From contig OY969931.1 in the NCBI GenBank assembly GCA_963704705.1, forward strand, positions 330,001 through 362,000: a stretch of DNA of 32,000 nt, written 5' to 3'. Position 1 is the stretch's first letter, and each line of letters begins with the position of its first letter. The stretch is from an uncultured bacterium (GTDB taxonomy: Bacteria > Patescibacteriota > Gracilibacteria > UBA1369 > PNNO01). Under the pieces are notes generated by a model. It ran no database searches, was not told where the DNA came from, and saw only the letters and a list, made by a program, of their open reading frames with translations. Positions 1 to 32,000 of this stretch are shown one piece after another. Both the position numbers and the translations under genes were made by a program.

Positions 1-747
1 TGCTGAAAGATTTTTATTATTAACAAGCTGAAGCGCAGCTGAATATGTGTTTATCTCCTGCAATATATTTTGAGTTGGTTCTTCTTTGTTAAGTACATTA
101 ATTTCATTTCTTAGTTCTGTTTTAAGTGCATCATTAAATTCCTGCTCATCAATTTTACCTACTTTTATGGGTTCGCGGTATTTAGCCTGAGCATTAACAT
201 AAGCAGTAAGTATTTGATCCTGAATTGATGCCAGTTCATCGCTTGGTTGCGCAGCTGTTCTTGCTACTGAATAACTGTCAGATAAGTAAGAGAGCTCTTG
301 AAGATAAGATGCCATCAATACATAGTTCTTTTGATTGATTGATGTTTGCAAGGTAAGGATATCCTGTTTTGAATTATCCAGTTGCTGAGCTGTATTTGGG
401 CCTCTTAGACCTGCGAGTAAATCAAATTCCGGATTAAGTTCTGCATAAAAGAACCCAATCGAAAGTATTGATAAAGTAATTACAAAGTAAAAAAAGAATT
501 TTGCTATTTTTAAATTACGTTTAGTTGGATCAAAAGCCCCAACTATTTTTTTATCAAGTTCCGGAATAGGGCCCAGAATTTTTTCTTCTGGTTTTTCTTC
601 TGCTTCCTTTTTTTCTAAAACGCCCTCAACAAGCTCAGTTGTTTGAGGTTTTTCTTCTGCTGCAGGAGATTTTTTTTCGAATATGTTTGTATAGAGATTT
701 CCTCCCTCTTCCTGGCCTTTTTCTTTTTTTGTTGTATCTTCAGGCAT
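1..747 (-). CDS. hypothetical membrane-anchored protein; the C-terminus runs off the window
   Basis: Missing from the supplied track because it is truncated. A reverse-strand ATG at 747-745 opens a stop-free frame down to base 1 (249 codons). It has a Lys/Glu-rich N-terminus (MPEDTTKKEKGQEE...), one hydrophobic helix (FFFYFVITLSILSIGFFY), then a Gln/Leu-rich helical region. No family recognised. Confidence 0.6.
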   Translation of the reverse strand, partial: MPEDTTKKEKGQEEGGNLYTNIFEKKSPAAEEKPQTTELVEGVLEKKEAEEKPEEKILGPIPELDKKIVGAFDPTKRNLKIAKFFFYFVITLSILSIGFFYAELNPEFDLLAGLRGPNTAQQLDNSKQDILTLQTSINQKNYVLMASYLQELSYLSDSYSVARTAAQPSDELASIQDQILTAYVNAQAKYREPIKVGKIDEQEFNDALKTELRNEINVLNKEEPTQNILQEINTYSAALQLVNNKNLSA

Positions 748-769
748 TTTTATTTTTTATTTTCCTTAT

Positions 770-798
770 ATTTTAGCAAATTTCAGGCTAAAAGTAAA
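770..798 (-). promoter_or_regulatory. candidate sigma70-type promoter for the 1..747 gene
   Basis: On the minus strand: TTTACT (798-793), 17-nt spacer, TAAAAT (775-770). It lies about 23 nt upstream of the ATG at 747. Confidence 0.35.
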
Positions 799-810
799 GT
801 ATCCGGATAT

Positions 811-849
811 AAAAAAGACCATCACTTATTAGAAAGTAACGGTCTTTTT
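811..849 (-). terminator. rho-independent terminator after rplL (bidirectional shape)
   Basis: AAAAAAGACC...GGTCTTTTT stem with an inner ACTT/AAGT pairing, flanked by an A-run and a T-run, 10 nt downstream of the rplL stop. Confidence 0.55.
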
Positions 850-859
850 ATAAGTATAA

Positions 860-1273
860 TTATTTCAACTCTACAGTTGCACCAGCTTCTTCCAATTTTT
901 TCTTTAATTCTTCAGCTTCTTCAGCTGGAACATTTTCTTTAACTGGTTTTGGTGCGCCATCAACTAAATCTTTAGATTCTTTTAGTCCAAGACCAGTGAT
1001 TTCACGTACAGCTTTAATTACAGCAACTTTCTGTCCGCCAGCAGCAGCCAAAACTACTGTTTTGTTTCCATTTCCTTCGTCAGCATCATCAGCTCCGCCA
1101 GCAGCAGGAGCAGCAGCCATTGCCATAGGGGCAGCAGCAGAAACACCGAACTTGTCTTCCATTGCTTTTACAAGGTTTGCAAGATCAAGAACGCTTAGTT
1201 TCTCAACTGAGTCAAGAATTGCTTGCGCATCTTTTGATAATTTTACTTCTTCTTTTGTTGCATCATCAGACAT
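860..1273 (-). CDS. rplL: 50S ribosomal protein L7/L12
   Basis: 137 aa. It has an N-terminal dimerisation helix, an Ala/Pro/Gly hinge ([15 protein letters not shown]) and a C-terminal domain ([32 protein letters not shown]...EAGATVELK) typical of L7/L12. Confidence 0.95.
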
Positions 1274-1311
1274 TTTTAATGTTGTTAAGGATAATTAGAA
1301 GTATATTAAGT

Positions 1312-2034
1312 TTATTTATTTTCCGGATCCGAAGCCGCAGGCGCAGGATCTTCTTGAGGAGGTTCCTCAGAAGGTTTTGTATCTTCCGCTTCAGCTTTAG
1401 CCTCTTCTTCAGCAACAGGAGCCTCTTCAGGCGCAGCCTCAGCAGCAGGCGCAGCCTCAGCAGCAGGCGCAGGAGCCTCTTCAGCTTTTGGCGCTTCTGC
1501 AGGGCTTTCTTTTTCCATTTTATCTCTGTACGCATCAACAACTCCTACAAAAGTTCTCATTAATGAATAAAGAACTCCGTGAAATCCGCTTATTGGAGCA
1601 TTCATAGAGCCAACCAATTTCGCAAGAAGTTCTTCTTTTCCAGGAATTTGTGCAAGTTCCATTGCTTCTGCATGAGTTAAAGCTCTTCCTTCCATGAAAG
1701 CGCTTAAAAGTTTTATTGCTTCATGTGTTTTTGAAAAATCATAAATTGTTTTTGCAGCAGCAATTTCGTCACCCATGCTAAATGCAACTCCAACCTGTCC
1801 CACCAATCCTTCTTCCGGAATTTCATCAAATCCTGCGTCTTTTGCAGCGATTTTAATTAGAGTTTTTTTTGCTACTTTAAACTGAGAATCTTTTTCTCTT
1901 AATTTGCTTCTTAAATCCTGAATATCTTTTACTGAAATACCTTGATAATCAGAAAAAACAACAGATTTAGAATTTTTAAATAAATCAACTAATTCTGCAA
2001 TAATTTCTTCTTTTTTTTGCTTTGTAACTGGCAT
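1312..2034 (-). CDS. rplJ: 50S ribosomal protein L10 with an acidic Ala/Pro/Glu-rich C-terminal extension of about 70 aa
   Basis: The N-terminal ~170 aa match the L10 pattern (KKEEIIAELVDLFKNSKSVVFSDYQGISVKDIQDLRSKLRE...FKVAKKTL), and the gene sits directly upstream of rplL. The tail reads SPAEAPKAEEAPAPAAEAAPAAEAAPEEAP... Confidence 0.9.
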   Translation of the reverse strand: MPVTKQKKEEIIAELVDLFKNSKSVVFSDYQGISVKDIQDLRSKLREKDSQFKVAKKTLIKIAAKDAGFDEIPEEGLVGQVGVAFSMGDEIAAAKTIYDFSKTHEAIKLLSAFMEGRALTHAEAMELAQIPGKEELLAKLVGSMNAPISGFHGVLYSLMRTFVGVVDAYRDKMEKESPAEAPKAEEAPAPAAEAAPAAEAAPEEAPVAEEEAKAEAEDTKPSEEPPQEDPAPAASDPENK

Positions 2035-2160
2035 AATTGTAGGTAGTTAATAAAAAAATCGGTTCTGAGACAGACCGATTACACATAAAAATTTTTTGAA
2101 TTTTTTGTGTGTCTCGGCAGGATTTATGCCAACTTGGCTACCGGCTGTCTCTGACGCACT
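2035..2160 (-). promoter_or_regulatory. candidate ribosomal protein L10 leader (5' UTR) with a terminator-like attenuator hairpin
   Basis: An untranslated leader of about 125 nt lies between the candidate promoter and the rplJ ATG. On the minus-strand RNA, AAUCGGU-CUGUCUCAGA-ACCGAUU followed by a U7 run (plus 2052-2080) sits about 20 nt before the start codon. Upstream GAGACAG (plus 2146-2152) is complementary to the hairpin loop CUGUCUC. Confidence 0.4.
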
Positions 2161-2164
2161 GACC

Positions 2165-2192
2165 ATTTTACGTTTTTGTTAGAGAAAGTCAA
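2165..2192 (-). promoter_or_regulatory. candidate promoter of the rplJL operon
   Basis: On the minus strand: TTGACT (2192-2187), 16-nt spacer, TAAAAT (2170-2165). Confidence 0.45.
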
Positions 2193-2291
2193 ATCTATAT
2201 TCCTATATGGGTGAGTATTTGTACACCATTTATCTCAAAAAGTCCAGTCAAAAAGCTAGATTTTTGAATTTAGTTTTGATATATTTTGTTT

Positions 2292-3077
2292 ATGAAAAAT
2301 ATACATGAAAAATTTGTTGAATATGGGCGCAATGCACGAAAATGGATAAACGAGTGCAAAATGCTTTTACCTGAAATTGATCGTTGCGGAATTTGGAATG
2401 AAAAGGGATTTGGCAGTATTTATGAATATGCGGCAAAGTTGGCTGGCCTTAGCCGCGGACAGGTTGATGATGCTTTACGGATTTTGAAAAAAATTGAAGA
2501 TAAACCTGCATTAATTAAAGTTGCGCGTGAAAAAGGCATAAGTGCAGTGCGGCCGGTTGCAACAATTGCCACTCAAAAAGATCAAAAATTATGGGCGGCC
2601 AAAGCGCGAAAAATGTCTAAAAATACACTGGAACTATTCATTCGCGAGTCCCGTCCCAGGACGGAAAATCAAACTCAAACCATTGAAATAAATCTTAGTC
2701 AAGAAGTAATAGAAGAACTTAAAACATTAAAAGGAGATGGAGCTTGGAATAATGTAATGAAAGAATTACTTGAAGCCCGAAAAACACTTTTAGAACAGGA
2801 AAAACCGGAAAAAGTTAAAAATGCCGGCAGGTCTATACCAAAAGCAATTGAAAAATGGGTGATTAAAACTACAAATGGCCAGTGTTCTGAGCCAGGCTGT
2901 TATAAAAAGTATGAAGTTCTGCATCATGAAGATTATTTTGCCTTAACAAAAACTCATGACCCTGATCGCATAAAACCCCTTTGCAAAGGTCACCATGAAA
3001 TTATCCATCAATATGCTGAAACTCCTGATCAATTTTTTATTAATCAAAAGATACTTACTTTTGCAAGAGCGCCTTGA
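2292..3077 (+). CDS. HNH endonuclease domain protein
   Basis: The C-terminus carries an HNH/zinc-ribbon-like motif (CSEPGCYKKYEVLHHEDYF...IKPLCKGHHEIIH). The N-terminal two-thirds are helical with no recognised family. I prefer the ATG at 2292 to the TTG at 2286 given in the track. Confidence 0.75.
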   Translation: MKNIHEKFVEYGRNARKWINECKMLLPEIDRCGIWNEKGFGSIYEYAAKLAGLSRGQVDDALRILKKIEDKPALIKVAREKGISAVRPVATIATQKDQKLWAAKARKMSKNTLELFIRESRPRTENQTQTIEINLSQEVIEELKTLKGDGAWNNVMKELLEARKTLLEQEKPEKVKNAGRSIPKAIEKWVIKTTNGQCSEPGCYKKYEVLHHEDYFALTKTHDPDRIKPLCKGHHEIIHQYAETPDQFFINQKILTFARAP

Positions 3078-3125
3078 ACTCGCGGCCTTTTTCTGTTAAT
3101 AATACTGCGACATTATTCAAAGAAA

Positions 3126-4031
3126 ATGGACATTACATCCACAATTAAGGGCTTTCTTGAGGAATCGAAGTTACTCAATAAAAAACCGCTTCTTGTGATT
3201 TTAGGGGGAACAGCTTCCGGCAAAACCGCATTTTCAATAAAAATTGCAAAAGAATTTGATGGCGAAGTTATTTCAACTGATTCACGTCAAATTTATAAAT
3301 ATATGGATATTGGAACTGCAAAAGTAACACCGCAGGAAGCGCAGGGAATTCCGCACTATATGATTGATTTTGTTGACCCTGCTCAGGAATTTACTTTGGC
3401 GGATTTTGTGAAAACAGCAAAAAAATATATCGATTATATTCATTCAAAGGGAAAATTGCCTATTTTGGCTGGCGGGACAGGACTTTATACACGTGCGATT
3501 TGTGACAACTTTGATATACCTTGCGTACCGCCAAATACTAAATTGCGTGAAGAGCTTGATAAAGAAGATCCTCAAAAATTACATGACAGATTAATTGAGC
3601 TGGATCCTGAAGCTGCTAAAAACATCCATCCTAACAATAAAAGGTATGTAATAAGGGCAATTGAAAGAGCGATGGCTGGTAAAAAACCAACAAAAACTCC
3701 AAATTCCGATTTTAATATATTAAAATTTGGCATTGAGTGGGATAGAGAAAAATTATATGAAAGAATCAATACAAGAGCCGCTAATCAGATAGAAGAAGGT
3801 CTTATTAATGAAACAAAAACACTTCTTTCAAAAGGTTATAATGAAAAATTGCCGTCTATGTCCAGCCTTGGATACCCTGAAATGATAAAATATATAAGAG
3901 GAGAGCTTAGTCTTGATGATGCATTGGAACTTCTTCAAAAAAATACCAGGAATTATGCTAAAAGGCAGTTAACGTGGTTCCGGCGCGAACCAGATGTGAT
4001 TTGGCTTAACGGAGCCACTTTAAGTAATTAA
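3126..4031 (+). CDS. miaA: tRNA dimethylallyltransferase
   Basis: P-loop GGTASGKT, then STDSRQIYKYMDIGTAKVT and LAGGTGLY, plus the C-terminal YAKRQLTWFR motif. All are characteristic of MiaA. Confidence 0.93.
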   Translation: MDITSTIKGFLEESKLLNKKPLLVILGGTASGKTAFSIKIAKEFDGEVISTDSRQIYKYMDIGTAKVTPQEAQGIPHYMIDFVDPAQEFTLADFVKTAKKYIDYIHSKGKLPILAGGTGLYTRAICDNFDIPCVPPNTKLREELDKEDPQKLHDRLIELDPEAAKNIHPNNKRYVIRAIERAMAGKKPTKTPNSDFNILKFGIEWDREKLYERINTRAANQIEEGLINETKTLLSKGYNEKLPSMSSLGYPEMIKYIRGELSLDDALELLQKNTRNYAKRQLTWFRREPDVIWLNGATLSN

Positions 4032-4033
4032 AT

Positions 4034-5680
4034 ATGTCAGTACTTGGTAAAAAATGGGAAATTAAAAACACTTCTGAAAAAAGTGTTATTGATAAAATTT
4101 GTGAAAATAGAGGACTTTCTGACCCGAATGATTTAACGCAATTTTTGGAACCTGATTTTGAAAAAGATTTTCATGATCCTTTTTTGCTTCCAGGAATGCA
4201 AAAAGCAGTTGACCGTATAAAAAAGGCAATTGCAGATAAAGAAAGAATTATGATTTATGGAGATTATGATGTTGATGGAATTAGCGGTACAGCAATTATG
4301 TTTATAGCATTGGAAAAACTCGGAGCCCAGGTTTCTTATCGATTGCCTCACAGAGTTAATGACGGTTACGGCTTGAGTGCTAAATTTATTAGCGAGTTTA
4401 ATGATGTTAATGTAAAACTTCTTATTACTGTTGATTGCGGAATTTCAAATGCTGATGAAATTGCAAAGGCAAGCGCAAAAGGCATTGATGTAATTATCAC
4501 AGATCACCATACGATTCCTGAAAAATATCCGAGTGCTGCATACGAGATTGTGCATCCTCTACGTCCAGACAGCAAATATCCATTTAAAAAATTAACTGGT
4601 GCAGGAGTTGCATTTAAAGTTGCGCAGGCATTATTTGGTAAAGATCCTTTTGTTTATGAATTGTTGGATTTAGCAAGTCTTGGAACTGTTGCTGATTGCG
4701 GGCCTATTATTGGAGAAAACCGATTAATTGTTAAAAAAGGTTTGGAAATTTTGCCTCAAACCAGATGGGAAGGTTTGAAATCATTGCTTGAAAGTGCAGG
4801 GGTTGATACTGAGCGACCTTTGAATACTTTTACAATTGGTTATCAGATCGCGCCGAGAATAAATGCTGCGGGAAGAATTGATTCACCTTATTATGCACTT
4901 CAATTGTTAGTTAAAGAAGATGCTAAAAATCTTGCTGATAAATTAGAGAGTCTAAATCGAAAACGTCAGGATATGTTGAAAAAAGCTCTTGATGATGCCG
5001 AAAAACGATATGTTGAGAGCGATGATAATTATTTGATAATAGAGCATGATAAGCAGTGGCATGTTGGGATTATCGGGCTTGTTGCCGGTAAGTTGGCGGA
5101 AAAATTTAATAAACCTGCAATTATTTTACAGGATTTTGATGATTATCTCGTTGCATCAGCCAGAAGTCCTCAATTTTTTAATATTGTTGAAGCACTTACT
5201 GAACATAAAGATTATTTAATGCATTTTGGAGGTCATGCGCAGGCAGCTGGTTTCAATATTAAAAAAGATCGATTTGAAGATTTCAAAAAAGCTATTAAAG
5301 AATATGCGAAACAAAAATTACAAAGCAGTGAAATTGTTTCAAGTCTGGCTATTGATTGCGAAATTTTACCTGAAGAAATGAATTGGGAAACTTTTGAATT
5401 TATAAGGTCGCTGGAACCCTATGGAATTGCAAATGAAAGGCCTATTTTCTTGCTTAAAGATGCTGTGATTCAGCACGCTAAGGTTGTCGGGAAAGATGAA
5501 AAGCATTTATCTATTTATATTAATAAAGGCGGCGTTAATATTAGAGGCATTGGCTTTAATTTAGGTGAACATGCGGAATACGTCAGGAATCAGAGGTCTT
5601 TGGACGTGGTTTTTCAACTCGATGAAAATCAATGGAAAGGACAAAGCAGTCTCCAAATGAAAATTTTGGATTTTGGTTGA
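4034..5680 (+). CDS. recJ: single-stranded-DNA-specific exonuclease RecJ
   Basis: 548 aa. DHH motifs (IYGDYDVDGISG, DCG, ITDHH), the RecJ-typical APRINAAGR motif and the DHHA1 motif GGHAQAAG. Confidence 0.9.
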   Translation: MSVLGKKWEIKNTSEKSVIDKICENRGLSDPNDLTQFLEPDFEKDFHDPFLLPGMQKAVDRIKKAIADKERIMIYGDYDVDGISGTAIMFIALEKLGAQVSYRLPHRVNDGYGLSAKFISEFNDVNVKLLITVDCGISNADEIAKASAKGIDVIITDHHTIPEKYPSAAYEIVHPLRPDSKYPFKKLTGAGVAFKVAQALFGKDPFVYELLDLASLGTVADCGPIIGENRLIVKKGLEILPQTRWEGLKSLLESAGVDTERPLNTFTIGYQIAPRINAAGRIDSPYYALQLLVKEDAKNLADKLESLNRKRQDMLKKALDDAEKRYVESDDNYLIIEHDKQWHVGIIGLVAGKLAEKFNKPAIILQDFDDYLVASARSPQFFNIVEALTEHKDYLMHFGGHAQAAGFNIKKDRFEDFKKAIKEYAKQKLQSSEIVSSLAIDCEILPEEMNWETFEFIRSLEPYGIANERPIFLLKDAVIQHAKVVGKDEKHLSIYINKGGVNIRGIGFNLGEHAEYVRNQRSLDVVFQLDENQWKGQSSLQMKILDFG

Positions 5681-5733
5681 TTTTATAAGTGAATTTTGCT
5701 ATTTTGCCTTCTTAATTGTTGAGCTTTATATGA

Positions 5734-5762
5734 TTGACAATTAAGGAAAAGTATTTTATAAT
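5734..5762 (+). promoter_or_regulatory. candidate sigma70-type promoter
   Basis: TTGACA (5734-5739), 17-nt spacer, TATAAT (5757-5762), 23 nt upstream of the TTG start at 5785. Confidence 0.5.
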
Positions 5763-5784
5763 AATATGATGCTAATTTATTAAA

Positions 5785-7227
5785 TTGACTTTAAATCAAA
5801 TCCAACAACAAGTGGTTCAGCAGCTTAAGAACAGCGAGAAGGTTCTGATATTGCCTTCAGCTCCACCTGACGGAGATTCTATTGGTTCAGCACTTGCGCT
5901 ATTTTTATTGTTAAAGAAGATGGGAAAAGAAGCGACAGTCGTATGCAGTGATCCATTGCCGGATGTTTTGGGATTTTTACCAAAAACAAATGTTATTGAT
6001 GATCAATTGGTTACTTCGAATGATTTTATTGTTACCCTGGATTGCAGCAAAGCAAAAATAGATACAATAAAAACGGATGTTGAAGACAATAAGGTAAATA
6101 TAATTATTACACCAAAACAGGGGACCCTAAGTGAAAATGAGGTTTCTTTTAATTATGGGCCTTCAAAATATGATTTAGTGGTTGTTGTTGATGCAGGTGA
6201 TTTGTCGCAGCTTGGAAAACTTTACGAAAACAATGCGGGTTTGTTTACTCAAATTCCAGTTATAAATATCGACCACCATGTAAGCAATAATCAGTTCGGC
6301 AAAATTAATTATGTTGATATTATGGCTTCATCTACAACAGAATTGATGGTGCCAGTTCTTGAGGAACTTGGTAAAGATTTGATTGATGAAGATATCGCAA
6401 CTTTATTGTTAGCCGGAATCATTACGGATACCGGAAGTTTTCAGAACGCAAATACTAGCCCGAAAGCGTTTTCATCGGCTTCACACTTATTGGGATATGG
6501 GGCTCGGCAGCAGGAAATTATTCAGCACATTTATAAAACAAAGAACTTAACAATGCTTAAGCTTTGGGGAAGAGTTCTATCAAAAATTCAATTTGACCCT
6601 TTATATAAAATTGTCTGGTCTACAATTAACCAGCAGGACTTTAAATCAACTCAAAGTGTAGAGGATGAAACAGGGGATATTATTGATGAATTAATGACAA
6701 ACGCACCTGGTGCGGATGTTGTGCTTTTAATTAAAGAGCGCAGTGATGGCCTTATTTCTTGCAGTGTAAGGACAACAAGCCAGGCAATTGATGCCAGTCA
6801 AATTGCTGAAAGTTTTAATGGCGGAGGACATGTGCAGGCAGCTGGATTTAAAATTAAGAGTAATGATTTGGAATCAACTGAGAAAGAAATTATTAAAAAA
6901 GTACGTGAATTTCAGGCAAAAAGACTGAATATTCATCCTGATGAAGAGCCCGAAGTTATAAGCGGACCGGAATTTGGACAATTCCAGGATAAATTAAAAG
7001 AACCGGTTTGGAAGGGCCAGAGCGAGCCAAAGGCGAGCTCTATGGAGCGAGCGCCAGCGAGCGAAGTAATAAAAACTTCTAAAAACAAAAGACGTCGCAA
7101 ACCAAAATCCAAGAAACCTCAGCAGAAAGCCGAGGAAGTTAAAAAAGAGGATGTTGTTGAAAACATTCCAAAAGAACAGCACGATATAGATTTGGAACCT
7201 GGAATGACTTACAAGTTCGAAGATTAA
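5785..7227 (+). CDS. DHH/DHHA1 family phosphoesterase (NrnA-like) with a long basic C-terminal tail
   Basis: Motifs PDGDSIGS, DHH (INIDHH), ITDTGSF and DHHA1 GGGHVQAAG. The last ~95 aa are Lys/Arg/Glu-rich (KNKRRRKPKSKKPQQKAEEVKKED). TTG is the only plausible start, because an in-frame stop lies at 5773-5775. Confidence 0.85.
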   Translation: MTLNQIQQQVVQQLKNSEKVLILPSAPPDGDSIGSALALFLLLKKMGKEATVVCSDPLPDVLGFLPKTNVIDDQLVTSNDFIVTLDCSKAKIDTIKTDVEDNKVNIIITPKQGTLSENEVSFNYGPSKYDLVVVVDAGDLSQLGKLYENNAGLFTQIPVINIDHHVSNNQFGKINYVDIMASSTTELMVPVLEELGKDLIDEDIATLLLAGIITDTGSFQNANTSPKAFSSASHLLGYGARQQEIIQHIYKTKNLTMLKLWGRVLSKIQFDPLYKIVWSTINQQDFKSTQSVEDETGDIIDELMTNAPGADVVLLIKERSDGLISCSVRTTSQAIDASQIAESFNGGGHVQAAGFKIKSNDLESTEKEIIKKVREFQAKRLNIHPDEEPEVISGPEFGQFQDKLKEPVWKGQSEPKASSMERAPASEVIKTSKNKRRRKPKSKKPQQKAEEVKKEDVVENIPKEQHDIDLEPGMTYKFED

Positions 7228-7976
7228 TCCACTTTCTCCATCACTTCCTCCGATATATCAAAGTTGCTGTAAACATTTGATACATCATCGTCTTCTTCGA
7301 GCGCGTCCATGAATTTGAGGATTTTTTTGGCTTTATCAACATCTGTGATTGCAACAGTTGTTTCGGGGACATAGGTCAGTTCAGAAGATTCAACTTGAAA
7401 ACCCGCATCTTCCAAAGCTTTTTTGACTGTATGTAAATCGTTTAATGCAGTATAAATATCAACAGAATCATCGCCTCTTTCAATATCTTCAGCACCTGCA
7501 TCAATTGCGGCAAGTTCAATATCATCAAATTTTGAAGGATCAGCTTTTACCAAAATGTAACCCTTTTTATGAAAAAGATAAGCAACACTGCCTGCACCGC
7601 CCATGTTACCGCCGTGTTTGGTAAAAATACTTTTTACATTTGCAACAGTTCGGTTTTTGTTGTCGGTAAGAGCCTGAATGTAAACTGCTATTCCAACAGG
7701 TCCGTATCCTTCATACATAACCTCGCTGAAGTCAGCGCCATCTTTTAATTCTCCTGTGCCGCGCTTAACTGCTTTTTCAATATTGGTATTTGGCATATTA
7801 GCTGCTTTTGCATTATCAATTGCTGATCGAAGAGCAGAATTCATTTCCGGATCACCGCCACCTTCTTTTGCTGCGATTGTGATTAACTTTGAATGCATTG
7901 TGAAGATTTTTCCTCTTTTTGCATCTGCTGCGCCTTTCTTGTGTTTAATTGAGTGCCATTTGCTGTGTCCAGACAT
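7224..7976 (-). CDS. yebC: YebC/PmpR family DNA-binding transcriptional regulator
   Basis: The N-terminus MSGHSKWHSIKHKKGAADAKRGKIF is diagnostic of the family, and the 250-aa length is typical. Confidence 0.93.
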   Translation of the reverse strand: MSGHSKWHSIKHKKGAADAKRGKIFTMHSKLITIAAKEGGGDPEMNSALRSAIDNAKAANMPNTNIEKAVKRGTGELKDGADFSEVMYEGYGPVGIAVYIQALTDNKNRTVANVKSIFTKHGGNMGGAGSVAYLFHKKGYILVKADPSKFDDIELAAIDAGAEDIERGDDSVDIYTALNDLHTVKKALEDAGFQVESSELTYVPETTVAITDVDKAKKILKFMDALEEDDDVSNVYSNFDISEEVMEKVD

Positions 7977-7989
7977 AAAGTTGTTATTG

Positions 7990-9333
7990 TTAGAATGCAG
8001 TAGTTTGACTGTTTTGGATATCTAGAACCGTATCTGAAGATCTCTCGTATTTGATTGTAACGTTGTATTGTTCGCTATAAAAGTAATCGATCGGGCCGGT
8101 TCCAACTCCAATTGTGTCAGTTTCGATATTAATCAAATCATTAAATAGATCAAGTGTTTCTTGACCTAATCCTTCAACAAGAATTCTGTTTCTGGCTTCA
8201 GAAAGAATATCATTTGAATTAACAGATTGCGGTTTAATATATTCTATATTATCCAAAACTTTGCTGATTTCTTCATCAAGATACTCGGTTAAATTTGACC
8301 AGCCATAAGCTGTGTAAACTTGTAAAACCTGATTGTCAGGATAAAAAATATAATAATCGTCATGAACAGGACTGGCATTTAAATTAATTGTTTCATAACC
8401 AGCCAGAGTAAGTGTATTTTTTTGATATGTACCAAAATCCGATTTATAAACCATTTCAATGTTTTGAATGTAATTTGTTTTAGATAAGTTGTCTTCGTTA
8501 AGATCCAAATGAAACTTAATATCAGCCCCTAAAGGGTACGGTACCTCATAATTACTTTGATGATTCACAGTATCGGGATGCCAGAAAACAATTTGATCTT
8601 CATTATTAATTATTTTCCAGTCAAAAGGAAGTTTTGTTTTAAAGCCGTATTCAGGGTAACTAACAGTTGGCCAGTTTGTAGATATATCAAATGGTTCACC
8701 ATTGTTTTGAAGAACAATCGCTGTTCTATACATTAATTCAACTAGCTCACCACGTGTAATGCTTCTGCCTGCATTTAAATTCCCATCACCCTGCGGTTCT
8801 ATTATATTTTTTTCTTTTGCATAAGCCGCATAAGGCGCATACCATAAATCACCGGTAACATCAGGAAATATAGTGCTGTTTTCAGGTTGATCGGTAATTG
8901 TAACTCCATTTGTTAAAAGTATCATTTTTAGCGTTTCGGCAATGTTTAAATTTTGAATAGGCCTGAAATAGCCATCTTCATATCCTTCAACAATATTTAG
9001 CTCAACCGCTCTTTTTATAAAAGCATAAAACCAATCGTCGGCAGTAACATCAGGAAAAACATCATCTCCTAAATCATTAACATCAACTGATATATCTGAA
9101 CTTAGCAAAATTATTTTAAGGGCTTCGGCTCTGTTTGCGGGCTGATCCGGTCTGAAAGTCCCGTCAGGATAACCCTGAATTACATCTTTGTCATGAAAAT
9201 ATTCAATTGCCGCAGCATATTTATGATCATTCGGGACATCAGGGAAACTGCTATCCGCAACCTGCGCATTAGCAATATAGCTAAATTGGCTTAGCAATAT
9301 AAGGGATAAAATAGTTATTAGTGCCTTCCTCAT
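7990..9333 (-). CDS. secreted SLH-domain protein: three S-layer-homology repeats plus an unknown C-terminal domain of about 230 aa
   Basis: Signal peptide (MRKALITILSLILLSQFSYIANA). Three repeats follow the SLH pattern F(P)DV..W...I......I.GY.DG.FRP....R.E. The start overlaps the lgt stop (ATGA). Confidence 0.8.
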   Translation of the reverse strand: MRKALITILSLILLSQFSYIANAQVADSSFPDVPNDHKYAAAIEYFHDKDVIQGYPDGTFRPDQPANRAEALKIILLSSDISVDVNDLGDDVFPDVTADDWFYAFIKRAVELNIVEGYEDGYFRPIQNLNIAETLKMILLTNGVTITDQPENSTIFPDVTGDLWYAPYAAYAKEKNIIEPQGDGNLNAGRSITRGELVELMYRTAIVLQNNGEPFDISTNWPTVSYPEYGFKTKLPFDWKIINNEDQIVFWHPDTVNHQSNYEVPYPLGADIKFHLDLNEDNLSKTNYIQNIEMVYKSDFGTYQKNTLTLAGYETINLNASPVHDDYYIFYPDNQVLQVYTAYGWSNLTEYLDEEISKVLDNIEYIKPQSVNSNDILSEARNRILVEGLGQETLDLFNDLINIETDTIGVGTGPIDYFYSEQYNVTIKYERSSDTVLDIQNSQTTAF

Positions 9334-10097
9334 TTTTTCTTAAGTTTTAACACAAGCAGTGGTACAAAGATAACAAATAATCCCGCAGAAATCCACTGAG
9401 ATAATGTTAAATAATAAAATCTCGGATCGGAAACACCAATGATATCTGAAGATCTTGTGAAATCAACTAGGAATCTGGAAGCTGCATAAAACATAACAAA
9501 AAAGTATGCAGTAACACCTTCTTTATTTTTTATAAAAGGCCATAATAAAATTAAAACTATAAATATCAAAAAACCTATTATTGCAGAATATAAAGAAGGG
9601 GAATGTCTTAAATCTCCCTGGTAATAAGTACCAAGAAAAAATTTGGTACGTTCACCAACATGATTTCCCATTAAATAATCTCCAATTCTTCCAATACCAA
9701 TTCCAAGTGCTAAACCAGGAGCAATTATGTCAGCTGCCTGCCAAAAATGCAGTTTTTTTAAATTGAAATAAATTAGCGCTGAAATTACCCCAAAAATCAC
9801 TCCTCCATATAAACTAAGTCCGCCTTTTGTTATATTTATAAGTTCCATTATGCCTCCGCCTTCTCCAAAAAATTTATCAAAATGTTCCAGAGAATAAACA
9901 AATCTTGCGCCTATAATTCCAAAAATAAAAACAATTATAAATAAATCATAAAGATTTTCACTTGTGACTTTATCTTTATTTGAACCTTTTAGTCTTTTTG
10001 CCCTGCCAATAGAAATAAGTAGAGCAACAAGCATTCCAAGAGCCACAAATAGTCCCCAAACCTGAATACTCAAGGGACCTAAATCAAAAGTCGGCAT
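9330..10097 (-). CDS. lgt: prolipoprotein diacylglyceryl transferase
   Basis: 255-aa polytopic membrane protein. It has an Lgt-like N-terminus (FDLGPLSIQVWGLFVALGMLVA), GARFVY and GRIGDYLMGNHVGE motifs, and a basic C-terminus. Confidence 0.85.
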   Translation of the reverse strand: MPTFDLGPLSIQVWGLFVALGMLVALLISIGRAKRLKGSNKDKVTSENLYDLFIIVFIFGIIGARFVYSLEHFDKFFGEGGGIMELINITKGGLSLYGGVIFGVISALIYFNLKKLHFWQAADIIAPGLALGIGIGRIGDYLMGNHVGERTKFFLGTYYQGDLRHSPSLYSAIIGFLIFIVLILLWPFIKNKEGVTAYFFVMFYAASRFLVDFTRSSDIIGVSDPRFYYLTLSQWISAGLFVIFVPLLVLKLKKK

Positions 10098-10109
10098 AAT
10101 TTGTTATGG

Positions 10110-11108
10110 TTATTGGATAAGTGAATCAACAGTTTGCTTTAGAGTTTCATATGTAACAGCACCTCCGATATATTTATCATTTATAAAGAAAGCCGGAGTT
10201 CCGTTTACACCGAATTTATAACCTTCCGCAGTCTGACTATTAACAACTTGTGCATATTTTTCAGTGTCAGTGCATTCACCAAATTGGTCCATATTAAGGC
10301 CTATTGTTGATGCTGCAGAATTAATTGCATCTGTTGGATCGCTAACTAGGAATTCAGCCTGGTTTCCAAAAATATAATCATGAAATTCCCAGAATTTATC
10401 TTGTTCAGCAGCACATTCTGATGCATTTTCCAATTGCATATCTATTCCGCCTCGGTTGAAATGTTTGTAAACCAATTGAACATCATTTGGATATTCATCT
10501 AGTAACTGTGAAAGTATCGGACTCATATTTGAGCAATAATGGCACGACAAACTACTAAATTCAACTATTGTAACTTTTGGATTTTCTGCACCAAGTTTAT
10601 GGCCGATATCGTAATTAGGAAGTGTCAAATATTTATTTGGCTGCATTAGTAAAATATATTTATCACCCTGCTTCATAAAGCTATCTTTTGTTTGATTATA
10701 AAGCTCAGTTTCTGCCAAGTCTGTATTGAAAATTAAAACCGGAACAGTTGCCAAATCAAAATCTTTAATATATTTTTGACCCATTTCATCATTTACATCA
10801 ATTTCATTCACAACAAATTCCATTTTAAATTCATCTTCAATTTTACTTAATATATCCTTGTAATCGTAATTTGGATTAGTTACTGATTTATCAGTTAATA
10901 CATCCACTCTTAATTGTTCAACAACAGGATATCTGTCGTCTTGAATTCCAATAATAGTATTAACACCATTATGTATATTCGGGCTTTTTTCATAAACTAT
11001 AAATGCCGCAAAAAGCACTATTAATATAATTGTAACAATCATCCAAACATTTACTTTTTTACTTTTTTTTGTTTTTGCAGTTTTAGCAGTTTTAGCAGTT
11101 CTAGGCAT
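10110..11108 (-). CDS. membrane-anchored DsbA-family thiol:disulfide oxidoreductase
   Basis: Thioredoxin-fold C-terminal domain with a CHYC active site (VEFSSLSCHYCSNM) and the DsbA-like motif FGVNGTPAFFIN. A single N-terminal TM helix is present. I chose the ATG at 11108 (MPRTAKTAKTAKT...) because the longer track ORF would overlap hisS by 83 nt. Confidence 0.75.
   Translation of the reverse strand: MPRTAKTAKTAKTKKSKKVNVWMIVTIILIVLFAAFIVYEKSPNIHNGVNTIIGIQDDRYPVVEQLRVDVLTDKSVTNPNYDYKDILSKIEDEFKMEFVVNEIDVNDEMGQKYIKDFDLATVPVLIFNTDLAETELYNQTKDSFMKQGDKYILLMQPNKYLTLPNYDIGHKLGAENPKVTIVEFSSLSCHYCSNMSPILSQLLDEYPNDVQLVYKHFNRGGIDMQLENASECAAEQDKFWEFHDYIFGNQAEFLVSDPTDAINSAASTIGLNMDQFGECTDTEKYAQVVNSQTAEGYKFGVNGTPAFFINDKYIGGAVTYETLKQTVDSLIQ
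11077..11103 (-). repeat. 9-bp tandem repeat, 3 copies, encoding (TAK)3 at the DsbA-like N-terminus
   Basis: Plus strand reads GCAGTTTTA GCAGTTTTA GCAGTTCTA. Confidence 0.6.
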
Positions 11109-11124
11109 GTTAATTGGGGTTAAT

Positions 11125-12462
11125 TTAGTAAACGAGTTCACCCGGAGTATATCGGTCCAGGTTTTTCTTGCCGATTTTTTCGATAAGTTCATCAATGATC
11201 TGATCAAATTTAACTATCTCCTGACTTCCTTTTTTCATATTTCTAATGATAGCGGTTCCTTCACGAACTTCAGTAATTCCAACTATCACGGTATAAGGAG
11301 CATCAAATTTATCAGCCATTTTTAGTTGTTGTTTCATAGCACCTTTTCCTAGTGCACCAATTGTTTTAATTCCTGCTTCGCGCATTTCATCAATTAGCTT
11401 TAAACATTTCTTTTTTGCTTCTTTGCCAAGCTGAGCAACAAAAACATGTACATCATCTTTTGAAGGAACTCTGATTTTTTCACGTTTCATGTGAGCAATA
11501 ATTCTTTCAATCCCTGCCGCATATCCTACTGCAGGTGTAGGCTGGCCTCCCATTAATTCAACCAGTCCGTCATATCTTCCTCCGCCTCCAATAGCGTTTT
11601 GCGCGCCTTCTTTATTATCCCAGAATTCAAATACGATATGAGTGTAATAATCCAATCCGCGAACAAGTCTTGGATTTTCAGTATATTTAATATCCATTTC
11701 ATCCAAAAACTCTTTTACATCCTGATAGTATTCCAGGCTTTCTTTAGATAAATAATCAGTCATCTTAGGTGCAAGTTCTGCTAGTATCATGCAGTCTTCA
11801 TTTTTGCAATCAAGTAATCTTAATGGATTTTGCTCAAGTCTGCTTTTGCAATGTTCGCATAATGAACGCTCTTTACCGTAATAATAATCTTTAAGGGCCT
11901 GAATGTATTTTTTTCTGTCTTCAAGCGAACCGATTGTGTTTAATTGAATATCAAAAAGCTTTTCAATTCCCAAGTCTTCATTTATTTTATTAGCCAAAAA
12001 TATTACCTGCGCATCCAATGCAGGGTCTAATTCACCAATCATCTCAAAACCAAATTGCCAGAATTGTCTGTATCTGCCTTTTTGAGGACGATCATACCGA
12101 TACATCGCATCAATATAATAAAGCTCAACAGGCTGAGGAAGCTGGTTCATGCCATGTTGTATATACGCTCTTACAACACCGGCAGTATTTTCAGGCCTTA
12201 AAGTTAAACTTCGTCCTTTTTTATCCTCAAAAGTGTACATTTCTTTTTCAACTATATCAGTGGCATCACCAATACTACGTACAAATACATCAGTATATTC
12301 AAAAGCAGGAGTTGTAATTCTTTTAAATCCAGCTTGTCGTAGTCTATGACGAACAACCTTTTTAATGTAAGTGTGGAATTCGTGATCCATTGGAAGAATA
12401 TCGTGTACGCCTTTTGGTGTTTGATAAGGAGGCTTTACAGAAAAGTTCGTTTCGTCATTCAT
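11125..12462 (-). CDS. hisS: histidine--tRNA ligase
   Basis: 445 aa. Class II synthetase motifs in the HisRS pattern (PKGVHDILP, LRPENTAGVVRAY, YRYDRPQKGRYRQFWQFG, GGGRYDGL) plus a C-terminal anticodon-binding domain. Confidence 0.95.
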   Translation of the reverse strand: MNDETNFSVKPPYQTPKGVHDILPMDHEFHTYIKKVVRHRLRQAGFKRITTPAFEYTDVFVRSIGDATDIVEKEMYTFEDKKGRSLTLRPENTAGVVRAYIQHGMNQLPQPVELYYIDAMYRYDRPQKGRYRQFWQFGFEMIGELDPALDAQVIFLANKINEDLGIEKLFDIQLNTIGSLEDRKKYIQALKDYYYGKERSLCEHCKSRLEQNPLRLLDCKNEDCMILAELAPKMTDYLSKESLEYYQDVKEFLDEMDIKYTENPRLVRGLDYYTHIVFEFWDNKEGAQNAIGGGGRYDGLVELMGGQPTPAVGYAAGIERIIAHMKREKIRVPSKDDVHVFVAQLGKEAKKKCLKLIDEMREAGIKTIGALGKGAMKQQLKMADKFDAPYTVIVGITEVREGTAIIRNMKKGSQEIVKFDQIIDELIEKIGKKNLDRYTPGELVY

Positions 12463-12526
12463 ATAATTTAATTTAAGCGCGTTAAATAAGAACGTACCTA
12501 TTATTATACGGTTTTTTTTAAATAAT

Positions 12527-13534
12527 TCAATTATTTTGCTTAAAGCCTTTTTTAATCATACCGATACTTTGTTTTGAGGCATGTGCAAGGCCTATAAAAA
12601 TGAAGACAATATCTCTAAGTCTTAAAATCAAAACAAATACAAATACATTTATACTTACACCAAGGAATGCGAAAACCCCTGCATGACTACCTTCAAGCAT
12701 ACCCAATCCTCCCGGCACAGGCAGAATATATGAAATCCCAGGGATGGTTGCAGATAAAAATGACTGAAGAAAACTTAAATGCACTCCCATAAAACGAGCA
12801 ACAAGCCAGTGTTCAATAACCATAAAAAACACAGTTGCAAAAGAAAGTAACATTAAAAAAATAAATTTACCTATATTGTGGATATAAAAGTGGGCCATCT
12901 GTTCTTCAACGTTTATTATGCTTTGCTCATGTTTTTTGACATATTTAAGTTTATTTAATTTGAAAAATTTTAATAAGGAACTGAAAAACCCAATTTTTTT
13001 AATTGTCGCATAATAGAACCAAAAAATTAAACCTCCGAAAATTAAAATCAATATTGTGAGCATAATTTCAACTTTACCACTGAAAATATCACTTCCAATC
13101 ATGGAAACTAAAAACCCGCTAAAAATAAATAAAATTAAAGCGGTATATTCGAAAATTTTATCAATTACAACAGATGAAACAGCGCTTTTTGTATCCACTC
13201 CTTCTTCCTGAAGAAAAAATATCCTTACTGGTTCACCGCCTGATGAAGCTACCGGAGTTAAATAATTAACTGCGTAGGCTGTCATCCTATGCAAATATAG
13301 TCTATAAAACGGGATTTTTTTCCCTACATGCTGCTGTCGCAAAATCACATTCCATCTAAATGTAAATAAGCCAAAATTAGCTAATGAAACAAAGACAAGA
13401 ATTATAAAATTTAAAAGAGAAAATTTACTTAAAGATTCGACAATCGAATCTACACCGGTTGTAACAATTACTGAAACGAAGAGCCCGATGCCTATTATAA
13501 GGAAGAAGATGAATGCAAATGTACGTTTCACCAT
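12527..13534 (-). CDS. flippase-like / lysylphosphatidylglycerol-synthase TM-region family (UPF0104) membrane protein
   Basis: 335 aa with about 8 TM helices. The N-terminal pattern (...LLNFIILVFVSLANFGLFTFRWNVILRQ) and overall architecture resemble the UPF0104 family. Assignment is by resemblance only. Confidence 0.65.
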   Translation of the reverse strand: MVKRTFAFIFFLIIGIGLFVSVIVTTGVDSIVESLSKFSLLNFIILVFVSLANFGLFTFRWNVILRQQHVGKKIPFYRLYLHRMTAYAVNYLTPVASSGGEPVRIFFLQEEGVDTKSAVSSVVIDKIFEYTALILFIFSGFLVSMIGSDIFSGKVEIMLTILILIFGGLIFWFYYATIKKIGFFSSLLKFFKLNKLKYVKKHEQSIINVEEQMAHFYIHNIGKFIFLMLLSFATVFFMVIEHWLVARFMGVHLSFLQSFLSATIPGISYILPVPGGLGMLEGSHAGVFAFLGVSINVFVFVLILRLRDIVFIFIGLAHASKQSIGMIKKGFKQNN

Positions 13535-13567
13535 ATCGATCAGAAGTTTACCTTAAATAATTAAAAA

Positions 13568-13909
13568 TTAAAATAGTCTGTTTTTTGTTCTCTGGAATCT
13601 TATAAAAGTAGCATAAACAGGCACCATAAAAGCCTGTGTCATTCTTTCAATTTCATTGTTATCTTCAGCAACCATAAAATCCTCAAGTGTTTCACTTATT
13701 AATTCTGATAAAGCTGCGATGAATTCTGCAATTACAATATTATCGCATTGTAAGAAAATATGCACCAAGGCCACTTCAAGTTTTTGATACGTATTTGGAT
13801 CAAGAAGATACTGGATTACATTATTTTGAAAATTATCAGGAATTTTAAGGCCATGCGTTTCAGCAATTATTTCGTATTTGTAAGAAGAGTTGTTTTCAGA
13901 AGATTCCAT
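13568..13909 (-). CDS. hypothetical protein (113 aa)
   Basis: A clean ORF that fills the gap between tsaD and the UPF0104 gene on the same strand. No recognisable motif. Confidence 0.5.
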   Translation of the reverse strand: MESSENNSSYKYEIIAETHGLKIPDNFQNNVIQYLLDPNTYQKLEVALVHIFLQCDNIVIAEFIAALSELISETLEDFMVAEDNNEIERMTQAFMVPVYATFIRFQRTKNRLF

Positions 13910-13953
13910 TTTTTTAATTAGGGCTTATAATTATAACATTTTTAATAAAAACG

Positions 13954-14913
13954 TCAAGCCCTCTTAAAATAACCATATGCTGCAACCATTGCAGCATTAT
14001 CTGTACAATATTTTATTGATTTAGGGAAAAATATTTTACCAACCCTTTTTTCAGCCTCTGCTCTTAACAATTTATTTGCCGAAACCCCGCCAGCCAGGTG
14101 TATTTGTTTAGGTGCGTATTTATCTGCTGCCTGTGCAAGTTTTTCAACAAGTGTTTCCGCAACTGTTTTTTGAAAACTAGCAGCCATGTCATTTACAAAT
14201 TTTTCATCAAGTTTCTCTGGATCAAAGTCGCGACCATGATTATTTTGGATTTCATATAAAACAGCTGTTTTTAACCCGGAAAAACTAAAGTCCAAGCCAT
14301 CAATTTTGGCTATTGGAAGCGCAAACGCCAGATCGTTTCCATTCGCCGCTGCTTTTTGGATTGCTGGCCCACCAGGATATCCAAGCCCCAATAGTTTAGC
14401 GACCTTATCAAAAGCTTCACCTGCTGCATCGTCTCGTGATTCTCCTACGACCTCAAACTCATCATGGGACTTCATTAGAATTAATTCATTATGACCACCT
14501 GAAACTGTTAATACCAATGCTGGAAATTCAAAATCGCTTCTTTCACGCTCGCACCAATTTCCATAAATATGCGCATAAATATGATTAATTGGAATAAGTG
14601 GTTTTCCTTTAACTTCAGCCAAAGTTTGGGCGGTTACAAAACCCGTCAATAAAGCGCTTATCAGTCCGGGTTCATTAACAGCAGCAATTGCCTCAATTTC
14701 ATTCCAATCGGTTTGTGCCTCTTTTAAAGCTTCTTCAACTACAGGCAAAATCTTTATGATATGTTCTCTTGCCGCGACCTCGGGCACAACACCACCTGTT
14801 TTTTGATGTAAATCGATTTGGCTTGCAATAACATTTGAAAGTACATGTGTCCCGTTTTCAACCACGGCAGCAGCTGTTTCATCGCAGGATGTTTCGATTC
14901 CTAAAATTTTCAC
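13954..14913 (-). CDS. tsaD: tRNA N6-adenosine threonylcarbamoyltransferase TsaD
   Basis: The N-terminus MKILGIETSCDETAAAVV, the HxxxH metal site (HIYAHIYGN), SGGH and the GVSAN motif are characteristic of Kae1/TsaD. Confidence 0.93.
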   Translation of the reverse strand: MKILGIETSCDETAAAVVENGTHVLSNVIASQIDLHQKTGGVVPEVAAREHIIKILPVVEEALKEAQTDWNEIEAIAAVNEPGLISALLTGFVTAQTLAEVKGKPLIPINHIYAHIYGNWCERERSDFEFPALVLTVSGGHNELILMKSHDEFEVVGESRDDAAGEAFDKVAKLLGLGYPGGPAIQKAAANGNDLAFALPIAKIDGLDFSFSGLKTAVLYEIQNNHGRDFDPEKLDEKFVNDMAASFQKTVAETLVEKLAQAADKYAPKQIHLAGGVSANKLLRAEAEKRVGKIFFPKSIKYCTDNAAMVAAYGYFKRA

Positions 14914-14917
14914 AGAC

Positions 14918-14947
14918 TTGACAAAATTAATATTATATTGATAAAAT
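14918..14947 (+). promoter_or_regulatory. candidate promoter with an extended -10
   Basis: TTGACA (14918-14923), then TGATAAAAT (14939-14947), upstream of the 14981 ORF. Confidence 0.4.
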
Positions 14948-14980
14948 CATTACGTAAATTATAGAATAATATTTTATTAA

Positions 14981-15274
14981 ATGAAAGAGAGCAAACCAGA
15001 AGTTAAGGAAAGCAAATTAAAAACCGAAGCTAAAAATGCGGGAATTGCTGTTGCAGTATTTGCCATCATGTTAGCTGTTACTGCTTCAATGGCAAAAGTC
15101 GCAAAAGTTATAGATCCACCTGAAGAAAAATATAAAATGGCTATAAAAATAAAACCTTCAAAAGAAGTGGAGCATTTATCTATTGATGTTAAATTCATTA
15201 AACAATGCGTAAAAAATGTAGTTCATGCAGCTCCTTCGTCTTTTGGAAAAACTTTTTATAAAGATTGTGAATAA
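14981..15274 (+). CDS. hypothetical small membrane protein (97 aa)
   Basis: Lys/Glu-rich N-terminus, one TM helix (GIAVAVFAIMLAVTASMA) and a promoter-like motif upstream. It is co-directional with cca. I prefer it to the antisense 73-aa ORF. Confidence 0.45.
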   Translation: MKESKPEVKESKLKTEAKNAGIAVAVFAIMLAVTASMAKVAKVIDPPEEKYKMAIKIKPSKEVEHLSIDVKFIKQCVKNVVHAAPSSFGKTFYKDCE

Positions 15275-15292
15275 TGTTGGCCATGAGTATAA

Positions 15293-16606
15293 TTGAAAAT
15301 AATGAAGCCAACATCCATTAAAATTATAGAAAAACTTCGAGCCAATGGCCACGAAGCCTATTGGGCCGGCGGATGCGTACGCGACATTCTTCTTGGAATT
15401 GAGCCAAAAGATTATGATATCGCTACTTCGGCAAAACCCGAGGAAATTGAAGAATTATTGGAAGAAACAAAACCTGTTGGCAAAGAATTCGGAGTCATTC
15501 TTGTTATTGAAGGCGGACATGCATATGAAGTTGCCACTTTCAGATCGGATTCGGGATATTCAGACGGACGAAGACCTGATGCGGTTTTATTTACCGATAA
15601 AAAAGAAGATGCATTACGTCGCGACTTTACAATTAACGGAATGTTTTATGATCCGATTGCAGATAAAGTATTGGATTATGTAGGAGGTCAAAAAGATCTC
15701 GATGCAGAAATAATAAGATTTATCGGCAATCCTCATGAAAGAATTTTAGAAGATCAACTTAGAATTTTAAGGGCAATAAGGTTTAAAAATGAATTTGGAT
15801 TTCAATATCATCCCGATACTTACAAAGCCTTGAAAAATCATGCGGCATTAATAGAAAGAGTGAGCCCTGAGAGAATCCAGCATGAGCTTAATAAAATGAT
15901 AGTAGGCAAAAATCGTGTTGAGGCATTTGAAGATATGAGCGAGATCGGAATTCTTAAATACATAATACCGGAACTCGAAGATTTGAGAGGTGTGCCTCAG
16001 CCGCGTCAATTTCATGAGGAAGGCGATGTTTGGGATCATACAATGCGTGCATTAAAATTTTGTGATGATCATGCTTCACGAGATGTTAAGTGGGCAGTTT
16101 TATTTCATGACATCGGAAAACCTGAAACTTTTAAAATGGCTGAAAGAATTAGATACAACGGCCATTGTGAAAAAAGCAAAGAAATTGCGCATAATATAAT
16201 GACGCGTTTGAAATTTCCAAGGAAAGATATTCAGGAAGTGGAATGGCTGGTTGAACATCATATGATGATGCAGCCATTGCTTGATTTACCTGAAGGTAAG
16301 GTTCGTAAATGGTTTTTAAATGAAGATTTTTTAAATTTAATGCAGGTTTTTGAGGCAGATGCCAAAGGTATTTTACCTACTGATATGACTATGTATGACG
16401 AAATACTTGCTCGATACCGCGAGGTAATGAAAGAAATGCCTGAAGGCAAACCAAAGCCATTTATTGCCGGTGAAGATGTAATGAAAATTTGCGGTCTTGA
16501 GCCAGGTGAGAAAGTCGGTAAAATTTTAGATGATGTATATGAAAAACAGCTCGCAAAGGAATTAACTTCACGAGCTGCGGCAATTAAATATTTAAAAGGT
16601 CTTTAA
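15293..16606 (+). CDS. cca: CCA-adding tRNA nucleotidyltransferase with an HD domain
   Basis: Motifs GGCVRDILLG..KDYDIAT, RRDFTINGMFYD and RAIRF, plus an HD-domain HDIGKP motif. The start could be the TTG at 15293 or the ATG at 15302. Confidence 0.9.
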   Translation: MKIMKPTSIKIIEKLRANGHEAYWAGGCVRDILLGIEPKDYDIATSAKPEEIEELLEETKPVGKEFGVILVIEGGHAYEVATFRSDSGYSDGRRPDAVLFTDKKEDALRRDFTINGMFYDPIADKVLDYVGGQKDLDAEIIRFIGNPHERILEDQLRILRAIRFKNEFGFQYHPDTYKALKNHAALIERVSPERIQHELNKMIVGKNRVEAFEDMSEIGILKYIIPELEDLRGVPQPRQFHEEGDVWDHTMRALKFCDDHASRDVKWAVLFHDIGKPETFKMAERIRYNGHCEKSKEIAHNIMTRLKFPRKDIQEVEWLVEHHMMMQPLLDLPEGKVRKWFLNEDFLNLMQVFEADAKGILPTDMTMYDEILARYREVMKEMPEGKPKPFIAGEDVMKICGLEPGEKVGKILDDVYEKQLAKELTSRAAAIKYLKGL

Positions 16607-17760
16607 AACTTTTGCAGATTAAGTTTTTCGTAAATGTGTTTTTTGTAAGTCCATAATGATCCAAATGCAATCATAGTAACGAAGAAACATACAAACCATC
16701 CAAGTATAGGGATCATTCCAACAATCATAATAATAAAGCCACCTAAAGCAATTATTCCGAATAGTTTTCCTTTTGTCATTTTTTTAGGTTTCAGAAGAAA
16801 ATTACCTATAAACATTGCAGCATAAACCTTTGCAAAAGCCCATGTAATACCTAAAAGTCCAAGTAAGATAAATGCAAGAGGCAAGCCTATTACAGTAATA
16901 CTTAATATTATTGCAGCGGCAATAGAGCAAATCCATAAAACAAAACCCAGTCCCAAACTTCTCCAAGTGTGCTCTTTACACACTTTTGTTGTTGCAATTA
17001 AAGTTATTGGTAATAATGATACTAAAACAATTGCTAAAACCAGCATTGTTAAGTACATGAATATCTGCCAAAAAATATGAAATTTTGAAAACATTGCTTC
17101 AAAACCTGTTCCAAAATTAGGTTCTTCAATAGCAAGTTCGTTGTGTTCGATAAATCCTGCAACCTGATCTTCATTTAGTTCAGCTTCTCTGAGACTTGTA
17201 TAAACAAGATTTCCGTTTATGTTTGCATCAGGTGTAAGAGTTAATGATTCCTGAATTTCAACAGTAACATCTCTGTAAACATTTCCGCCTAAAATTAATT
17301 TACCTCCTCCTCCGAGTATATCTTCATTAATTGTTCCAAGAACATTTGCAAAACCCGCTCCAAAAACCAATGAACCACCTATTAAAGTGTCGTTGCTAAT
17401 GTTCAATTGGCCACCTGAAGCAATCAAATCATCTCCAATATTTCCATTTATAATTATTGTTCCTCCTGCAACACGAACATCATCCCCTACATCACCGTTT
17501 AAAGTGATTTGTCCGCCAGCTGCAATTAAATCGCCTTTAATGTTTGCATTAATTGTTATAGATCCTCCTCCCACTACAAGATCTCCGTCAATGTCGCTGT
17601 CAATTGTAATAAGTGCGCCTCCTGCATAGACATCATCAAGTGATAAGTCTTGCAAAAAGAGCTCTTCCTGGCCGTAAAAATTGACTGCCATTGCTGTGTT
17701 TGCGCTTATAGCCAAAAACATCAGCGCTGAAAAGAGTACTGTTACTTTTTTCATTTTCAT
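16603..17760 (-). CDS. signal-peptide-bearing beta-helix repeat (bactofilin-like) protein with a C-terminal polytopic membrane domain
   Basis: Signal peptide MKMKKVTVLFSALMFLAISANTAMA. About 8 degenerate repeats of the type GDLxxxGGxIxIxGxI follow (DGDLVVGGGSITINANIKGDLIAAGGQITLNGDVGDDVRVAGGTIIINGNIGDDLIASGG). The protein ends with 4-5 TM helices. Confidence 0.7.
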   Translation of the reverse strand: MKMKKVTVLFSALMFLAISANTAMAVNFYGQEELFLQDLSLDDVYAGGALITIDSDIDGDLVVGGGSITINANIKGDLIAAGGQITLNGDVGDDVRVAGGTIIINGNIGDDLIASGGQLNISNDTLIGGSLVFGAGFANVLGTINEDILGGGGKLILGGNVYRDVTVEIQESLTLTPDANINGNLVYTSLREAELNEDQVAGFIEHNELAIEEPNFGTGFEAMFSKFHIFWQIFMYLTMLVLAIVLVSLLPITLIATTKVCKEHTWRSLGLGFVLWICSIAAAIILSITVIGLPLAFILLGLLGITWAFAKVYAAMFIGNFLLKPKKMTKGKLFGIIALGGFIIMIVGMIPILGWFVCFFVTMIAFGSLWTYKKHIYEKLNLQKF

Positions 17761-17784
17761 TTGATTAATTAATAAATGGGACCA

Positions 17785-19077
17785 CTAGCTATTATAAGTT
17801 AGCTTTGCCACGGTTTCAATATGATAGGTGTGCGGAGCCATATCTACAGGTTGCACAACATCAAGTTTGTAGCCTGCTTTTGAAAGAATTTTAAGGTCTC
17901 TGGCCTGAGTAGCTGGGTTGCAACTTACATAAACAATGTGTTTAGGTTTTAATACAGCCATTTTTTCACAAAGTTTTTCTGAAAGGCCGCTTCTGGGCGG
18001 ATCAACTATTACAACAACCGGCTTTATATTAAGCTCTTTAACTATTTGATATGCGTCACCCGCATGAAATTCAATGTTTCCAATATTATTAAGTACAGCA
18101 TTTTGTTTTGCATTTTGGATTGCAGATTCATTTGTGTCTGCGCCAAAAACCTTTTTTGCCTTATGTGCAATGGTCATACCTATTGTTCCTGTTCCGCAGA
18201 ATAAATCAAAAACAATGTCATTAGCGCTAATTTCACCCAAATCTTCAACTGTTTTATATAATTTTTCCGCTTGCAAGGTATTTGGCTGAAAAAAAGCCTG
18301 AGGCAAAATTTCAAATTTCAATCCACACATTCCTTCTGTAAGAGTTTTTTTTCCAAATAAATGTTGTTCGATTAATTGTGTTGGTTTGCCTTTTTTGGCT
18401 ATTTTTTGAGTGATGTAGATTGAAGTTGAAAATGGTTTCATTAGATCGACAAAGTGTTTGCTGTCAATTTCACAATCCGAATAAATTAGATTAATAAGCC
18501 GTTCATTTGTTTTTTTACCTTCTCTTATTATTATTGAAATCATCCCGGGTTTGATGATAGGCCGCACAGCTTCGAGAATTTTTGGAATTTCTTCGCTTTC
18601 AAGAAAACACTCTTCCAAGTCAAAAACTTCATATCTGTAACCCTTTGGATGAAGCCCGACCATATTCTCATAGAAGCTGAATTCCATTTTATTTCTATAA
18701 AACCATGGCTCTTCGCAGCCAATAATCGGTTTAATTTTCGGATTTTTAAATCCTCCGATGTGTTCCAGCGATTCGCGAACCTGCCCTTCTTTTATTTCCA
18801 GTTGTTTTTCATAAGGAAGATATTGCCATGTACAACCGCCACATGTTTCAAAGTGTTTGCATCTTGGCTTAACGCGGGTTTCAGAAGGTTTGATTATTTT
18901 TATTAATTTGGCTTCAAAGAATTTTGGCTTAATCCTTGTAAATGAACACTCAACCATATCTCCGGGAACAGTGTTGTCGACAAAAATCACTTTGCTATCA
19001 AAATGCCCTATACCTCTGCCGCCGAAGCTTAAGTTTTCAATTGTAACCTCTGCTGTTTGTCCTTTTTTGTATTGCAT
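17785..19077 (-). CDS. 23S rRNA (uracil-C5)-methyltransferase, RumA/RlmD family
   Basis: N-terminal TRAM-like domain, a Cys cluster (CKHFETCGGCTWQ), a SAM-binding motif (DLFCGTGTIG) and the catalytic region VDPPRSG...YVSCNP. Confidence 0.88.
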   Translation of the reverse strand: MQYKKGQTAEVTIENLSFGGRGIGHFDSKVIFVDNTVPGDMVECSFTRIKPKFFEAKLIKIIKPSETRVKPRCKHFETCGGCTWQYLPYEKQLEIKEGQVRESLEHIGGFKNPKIKPIIGCEEPWFYRNKMEFSFYENMVGLHPKGYRYEVFDLEECFLESEEIPKILEAVRPIIKPGMISIIIREGKKTNERLINLIYSDCEIDSKHFVDLMKPFSTSIYITQKIAKKGKPTQLIEQHLFGKKTLTEGMCGLKFEILPQAFFQPNTLQAEKLYKTVEDLGEISANDIVFDLFCGTGTIGMTIAHKAKKVFGADTNESAIQNAKQNAVLNNIGNIEFHAGDAYQIVKELNIKPVVVIVDPPRSGLSEKLCEKMAVLKPKHIVYVSCNPATQARDLKILSKAGYKLDVVQPVDMAPHTYHIETVAKLTYNS

Positions 19078-19107
19078 AGCGCATGAATATTACATTAAAA
19101 TCAATAT

Positions 19108-19530
19108 ATGCTCCATATACAAATAATTCAGGTAGGCAAAACAAAAGAGAAGCTTTTTAAGGCAGCCGAGGACGAATTTATAAAACGATTATCAAAATAT
19201 TCAAAATTAACAATAGACACGGTTGAAGATAATTCCAAAATACTTGAACGTGTTGAAAACGGCTCTTACAAAATAGCACTCGAAATAAAAGGAGAAGAAT
19301 TTACTTCTGAAGAATTCGCTGAATTTATTAAACGCCGTCAGTTTTTTGGCGGCAAAATTACCTTTATAATAGGAGGTCCATTCGGATTACCTTTAGATAT
19401 TAGTGACGCTTGCGATAAAAAGGTTTCACTATCAAGAATGACATTCACTCATCAAATGGTGCGGGTGTTTTTGCTCGAACAGATTTACAGAGCAATGACA
19501 ATATTGGAAGGAAAGACATACCACTATTAA
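19108..19530 (+). CDS. rlmH: 23S rRNA (pseudouridine1915-N3)-methyltransferase RlmH
   Basis: 140-aa SPOUT fold with FIIGGPFGL and SLSRMTFTHQMVRVFLLEQIYRA, typical of RlmH. Confidence 0.9.
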   Translation: MLHIQIIQVGKTKEKLFKAAEDEFIKRLSKYSKLTIDTVEDNSKILERVENGSYKIALEIKGEEFTSEEFAEFIKRRQFFGGKITFIIGGPFGLPLDISDACDKKVSLSRMTFTHQMVRVFLLEQIYRAMTILEGKTYHY

Positions 19531-19546
19531 TTTCTAAAATTACCCC

Positions 19547-19575
19547 TTGACAAATTTTATAATATTATGCATAAT
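19547..19575 (+). promoter_or_regulatory. candidate sigma70-type promoter of an SLH gene
   Basis: TTGACA (19547-19552), 17-nt spacer, CATAAT (19570-19575). It is preceded by ACCCC, as is the promoter at 25588. Confidence 0.5.
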
Positions 19576-19611
19576 ATTCTCCTTTGTGAATATTTATTAA
19601 TTTCTTATACC

Positions 19612-20493
19612 ATGAATTATCTTAAAAAAGCCATTTCACTGCTTACTGTATTATCGCTTGCACTAGTTGTAACTGTTAATACTGCACAGGCAGATTCAGA
19701 CAATCCTTTATATGCTGTTAATAACGACGGCACATTCGGAATGGGAGTTGATGTCTTCCGTGATGTTTGTGAAGTAACCGGCGGTGTATGGGATGTAGTT
19801 GACGGACGTCATGTTTGTTACTGCTGGGAAGGAGAATTTAATTATCCTTATGGATGTCCGGGAGATATTAGCAATAACGATAATTACGACAATAATTATG
19901 ACAATAATTACGACAATAATTATTATGACCATAACCAAAGAAATCCATTTTGGGATTTAGCAGGAAACCCTGATGAATATTATGTACTTGAACTTTATGA
20001 TTTAGGAATTTTGCAGGGATATCCTGATGGGTCATTCAGACCGGATCAGCCTGTTACAAGAGCTGAAATGACAAAAATGGTTCTAATGGCGTCAAAATTA
20101 AGCCCATTACCTTGTGATGAAGACAGAAATCAGTTCTTTGCTGACCTTGATAACTGGCAGGCTCCATGGGTAAACGCAGCATACAGAATGGATATTGCTG
20201 AAGGTTATTCAGGATATAACAGCGGAGTAAGATTATTTAAACCAAATAACTTAGTAAATAGAGTTGAAGGTGTAAAATTAGTACTTGCATCTTTTGGCCG
20301 CAGACCATTGGATTTCGAAAAAACATCATTTACGGATGCAGTAGAATGGATGGTCCCTTGGCTTGAAGACGCGTATAGGATCGGATTAATCGATCACGAC
20401 TACAACGGTAGATTCTACCCTGCAGAGCCAATGACAAGAGGCGTTGCAGCAAGAGTAATTGTTAAAATGCTACAATACTCCGGAGATATCTAG
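19612..20493 (+). CDS. secreted SLH-domain protein with a Cys-rich N-terminal region and an Asp/Asn/Tyr repeat
   Basis: Signal peptide MNYLKKAISLLTVLSLALVVTVNTAQA. The sequence continues with CEV..VCYCWEG..GCPG, then NDNYDNNYDNNYDNNYYDHN, then three SLH-like repeats (ILQGYPDGSFRPDQPVTRAEM...). I chose the ATG at 19612 because the candidate -10 box lies downstream of the track ATG at 19567. Confidence 0.8.
   Translation: MNYLKKAISLLTVLSLALVVTVNTAQADSDNPLYAVNNDGTFGMGVDVFRDVCEVTGGVWDVVDGRHVCYCWEGEFNYPYGCPGDISNNDNYDNNYDNNYDNNYYDHNQRNPFWDLAGNPDEYYVLELYDLGILQGYPDGSFRPDQPVTRAEMTKMVLMASKLSPLPCDEDRNQFFADLDNWQAPWVNAAYRMDIAEGYSGYNSGVRLFKPNNLVNRVEGVKLVLASFGRRPLDFEKTSFTDAVEWMVPWLEDAYRIGLIDHDYNGRFYPAEPMTRGVAARVIVKMLQYSGDI
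19876..19923 (+). repeat. 12-bp in-frame tandem repeat, about 4 copies (GACAATAATTAY), encoding (DNNY)n
   Basis: Units at 19876-87 (degenerate), 19888-99, 19900-11 and 19912-23. Confidence 0.8.
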
Positions 20494-20531
20494 CCAATTT
20501 ATTTTATAAGTTCCTCCCTTTAAGGTAAAAT

Positions 20532-20570
20532 GAGACATGGCAATTAACAAGTAAAGCCATGTCTCTTTTT
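20532..20570 (+). terminator. rho-independent terminator after the 19612 gene; its 3' arm contains the next start codon
   Basis: Perfect 10-bp stem GAGACATGGC (20532-41) / GCCATGTCTC (20556-65), 14-nt loop, then TTTTT. The ATG at 20559 lies inside the 3' arm. Confidence 0.5.
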
Positions 20571-21566
20571 AAAAGGCTATCTATAGTGACATTAATTTCA
20601 GGCATTGTTTTTGTGCAAAGTGTTTCAGCGGAGTTTGTCACAGAATTTAGGGTAACGACTTTAACGGATAAAACAAATTATAATTTAGATGATACGGTTA
20701 CAATAACAATGCAGGCCGAGAATCATACTAACGAAGATATAACTTTAAATTTTTCTTCAGGATGCCAGATGGGGCTTGAAGTTTTCTTAAATGATCAACT
20801 TGTTTATAACGAAGAAATGTATCCGAGAAACTGCAGCGATTCAGCAACTTCAATAAGCCTCCCAAAAGATAAAAAAGCTGTTTGGTCAAGATCGCTAAAA
20901 ATTGATGATAAAGGCTATCCTTTCACAGAAAACGGTAGATATAAAATTCATGCTTATATTATGGATCATGAAAAAGAAGATTGGTATGCGCAATCTACGT
21001 CTTATGTGAATATTGTATTCGGTGAAGAATTTTTAAATGTATTTAACGATATTTATGATCATTGGGCCAAAACATATATTGAAAAATTATATGATCAGGG
21101 AGTGATTCAGGGTTATGAAGACGGCGGATTTCATCCGGACGCACCAATAAACAGAGCCGAATTGGTACAAATGGCTTTGGGTGCAGCCCAAATTCAGTTA
21201 AGCGATACTGTTAATGATGAAAATTTTAAATTTGAAGATTTGGATGATTGGCAGGTTCCTGCGGTTTATGAAGCGTGGAAAAGGGGAATAGTACAAGGGT
21301 ACAGTGAAACTTCTTTTGCTCCTGCTCAAAATATTACCAGGGCTGAAGCTCTTAAGGTTGCTTTACTTGCTTTTGGTGCTGATATACCGCAAAATTCAGA
21401 TGAATATGCTTTCGAAGATACTAAAGATCATTGGGCTTCTGATTATATAAATTATGCTTATTTGAATTTTATTGTTGCTGGCAGGTCTGATGGACTTTTT
21501 TATCCCGACGATCCGATTACGCGAGCTGAAGCAGCAAAAATTATCAGTAAATTAATAGAATTATAA
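20559..21566 (+). CDS. secreted SLH-domain protein with an N-terminal Ig-like domain (possibly BsuPI-like)
   Basis: Signal peptide MSLFKRLSIVTLISGIVFVQSVSA. An N-terminal beta-rich domain of about 140 aa (TLNFSSGCQMGLEVFLNDQLVYNEE...) is followed by three SLH repeats (VIQGYEDGGFHPDAPINRAEL, IVQGYSETSFAPAQNITRAEA, GRSDGLFYPDDPITRAEA). The BsuPI-like call is by pattern resemblance only. Confidence 0.8.
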   Translation: MSLFKRLSIVTLISGIVFVQSVSAEFVTEFRVTTLTDKTNYNLDDTVTITMQAENHTNEDITLNFSSGCQMGLEVFLNDQLVYNEEMYPRNCSDSATSISLPKDKKAVWSRSLKIDDKGYPFTENGRYKIHAYIMDHEKEDWYAQSTSYVNIVFGEEFLNVFNDIYDHWAKTYIEKLYDQGVIQGYEDGGFHPDAPINRAELVQMALGAAQIQLSDTVNDENFKFEDLDDWQVPAVYEAWKRGIVQGYSETSFAPAQNITRAEALKVALLAFGADIPQNSDEYAFEDTKDHWASDYINYAYLNFIVAGRSDGLFYPDDPITRAEAAKIISKLIEL

Positions 21567-21793
21567 AAGACAGAAAACCTTTAGAAATAGCGGTTTTTGC
21601 ATTAGGAGCCTTTTTACTCTCAGTATTTTTTGTATTCGGATCATATGTTAAAGATTTAAAAGTAAATGCAATTGAATCAGGCATTATTATTGAACCTGAC
21701 CGATATGTTGGAGCAATCGCGTATCAAGGTGACCTTGATAAAATACGCGAACTTAATGGTTCAATTACAATTGTTGAATCAAACGATAAACCT

Positions 21794-22957
21794 TTGGAAA
21801 CCGCACGTTCATATGATGGTTTTGTTGTAGCTTTAATTAAAGATTCCCGAAACGACCATATTTTTGATGAAATCAACAAACAGACTTTTGAAAGAGTAAT
21901 AAGGAATTTTGAATTTGAGAGAGTAAAGTATTTGGCGCTTACAAATCCTAATGAAATAAAAACAGCATTATATTATTTTGATTCGATTGGAGCACATAAA
22001 GTTGACTACAAAGATGGTGTTTATTATTTCAGTAAGGGCGAATCTGATTATAAAGGACCAATTACAATTGTTGCTTTTGGGGATGTCATGCTTGGCCGTT
22101 TTGTTAGAACATTAATGGATCAAAACGGAATGGATTATCCTTTTGCGAAAGCAGGAGACCTTAAAGGTGCTGACTTTGTACATGCCAATTTTGAAGGTCC
22201 GATTAAAGAAAATGAAGTTGCAACAAGTAAATCCATATCTTTCAGATTCAAACCCGATGTTATCTGGCCTTTAAAAGCTTCTGGTATAAATATTGTTAAT
22301 ATTGCGAATAATCATGCATTGGACCAGGGCTGGGGAGGCCGTGACGATACAAAAAGGTTTTTAAATGAAGCTGGAATAAGATTCTTTGGACAACCTAAAA
22401 ATGAAAAAGAAGACAATGTCTATATAGGTGAAGTTAATGGCAAGAAAATAGCGTTTATTGGATATGACGACACTATTTTTAAAGTAGATGAAAACAGTGC
22501 CCGTGAATTGATCAGCGGATTGGAAGATCAGGTAGATTTCACAATTGTTTCAATTCATTGGGGAGTTGAATATAAACATCAGCCGATTCAGAGAAAGGTT
22601 TATTTGGCTCATTTGTTTGCTGATAGCGGCGCAGACCTTGTGATTGGACATCATCCGCACGTTGTCCAGACAATGGAAATTTATAATGGAGTGCCGATAT
22701 TTTACAGCCTTGGAAATTTTGTTTTTGATCAGTATTGGTCTCTTGATACTCAGGAAGGGCTAGGAATAGGTGCAGAGCTTTTTGATAATAAAATTGTTCT
22801 ATATCTTTATCCTTATAAATTGCCTCAAAGCCAGCCTCAGTTCATTGAAGGAGATGAAAAAGCAGCTTTTCTGGAAAAATTTATTAGTTGGGGAAACTAT
22901 AGCGATGAACTGGCTGCACAAATAAGAGCCGCTAAAGTTGAGATTCCGATCAATTAA
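21794..22957 (+). CDS. CapA-family (poly-gamma-glutamate capsule synthesis-like) metallophosphatase-fold protein; the true start is probably upstream
   Basis: Motifs GDVMLGR, ANFEGPI, NIANNHALDQG, SIHWGVEY, GHHPHVVQ and YSLGNFVFDQ. The frame stays open upstream to 21551 and encodes a TM helix but has no canonical start (see findings). Confidence 0.85.
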   Translation: METARSYDGFVVALIKDSRNDHIFDEINKQTFERVIRNFEFERVKYLALTNPNEIKTALYYFDSIGAHKVDYKDGVYYFSKGESDYKGPITIVAFGDVMLGRFVRTLMDQNGMDYPFAKAGDLKGADFVHANFEGPIKENEVATSKSISFRFKPDVIWPLKASGINIVNIANNHALDQGWGGRDDTKRFLNEAGIRFFGQPKNEKEDNVYIGEVNGKKIAFIGYDDTIFKVDENSARELISGLEDQVDFTIVSIHWGVEYKHQPIQRKVYLAHLFADSGADLVIGHHPHVVQTMEIYNGVPIFYSLGNFVFDQYWSLDTQEGLGIGAELFDNKIVLYLYPYKLPQSQPQFIEGDEKAAFLEKFISWGNYSDELAAQIRAAKVEIPIN

Positions 22958-22996
22958 TGGTATAATATACTAATGTATAAATTAAACCATTAATAT

Positions 22997-24409
22997 ATGA
23001 AACTTGAGTTTATTGGTGCTGCCAAGGAAGTTACGGGTTCAAAGCACCTTTTGCACGTGAATGGCAAGAAAATACTTTTAGATTGCGGAATGTTCCAGGG
23101 TAAACGTAAAGAAGCCTACGATAAGAACATGAATTTCCCTTTTAATCCTTCTGAAATTGACGCTGTTATACTTTCTCATGCGCATATAGACCATAGCGGA
23201 CTTTTGCCATTATTATGTAAACAAGGATTTAAAGGACCTATTTATTCAACATTTGCCACACGCGATTTATGCCATTATATGCTTATGGACAGTGCTTATA
23301 TACAAGAACGTGAAGCGGAATATCTAAATAAGAAAAAGGAAAAACACGGCGAAGAACCAATTGAACCAATATATACAACAGATGATGCTGAACAGGCATT
23401 AAGTCAGTTTATTGGTATGGGTTATGAGCGTACTTTCACTGTTGAAGACGCTTTGGCAGCTTGTTTTTATGATGCAGGTCATATCTTGGGTTCGTCAGTT
23501 GTACATATAATTGTTTATGAAAAAGATATAGATAAAAGAACTACATTAGGCTTTACAGGTGACCTTGGTCGTAAGAATATCCCACTTTTAAGAGATCCGC
23601 AGCCAATGCCGCCATCTGAATTTTTTATTACGGAAACAACATACGGAAATCGTTTACATGAAGCTTTTGATCAGTTGGATGCACAGCTTATTGATATAGT
23701 TAATAACACTTATAAAAAAGGCGGAAAGCTGATAATTCCCGCTTTCTCGGTTGGCAGAACACAGGAAGTTGTGTACAGACTTAATGTAGCAGTTAAAGAC
23801 AAGCTTATTCCTGAATTCCCGATTTTTGTGGATAGTCCTTTGTCAGGTAATATTACAGAAGTTTTCTCGGCACATCCTGAATGTTTTGACCGTGAGGTAT
23901 ACCGTGAATTTATTGATAACCGCTTAAATCCGTTTGGATTTGGAAAAGTAAAGTATATTACAGATGTTGCTGAATCAAAAAAACTTAATACATATGACAA
24001 ACCATGTATTATTATTTCAGCTTCAGGAATGTGTGAGTTCGGACGAATTCTTCATCATTTGAAAAATAATATAGAAGACCCGCGAAATACTGTATTGCTT
24101 GTTGGATATCAGGCTGAAAATACTTTGGGCCGAAAAATTCAGGATGGAATGAAAATTGTAAATATTTTTGGAGAACCTTATGATGTGAAATGTGATGTTC
24201 ATAAAATAGATGCTTTCTCAGCGCATGCTGATCGAAGCGATTTGATTGACTACGTGAGTCATATTAAAGGAATTAAACAAATATTCCTTGTACATGGCGA
24301 AATCGATTCGCTTAATGCATTTCAAAATGTTCTTCACGAGAATGGCTATGACAACGCAATGATTCCTTCTCCAGGAGATATTGTCGATTTGACTGACAGT
24401 AAGCTTTAA
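22997..24409 (+). CDS. beta-CASP family metallo-beta-lactamase-fold ribonuclease
   Basis: Motifs MKLEFIGAAKEVTGS and HAHIDHSG, beta-CASP motifs (ETTYG, AFSVGRTQE, SAHAD) and a C-terminal RNA-specificity region. 470 aa. Confidence 0.88.
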   Translation: MKLEFIGAAKEVTGSKHLLHVNGKKILLDCGMFQGKRKEAYDKNMNFPFNPSEIDAVILSHAHIDHSGLLPLLCKQGFKGPIYSTFATRDLCHYMLMDSAYIQEREAEYLNKKKEKHGEEPIEPIYTTDDAEQALSQFIGMGYERTFTVEDALAACFYDAGHILGSSVVHIIVYEKDIDKRTTLGFTGDLGRKNIPLLRDPQPMPPSEFFITETTYGNRLHEAFDQLDAQLIDIVNNTYKKGGKLIIPAFSVGRTQEVVYRLNVAVKDKLIPEFPIFVDSPLSGNITEVFSAHPECFDREVYREFIDNRLNPFGFGKVKYITDVAESKKLNTYDKPCIIISASGMCEFGRILHHLKNNIEDPRNTVLLVGYQAENTLGRKIQDGMKIVNIFGEPYDVKCDVHKIDAFSAHADRSDLIDYVSHIKGIKQIFLVHGEIDSLNAFQNVLHENGYDNAMIPSPGDIVDLTDSKL

Positions 24410-24432
24410 AGCTTAGTTGTATGCAATTAATA

Positions 24433-24460
24433 TTGATATTTATTCTAAGTTCGATATAAT
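24433..24460 (+). promoter_or_regulatory. candidate promoter of the tRNA-Gly gene
   Basis: TTGATA (24433-38), 16-nt spacer, TATAAT (24455-60), about 35 nt upstream of the tRNA. Confidence 0.4.
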
Positions 24461-24494
24461 GCTTTTTGCACTTCCAGTATTGATATTTGAATGT

Positions 24495-24569
24495 GCGGGT
24501 ATAGTATAATGGCTATTATGTTGGCCTTCCAAGCCGAAGATACGGGTTCGATCCCCGTTACCCGCTCCA
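24495..24569 (+). tRNA. tRNA-Gly, anticodon UCC, with genomically encoded CCA
   Basis: Folded by hand. Acceptor GCGGGTA/TACCCGC, D arm GTAT-AATGGCTA-TTAT, anticodon arm TTGGC-CTTCCAA-GCCGA, 4-nt variable loop, T arm ACGGG-TTCGATC-CCCGT, discriminator T, CCA. 75 nt. Confidence 0.93.
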
Positions 24570-24572
24570 AAC

Positions 24573-24609
24573 AAAAATGACAAGCCTAGCGCTTGGCATT
24601 TTTCGTTTT
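24573..24609 (+). terminator. rho-independent terminator after tRNA-Gly
   Basis: ATGACAAGC (24577-85) / GCTTGGCAT (24591-99) pair at 8 of 9 positions. The stem has an A-run before it and TTTTTCGTTTT after it. Confidence 0.55.
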
Positions 24610-24645
24610 GGTGTGGGGAAAGGTTGGAGCGCAGCCGTAGGGTTG

Positions 24646-24687
24646 CCTTAAGCATGCGTACGAACGAAGTGAGTCGGATGATTAAGG
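24646..24687 (+). other. conserved hairpin element, copy A (structured RNA or folded-DNA recombination site, unassigned)
   Basis: Outer stem CCTTAA (24646-51) / TTAAGG (24682-87). Inner stem CG(T)AC (24657-61) / GTCG (24673-76). Apical part GA-AC-GAA-GT-GA. Confidence 0.5.
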
Positions 24688-24715
24688 ACAGCGAAGTGAA
24701 CGAAGTGAGCGTAGA

Positions 24716-24737
24716 TCGATCCCCGTTACCCGCTCCA
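24716..24737 (+). repeat. 22-nt perfect direct repeat of the tRNA-Gly 3' end (T-loop through CCA; equals 24548-24569)
   Basis: TCGATCCCCGTTACCCGCTCCA occurs at 24548-24569 and again at 24716-24737. The second copy lacks the 5' strand of the T stem, so it is not a tRNA. Confidence 0.9.
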
Positions 24738-24843
24738 TTAGGTTCGAACCAAGAATAGCCCTTTCTGTAGAGGAAAAGGGTTGTTATGTGTGTGAGTGGG
24801 GTTTAAATAAAGTGAATAAGACATTGTGTATTTATTTCAAAAT

Positions 24844-24871
24844 TTGATTGAACGGAAAATTAAGTTATAAT
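24844..24871 (+). promoter_or_regulatory. candidate promoter of the 24893 ORF
   Basis: TTGATT (24844-49), 16-nt spacer, TATAAT (24866-71). Confidence 0.35.
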
Positions 24872-24892
24872 TTAATAAATTAAATATTTATC

Positions 24893-25408
24893 ATGGTAGA
24901 AATTAATGGAAATGAATTTGAACAATTATCTGATGAAGAGGTTAACGCTCTATGGGATGAAACTTTTCCAGTTACAGAGGTGCCAACTGATCTTACAAAT
25001 GAGAATAAAAGGGCGGCTTTAGAAGATATTGGATTTAAAGGATTTGAAATAAGCCAGCTCTCTGATAAGCAGGTCGACTATGTATGGGAAAAGTATCATG
25101 CATCTAGAAAAGTACCAACTGACTTCACAATCGAAATGAAAAGGGCGGTTTTGGAAATTAGAAGGCATCAAATAGCTCAAATATCTGATGCAGATATTGA
25201 TATTCTGTGGAAAAAGACTGTTTCAGATATAGAAGTAACAGCTTCAATAAAGGATATAAGAAGAATGATTTTAGAAAGAATTCAGAGTAATCCAAAACTA
25301 CTAGTCAGTGCAAAGGGACTTGTTAAAAGTAGCGAAGCATTAAGAAAGCATCACGAAGATTTTCGTAGACGAGAATTGTTAATGAGAGAGTGGGGAACTT
25401 TGGATTAA
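24893..25408 (+). CDS. hypothetical protein built from three ~40-aa internal repeats plus a basic helical C-terminus
   Basis: The repeats are FEQLSDEEVNALWDETFPVTEVPTDLTNENKRAALEDI, FEISQLSDKQVDYVWEKYHASRKVPTDFTIEMKRAVLEI and HQIAQISDADIDILWKKTVSDIEVTASIKDIRRMILERI. No signal peptide and no known family recognised. Confidence 0.65.
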   Translation: MVEINGNEFEQLSDEEVNALWDETFPVTEVPTDLTNENKRAALEDIGFKGFEISQLSDKQVDYVWEKYHASRKVPTDFTIEMKRAVLEIRRHQIAQISDADIDILWKKTVSDIEVTASIKDIRRMILERIQSNPKLLVSAKGLVKSSEALRKHHEDFRRRELLMREWGTLD

Positions 25409-25442
25409 AAAAGTTCTAACATCGTTGCAGGTGGAGCTCCAT

Positions 25443-25477
25443 AAAAAACGACTGGCCTTAGGGTCAGACGGTTTTTT
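25443..25477 (+). terminator. bidirectional rho-independent terminator
   Basis: AAAAAA, then CGACTGGCC (25449-57), TTAG, GGTCAGACG (25462-70), G, TTTTTT. One A-A mismatch and one G-U pair. Confidence 0.6.
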
Positions 25478-25504
25478 ATTAGACGTTAGAAATGGTTCCC
25501 GTTG

Positions 25505-25543
25505 CTTGATAGCGCGGCGAATGAAATGAGCCGGACTAACAAG
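25505..25543 (+). other. conserved hairpin element, copy B
   Basis: Outer stem CTTG (25505-08) / CAAG (25540-43). Inner stem CGGC (25515-18) / GCCG (25530-33). Apical part GA-AT-GAA-AT-GA. Confidence 0.5.
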
Positions 25544-25555
25544 TACGCTTTAGTG

Positions 25556-25567
25556 TACCCGCTCCAA
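25556..25567 (+). repeat. 12-nt copy of the tRNA-Gly acceptor 3' strand plus CCA plus A (equals 24559-24570)
   Basis: TACCCGCTCCAA at both sites. Confidence 0.7.
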
Positions 25568-25587
25568 GCTTTTCACTTAATAACCCC

Positions 25588-25616
25588 TTGAAGAATATTG
25601 ATTATATCTTTATAGT
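25588..25616 (+). promoter_or_regulatory. candidate promoter of the module-3 SLH gene
   Basis: TTGAAG (25588-93), 17-nt spacer, TATAGT (25611-16). It is preceded by AACCCC, as is the promoter at 19547. Confidence 0.45.
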
Positions 25617-25646
25617 GATTTTTGGTATTATTTAACCTAATTTATC

Positions 25647-26639
25647 ATGAGAAGTGTTATCAGAGCGGCACTGATTCTTGCGTGCTTGTTTGCTGTGGCA
25701 CCATTGGTGTTTGCTGATATAGCAATACCTACCACTACTACTGTTTATTTCCAAATGAACGGACAGTCCTATGAAAAGCCTGTAGATTATACGGTGAATT
25801 GTTACGGTTATAATTATTCGCCTGACTCAATGGAAGCTCCTGCAGATTATGATCCAGCAAATCCGGATCTAGTTTATACATATCAGGCTTCTTGTCCTGA
25901 ATATGGCTGCGAAATAGATGAAGGATATTATTTGAATTATCGTCACATTGACTCTTGTGATGTTGAAGGGGAAACCGACGGAATGGTTTTTAAAATTGAG
26001 AATTATGCAACCACTCCATTACCTGAAGATTGTGAAGGTGACGGACTTGGAAGAACCTGTACCCAAACTTTTGACATTCCTGAATTAACCGAGCCTGAAC
26101 CTGTTTTTACTGATGTAGATTCTGGTAATAAATATGTTGAAGCCATCGGGTATGTGAAAGACGCAGGTATTGTTGAAGGATACGAAGACGGAAGTTATAA
26201 ACCTGATAGTGATATAACAAGAGCTGAATTTACAAAGATTATTATTGAATCAGCATATTCTGATACTGAAATTCAAGACTGTGTCCCTACAAAGGTTTAC
26301 CCTGATATCCCAACTGATGAATGGTATGAAAAATATGTATGTGTTGCCACCAACAATGGTATTATTGAAGGCTATCCGGACGGTGAATTTAAAGGTATAA
26401 ATAAAATAAATTTTGTTGAAGCAGCTAAAATTATTTCTCTTGGATTTAATTTTGAAGTTGGGTCGGCTATGTCTGGAGAGCAGTGGTATGTGCCATACGT
26501 TGAACTTCTTCAGTCAAAAAATGCAATTCCTGCAGATATAGATGCTGTGGATCATGACGTAACAAGAGGAGAAATGGCTGAAATGATTTATCGCCTTAAA
26601 GAGGAGATAACTAATAAACCCTCATCTCAATTACTTTAA
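25647..26639 (+). CDS. secreted SLH-domain protein with a Cys-rich N-terminal domain
   Basis: Signal peptide MRSVIRAALILACLFAVAPLVFA. The N-terminal ~150 aa contain 8 Cys. SLH-like repeats follow (FTDVDSGNKYVEAIGYVKDAGIVEGYEDGSYKPDSDITRAEF; YPDIPTDEWYEKYVCVATNNGIIEGYPDGEFKG; a third is degenerate). Confidence 0.8.
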   Translation: MRSVIRAALILACLFAVAPLVFADIAIPTTTTVYFQMNGQSYEKPVDYTVNCYGYNYSPDSMEAPADYDPANPDLVYTYQASCPEYGCEIDEGYYLNYRHIDSCDVEGETDGMVFKIENYATTPLPEDCEGDGLGRTCTQTFDIPELTEPEPVFTDVDSGNKYVEAIGYVKDAGIVEGYEDGSYKPDSDITRAEFTKIIIESAYSDTEIQDCVPTKVYPDIPTDEWYEKYVCVATNNGIIEGYPDGEFKGINKINFVEAAKIISLGFNFEVGSAMSGEQWYVPYVELLQSKNAIPADIDAVDHDVTRGEMAEMIYRLKEEITNKPSSQLL

Positions 26640-26648
26640 AAAAGCAAT

Positions 26649-27002
26649 ATGATTTATGAGACAAAGTTCTTAATATCACTTGCTCTTACTCTCATAATCG
26701 AAGTACCTCTCGTAGTCTTGATGGTTAAATATATAATCAAACTACGGGAGGTTTCTTTATGGAAAATAATTTTTGTAGCTTTTCTTGCTTCCGCGACCAC
26801 GCTGCCATATTTATGGTTTGTTATCCCACCTTATGTAGATGCCAGATTTTATATTTTATATGGTGAAATATTTGTGGTTGTGACCGAGGCATTTATCTAT
26901 AATCAGCTGCTAAAATTAAATATTATAAAAGCACTTCTTCTTTCAATAACCGTTAATTTAATTTCGTATTATTTAGGGAGACTAATTCTTGGATTATTTT
27001 AA
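26649..27002 (+). CDS. hypothetical small integral membrane protein (117 aa, about 4 TM)
   Basis: Starts 10 nt after the SLH gene. The hydrophobic helices carry conserved-looking acidic residues (IIEVPL, GEIFVVVTEAFIY). No His or Cys. No family recognised. Confidence 0.6.
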   Translation: MIYETKFLISLALTLIIEVPLVVLMVKYIIKLREVSLWKIIFVAFLASATTLPYLWFVIPPYVDARFYILYGEIFVVVTEAFIYNQLLKLNIIKALLLSITVNLISYYLGRLILGLF

Positions 27003-27035
27003 CTGGGATTATTATTAGCGAAAAAAGTTCTAACA

Positions 27036-27083
27036 TTGTTGTTTAAGCATGCGGTGAATGCGCAGCATGAACCGGAGTAGCAA
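27036..27083 (+). other. conserved hairpin element, copy C
   Basis: Outer stem TTGTTG (27036-41) / TAGCAA (27078-83, with G-U pairs). Inner stem CGGT (27052-55) / ACCG (27071-74). Apical part GA-ATGC-GCA-GCAT-GA. Confidence 0.5.
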
Positions 27084-27086
27084 TTT

Positions 27087-27096
27087 CCCCGCTCCA
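27087..27096 (+). repeat. fourth core copy, CCCCGCTCCA
   Basis: CCCGCTCCATT is shared with the copy at 24729-24739. It lies 1 nt from the stop codon of the convergent minus-strand gene. Confidence 0.6.
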
Positions 27097-27097
27097 T

Positions 27098-27619
27098 TTA
27101 AACATCTGGAAGCACTCCAAGCGAATCATTGAATCTGTTAATGAAGTTGAAAAGACCAATAACACTTGTTATTTCTACTATTTGTTCATCTGTAAAGTTT
27201 TCTTTCATGCCGTTAAAAACTTTCTTTTCAATATTGTAAGCATGGCAGGTTGATGCCTGAGTATATTTCATGGCGATTATTTCTTTTTCGTTATCAATTT
27301 TGCAAATTTTCTCGATTTCCTCATCGGTAAGCCCAAAATTCTTTAGTTGAATTTTAGCCACACTAACGCAAAATTCACATTTATTAAGTTCGGAAATTTG
27401 ATAAGCGACTTTCCATTTCAATAGTCTTTCAACTTTGCCTTCTCCCATGGTTGCCTGGAATAAATCAAAAAATCCAAGCATGATTTCTTCACGATTTGCC
27501 ATTACTCTTAACCATTTTGGAACATTTCCTGTAGATTTTTTAATTTGTTCAAATAAATCTTTTGCTTTGCCTTTTACTTCATCATCAGTAACAAGGTGTA
27601 CTAGAGGATCATTGGTCAT
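27098..27619 (-). CDS. carboxymuconolactone decarboxylase / AhpD-like family protein
   Basis: 173 aa, helical, with the CxxC-type motif of the family in the context SELNKCEFCVSVAKIQLKNFG. Confidence 0.78.
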   Translation of the reverse strand: MTNDPLVHLVTDDEVKGKAKDLFEQIKKSTGNVPKWLRVMANREEIMLGFFDLFQATMGEGKVERLLKWKVAYQISELNKCEFCVSVAKIQLKNFGLTDEEIEKICKIDNEKEIIAMKYTQASTCHAYNIEKKVFNGMKENFTDEQIVEITSVIGLFNFINRFNDSLGVLPDV

Positions 27620-27935
27620 TTTTAGTTTGGTTAATAATAGAAGTTAATGCATCAGATACTTTACCGTTAAATTCATTGTACTTAAGCCCTCTTTCTTCAA
27701 GAGCGCCTGTCATTTTAGGTCCGAATTTACCTGCAATCACAATATTAACTTTTTTATCTGCAAGCATTTTGACAACGCTAAATCCTGCTCCTCCACTACC
27801 AAAGCTGAATGGATTTTTAATTGTTTCTAATAGTTCTTCAGATTCATTGAAAATAAGATAATAAGGAGATCTGCCTGCTTTTTCATCTACGGCATCAGCT
27901 TTTGTTTTTCCAGTTGAAGCAATTGCTACTTTCAT
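27609..27935 (-). CDS. NifB/NifX-type (dinitrogenase FeMo-cofactor-binding fold) small protein
   Basis: 108 aa. MKVAIASTG...AGRSPYYLIF...GGAGFSVVKMLADKKVNIVIAGKFGPKMTGALEERGL matches the architecture of stand-alone NifX-like domain proteins. Confidence 0.78.
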   Translation of the reverse strand: MKVAIASTGKTKADAVDEKAGRSPYYLIFNESEELLETIKNPFSFGSGGAGFSVVKMLADKKVNIVIAGKFGPKMTGALEERGLKYNEFNGKVSDALTSIINQTKNDQ

Positions 27936-28444
27936 TTTTTTTTGGTTAATAATAAATGTTCGATAATTAGACCGTTAATTATTGAAAAGAGAATCATATA
28001 TATAGTTAAAATAATTACAAACGCTGATCCAAAATAATAAATCATCATTGGTAATAGGGGGATTTTAACAGCTCTGTTATAAAGAAAAATTACAATTAAA
28101 GAGTTTTTTACGCCTTTATCTTTTAAATCCGAAAGCAAGGGATACCACATATAAATTGGTCCTGATGATAATATTCCGAAGATAACAGAGAAGATATAAC
28201 CTTTTACACCAGATTCGTGACCTAACATTTTAGTTATCCTTTTTGAGTTCAGGAATAGATTTGAGATAAACATAAGTAGAAACACGATCACCAAAATCGG
28301 CAGAATTGAAACAACAAGACTGACAAAAGTATTTAAAGAATCAAAAAACAGAGGAGTATTAAAAACTGCAGATATTAAATAAGTGACTGTTACTATTATG
28401 AATAACTTAAGGCCACCGTCTGTTTTTACTAAAAGATTCTTCAT
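27932..28444 (-). CDS. predicted permease, C-terminal-half subunit (ArsP/DUF318-like two-component permease)
   Basis: 170 aa, 4-5 TM. Translationally coupled (4-nt overlaps) to both the upstream half and the downstream NifX-like gene. Family call is by architecture and resemblance only. Confidence 0.55.
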   Translation of the reverse strand: MKNLLVKTDGGLKLFIIVTVTYLISAVFNTPLFFDSLNTFVSLVVSILPILVIVFLLMFISNLFLNSKRITKMLGHESGVKGYIFSVIFGILSSGPIYMWYPLLSDLKDKGVKNSLIVIFLYNRAVKIPLLPMMIYYFGSAFVIILTIYMILFSIINGLIIEHLLLTKKK

Positions 28445-28869
28445 AAGAAAAATTGAAGAGTAATGGTTGTTAAAATCGCTATTAAAATTGCAGAAATGAA
28501 AGCAAGGATATTGCGATAAATTGTAAATTTTTTTCCAAGCATGAGAGATTCAGCAGGTAGCTGTACAACGCCCACAGTTACCCAGGTTAAAATGAATGCA
28601 GTAACCGCAACAAGGCTAATCCCCTGATTTATAAATTCTCCTCCTAAAATATAGCTATTTATTGGATTTCCTAGTGCAATACTTCCTAAAATAGCCCCAA
28701 TTATTGGATCTAAAAGGTTGTTTCCGGTAAATATTTGTTTAAAAAAGTCTTTTGGAATTGCATTAATTAAAAAAGAAATCAGAAGCAGAATTGCAATAAT
28801 TATTGGTATGCTTTTTTTTAGGGCATTGCAAGTTTGCTTTGCTGAATTTTTTATATTTATTAAATTCAT
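28441..28869 (-). CDS. predicted permease, N-terminal-half subunit (ArsP/DUF318-like)
   Basis: 142 aa, 4 TM. The segment DPIIGAILGSIALGNPINSYILGGEF is reminiscent of this permease family. Confidence 0.55.
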   Translation of the reverse strand: MNLINIKNSAKQTCNALKKSIPIIIAILLLISFLINAIPKDFFKQIFTGNNLLDPIIGAILGSIALGNPINSYILGGEFINQGISLVAVTAFILTWVTVGVVQLPAESLMLGKKFTIYRNILAFISAILIAILTTITLQFFL

Positions 28870-28874
28870 ACATT

Positions 28875-28891
28875 AATAAGCTATGCTTATT
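28875..28891. promoter_or_regulatory. 17-bp perfect palindrome next to the operon start codon; candidate operator
   Basis: AATAAGC-TAT-GCTTATT lies 6 nt upstream of the ATG (28869-28867, minus strand) and downstream of a TTGACT box (28905-28900, minus strand). Confidence 0.3.
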
Positions 28892-29049
28892 ATTTTGAGA
28901 GTCAATATTAAATTACTTTAATTCTGTTATAATAAACTAGTAATAGTTAAATGTTTTTTTTGCTGTGGAAATGTTAGTCCCATGTCCTGCAAATCCATGT
29001 TCTTCATCAAAAAAATTTTCTATTTCAGCCTGTAATTTTTGGTATTATA

Positions 29050-29256
29050 TTGGTTGAATATCATAATATTTGGGTTTGGGATTGGATTGTTCTTATTACA
29101 ATAACTGGATGGGGTTTGCTTATTGGAGGTATTTTACTTACCATCTTTCCAAAGTTTATGTCTTTTCCTAAGATACTTTTTGATAATTCTAAACTATGGG
29201 GAGTACTTGCTTTAGTAGTTGGAATTATATTCGGATATTTTGGATTTATAATCTAA
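29050..29256 (+). CDS. hypothetical small membrane protein (68 aa, 2 TM, TTG start)
   Basis: Two clear hydrophobic helices. No other support. Confidence 0.4.
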   Translation: MVEYHNIWVWDWIVLITITGWGLLIGGILLTIFPKFMSFPKILFDNSKLWGVLALVVGIIFGYFGFII

Positions 29257-30737
29257 GCCTCAACATGAACTTCAGCTGTTTTATTTAAATCTATCTTAGA
29301 AATAAACAGTGCGAGAATTGCTCCTATAAATACAATTATTGCCGAGGTAGTATAAACAGTGTCATAGCCATTGATTTGAGCCTTTAATGAAATCAATCCA
29401 ACAAACTGTTGATATTGATTTATGGTTGTTCCAAAAAAGCTGCTTAATGATGCGATATTAAGCGCATGGTTTCCAATTGATGAATTTAACAAACTTCCAA
29501 ATATTGCTATTCCGAAAGCACCTGCGATGTTACGTGCAAGCGCAAGTATTGACGAAGCAATGCCTATTTCATGATTCGGAACTACTGCTGCAATAATATT
29601 TGTTCGTTGAGCCATTCCAAATCCCATTCCAAACGCCATTATGGTCAATGGAATTATTATATCCAGTGTTGTTGAGCGGGCATCCAGTCCGGTGAATAAG
29701 TACAGACCTAAAGCCGCAACCGCTGTGGAGGCGGCAATTACATATTTCGGCTGGATCTGTCCCGTGAGTTTCCCCCCTAGTGCTGCGGCGATCATCATGG
29801 CGGCAGCCATAGGCATAAAAAGATAACCGGTTTGTGTTGCGTCCAATCCAAGAAAGGTCTGGGCAAAAATCGGCACAAGAAACAGGCTGCCCATCATTCC
29901 CATAAATATAATGAAATTGTTTATTATTGTTTGAACGAAAATTTTATTTTTAAAGAATTTCAAATCAACAATAGGTTCTTTTTGATTTTTTTCAATATGA
30001 ACAAATGTGAACAGACCGACAATAACAACAAAATAACTTATTAAACTGTTTATACCCAACCATCCCCAGTCTTGGCCTTTATCTAAAACAAGAACTAAAG
30101 CCGAAAGTGCAATACCTAAAATTATGGCACCCTTAAGGTCAAATCCCGCTATTTTTTTGTGTGATTTGGATTCTGCAATAAAAGCCATTGCCATAAAAAG
30201 TCCGATTATACCTATTGGAAGATTAATCAAGAATACAGATCGCCAACCAAAAGTATCAATTAAAGGTCCGCCTATTAAAGGCCCAAAAACAGCAGCAGCT
30301 GCAAATGATGCCGACCATATACCAAGTGCTTGTGAGCGTTCTTTATTGTCAGTGTAAGTAACCGCAAGAATTGCCATGGCAGTAGGATAATCAGCTGAAC
30401 CCGCAATCGCCTGAATAATTCTGAAAACAATCATTGAAGATAAATTCCAGGCAAAACCAGCGAGAATTGATCCGACAATAAATATCGAAAAACCCAGAAT
30501 ATATATTTTTTTTCTTCCCAAAATATCACCGAGCTTTCCCCAAACAGGTACAAAAATAGCATTTGCTAAAATATAAGCTGTTGCAATCCAGCCTGCAGAG
30601 CTGACAGAAATATGAAAATCATTTATTATATGCGGTAAACCAAGGTTTACAATAGTTTGATCAAGCCTTCCCAAAAACGTACCAATAATAACGGTAAGAA
30701 GAATTAATCCTTTTGGTATACCTTTTTTCTCAGCCAT
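29253..30737 (-). CDS. MFS transporter, DHA2 (EmrB/QacA-like, 14-TM) drug:H+ antiporter family
   Basis: 494 aa. LDQTIVNLGLPHI and WGKLGDILGRKK (MFS motif A), a GP-rich motif C (AAAAVFGPLIGGPLID) and a 14-helix layout. Confidence 0.88.
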   Translation of the reverse strand: MAEKKGIPKGLILLTVIIGTFLGRLDQTIVNLGLPHIINDFHISVSSAGWIATAYILANAIFVPVWGKLGDILGRKKIYILGFSIFIVGSILAGFAWNLSSMIVFRIIQAIAGSADYPTAMAILAVTYTDNKERSQALGIWSASFAAAAVFGPLIGGPLIDTFGWRSVFLINLPIGIIGLFMAMAFIAESKSHKKIAGFDLKGAIILGIALSALVLVLDKGQDWGWLGINSLISYFVVIVGLFTFVHIEKNQKEPIVDLKFFKNKIFVQTIINNFIIFMGMMGSLFLVPIFAQTFLGLDATQTGYLFMPMAAAMMIAAALGGKLTGQIQPKYVIAASTAVAALGLYLFTGLDARSTTLDIIIPLTIMAFGMGFGMAQRTNIIAAVVPNHEIGIASSILALARNIAGAFGIAIFGSLLNSSIGNHALNIASLSSFFGTTINQYQQFVGLISLKAQINGYDTVYTTSAIIVFIGAILALFISKIDLNKTAEVHVEA

Positions 30738-30740
30738 ATT

Positions 30741-31385
30741 TTATTGTTTATAAATCCAGACTTTTGCTGACATGCCATCTTTAAAATGAGGATAATTATT
30801 CTGGTTATATTTGATTTTTATATCAAAATTTTTAATTTCGCGTTTGTCAGAAATACTAAAAACAACATCGTCAGAATTACTTATTTCTTTTACTTCTTCA
30901 ACAGTTCCTTCAAATTCCTCAGTACCGAATACATCAACTGTGAATTTAACTTTTTGCCCTTCATGGATATCTTTTAAACCCTTGTCTTCGGGGATGCTGG
31001 CTACAATACGCATTTCAGCAGGATCGTACATTGTTACAACAGCCTGTCCTGGATTATAGATCGCTCCAAAATCCTGTTTAACTGTTGCTATTATTCCTGG
31101 AATTTCAGCGGAAATAATGTCATAGCCAACTTTTGCGACTGATTCATGAGCCTGTACTTTTTGTCCTTCTTGTACATAAATTTCTTTAAAAACACCTTTC
31201 TCTTCAGGAGTAAGTTGAATTAATGGCACACTAACTACTGCTTTATCAGAATAAATATATTTTTGCGAATCCAGCCAATATAAAACTCCCACAACTGTAC
31301 CTATAATAATAAATAAAAGTAATATAGGAATTGCTATTTTGCGAACATTTTGCTGGCTTGATTTTGGTTTATCTTCTTGTTCCAT
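30741..31385 (-). CDS. HlyD/EmrA-type membrane-fusion (periplasmic adaptor) protein, short form
   Basis: N-terminal TM anchor, a biotinyl-lipoyl-like hairpin (GVFKEIYVQEGQKVQAHESVAKV) and a beta-barrel C-terminus. It sits immediately upstream of the MFS gene (3-nt gap). Confidence 0.75.
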   Translation of the reverse strand: MEQEDKPKSSQQNVRKIAIPILLLFIIIGTVVGVLYWLDSQKYIYSDKAVVSVPLIQLTPEEKGVFKEIYVQEGQKVQAHESVAKVGYDIISAEIPGIIATVKQDFGAIYNPGQAVVTMYDPAEMRIVASIPEDKGLKDIHEGQKVKFTVDVFGTEEFEGTVEEVKEISNSDDVVFSISDKREIKNFDIKIKYNQNNYPHFKDGMSAKVWIYKQ

Positions 31386-31418
31386 AACAGTATCTGTAAC
31401 AGGATTTTTTTAGTAGCT

Positions 31419-31447
31419 AATATATAAGTTTTTTAAACATTTGTCAA
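31419..31447 (-). promoter_or_regulatory. candidate promoter of the adaptor-MFS operon
   Basis: On the minus strand: TTGACA (31447-42), 17-nt spacer, TATATT (31424-19). Confidence 0.45.
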
Positions 31448-31452
31448 TAGTG

Positions 31453-31484
31453 AAAAAGCCCCTGTAATTTTACAGAGGCTTTTA
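31453..31484 (-). terminator. bidirectional rho-independent terminator after the HtrA-like gene
   Basis: AAAAA, then GCCCCTGTA (31458-66), ATTT, TACAGAGGC (31471-79), TTTT. 8 of 9 positions pair. Confidence 0.6.
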
Positions 31485-31497
31485 TTGATTTTAATTA

Positions 31498-32000
31498 TTA
31501 TTGATCCTCACTTTCAGTTTTTACCTCGGTTTTAGGCGGTTCTTCAAGTGTTACCTTTACATCTTCTTCCTTATCTTTATGCATTATTTTTAGTGTAACT
31601 GTGTCACCGACATTTTTTGATCCGACTATTTTAGCCAATGATTTGCCGTCATTAAGTTTTTCGCCGTCAACTTCAAGAATAATATCATTTTCAACAATAC
31701 CAGCTTTATCTGCCGGAGAACCGGGGATTACAGCCAGTTCTTCAGCTGTTTGGCCTCTCTGGACAAGATCACCATAATCAACTGTTAGATTATTCTTTTC
31801 TTTAATTGAATCAGTTATCGGAATATATCTGATTCCCAAGTAAGGTCTTATTATTCTGCCGTTTTTGATTACAGAATCAACAGCTTCTTTTATTGTATTT
31901 GAAGGAATTGAAAAACTGATATTTTCTCCGTTTGCAATTGCCACATTCACACCTATAACCTTGCCCTGTAAATTTAGCAAAGGTCCGCCTGAATTACCCG
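31498..32000 (-). CDS. HtrA/DegP-family serine protease, C-terminal part (the N-terminus lies beyond the window)
   Basis: The frame is open to the window edge. The catalytic-serine motif GNSGGPLL is encoded at 31998-31975, followed by a PDZ domain (YLGIRY...GSPADKAGI...DIILEVDG). The track start at 31980 is an internal Leu codon. Confidence 0.88.
   Translation of the reverse strand, partial: GNSGGPLLNLQGKVIGVNVAIANGENISFSIPSNTIKEAVDSVIKNGRIIRPYLGIRYIPITDSIKEKNNLTVDYGDLVQRGQTAEELAVIPGSPADKAGIVENDIILEVDGEKLNDGKSLAKIVGSKNVGDTVTLKIMHKDKEEDVKVTLEEPPKTEVKTESEDQ

Follow-up and report, generated by a model that had tools for sequence, protein, structure and literature searches.

What built the series of short repeats that lies 3' of the tRNA-Gly(UCC) gene in this uncultured, ultra-small marine member of the Peregrinibacteria, and are the segments between them integron cassettes? 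In the window, that is, the whole stretch of 32,000 nucleotides analysed, the exact sequence CCCGCTCCA was found five times, compared to 0.07 +/- 0.26 times in shuffled sequences, and four copies lay on the plus strand within 2.6 kb. The repeated cores behind tRNA-Gly are real and not a product of chance. We consider positions 24570-27096, with a probability of roughly 0.6, to be an integrase-less stack of cassettes built via site-specific recombination, and its units may be mobile today. The stack behaves in an integron-like manner, yet it is not an integron; it looks like a gene-collecting platform operated by a serine recombinase encoded elsewhere. The features of the locus were as follows.

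22997..24409, plus strand: beta-CASP metallo-beta-lactamase (RNase J-like) gene, left flank (Pfam; synteny in relatives)
24495..24569, plus strand: tRNA-Gly(UCC), CCA encoded (ARAGORN and Rfam), with T-loop motif GTTCGATC 24 nt from the CCA end
24546-24569, plus strand: attB-type ("B") left arm, the last 24 nt of tRNA-Gly, GTTCGATCCCCGTTACCCGCTCCA (alignment A3)
24570..24737, plus strand: unit 1, ORF-less, 168 nt
24581-24603: unit 1, bidirectional terminator
24624-24631: unit 1, inverted core copy TTGGAGCG
24647-24686: unit 1, hairpin element
24687-24715: unit 1, second stem region, purine-rich
24716-24737: unit 1, B-type arm, identical over 22 nt to the tRNA 3' end
24738..25441, plus strand: unit 2, 704 nt
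24738-24828: unit 2, conserved 5' block with TTAGGTTCGAACC, terminator hairpin (24758-24785) and GGGG..AAAGTGAAT box
24844-24871: unit 2, promoter-like site
24893-25408, plus strand: unit 2, 171-aa ORFan triple-repeat protein
25407-25441: unit 2, 35-nt P-type arm AAAAAAGTTCTAACATCGTTGCAGGTGGAGCTCCA, GTTC-to-CCA span 29 nt
25442..25566, plus strand: unit 3, ORF-less, 125 nt
25452-25477: unit 3, terminator
25494-25505: unit 3, tRNA-like GGTTCCCGTTGC
25506-25543: unit 3, hairpin element
25543-25558: unit 3, small hairpin
25558-25566: unit 3, core CCCGCTCCA
25567..27096, plus strand: unit 4, 1530 nt
25588-25616: unit 4, promoter-like site
25647-26639, plus strand: unit 4, secreted SLH-domain protein, 330 aa
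26649-27002, plus strand: unit 4, membrane protein, 117 aa
27021-27041: unit 4, P-type arm, distal half AAAAAAGTTCTAACATTGTTG
27042-27083: unit 4, hairpin insert splitting the P-type arm
27087-27096: unit 4, core CCCCGCTCCA
27098..27619, minus strand: CMD-family gene, right flank

No arms or cores of the array were present in the window beyond 27096. The fifth copy of CCCGCTCCA, at 17354, falls inside an unrelated gene.

The first-pass annotation had described three small modules without an integrase, bounded by copies of the tRNA 3' end and resembling integron cassettes. The small integrase-less units and their tRNA-end boundaries were supported, and the 22-nt repeat TCGATCCCCGTTACCCGCTCCA (24548-24569 and 24716-24737), the 12-nt copy TACCCGCTCCAA (25556-25567) and the 10-nt copy at the end of unit 4 were found at the positions it had given. 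The same was true of the promoter-like sites of units 2 and 4, the terminators of units 1 and 3, the three internal repeats of the 171-aa protein, the SLH domain, and the end of the array at 27096 next to the minus-strand gene, whose stop codon begins at 27098. The count of three was wrong: a boundary, GGAGCTCCA at 25433-25441, had been overlooked, and the former second module consists of an ORF-bearing unit (24738-25441) and an ORF-less unit (25442-25566) divided by the 35-nt motif, giving four units in all. The conserved part does lie at the 3' end of the units, but not there alone, since the 5' block at 24738-24828 is also common to units. All cargo in the window is on the plus strand, which is no rule of the system: in the related array L123, with at least 11 units over 9.6 kb and one gene or one operon in each, the minus strand carries 6 of the 10 coding units.

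The arms occur in two forms. The end motifs bear the GTTCGA-type T-loop motif of the tRNA, shifted exactly 5 bp away from the core; alignment A3 places the GTTC.A.C motif of the P arms at 29 nt, compared to 24 nt in the tRNA. When CT is taken as the crossover, the motif occupies half-site positions 17-24 (P) or 12-19 (B). In serine integrases, the motif for the zinc-ribbon domain is shifted by 5 bp between attP and attB (PMC3783163), which the offset between arm and tRNA matches. The boundary motifs fit attP/attB half-sites of a large serine recombinase (LSR). Counted against a serine-recombinase stack was the A-arm core TGGAGCTCCA, which is palindromic.

The 35-nt end motif AAAAAGTTCTAACATCGTTGCAGGTGGAGCTCCA was ~100% identical across lineages and ended units with unrelated cargo. 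The arm was 100% identical in the window and in L002, L003 and L123, each time behind unrelated ORFs, while the flanking beta-CASP housekeeping gene of the same lineages had 76-83% DNA identity and its proteins 78-80%. This conservation bears on a second reading, that classical genomic islands or prophages inserted at the tRNA by a tyrosine integrase and later decayed through deletion, leaving the repeats as functionless old attR scars. Insertions of that kind typically leave a tRNA 3' end directly repeated, the repeats here shorten away from the tRNA (22, 12 and 10 nt), and scattered partial tRNAs have likewise been described for tycheposon islands (bioRxiv 10.1101/2020.12.28.424599). Functionless scars, however, should drift, unlike the 35-nt arm; the arms exceed the tRNA segment by 5 nt and are thus no copies of it; no gene is cut by a unit boundary, and no integrase fragments were found. 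We therefore regard decayed islands as improbable. The perfect 22-nt repeat of unit 1 would also result from a tyrosine integrase or from gene conversion.

Across 20 sequences (the window and 19 related loci), all 16 strict P-type arms lay 3' of the tRNA gene and shared its strand; the 176 kb of sequence upstream contained none. Nor are the cores random; they share one orientation and are restricted to this locus. A genome-dispersed repeat had been raised as an alternative; within the ~330 kb examined, the repeat elements were confined to this locus. In L123, genes lie on either strand and the arms all point in one direction, indicating that the arms belong to the array and not to gene expression. 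The latter would be their role if the repeats were expression modules (terminators, promoters or leaders, RNA-stabilising or REP-like hairpins) spread locally via duplication and homologous recombination, e.g., after DNA uptake. Such modules would account for the terminator at every unit start, the promoter-like block shared by many units up to the first codons (MVEIN), and a hairpin whose GNRA-like loops and tandem G.A pairs are characteristic of RNA motifs; the 35-nt and ~90-nt blocks could also anchor homologous exchange. The arm orientation fixed relative to the tRNA regardless of gene strand, the lack of arms in the upstream 176 kb and the remainder of the window, and the lack of any Rfam match speak against it. 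So does an ABC-F unit whose L002 and L123 copies had 96.8% identity across 1939 nt (backbone 76.5%): its right breakpoint lay inside an arm, and its left one at GCTCCA, a 6-nt core between unrelated left arms and not a long homology block. Of the alternatives weighed, we hold this one the least probable.

Alignment across relatives, which had been proposed as a check, revealed a hypervariable locus in which homology breaks precisely at the CCA or the core. The beta-CASP gene was always upstream of tRNA-Gly in the clade (synteny in L001-L005 and L116-L131). Four to five upstream genes and the tRNA were syntenic in L001-L005, and no gene downstream of the tRNA was shared, the downstream content being wholly different. 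In a 94%-identical relative (L116/L118), the tRNA was the same as in the window and homology stopped exactly at the CCA. Coexisting variants of one metagenome shared a backbone (a single mismatch across the 2.4 kb that was compared) and differed from 9 nt past the CCA, and complete divergence began at the inverted core. Except for the 94% relative (L116-L118) and these variants, the comparisons are between species or genera. Related arrays contained up to at least 11 co-oriented units, each opening with a terminator and closing with ...GC(T/C)CCA. Homologues of unit 1 followed the tRNA in L002, L003, L004, L125 and L129 and were also located inside arrays (L003, 16096-16287; L123, 7377-7548). 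Cassette duplicates within one array shared 90% aa identity, and the cargo was ORFan or accessory, with toxin-type genes among that of relatives.

Assemblies repeatedly broke at tRNA-Gly (L113, L116-L120, L129-L131), and the L124 sequence terminated inside an arm. Logan contigs from the window's own sample, presumably built with k=31, ended at 24577 and resumed at 24708, each end lying the 22-nt repeat plus 8 nt, or k-1, from the repeat edge. Such ends are expected if the reads contain an end-to-start junction of unit 1, which would stem from a circular form or from a tandem copy; excision products were not directly observed.

The homologous 40-75-nt element that had been noted left of each core is real and forms a hairpin: 7 of 14 pairs had compensatory changes, and 90.7% of cells were paired, compared to ~30% in slid controls. 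This covariation-supported hairpin sits as an insert inside arms, in three of the four arms of the window. In a true integron-like system, a dedicated recombinase would recognise a folded single-stranded site and capture circular single-gene cassettes at the tRNA 3' end, with the hairpin in the attC role. Small, mainly single-gene units with ORFan or toxin-type cargo, duplicated cassettes in one array, conserved non-canonical pairs in the hairpin beside the core, and the putative junction of a circular or tandem unit 1 are all compatible with it. No IntI-type or other recombinase is nearby, however, and neither an attC consensus nor the RYYYAAC...GTTRRRY architecture was found. The hairpin is missing at most boundaries of L123, the best array, and interrupts an otherwise continuous arm as an insertion would; moreover, units have their own terminator and promoter-like sites, with genes on both strands. 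The likeness to integron cassettes thus holds for behaviour and fails for membership, and we consider this reading unlikely, if less so than the other two.

A stack of serine-recombinase att scars or cassettes, formed by tandem accretion, fits better than an integron because the arms resemble half-sites and LSR elements occupy the same tRNA end in relatives. In L121/L122, an LSR (Resolvase, Recombinase and Zn-ribbon) and primase-type genes lie directly at the tRNA-Gly 3' end, and in L132, another genome of the candidate phyla radiation (CPR), a 62%-identical LSR lies at tRNA-Gly(UCC). The C-terminal codons of the LSR run into the tRNA in both, and the far end of the L132 element, AGTTCTGACGTCTTTCACTAATTAAGCTC, aligns with the A' arm. 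L121/L122 represent a sister lineage. No recombinase genes were found in the 32-kb window or in the arrays examined. The window's 1.37-Mb contig is absent from the best 120 LSR homologues, from which absence from the genome does not follow.

We propose that the tRNA-Gly(UCC) 3' end is the chromosomal attachment site for a family of integrating DNA in a marine Peregrinibacteria clade, and that four small recombinase-less units were deposited there in tandem. Immediately past the ...GC(T/C)CCA core, each unit would start with an intrinsic terminator of its own, which would stop the tRNA transcript when the unit adjoins the tRNA, and would end with the left arm of a recombination site, either the tRNA-like 24-nt B or the 29-nt P (GTTC[T/G]AAC-N16-GCTCCA). 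Strand exchange would take place within GCTCCA, the CT or TC dinucleotide being the probable position, which would allow every left arm to join with every unit start. The enzyme would most probably be an LSR acting in trans from a full-size element like those at the same tRNA end in relatives; the arm geometry is read directly from the alignment, and catalysis and supply are inferred. Separately, a 45-95-nt hairpin element has been inserted into several arms, dividing their distal part (GTTC..GTTGC) from the core-proximal part, which should interrupt the site bound by the protein and may fix the units where they are. The attP x attL reaction is, to our knowledge, not one that classical serine integrases carry out; repeated insertion beside the tRNA therefore demands an additional assumption.

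Integron arrays and CALINs (attC clusters without an integrase) share with this stack the co-oriented small units, mainly single-gene and often ORFan or toxin, the content that varies among relatives, the fixed primary site at the array head and the lack of a recombinase in the units. Here, by contrast, there is no IntI and no attI/attC sequence or fold, each unit has its own terminator and promoter-like sites with genes on either strand, a tRNA 3' end serves as the primary site, and the sequence of the boundary motif is near-invariant, unlike that of the variable attC sites. The pdif sites of Acinetobacter plasmids are XerC/XerD sites in alternating orientation; pdif modules are likewise small, recombinase-less gene modules with short conserved recombination sites at their ends in varied contexts, but the sites here are co-oriented, chromosomal, tRNA-anchored and without the Xer-type 11-6-11 architecture.

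The sites of large serine integrases (A118/LI, Bxb1, phiC31; PMC3783163) resemble the arms in having two left-arm forms whose spacing differs by exactly 5 bp and which have a distal motif of 8 bp and a core-proximal motif in common, and LSR genes are present at this tRNA end in relatives. Known serine integrases place one prophage per site, strictly by attP x attB, and stacked P-type junctions are not known for them; neither right half-sites nor a crossover dinucleotide were identifiable in the stack, with no recognisable mirror image right of the core. Tycheposons of Prochlorococcus (bioRxiv 10.1101/2020.12.28.424599, Hackl et al.) are also tRNA-anchored hypervariable islands of marine streamlined genomes, in which partial tRNA copies separate tandem elements, and remnants and partial tRNAs are dispersed through the island. 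Large serine recombinases are used by a minority of these elements (bioRxiv 10.1101/2020.12.28.424599), and the L121 element, with its LSR and primase-type genes, resembles a small tycheposon or satellite. Tycheposons are defined by integrase and replication genes, however, and the window's units have neither; the latter are cassette-sized with conserved 5' and 3' ends, and their repeats are dedicated arms longer than the tRNA segment, not partial tRNAs.

Tandem accretion at one att site is known for integrative elements and cis-mobilizable elements (CIMEs) of the ICESt1 family of streptococci (PMC5704250). There, too, recombinase-less elements bounded by att sites lie head-to-tail at a single chromosomal site (PMC5704250) and presumably depend on the recombinase of a complete element using the same site. 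At 0.13-2 kb, and often with one gene, the units here are much smaller; they are also more numerous (at least 11 in L123), and the host is a CPR bacterium. ICESt1 and CIMEs use a tyrosine integrase, whereas the arms here look like serine-recombinase half-sites through which the units would be mobilised.

The tRNA-Gly(UCC) gene was identified by both ARAGORN and Rfam, and its last 22 nt were found in a perfect second copy at 24716-24737. Further copies of the 9-mer CCCGCTCCA were located at 25558-25566 and 27088-27096; exact CCCGCTCCA occurred five times in the window (0.07 expected from shuffles), four of them on the plus strand inside 2.6 kb. The fifth copy, at 17354-17362, lies within a DUF8173-family gene and is apparently unconnected with the array. 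Direct repeats of the 3' part of the tRNA, one perfect repeat of 22 nt and cores of 9-12 nt, flank the inserted DNA. The repeat coordinates, ORFs, promoter-like sites and terminators of the first-pass annotation were all present as described, and its picture of a stack of units held; its count of three did not, because a copy of a 35-nt motif, designated the A arm, had been overlooked at 25407-25441, so that the window contains four units.

Features of the array region in the window
24495-24569, plus strand: tRNA-Gly(UCC)
24570-24737: unit 1, ORF-less
24738-25441: unit 2, encoding p171, a 171-aa ORFan triple-repeat protein (24893-25408)
25407-25441: A arm, at the end of unit 2
25442-25566: unit 3, ORF-less
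25567-27096: unit 4
27098-27619, minus strand: CMD gene, right flank

Apart from the tRNA, nothing credible in 24400-27200 matched Rfam 15 at E<=5, and p171 had no homologue among 5.8 billion proteins. Exact-protein look-up of the window's beta-CASP hydrolase, p171 and CMD for strain comparison returned matches from the same sample only. Beyond the array, the genes of the window are housekeeping genes; two DHH/RecJ-like genes stand side by side at 4034-7227, and an ArsP-like permease is broken into two overlapping ORFs at 27932-28869.

When the regions downstream of the tRNA were read in related loci, the same parts were recognised, and the repeat system proved to be larger than the window. 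The A arm, AAAAAGTTCTAACATCGTTGCAGGTGGAGCTCCA, is located 3' of cargo genes and was 100% identical in the window, in related loci L002 and L003, and in several copies of related locus L123; two variants of equal length, A' (AGTTCGAACATCGTTCACTAAGGAGCTCCA) and Bm (GGTTCGATTAGTGTCCAGGAGGGAGCTCCA), were also found. These boundary motifs are near-invariant arms of 29-35 nt, most of them without the hairpin element described below. Every new unit opens immediately past the final CCA, always with a terminator hairpin, and a ~90-nt block (TTAGGTTCGAACC..GCCCTTTCTGTAGAGGAAAAGGGTTGTT..GGGGTATTAATAAAGTGAAT) is a common unit start. ORF-less units, which start with a terminator, continue with a structured region and finish in a tRNA-like sequence, lie directly 3' of the tRNA in the window, L002, L003, L004, L125 and L129, and also within arrays. 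The clearest array is that of L123, with one gene or one operon per unit.

Unit starts and ends in the window and related loci
~90-nt 5' block: window 24738-24828; L003, past the first core; L004, at 5832; L123, four copies
Promoter-like region with the codons for MVEIN: window 24844-24907; L123 2733-2790; L123 3620-3680
Unit ends in L123: 2161 (tRNA), 2642, 3160, 3528, 4046, 5171, 6411, 7376, 7548, 9727, 11727

Units with the 5' block also agree in their promoter-like region and in codons 1-5 of the ORF (MVEIN), the remaining protein sequences being unrelated, which suggests recombination or constraint extending into the start of the ORF. Relatives carried among their cargo an AbiEii-type nucleotidyltransferase gene overlapped by a partner ORF of 43 codons, as well as a zeta-toxin gene (L001 5147-5762 and L004 4903-5595); toxin-antitoxin-like cargo is typical of cassette arrays.

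In L123, genes lie on the minus strand in six of the ten coding units while the orientation of the arms is unchanged. A strict pattern run against the window and 19 related loci, 20 sequences in all, placed all 16 P-type arms (those with the 29-nt spacing set out below) 3' of the tRNA and on its strand, and none in 176 kb of sequence upstream. The arms thus keep their orientation whatever the gene strand, which argues for structural sites of the array, since the orientation of a terminator or 3'-UTR element would go with the gene, that of a recombination scar with the array. Degenerate tRNA copies were rejected as an explanation of the arms, which are 5 nt longer than any T-loop-to-CCA segment of a tRNA. 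A dispersed repeat, the alternative raised in the first-pass annotation, would resemble REP/BIME elements in occupying many unrelated intergenic sites in both orientations, whereas all array copies were co-oriented and no arm or hairpin was found outside arrays in ~330 kb of related sequence; within the window, a hairpin covariance model and loose patterns detected no further hairpin or arm. Exact searches for the arm motif in IMG/VR (17-mer) and JGI metagenomes (20-mer) yielded mostly chance matches, together with one related copy (L101).

The nearest relatives of the window's beta-CASP protein were Peregrinibacteria and Peribacteria MAGs and SAGs (Patescibacteria, CPR), with 75-82% identity to L001-L005 and one relative at 94% recovered from metagenomes. 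All close relatives keep the gene order SLH genes, PGA_cap, beta-CASP and tRNA-Gly, whereas no gene downstream of the tRNA is common to the window and its relatives or among the relatives, except ABC-F (L002, L005, L123); the tRNA is therefore a sharp synteny break. The 94% relative (L116-L118) has the same tRNA sequence as the window, and homology ends right past CCA, with AACAAAAATG in the window and TGATCTGTAC in the relative. Contigs of JGI 3300017593 share a backbone, with a single mismatch over the 2.4 kb that was compared, and carry different alleles starting 9 nt past CCA; the variants diverge completely at an inverted core copy, where one of them has an inverted P-type arm. The ABC-F unit was 96.8% identical between L002 and L123 over 1939 nt, compared to 76.5% in the beta-CASP region; the left arms are unrelated up to a breakpoint at GCTCCA, and the breakpoint on the right lies within the arm. 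By this comparison the ABC-F unit appears to have been transferred recently. One cassette of L123 is present twice, with copies 90% identical in amino acids. The earlier expectation that content would vary among relatives with breakpoints at the core was borne out by L116-L118 and by the left breakpoint of ABC-F.

Assembly behaviour was in keeping with this variability. In independent assemblies, the contigs of L113, L116-L120, L124 and L129-L131 end 0-120 nt from the tRNA-Gly 3' end, within the tRNA or, for one contig, within the 35-nt arm, so that MAGs of this clade would be expected to miss or misjoin the island systematically. Two Logan contigs from the window's own sample, one ending at 24577 and the other starting at 24708, each run exactly 30 nt (k-1) across the 22-nt repeat. 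If the graph was built with k = 31, as we take it to be, such breaks would require reads joining the end of unit 1 to its start (of the form ...GAGCGTAGA-TCGATCCCCGTTACCCGCTCCA-AACAAAAATG), as expected from a circle or a tandem copy. In L007, a related locus with 63% beta-CASP identity, CCCGCTCCACGTCGA (the tRNA end plus 6 nt) is repeated 185 nt downstream with GC-rich repeats between (4605-4811); here the same tRNA seems to have received an insertion of another kind.

No recombinase was present in the arrays examined, and Pfam scans of the 30 main ORFs found none in the window. A phage-integrase-family gene was likewise absent from the window and from the 10 kb 3' of the tRNA in L001-L004. 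The recombinase search proposed in the first-pass annotation instead gave results in relatives. In a sister lineage with 81% beta-CASP identity (L121 and L122), the 3' end of tRNA-Gly directly adjoins a gene for a large serine recombinase (LSR), behind which lie genes for a DnaG-zinc-ribbon protein and DUF5659 and other small genes. Homologues of the L121 LSR, which are common in CPR among the matches listed, have Resolvase, Recombinase and Zn_ribbon_recom domains; the family, whose members are 50-66% identical across many CPR, is located at the 3' ends of tRNAs. None of the best 120 matches came from the window's 1.37-Mb contig, more distant recombinases being outside the reach of this search.

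LSR genes at tRNA-Gly
L121 11541-13271, minus strand: LSR at the tRNA-Gly 3' end, sister lineage
L132 10001-11635: LSR, 62% identical homologue, adjoining tRNA-Gly(UCC) on an unrelated CPR contig

In both L121 and L132 the LSR reading frame continues into tRNA-Gly, so that integration alters the last residues of the enzyme. About 7.6 kb from the LSR end of L132, near 3945-3975, AGTTCTGACGTCTTTCACTAATTAAGCTC followed by a terminator lies between element-type (M78 peptidase/HTH) and host genes, and this far-end sequence aligns with the A' arm. A second "core" of L132 at 6137 was discarded as a chance CCGCCCCA within a gene.

Alignment A3 showed two motifs in both the tRNA and the arms, a distal GTTC.A.C and a proximal GCTCCA. 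In these left arms, the only ones with the pattern, the stretch from GTTC.A.C to CCA measures 24 nt for the tRNA, compared to 29 nt for A, A' and Bm (28 nt in one variant). The zinc-ribbon-domain motif of serine integrase sites occupies positions 11-19 in attB half-sites and 16-24 in attP half-sites, which puts it 5 bp closer to the crossover in attB (PMC3783163). If strands cross over at CT of GCTCCA, the corresponding positions are 12-19 for the tRNA and 17-24 for the arms, near the published values. Because the two spacings match the 5-bp shift, the tRNA end can be read as a putative B arm and A, A' and Bm as putative P arms. GC(T/C)CCA is common to all junctions, with CT or TC as the candidate central dinucleotide. 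A mirror-image motif was not found at the expected distance right of the core. The idea of such a right half-site was dropped: GGTTCGAACC of the 5' block is 4 nt too near for a B'-type site, and terminator-type units offer no suitable sequence 3' of the tRNA.

For a free-form attP, a single-protein scan of viral contigs was empty and a profile scan returned only relatives at 42% or lower. Viral contigs L140 and L147 have more distant LSRs beside the 3' end of tRNA-Gln, with the frame stopping 114 nt (L140) and ~95 nt (L147) short of the tRNA. In L133, a viral contig with a 42%-identical LSR and no tRNA, GTTCGAACATCGT matches the A' arm at 13 of 13 positions (~5685-5697, minus strand), 82 nt ahead of the stop codon of the LSR. 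The site may represent a free-form attP, although the match is suggestive only.

The homologous element noted earlier to the left of each core proved to be a hairpin, CTTAAGCATGCG..loop..CGGATGATTAAG and variants, with compensatory changes in 7 of 14 pairs and conserved G.A and G.G mismatches. Paired cells made up 90.7%, compared to 21-34% when the pairing partner was slid 1-3 columns, and there was no matching Rfam family. Its loops (window 24659-24674, 25518-25531 and 27054-27071) contain GCGAAGC-type mini-hairpins or paired GTGAAC repeats (tandem G.A pairs), both known from very stable DNA or RNA hairpins. The hairpin lies between ..GTTGC and AGG/CCC-GCTCCA in P-type and tRNA-like arms alike, is tandem-doubled at L002 15242-15355 and is missing from most L123 arms. 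Its behaviour is that of a small insertion favouring a target within the arm, and an arm split by it should be disabled. ORF-less units also carry an inverted core, TTGGAGCG, ~100 nt upstream of the direct core; the two bracket the hairpin segment, which might therefore be invertible.

Inverted and direct core regions
Window: 24624-24631 (inverted) and 24731-24737 (direct)
L126: 11621-11685
L129: 11575-11694

The analysis showed co-oriented units with boundaries at GC(T/C)CCA, two spacings among the conserved arms, a hypervariable locus whose breakpoints fall at the core and, in relatives, LSR elements at the same site; we consider the array a real and biologically meaningful feature. Most likely a trans-acting serine recombinase inserted the units successively beside the tRNA, with each unit bringing the terminator that the tRNA would then need and displacing older units outward; repeated insertion would mean a serine integrase re-using a site that is formally attL. 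A more novel reading, possible but doubtful in our judgement (about 0.3), is a "serine integron", an LSR-run cassette-capture platform of CPR bacteria at the tRNA-Gly(UCC) 3' end. The trans-acting LSR would insert, excise and reshuffle single-gene cassettes there, with the cassettes supplying P-type arms, the tRNA T-loop/acceptor serving as the B-type arm, and every cassette carrying a terminator for the tRNA. The hairpin inserting into arms would act as an off switch, and inverted cores may permit inversion. If true, the integron principle would have been invented independently with another enzyme class.

The genomes of CPR/Patescibacteria are tiny, and the routes by which accessory genes enter and pass between them are poorly understood. 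The cargo of the swappable units comprises surface proteins, transporters, peptidases, toxin-type genes and ORFans. The conserved, tRNA-anchored stack would be a main site of strain-level variation in these episymbionts and would account for metagenome assemblies breaking at tRNA-Gly. If the arms are truly serine-recombinase half-sites, serine integrases build multi-cassette arrays, which is outside their textbook behaviour. The system also provides short att sites of natural origin and a family of tRNA-directed recombinases that may serve genome engineering.

Compared with known systems, the array is integron-like in being a series of small units whose content differs between relatives, and it behaves like an integron or CALIN array. 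Integrons, however, have an IntI-type tyrosine recombinase gene beside the primary site, where the conserved beta-CASP hydrolase lies upstream of the tRNA here; their cassettes are co-oriented and as a rule promoterless, read from a common promoter, whereas each unit here has its own terminator and promoter-like sites. The attC pair (R'' RYYYAAC / R' GTTRRRY) was absent from both strands of 24400-27200. The integron-cassette idea of the first-pass annotation was therefore largely right in spirit as to cassettes, but membership among integrons fell for want of IntI, attC and a common promoter. Islands targeted to tRNAs by tyrosine integrases share the tRNA 3' direct repeats but have a phage-integrase-family gene. 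Tycheposons carry an integrase and primase/helicase replication genes, whereas the window units are cargo only; the L121 element does carry an LSR and a DnaG zinc-ribbon protein, and the array behaves like tycheposon islands studded with partial tRNAs. Of the LSR attachment sites, the 5-bp motif shift is matched in the left half only. A narrow literature search found no earlier description of such arrays in Peregrinibacteria or CPR. The array corresponds to the descriptive definition of a CIME, att-bounded and without recombination or transfer genes, and behaves like tandem accretion with cis-mobilizable elements; the ABC-F identity (96.8% vs 76.5%) and the assembly-graph junction are the only, indirect hints of CIME-like excision or transfer. 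We conclude that this is a tRNA-anchored accretion array of a CPR lineage, with arms of serine-recombinase type and cassette-sized, recombinase-less units.

Follow-up and report, generated by a model that had tools for sequence, protein, structure and literature searches.

The described systems closest to the locus analysed here are the ssrA-GIs of Dehalococcoides and, similarly, the staphylococcal SCC composite islands at rlmH. The ssrA-GIs, which belong to a DsiB/CcrB-like large serine recombinase, are tandem islands at the 3′ end of ssrA with short direct repeats between them (PMC3146451). Their serine recombinase is encoded by a gene that overlaps attL and points into the RNA gene, integrase-less ‘cis-mobilisable’ islands occur, and directly upstream of the repeat is a conserved motif with no counterpart in the target gene (PMC3146451). 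The tycheposon-seeded islands of Prochlorococcus are hypervariable, tRNA-adjacent regions of streamlined marine bacteria, in which partial tRNA copies separate the insertions, and most of them have no integrase at any one time (10.1101/2020.12.28.424599).

We analysed a stretch of 32,000 nucleotides from an uncultured marine bacterium of the Patescibacteriota (contig OY969931.1), referred to here as the window; loci from related genomes are designated by L numbers. The array in the window is anchored at a tRNA-Gly(TCC) gene, the 3′ end of which (GGTTCGATCCCCGTTAC CCGCTCCA) is the prototype for all sites downstream. Tandem units and repeats of a gene 3′ end are shared with the ssrA-GIs and SCC islands, and, as in the ssrA-GIs, the RNA gene is overlapped by that of a large serine recombinase, here at the 3′ end of tRNA-Gly in L095, L010, and L102. 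In contrast to both systems, the modules are tiny (0.1–2.4 kb across the arrays, with zero to three genes and, in several, their own promoter-like site), there is no recombinase within reach of the array, the site has a fixed organization of arm, 7 nt, and arm, and some sites contain a hairpin insert, nothing like which has been described for either system. With tycheposon islands and Islander-type attL/attR tRNA islands, the array shares its hypervariability, tRNA-adjacent position, partial tRNA copies, and, among the open reading frames tested next to it, the absence of an integrase. Tycheposons, however, span several kb and bring along replication genes and a tyrosine or serine recombinase of their own, whereas the repeats here form a tRNA-like site, both conserved and diverged, that has a centre of 7 nt, and hairpin units are located within the sites. 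The parts of the array in the window are, in order:

24495–24569, + strand: tRNA-Gly(TCC) gene, identified by ARAGORN and the Rfam tRNA model (65.5 bits).
24570–24737, + strand: non-coding module A, based on sequence and homologous modules in relatives. It contains a bidirectional intrinsic terminator (24573–24603, stem-loop 24581–24595), hairpin 0 (24622–24636, GGTT-GGAGCGC-AGCC) followed by GTAGGGTTGC and then hairpin unit A, a partial second copy of the apex (24689–24715), and an exact 22-nt repeat of the tRNA 3′ end (24716–24737).
24646–24688, + strand: hairpin unit A (type 1), based on folds, pair counts, and a match to covariance model R1 (24642–24692, 65.8 bits).
24738–25441, + strand: cassette B, with a conserved 5′ leader (TTAGGTTCGAACCAAGAATAGCCCTTTCTGTAGAGGAAAAGGG, 24738–24802), its own promoter-like site (24844–24871), an open reading frame of 171 aa with no family (24893–25408), and a canonical site without a hairpin, composed of AGTTCTAACATCGTT (25412–25426), GCAGGTG, and GAGCTCCA (25434–25441).
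25442–25566, + strand: non-coding module B2, with an intrinsic terminator (25452–25467 and a T run), followed by GGTTCCCGTTGC and then unit B; 3′ of unit B are GTACGC-TTTA-GTGTAC and then CCCGCTCCA (25558–25566).
25500–25549, + strand: hairpin unit B (type 2), based on covariance model R1 (66.8 bits) and folds.
25567–27096, + strand: cassette C, with a weak promoter-like site (25588–25616), an open reading frame of 330 aa with SLH domains (25647–26639), an open reading frame for a membrane protein of 117 aa with no family (26649–27002), and a site with a hairpin insert, composed of AAAAAAGTTCTAACATTGTT (27021–27040), unit C, and CCGCTCCA (27089–27096).
27037–27083, + strand: hairpin unit C (chimera), based on covariance model R1 (48.1 bits), folds, and alignments.

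The tRNA-Gly gene follows a promoter-like TTGATA-16-TATAAT at 24433–24460. The gene is intact, and direct repeats of its 3′ end bound the inserted DNA, as expected of a tRNA-targeted element. The 3′ end recurs at 24716–24737, 25558–25566, and 27088–27096, in repeats of 22, 10, and 9 nt that end at 24737, 25566, and 27096. A preliminary description of this DNA, made from its letters alone, had called the hairpins module-end hairpins; the module end is real, and CCCGCTCCA is the tRNA-Gly 3′ end, which had not been recognised as such. CCCGCTCCA has five exact copies, compared with 0.07 expected by chance, and four of the five are in the tRNA-Gly locus. This repetition of the 3′ end of the neighbouring tRNA-Gly makes the locus a tRNA-anchored cassette or islet array. 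Gene order upstream of the tRNA is conserved, with a beta-CASP gene followed by tRNA-Gly in L002–L010, whereas the content downstream differs wholly among the relatives, and many metagenome contigs break directly 3′ of tRNA-Gly.

Downstream of tRNA-Gly, the DNA is hypervariable and arranged as an array of cassettes with one or two genes each, which can be swapped between genomes. At the end of every cassette is a tRNA-3′-like site of approximately 30 nt, which separates it from the next one and can be divided into the left arm AGTTCKAACATCGTT, comparable to GGTTCGATCCCCGTT of tRNA-Gly, a 7-nt centre, and the right arm GAGCTCCA or CCGCTCCA. Shuffling of the cassettes between genomes has its breakpoints in these sites. 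Module A and a cassette encoding an ABC-F protein are examples: the former varies by presence or absence and the latter has been shuffled, with the breakpoints at the repeats in both. Module A is absent from L083, where the tRNA is joined directly to the sequence that follows the module in the window, and the boundaries of the difference are exactly at the tRNA repeat; its homologues are located directly after the tRNA in L003, L004, L005, L098, and L099, and in the middle of the array in L004 (16096–16287) and L097 (7377–7545). The ABC-F cassette is common to L003 and L097, with 96.8% identity over 1939 bp and different neighbours; the homology starts with GCTCCA and ends with ...ATCGTT, and the site of the cassette contains a hairpin unit in L097 and none in L003. 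The leader of cassette B recurs in L004, L005, and L083, and four times in L097. The array of L097 has nine site-delimited modules 3′ of the tRNA, seven of which end in near-identical, canonical sites of about 30 nt. The sites keep the orientation of the tRNA even when the open reading frame of the cassette is on the opposite strand, as in L083 (367–1008, − strand) and in L005, where an open reading frame on the − strand (5932–7251) precedes a hairpin-containing site (7323–7424).

The three hairpins of the preliminary description, A at 24646–24688, B at approximately 25503–25546, and C at approximately 27037–27083, are present at these positions and, as it had noted, are richer in GC than their surroundings (0.45–0.52 in the units, about 0.35 in the window). 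The nested helices proposed for them were reproduced by folding in A and B, together with the GA..GA bracket, the 2-bp apical helix, and the GAA triloop; in C, only the inner and apical helices folded robustly, whereas the outer stem (TTGTTG/TAGCAA) is weak in the folds and not convincing. From the outside inwards, unit A is formed by a CCTTAA/TTAAGG helix, a G·A mismatch, CAT/ATG, a G·G mismatch, CG(T)AC/GTCG, tandem GA/GA, and the apex AC-GAA-GT. Unit B has a TGCTTG/CAAGTA helix, an A·A mismatch, TAG/CTA, an internal loop with a G·G mismatch, CGGC/GCCG, tandem GA/GA, and the apex AT-GAA-AT; its closest relative, located at 11720–11769 of L003, differs from it by the compensatory changes CGGT/ACCG and AC/GT. 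The 5′ arm of unit C is type-1-like (TTTAAGCATGCGGT) and its 3′ arm type-2-like (ACCGGAGTAGCAA), and the unit is therefore a chimera; its inner helix, CGGT/ACCG, is followed by tandem GA/GA and the apex ATGC-GCA-GCAT, which contains GCGCAGC.

Single-sequence fold energies of the hairpins are modestly unusual, with z-scores of −0.6 to −2.2 for RNA and −0.5 to −3.0 for DNA, so the three copies alone prove nothing. The family comprises 13 units of approximately 50 nt and four sequence types from the window and five related Peregrinibacteria (CPR) genomes, a sample of few genomes from one lineage (marine Peregrinibacteria). In an alignment of seven units (A1), made independently with MAFFT, 86.6% of the pair cells are paired, compared with 26–34% in slid registers, 8 of the 16 pairs are changed on both sides, and the covariation score is reached by none of 500 shuffles. 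The corresponding values for an alignment of 12 units (A2) are 87.3% against 25–34% in slid controls, 10 of 16 pairs, and none of 500 shuffles; A2 was fitted to the model and its pair counts consequently lean towards it, and A1 gives the same picture. The compensatory changes first seen in A, B, and C are thus genuine, the three hairpins belong to one family with a conserved structure, and this strong comparative test supports selection on the structure of the units. The apical helix is AC/GT, AT/AT, GC/GC, GTAC/GTAC, or ATGC/GCAT, and varies from 2 to 4 bp across the units, the triloop is GAA, GCA, or, in one unit of L097, TTT, and type 3 units have a 19-nt apical insert. The tandem GA/GA bracket and the G·G mismatch are invariant in the 12 aligned units, across the four sequence types, and a G·T closing pair is present in 11 of the 12. 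A second hairpin, present in relatives, has GNRA tetraloops. In agreement with the preliminary description, which recognised no known RNA family, a search of the window and six related loci against Rfam 15 gave only tRNA matches, and no match over the hairpins even at E ≤ 10.

The 13 units are located in 12 sites, all on the + (tRNA) strand and all after ...GTT(G/T)GC, exactly at the junction of the left arm and the centre of the site. The 3′ tail of the unit (AAGTACGACGAAGTGT) resembles the left arm, and re-creates a site of arm, centre, and right arm 3′ of the unit. In L003, two units are arranged in tandem, each with a GTGTGC end. A search with covariance model R1 of both strands of approximately 316 kb, comprising the window and 23 related loci, one of which (L087) is a second assembly of the window’s own sample, detected no unit outside tRNA-like sites and none on the − strand. 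The array context bears out the proposal that the hairpins mark the ends of variable modules, although they are not a constant feature of these ends: 17 of the approximately 30 catalogued cassette-end sites have no unit, and in all 17 the arms are separated by exactly 7 nt. The units do not resemble dispersed palindromes of the REP/BIME or MITE type, which would be expected in many intergenic copies and on either strand: within these 316 kb the matches are restricted to tRNA-like sites and the + strand. Hairpin ends of the IS200/IS605 (HUH) type do not agree with the single hairpin per unit, the lack of transposase domains in the open reading frames tested, and the existence of hairpin-less sites. 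The hairpins are not intrinsic terminators, as they are followed by GTACGAC... or CCGCTCCA with no T runs, and separate terminators are located upstream at 24581–24595 and 25452–25467. A ‘mini-cassette’ of 55 bp would be too short for excision as a double-stranded circle.

Similar to integron arrays, most cassettes contain one gene and end in a recombination site that is variable in sequence and conserved in structure, and the units resemble attC in being imperfect palindromes with a bulged base and mismatches that would fold strand-specifically as single-stranded DNA. The sites are nevertheless not attC: they lack the RYYYAAC/GTTRRRY (R''/R') boxes, start with AGTTCKAACATCGTT, end with G(A/C)GCTCCA, and have arms that are not complementary; in addition, 17 of about 30 lack a hairpin, no IntI was found among the open reading frames tested, and a tRNA gene, in place of attI, heads the array. 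The cassettes also differ from those of integrons in having promoter-like sites, and the fold differs from that of attC in being optional and in having the top strand as its stable strand. The window contains no recombinase gene and none lies less than 10 kb from the hairpin-carrying arrays, and no integrase was found among the tested open reading frames adjoining them. The enzyme family is most likely the large serine recombinase lineage that abuts tRNA-Gly 3′ ends in relatives, which is linked to the arrays by locus only. The tRNA-Gly 3′ end is overlapped in L095/L096 by a large serine recombinase of 576 aa with Resolvase, Recombinase, and Zn_ribbon_recom domains, and in L010 by one that is 31% identical to it; one with 63% identity abuts tRNA-Gly(GCC) at a prophage end in L102/L103. 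The family is widespread in Patescibacteria. Model R1 detected no hairpin units in these recombinase-bearing loci. The tRNA-Gly-integrated element in L095 also encodes a DnaG-type primase zinc ribbon.

Because the hairpins lie inside the repeated tRNA-Gly 3′ ends that separate cassettes, they are most likely part of a DNA recombination site and not an RNA gene. The preliminary description had allowed for either RNA or folded single-stranded DNA as in attC; apart from the identity with attC, the second option fits better with the site-bound orientation, the terminators upstream, and the C-GNA-G apex. The orientation of the units follows the site and not the neighbouring gene. Hairpins A and B are located between an intrinsic terminator and the next promoter, and all nine non-coding modules begin with a terminator-like hairpin and a T run, as seen by eye. 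The discrete transcript ending at CCCGCUCCA that had been suggested is unlikely for A and B because of the intrinsic terminator just upstream of each. Folding with DNA parameters favours the + over the − strand in five of five units, and C-GNA-G or T-GNA-A triloop motifs with a 2-bp stem occur six times on the + strand and never on the − strand of 370 nt of modules, where about one is expected. GCGNAGC is a documented extra-stable DNA mini-hairpin, in which GC-GNA-GC forms two G-C pairs and a sheared G·A pair, and C-G-closed triloops with G..A ends are a hallmark of the stability of DNA, not RNA (PMC13037366). As judged by sequence match, the d(GCGNAGC) motif is present as GCGCAGC at 24629 and 27060, its C-GAA-G core at 24664 and 24700, and the heptamer GCGAAGC in L003, L004, L097, L098, and L099. 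The apices GCGAAGC, GCGCAGC, ACGAAGT (C-GAA-G), and ATGAAAT (T-GAA-A), flanked by sheared G·A pairs in a strand-specific fold, resemble in their letters d(GCGNAGC) mini-hairpins, CTX phage attP, and ssi signals, from which the TTT-loop unit differs.

The strand-specific covariation with G·U pairs on the sense strand of the tRNA and cassettes would also suit a structured RNA. This could be a small RNA, or a hairpin that binds a protein or has a stabilising effect, located in the tRNA trailer or towards the 3′ end of cassette transcripts. Tandem G·A pairs are common protein-binding motifs in RNA, unit C is in the 3′ untranslated region of the open reading frame 26649–27002 with no terminator between them, and the GNRA tetraloops of the second hairpin in relatives also speak for RNA. 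Such an RNA is nonetheless quite improbable, given that A, B, and all homologous non-coding modules are directly 3′ of strong intrinsic terminators with no promoter-like site before them, that orientation is set by the site, that the triloops carry the mark of DNA stability (PMC13037366), that Rfam has no match, and that most cassette 3′ ends have no unit. The units could instead be a by-product, selfish or mechanistic in nature, such as a palindromic scar or a mini-insert at the crossover point generated by imprecise recombination, duplication of tRNA-like half-sites, or template switching, with the complementarity of its arms kept by quasi-palindrome correction and not by function. The optional and, in L003, tandem occurrence of the units, internal duplications (the second ACGAAGTGA copy in A of the window and a 20-nt tandem duplication containing GCGAAGC in L098), the resemblance of the unit tails and second hairpin to degenerate copies of the left arm or T-arm, and the chimeric unit C with its broken outer stem all speak for this origin. 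We consider it unlikely, since palindrome correction would erase mismatches, whereas GA/GA, G·G, and the G·T closing pair (11 of 12) are kept across four types that differ at 10 of 16 stem pairs, and the bracket stays while the apical helix varies in length.

The imperfect inverted repeat of approximately 40–45 bp resembles att sites of large serine recombinases, which are of similar length, and unit C seems to combine a left half of type 1 with a right half of type 2, in the way that attL/attR products would be hybrids. The palindrome might thus be a double-stranded binding or crossover site of a dimeric recombinase, in which the arms are half-sites and the compensatory changes their co-variation. 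This is very improbable: three variants coexist in one genome, the apical helix of 2 to 4 bp and the type 3 insert change the half-site spacing, the GA that both arms conserve is arranged directly and not as an inverted repeat, and the two strands fold with different stability. There is similarly little to recommend the units as a priming or origin-like signal, by which DNA that enters or is excised single-stranded is made duplex before integration. GNA mini-hairpins do occur in the complementary-strand origin of phage G4, RSF1010 ssiA, and N4 promoters (PMC13037366), the fold is strictly strand-specific, and the L095 element has its primase zinc ribbon; the units, however, belong to very small non-coding modules and to the ends of some cassettes and not to replicative elements, are missing from the L095/L096 and L102 elements, and beyond the triloop show no similarity to known ssi or sso sequences.

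The explanation that we favour, with moderate confidence, is that the hairpins are an optional, strand-specific DNA module of about 50 nt in the recombination sites of the tRNA-Gly(TCC)-anchored cassette array, which would affect recombination. Several points count against it: the two arms of a site show no complementarity, unlike the R''/R' boxes of attC, and serine recombinases, which act on duplex DNA, are not known to depend on folding of their sites. Most sites exist without the unit, which therefore cannot be required for recombination. The unit probably works as DNA and not as RNA. In a single-stranded or supercoiled site, its top strand would extrude to form a stable hairpin, favoured by the G·T pairs, the tandem sheared G·A pairs, and the C-GNA-G mini-hairpin apex. 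The machinery for site-specific recombination, by which cassettes are inserted and excised, may recognise the fold or be modulated by it. The unit would then serve the att site as an accessory or spacer module, conceptually similar to the variable folded centre in integron attC and to the folded attP in CTX phage.

The 3′ end of a tRNA-Gly(TCC) gene recurs three times downstream of the gene, on the same strand, and each of the hairpins A, B, and C is positioned immediately 5′ of one of these repeats. The hairpins are located where the preliminary description had placed them. The 'module end' it had noted indeed recurs with one hairpin 5′ of each copy, but it had not been recognised as the 3′ end of tRNA-Gly. 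The 9-mer CCCGCTCCA is present in five copies in the window, compared with 0.07 expected. Since the tRNA 3′ end recurs downstream with a hairpin 5′ of each copy, the region 24570–27096 is a series of modules inserted behind the tRNA gene.

Features of the tRNA-Gly region of the window
24495–24569: tRNA-Gly(TCC) gene, 3′ end ...CCCGCTCCA
24570–24737: module A, non-coding
24716–24737, strand of the tRNA: tRNA 3′-end repeat 1, exact 22-mer
24738–25441: cassette B, one ORF
25442–25566: module B2, non-coding
end at 25566, strand of the tRNA: tRNA 3′-end repeat 2, ACCCGCTCCA
25567–27096: cassette C, two ORFs, one with SLH domains
end at 27096, strand of the tRNA: tRNA 3′-end repeat 3, CCCGCTCCA
27097–31400, all minus strand: CMD, NifX-like, ArsP-type permease halves, MFS, HlyD

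The ORF of cassette B (24893–25408) encodes 171 residues without a family match and contains an internal repeat of ~132 nt (25003 versus 25135: ...GAAAAGGGCGG(C/T)TTT...), which corresponds to repeated modules of ~44 residues.

The tRNA-like site that ends each cassette can be divided into a left arm, a centre, and a right arm. The left arm is AGTTC(T/G)AACATCGTT (tRNA counterpart GGTTCGATCCCCGTT), the centre is exactly 7 nt long in 17 sites and is mostly GCAGGTG or TACTAAG, and the right arm is either GAGCTCCA or the tRNA 3′ end itself, CCGCTCCA. In the related locus L083, which lacks module A, the leader found behind module A in the window and L004 is instead joined precisely to the tRNA. 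Furthermore, L003 and L097 share an ABC-F cassette (96.8% identity over 1939 bp, with homology extending from GCTCCA to ...ATCGTT) that has different neighbours in the two loci. Therefore, the sites are real joints. The L003 site after the ABC-F cassette combines a type-1 left arm with a type-2 centre (CACTAAG), a sequence that points to exchange at the arm/centre junction. The site motif AAAAGTTCKAACATYGTTGC had no match in viral contigs, and L083 is the one true relative among the five loci that it matched in metagenome contigs. A Xer/dif-like 11-6-11 site was ruled out because the arms are not inverted repeats.

Many otherwise unrelated cassettes open with a common 5′ leader, TTAGGTTCGAACC...CCCTTTCTGTAGAGGAAAAGGG (TTAGGTTCGAACCAAGAATAGCCCTTTCTGTAGAGGAAAAGGGTTG; window 24738–24802; L004 11706–11798; L005 5826–5931; L083 297–364; L097 from 2642, 3529, 5172, and 11728). 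Within the leader are a T-loop-like GGTTCGAAC and a CCCTTT/AAAGGG hairpin, which scores as a minus-strand terminator (24780–24759). The leader could be the right-hand half of the recombination site, or an insulator. Some cassettes have promoter-like sites of their own.

The host belongs to the marine Peregrinibacteria/Peribacteria of the CPR, and the gene order SLH, CapA, beta-CASP RNase, tRNA-Gly is kept in relatives. The region downstream of the tRNA is hypervariable among them, which supports the proposed link of the hairpins to variable loci. In relatives, the DNA up to 10 kb from the tRNA contains none of the window's cassettes and none of its right-flank genes, and in a relative whose beta-CASP protein is 94% identical to that of the window (L090/L092), the DNA immediately behind the tRNA differs. 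The arrays are compact, with four one-gene cassettes within 2.2 kb in L083 and nine site-delimited modules within 9.6 kb in L097. Exact-protein look-ups with the window cassette proteins returned the same sample only (L001, L087) and thus showed cassettes B and C in no further genomic context.

Independent metagenome assemblies (contig ends of L001, L087, L090–L094, L100, and L101) repeatedly break at tRNA-Gly or a little past it, no more than ~100–270 nt from the beta-CASP gene, and the window's own sample is split at the locus, with L001 ending after the tRNA and L087 beginning in cassette B. The repeated assembly breaks fit the presence of repeats and population heterogeneity at tRNA-Gly. 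One cassette of ~520 bp occurs twice in the L097 array (2588–3162 and 3472–4049, 87% identity), so cassettes can duplicate and diverge inside an array. The sole downstream gene that the window has in common with a relative is PDZ/HtrA-like (window 31579–32000, minus strand; L002 8566–8987, plus strand; 72% nucleotide identity). Its opposite orientation suggests an inversion, or that 27097–31400 is likewise variable DNA without recognisable sites.

Folded individually, the hairpins are only mildly unusual (z-scores of −0.6 to −2.2 as RNA and −0.5 to −3.0 as DNA). In an independent MAFFT alignment of seven units, the proportion of paired cells is 86.6%, compared with 26–34% when the 3′ partner is slid; both sides change in 8 of 16 pairs, and the covariation score was reached by none of 500 shuffles. 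The covariance-model scan of related DNA that had been called for recovered further units: the model of the hairpin unit, R1, retrieved 12 from the window and five other genomes (L003, L004, L005, L097, L098). Among these, the paired cells amount to 87.3% (25–34% when slid), and changes on both sides of 10 of 16 pairs bear out the compensatory changes noted previously. A thirteenth unit, L005 7339–7409, is 89% identical to L005 3114–3184. The apical helix varies between AC/GT, AT/AT, GC/GC, GTAC/GTAC, and ATGC/GCAT, and an apical insert of 19 nt is present in type-3 units. The tandem GA/GA bracket and a G.G mismatch are constant across the aligned units, and a G.T closing pair is present in 11 of 12. 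The comparative data uphold the nested-helix fold for the family, but the outer stem of unit C is poor. The hairpins are thus confirmed as first described, and their fold is under selection, or at least actively maintained.

The earlier view that the hairpins represent no known RNA family agrees with the Rfam searches, which matched none of them in the window and six related loci: tRNA was the only hit in the whole window at the gathering score, in 24400–27300 at E ≤ 10, and in the six loci. A match to IS009 (27137–27270, minus strand; 23.7 bits, threshold 117) was dismissed as chance. Other identities considered for the hairpins were a terminator (no T run), a hammerhead or k-turn (unfit sequence, no Rfam match), and attC (no core boxes), all of which were ruled out. 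Neither ARAGORN nor Rfam detected a tRNA pseudogene or tRNA-like RNA spanning module A, the 3′ part of which is clearly derived from tRNA T-arm and acceptor sequence.

The covarying hairpin unit is optional, and its position and orientation within the tRNA-like sites of the cassette array are fixed. It directly follows ...GTT(G/T)GC in all 12 unit-bearing sites, always in the orientation of the tRNA; this sequence marks the arm/centre junction or, in a tRNA-like fragment, is the GTTGC that corresponds to it. The 3′ tail of the unit, GTACGACG(A/G)AGTGTGC, resembles the left arm (AAGTACGACGAAGTGTGC versus AAGTTCGAACATCGTTGC, 11 of 18 positions identical by eye), so that arm-like sequence once more adjoins the centre and right arm. 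The ABC-F cassette end site contains a unit in L097 and none in L003, and two tandem units occur in L003. R1 found no unit beyond these sites in ~316 kb searched on both strands, and three hairpin-derived patterns gave either no matches in viral contigs or chance ones in GC-rich coding sequence. Nine units lie in non-coding cassettes of the module A type, in which an intrinsic terminator is followed by hairpin 0 or a short tRNA-like stub, the unit, and a tRNA 3′ fragment, often with a second hairpin, GCGTTC-GNAA-GAACGC, between the last two. Such cassettes adjoin the tRNA and also stand mid-array (L004 16096–16287; L097 7377–7545).

Hairpin 0 is positioned upstream of the unit in long-form modules (window 24622–24636; L003; L004 from 16143; L097 from 7430; L098; L099). 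Its stem of 4–5 bp covaries (GGTT/AGCC, GGCT/AGCC, ACGGC/GCCGT), and the loop sequence (T)GGAGCG(C/A)A is the complement of CGCTCCA, the site core ~100 nt downstream, which makes long-range pairing or a kissing interaction possible. Additionally, L098 11690–11729 is a 20-nt tandem repeat (GACGGAGCGAAGCGTAGTGC, twice) with a GCGAAGC mini-hairpin in each copy, and module A contains a second copy of the ACGAAGTGA apex without a stem (window 24689–24715).

Several properties favour DNA over RNA as the folding molecule. The site orientation is unchanged where the adjacent ORF runs the other way (L083 cassette 1; L005 5932–7251, ahead of the unit at 7339–7409), and a terminator directly precedes hairpins A and B and every homologous non-coding module, with the next promoter following them. 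The plus strand is more stable than the minus strand in five of five units (DNA parameters), and N[C/T]-GNA-[G/A]N triloops occur six times on the plus strand of the modules and never on the minus strand (~1 expected). The GNA apices of the units include GCGAAGC and GCGCAGC, which match the sequence of the d(GCGNAGC) mini-hairpin, which is extremely stable as DNA and also occurs in priming origins of single-stranded DNA (PMC13037366). That the unit is itself a priming signal is, in our estimate, very unlikely. Unit C is placed in a 3′ UTR, and for it above all an RNA role is possible, as a weaker reading than DNA; for the unit in general, we regard an RNA element as improbable.

We give an even chance to the unit being a module of the site that folds strand-specifically as DNA and is read by the recombination machinery or an accessory protein. 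Against the folded DNA module stand the dispensability of the unit, the use of duplex sites by serine recombinases, and the inability of the 55-bp unit to circularise as duplex DNA. A duplex palindromic recombinase site, of which the chimeric unit C, with its type-1-like 5′ arm and type-2-like 3′ arm, would be a hybrid product, has a very low probability. A functionless palindromic scar or mini-insert that is maintained is unlikely; even if the unit were only such a structural scar, the finding would still map the breakpoints of a hypervariable, assembly-fragmenting locus.

Pfam and NCBIfam searches detected no recombinase in the window or beside the hairpin-bearing arrays; they covered cassette ORFs, flanking ORFs, and large no-family ORFs beside repeats (L005 3298–4590, L004 16326–17945, and others), the two named being unrelated to each other. 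Large serine recombinases (LSRs) are encoded at tRNA-Gly in relatives.

LSR genes at tRNA-Gly
L095 11541–13271, minus strand, and L096 2703–4430, minus strand: LSR over the tRNA-Gly 3′ end, 576 aa, primase-like gene next
L010 11841–13352, minus strand: LSR overlapping the tRNA-Gly 3′ end, 31% identity
L102 10001–11590 (also L103): LSR at a prophage end, beside tRNA-Gly(GCC), 63% identity

The L095/L096 protein contains Resolvase, Recombinase, and Zn_ribbon_recom domains. Patescibacteria encode thousands of members of the family, and the L095 LSR has no close relative in viral contigs. We infer that the cassettes are moved in trans by an LSR of the L095 type. The layout of the LSR loci is that of the ssrA genomic islands of Dehalococcoides, in which the serine recombinase reads into the RNA gene; those islands are tandem and bounded by 3′-end repeats, and integrase-less cis-mobilisable islands occur among them (PMC3146451). 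SCC composite islands have a layout resembling that of the LSR/tRNA-Gly loci, and Tycheposon islands are a further parallel to the tRNA-Gly array.

The last ~18 codons of the LSR ORFs (L095, L096, L010, L102) are the reverse complement of the tRNA-Gly 3′ half, and the C-terminus therefore changes upon excision; DsiB of Dehalococcoides is reported to have the same C-terminal oddity (PMC3146451). An apparent LSR remnant in module A of L003 was rejected, since the C-terminal similarity stems from this tRNA-encoded tail. In L010 11888–13700, one sequence of ~40 nt (AACGGAAAATTC.AACTTTTTTGCGGC...) stands behind both tRNA-Gly(TCC) and tRNA-Gly(GCC). Of its two copies, the first is the end of a full serine recombinase gene and the second a remnant only, which looks like two successive integrations or a duplication.

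Whereas tRNA-anchored tandem islands are already known, the searched literature contains no description of the miniature one-gene cassette format, the arm–7 nt–arm tRNA-mimic site, or a structured hairpin insert in such sites. It is possible, if doubtful, that marine Peregrinibacteria of the CPR possess a new kind of integron-like gene-capture platform that includes a folded-DNA site. Single-gene cassettes, several with their own promoter-like site, would be inserted and shuffled at the tRNA-Gly 3′ end. The ~30-nt tRNA-mimicking site (arm, 7 nt, arm) would serve as their entry point, and a CPR-wide LSR lineage acting in trans would probably move them. The GA-bracketed covarying hairpin would be a folded-DNA site module that tunes or directs cassette recombination, and thus the functional counterpart of the attC fold of integrons. 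It would add to integron attC and CTX attP a second example of a fold-conserved recombination site, in which the conserved feature is a strand-specific DNA fold and not sequence. It could also yield a new recombinase/site pair for use in genome engineering. The genomes of CPR/Patescibacteria are tiny, and to our knowledge little is known about how these bacteria acquire genes. The cassette cargo includes surface (SLH) proteins, toxins, and transporters, and a tRNA-anchored one-gene cassette array with a compact conserved site would provide a concrete route, open to testing, by which genes could move in the CPR.
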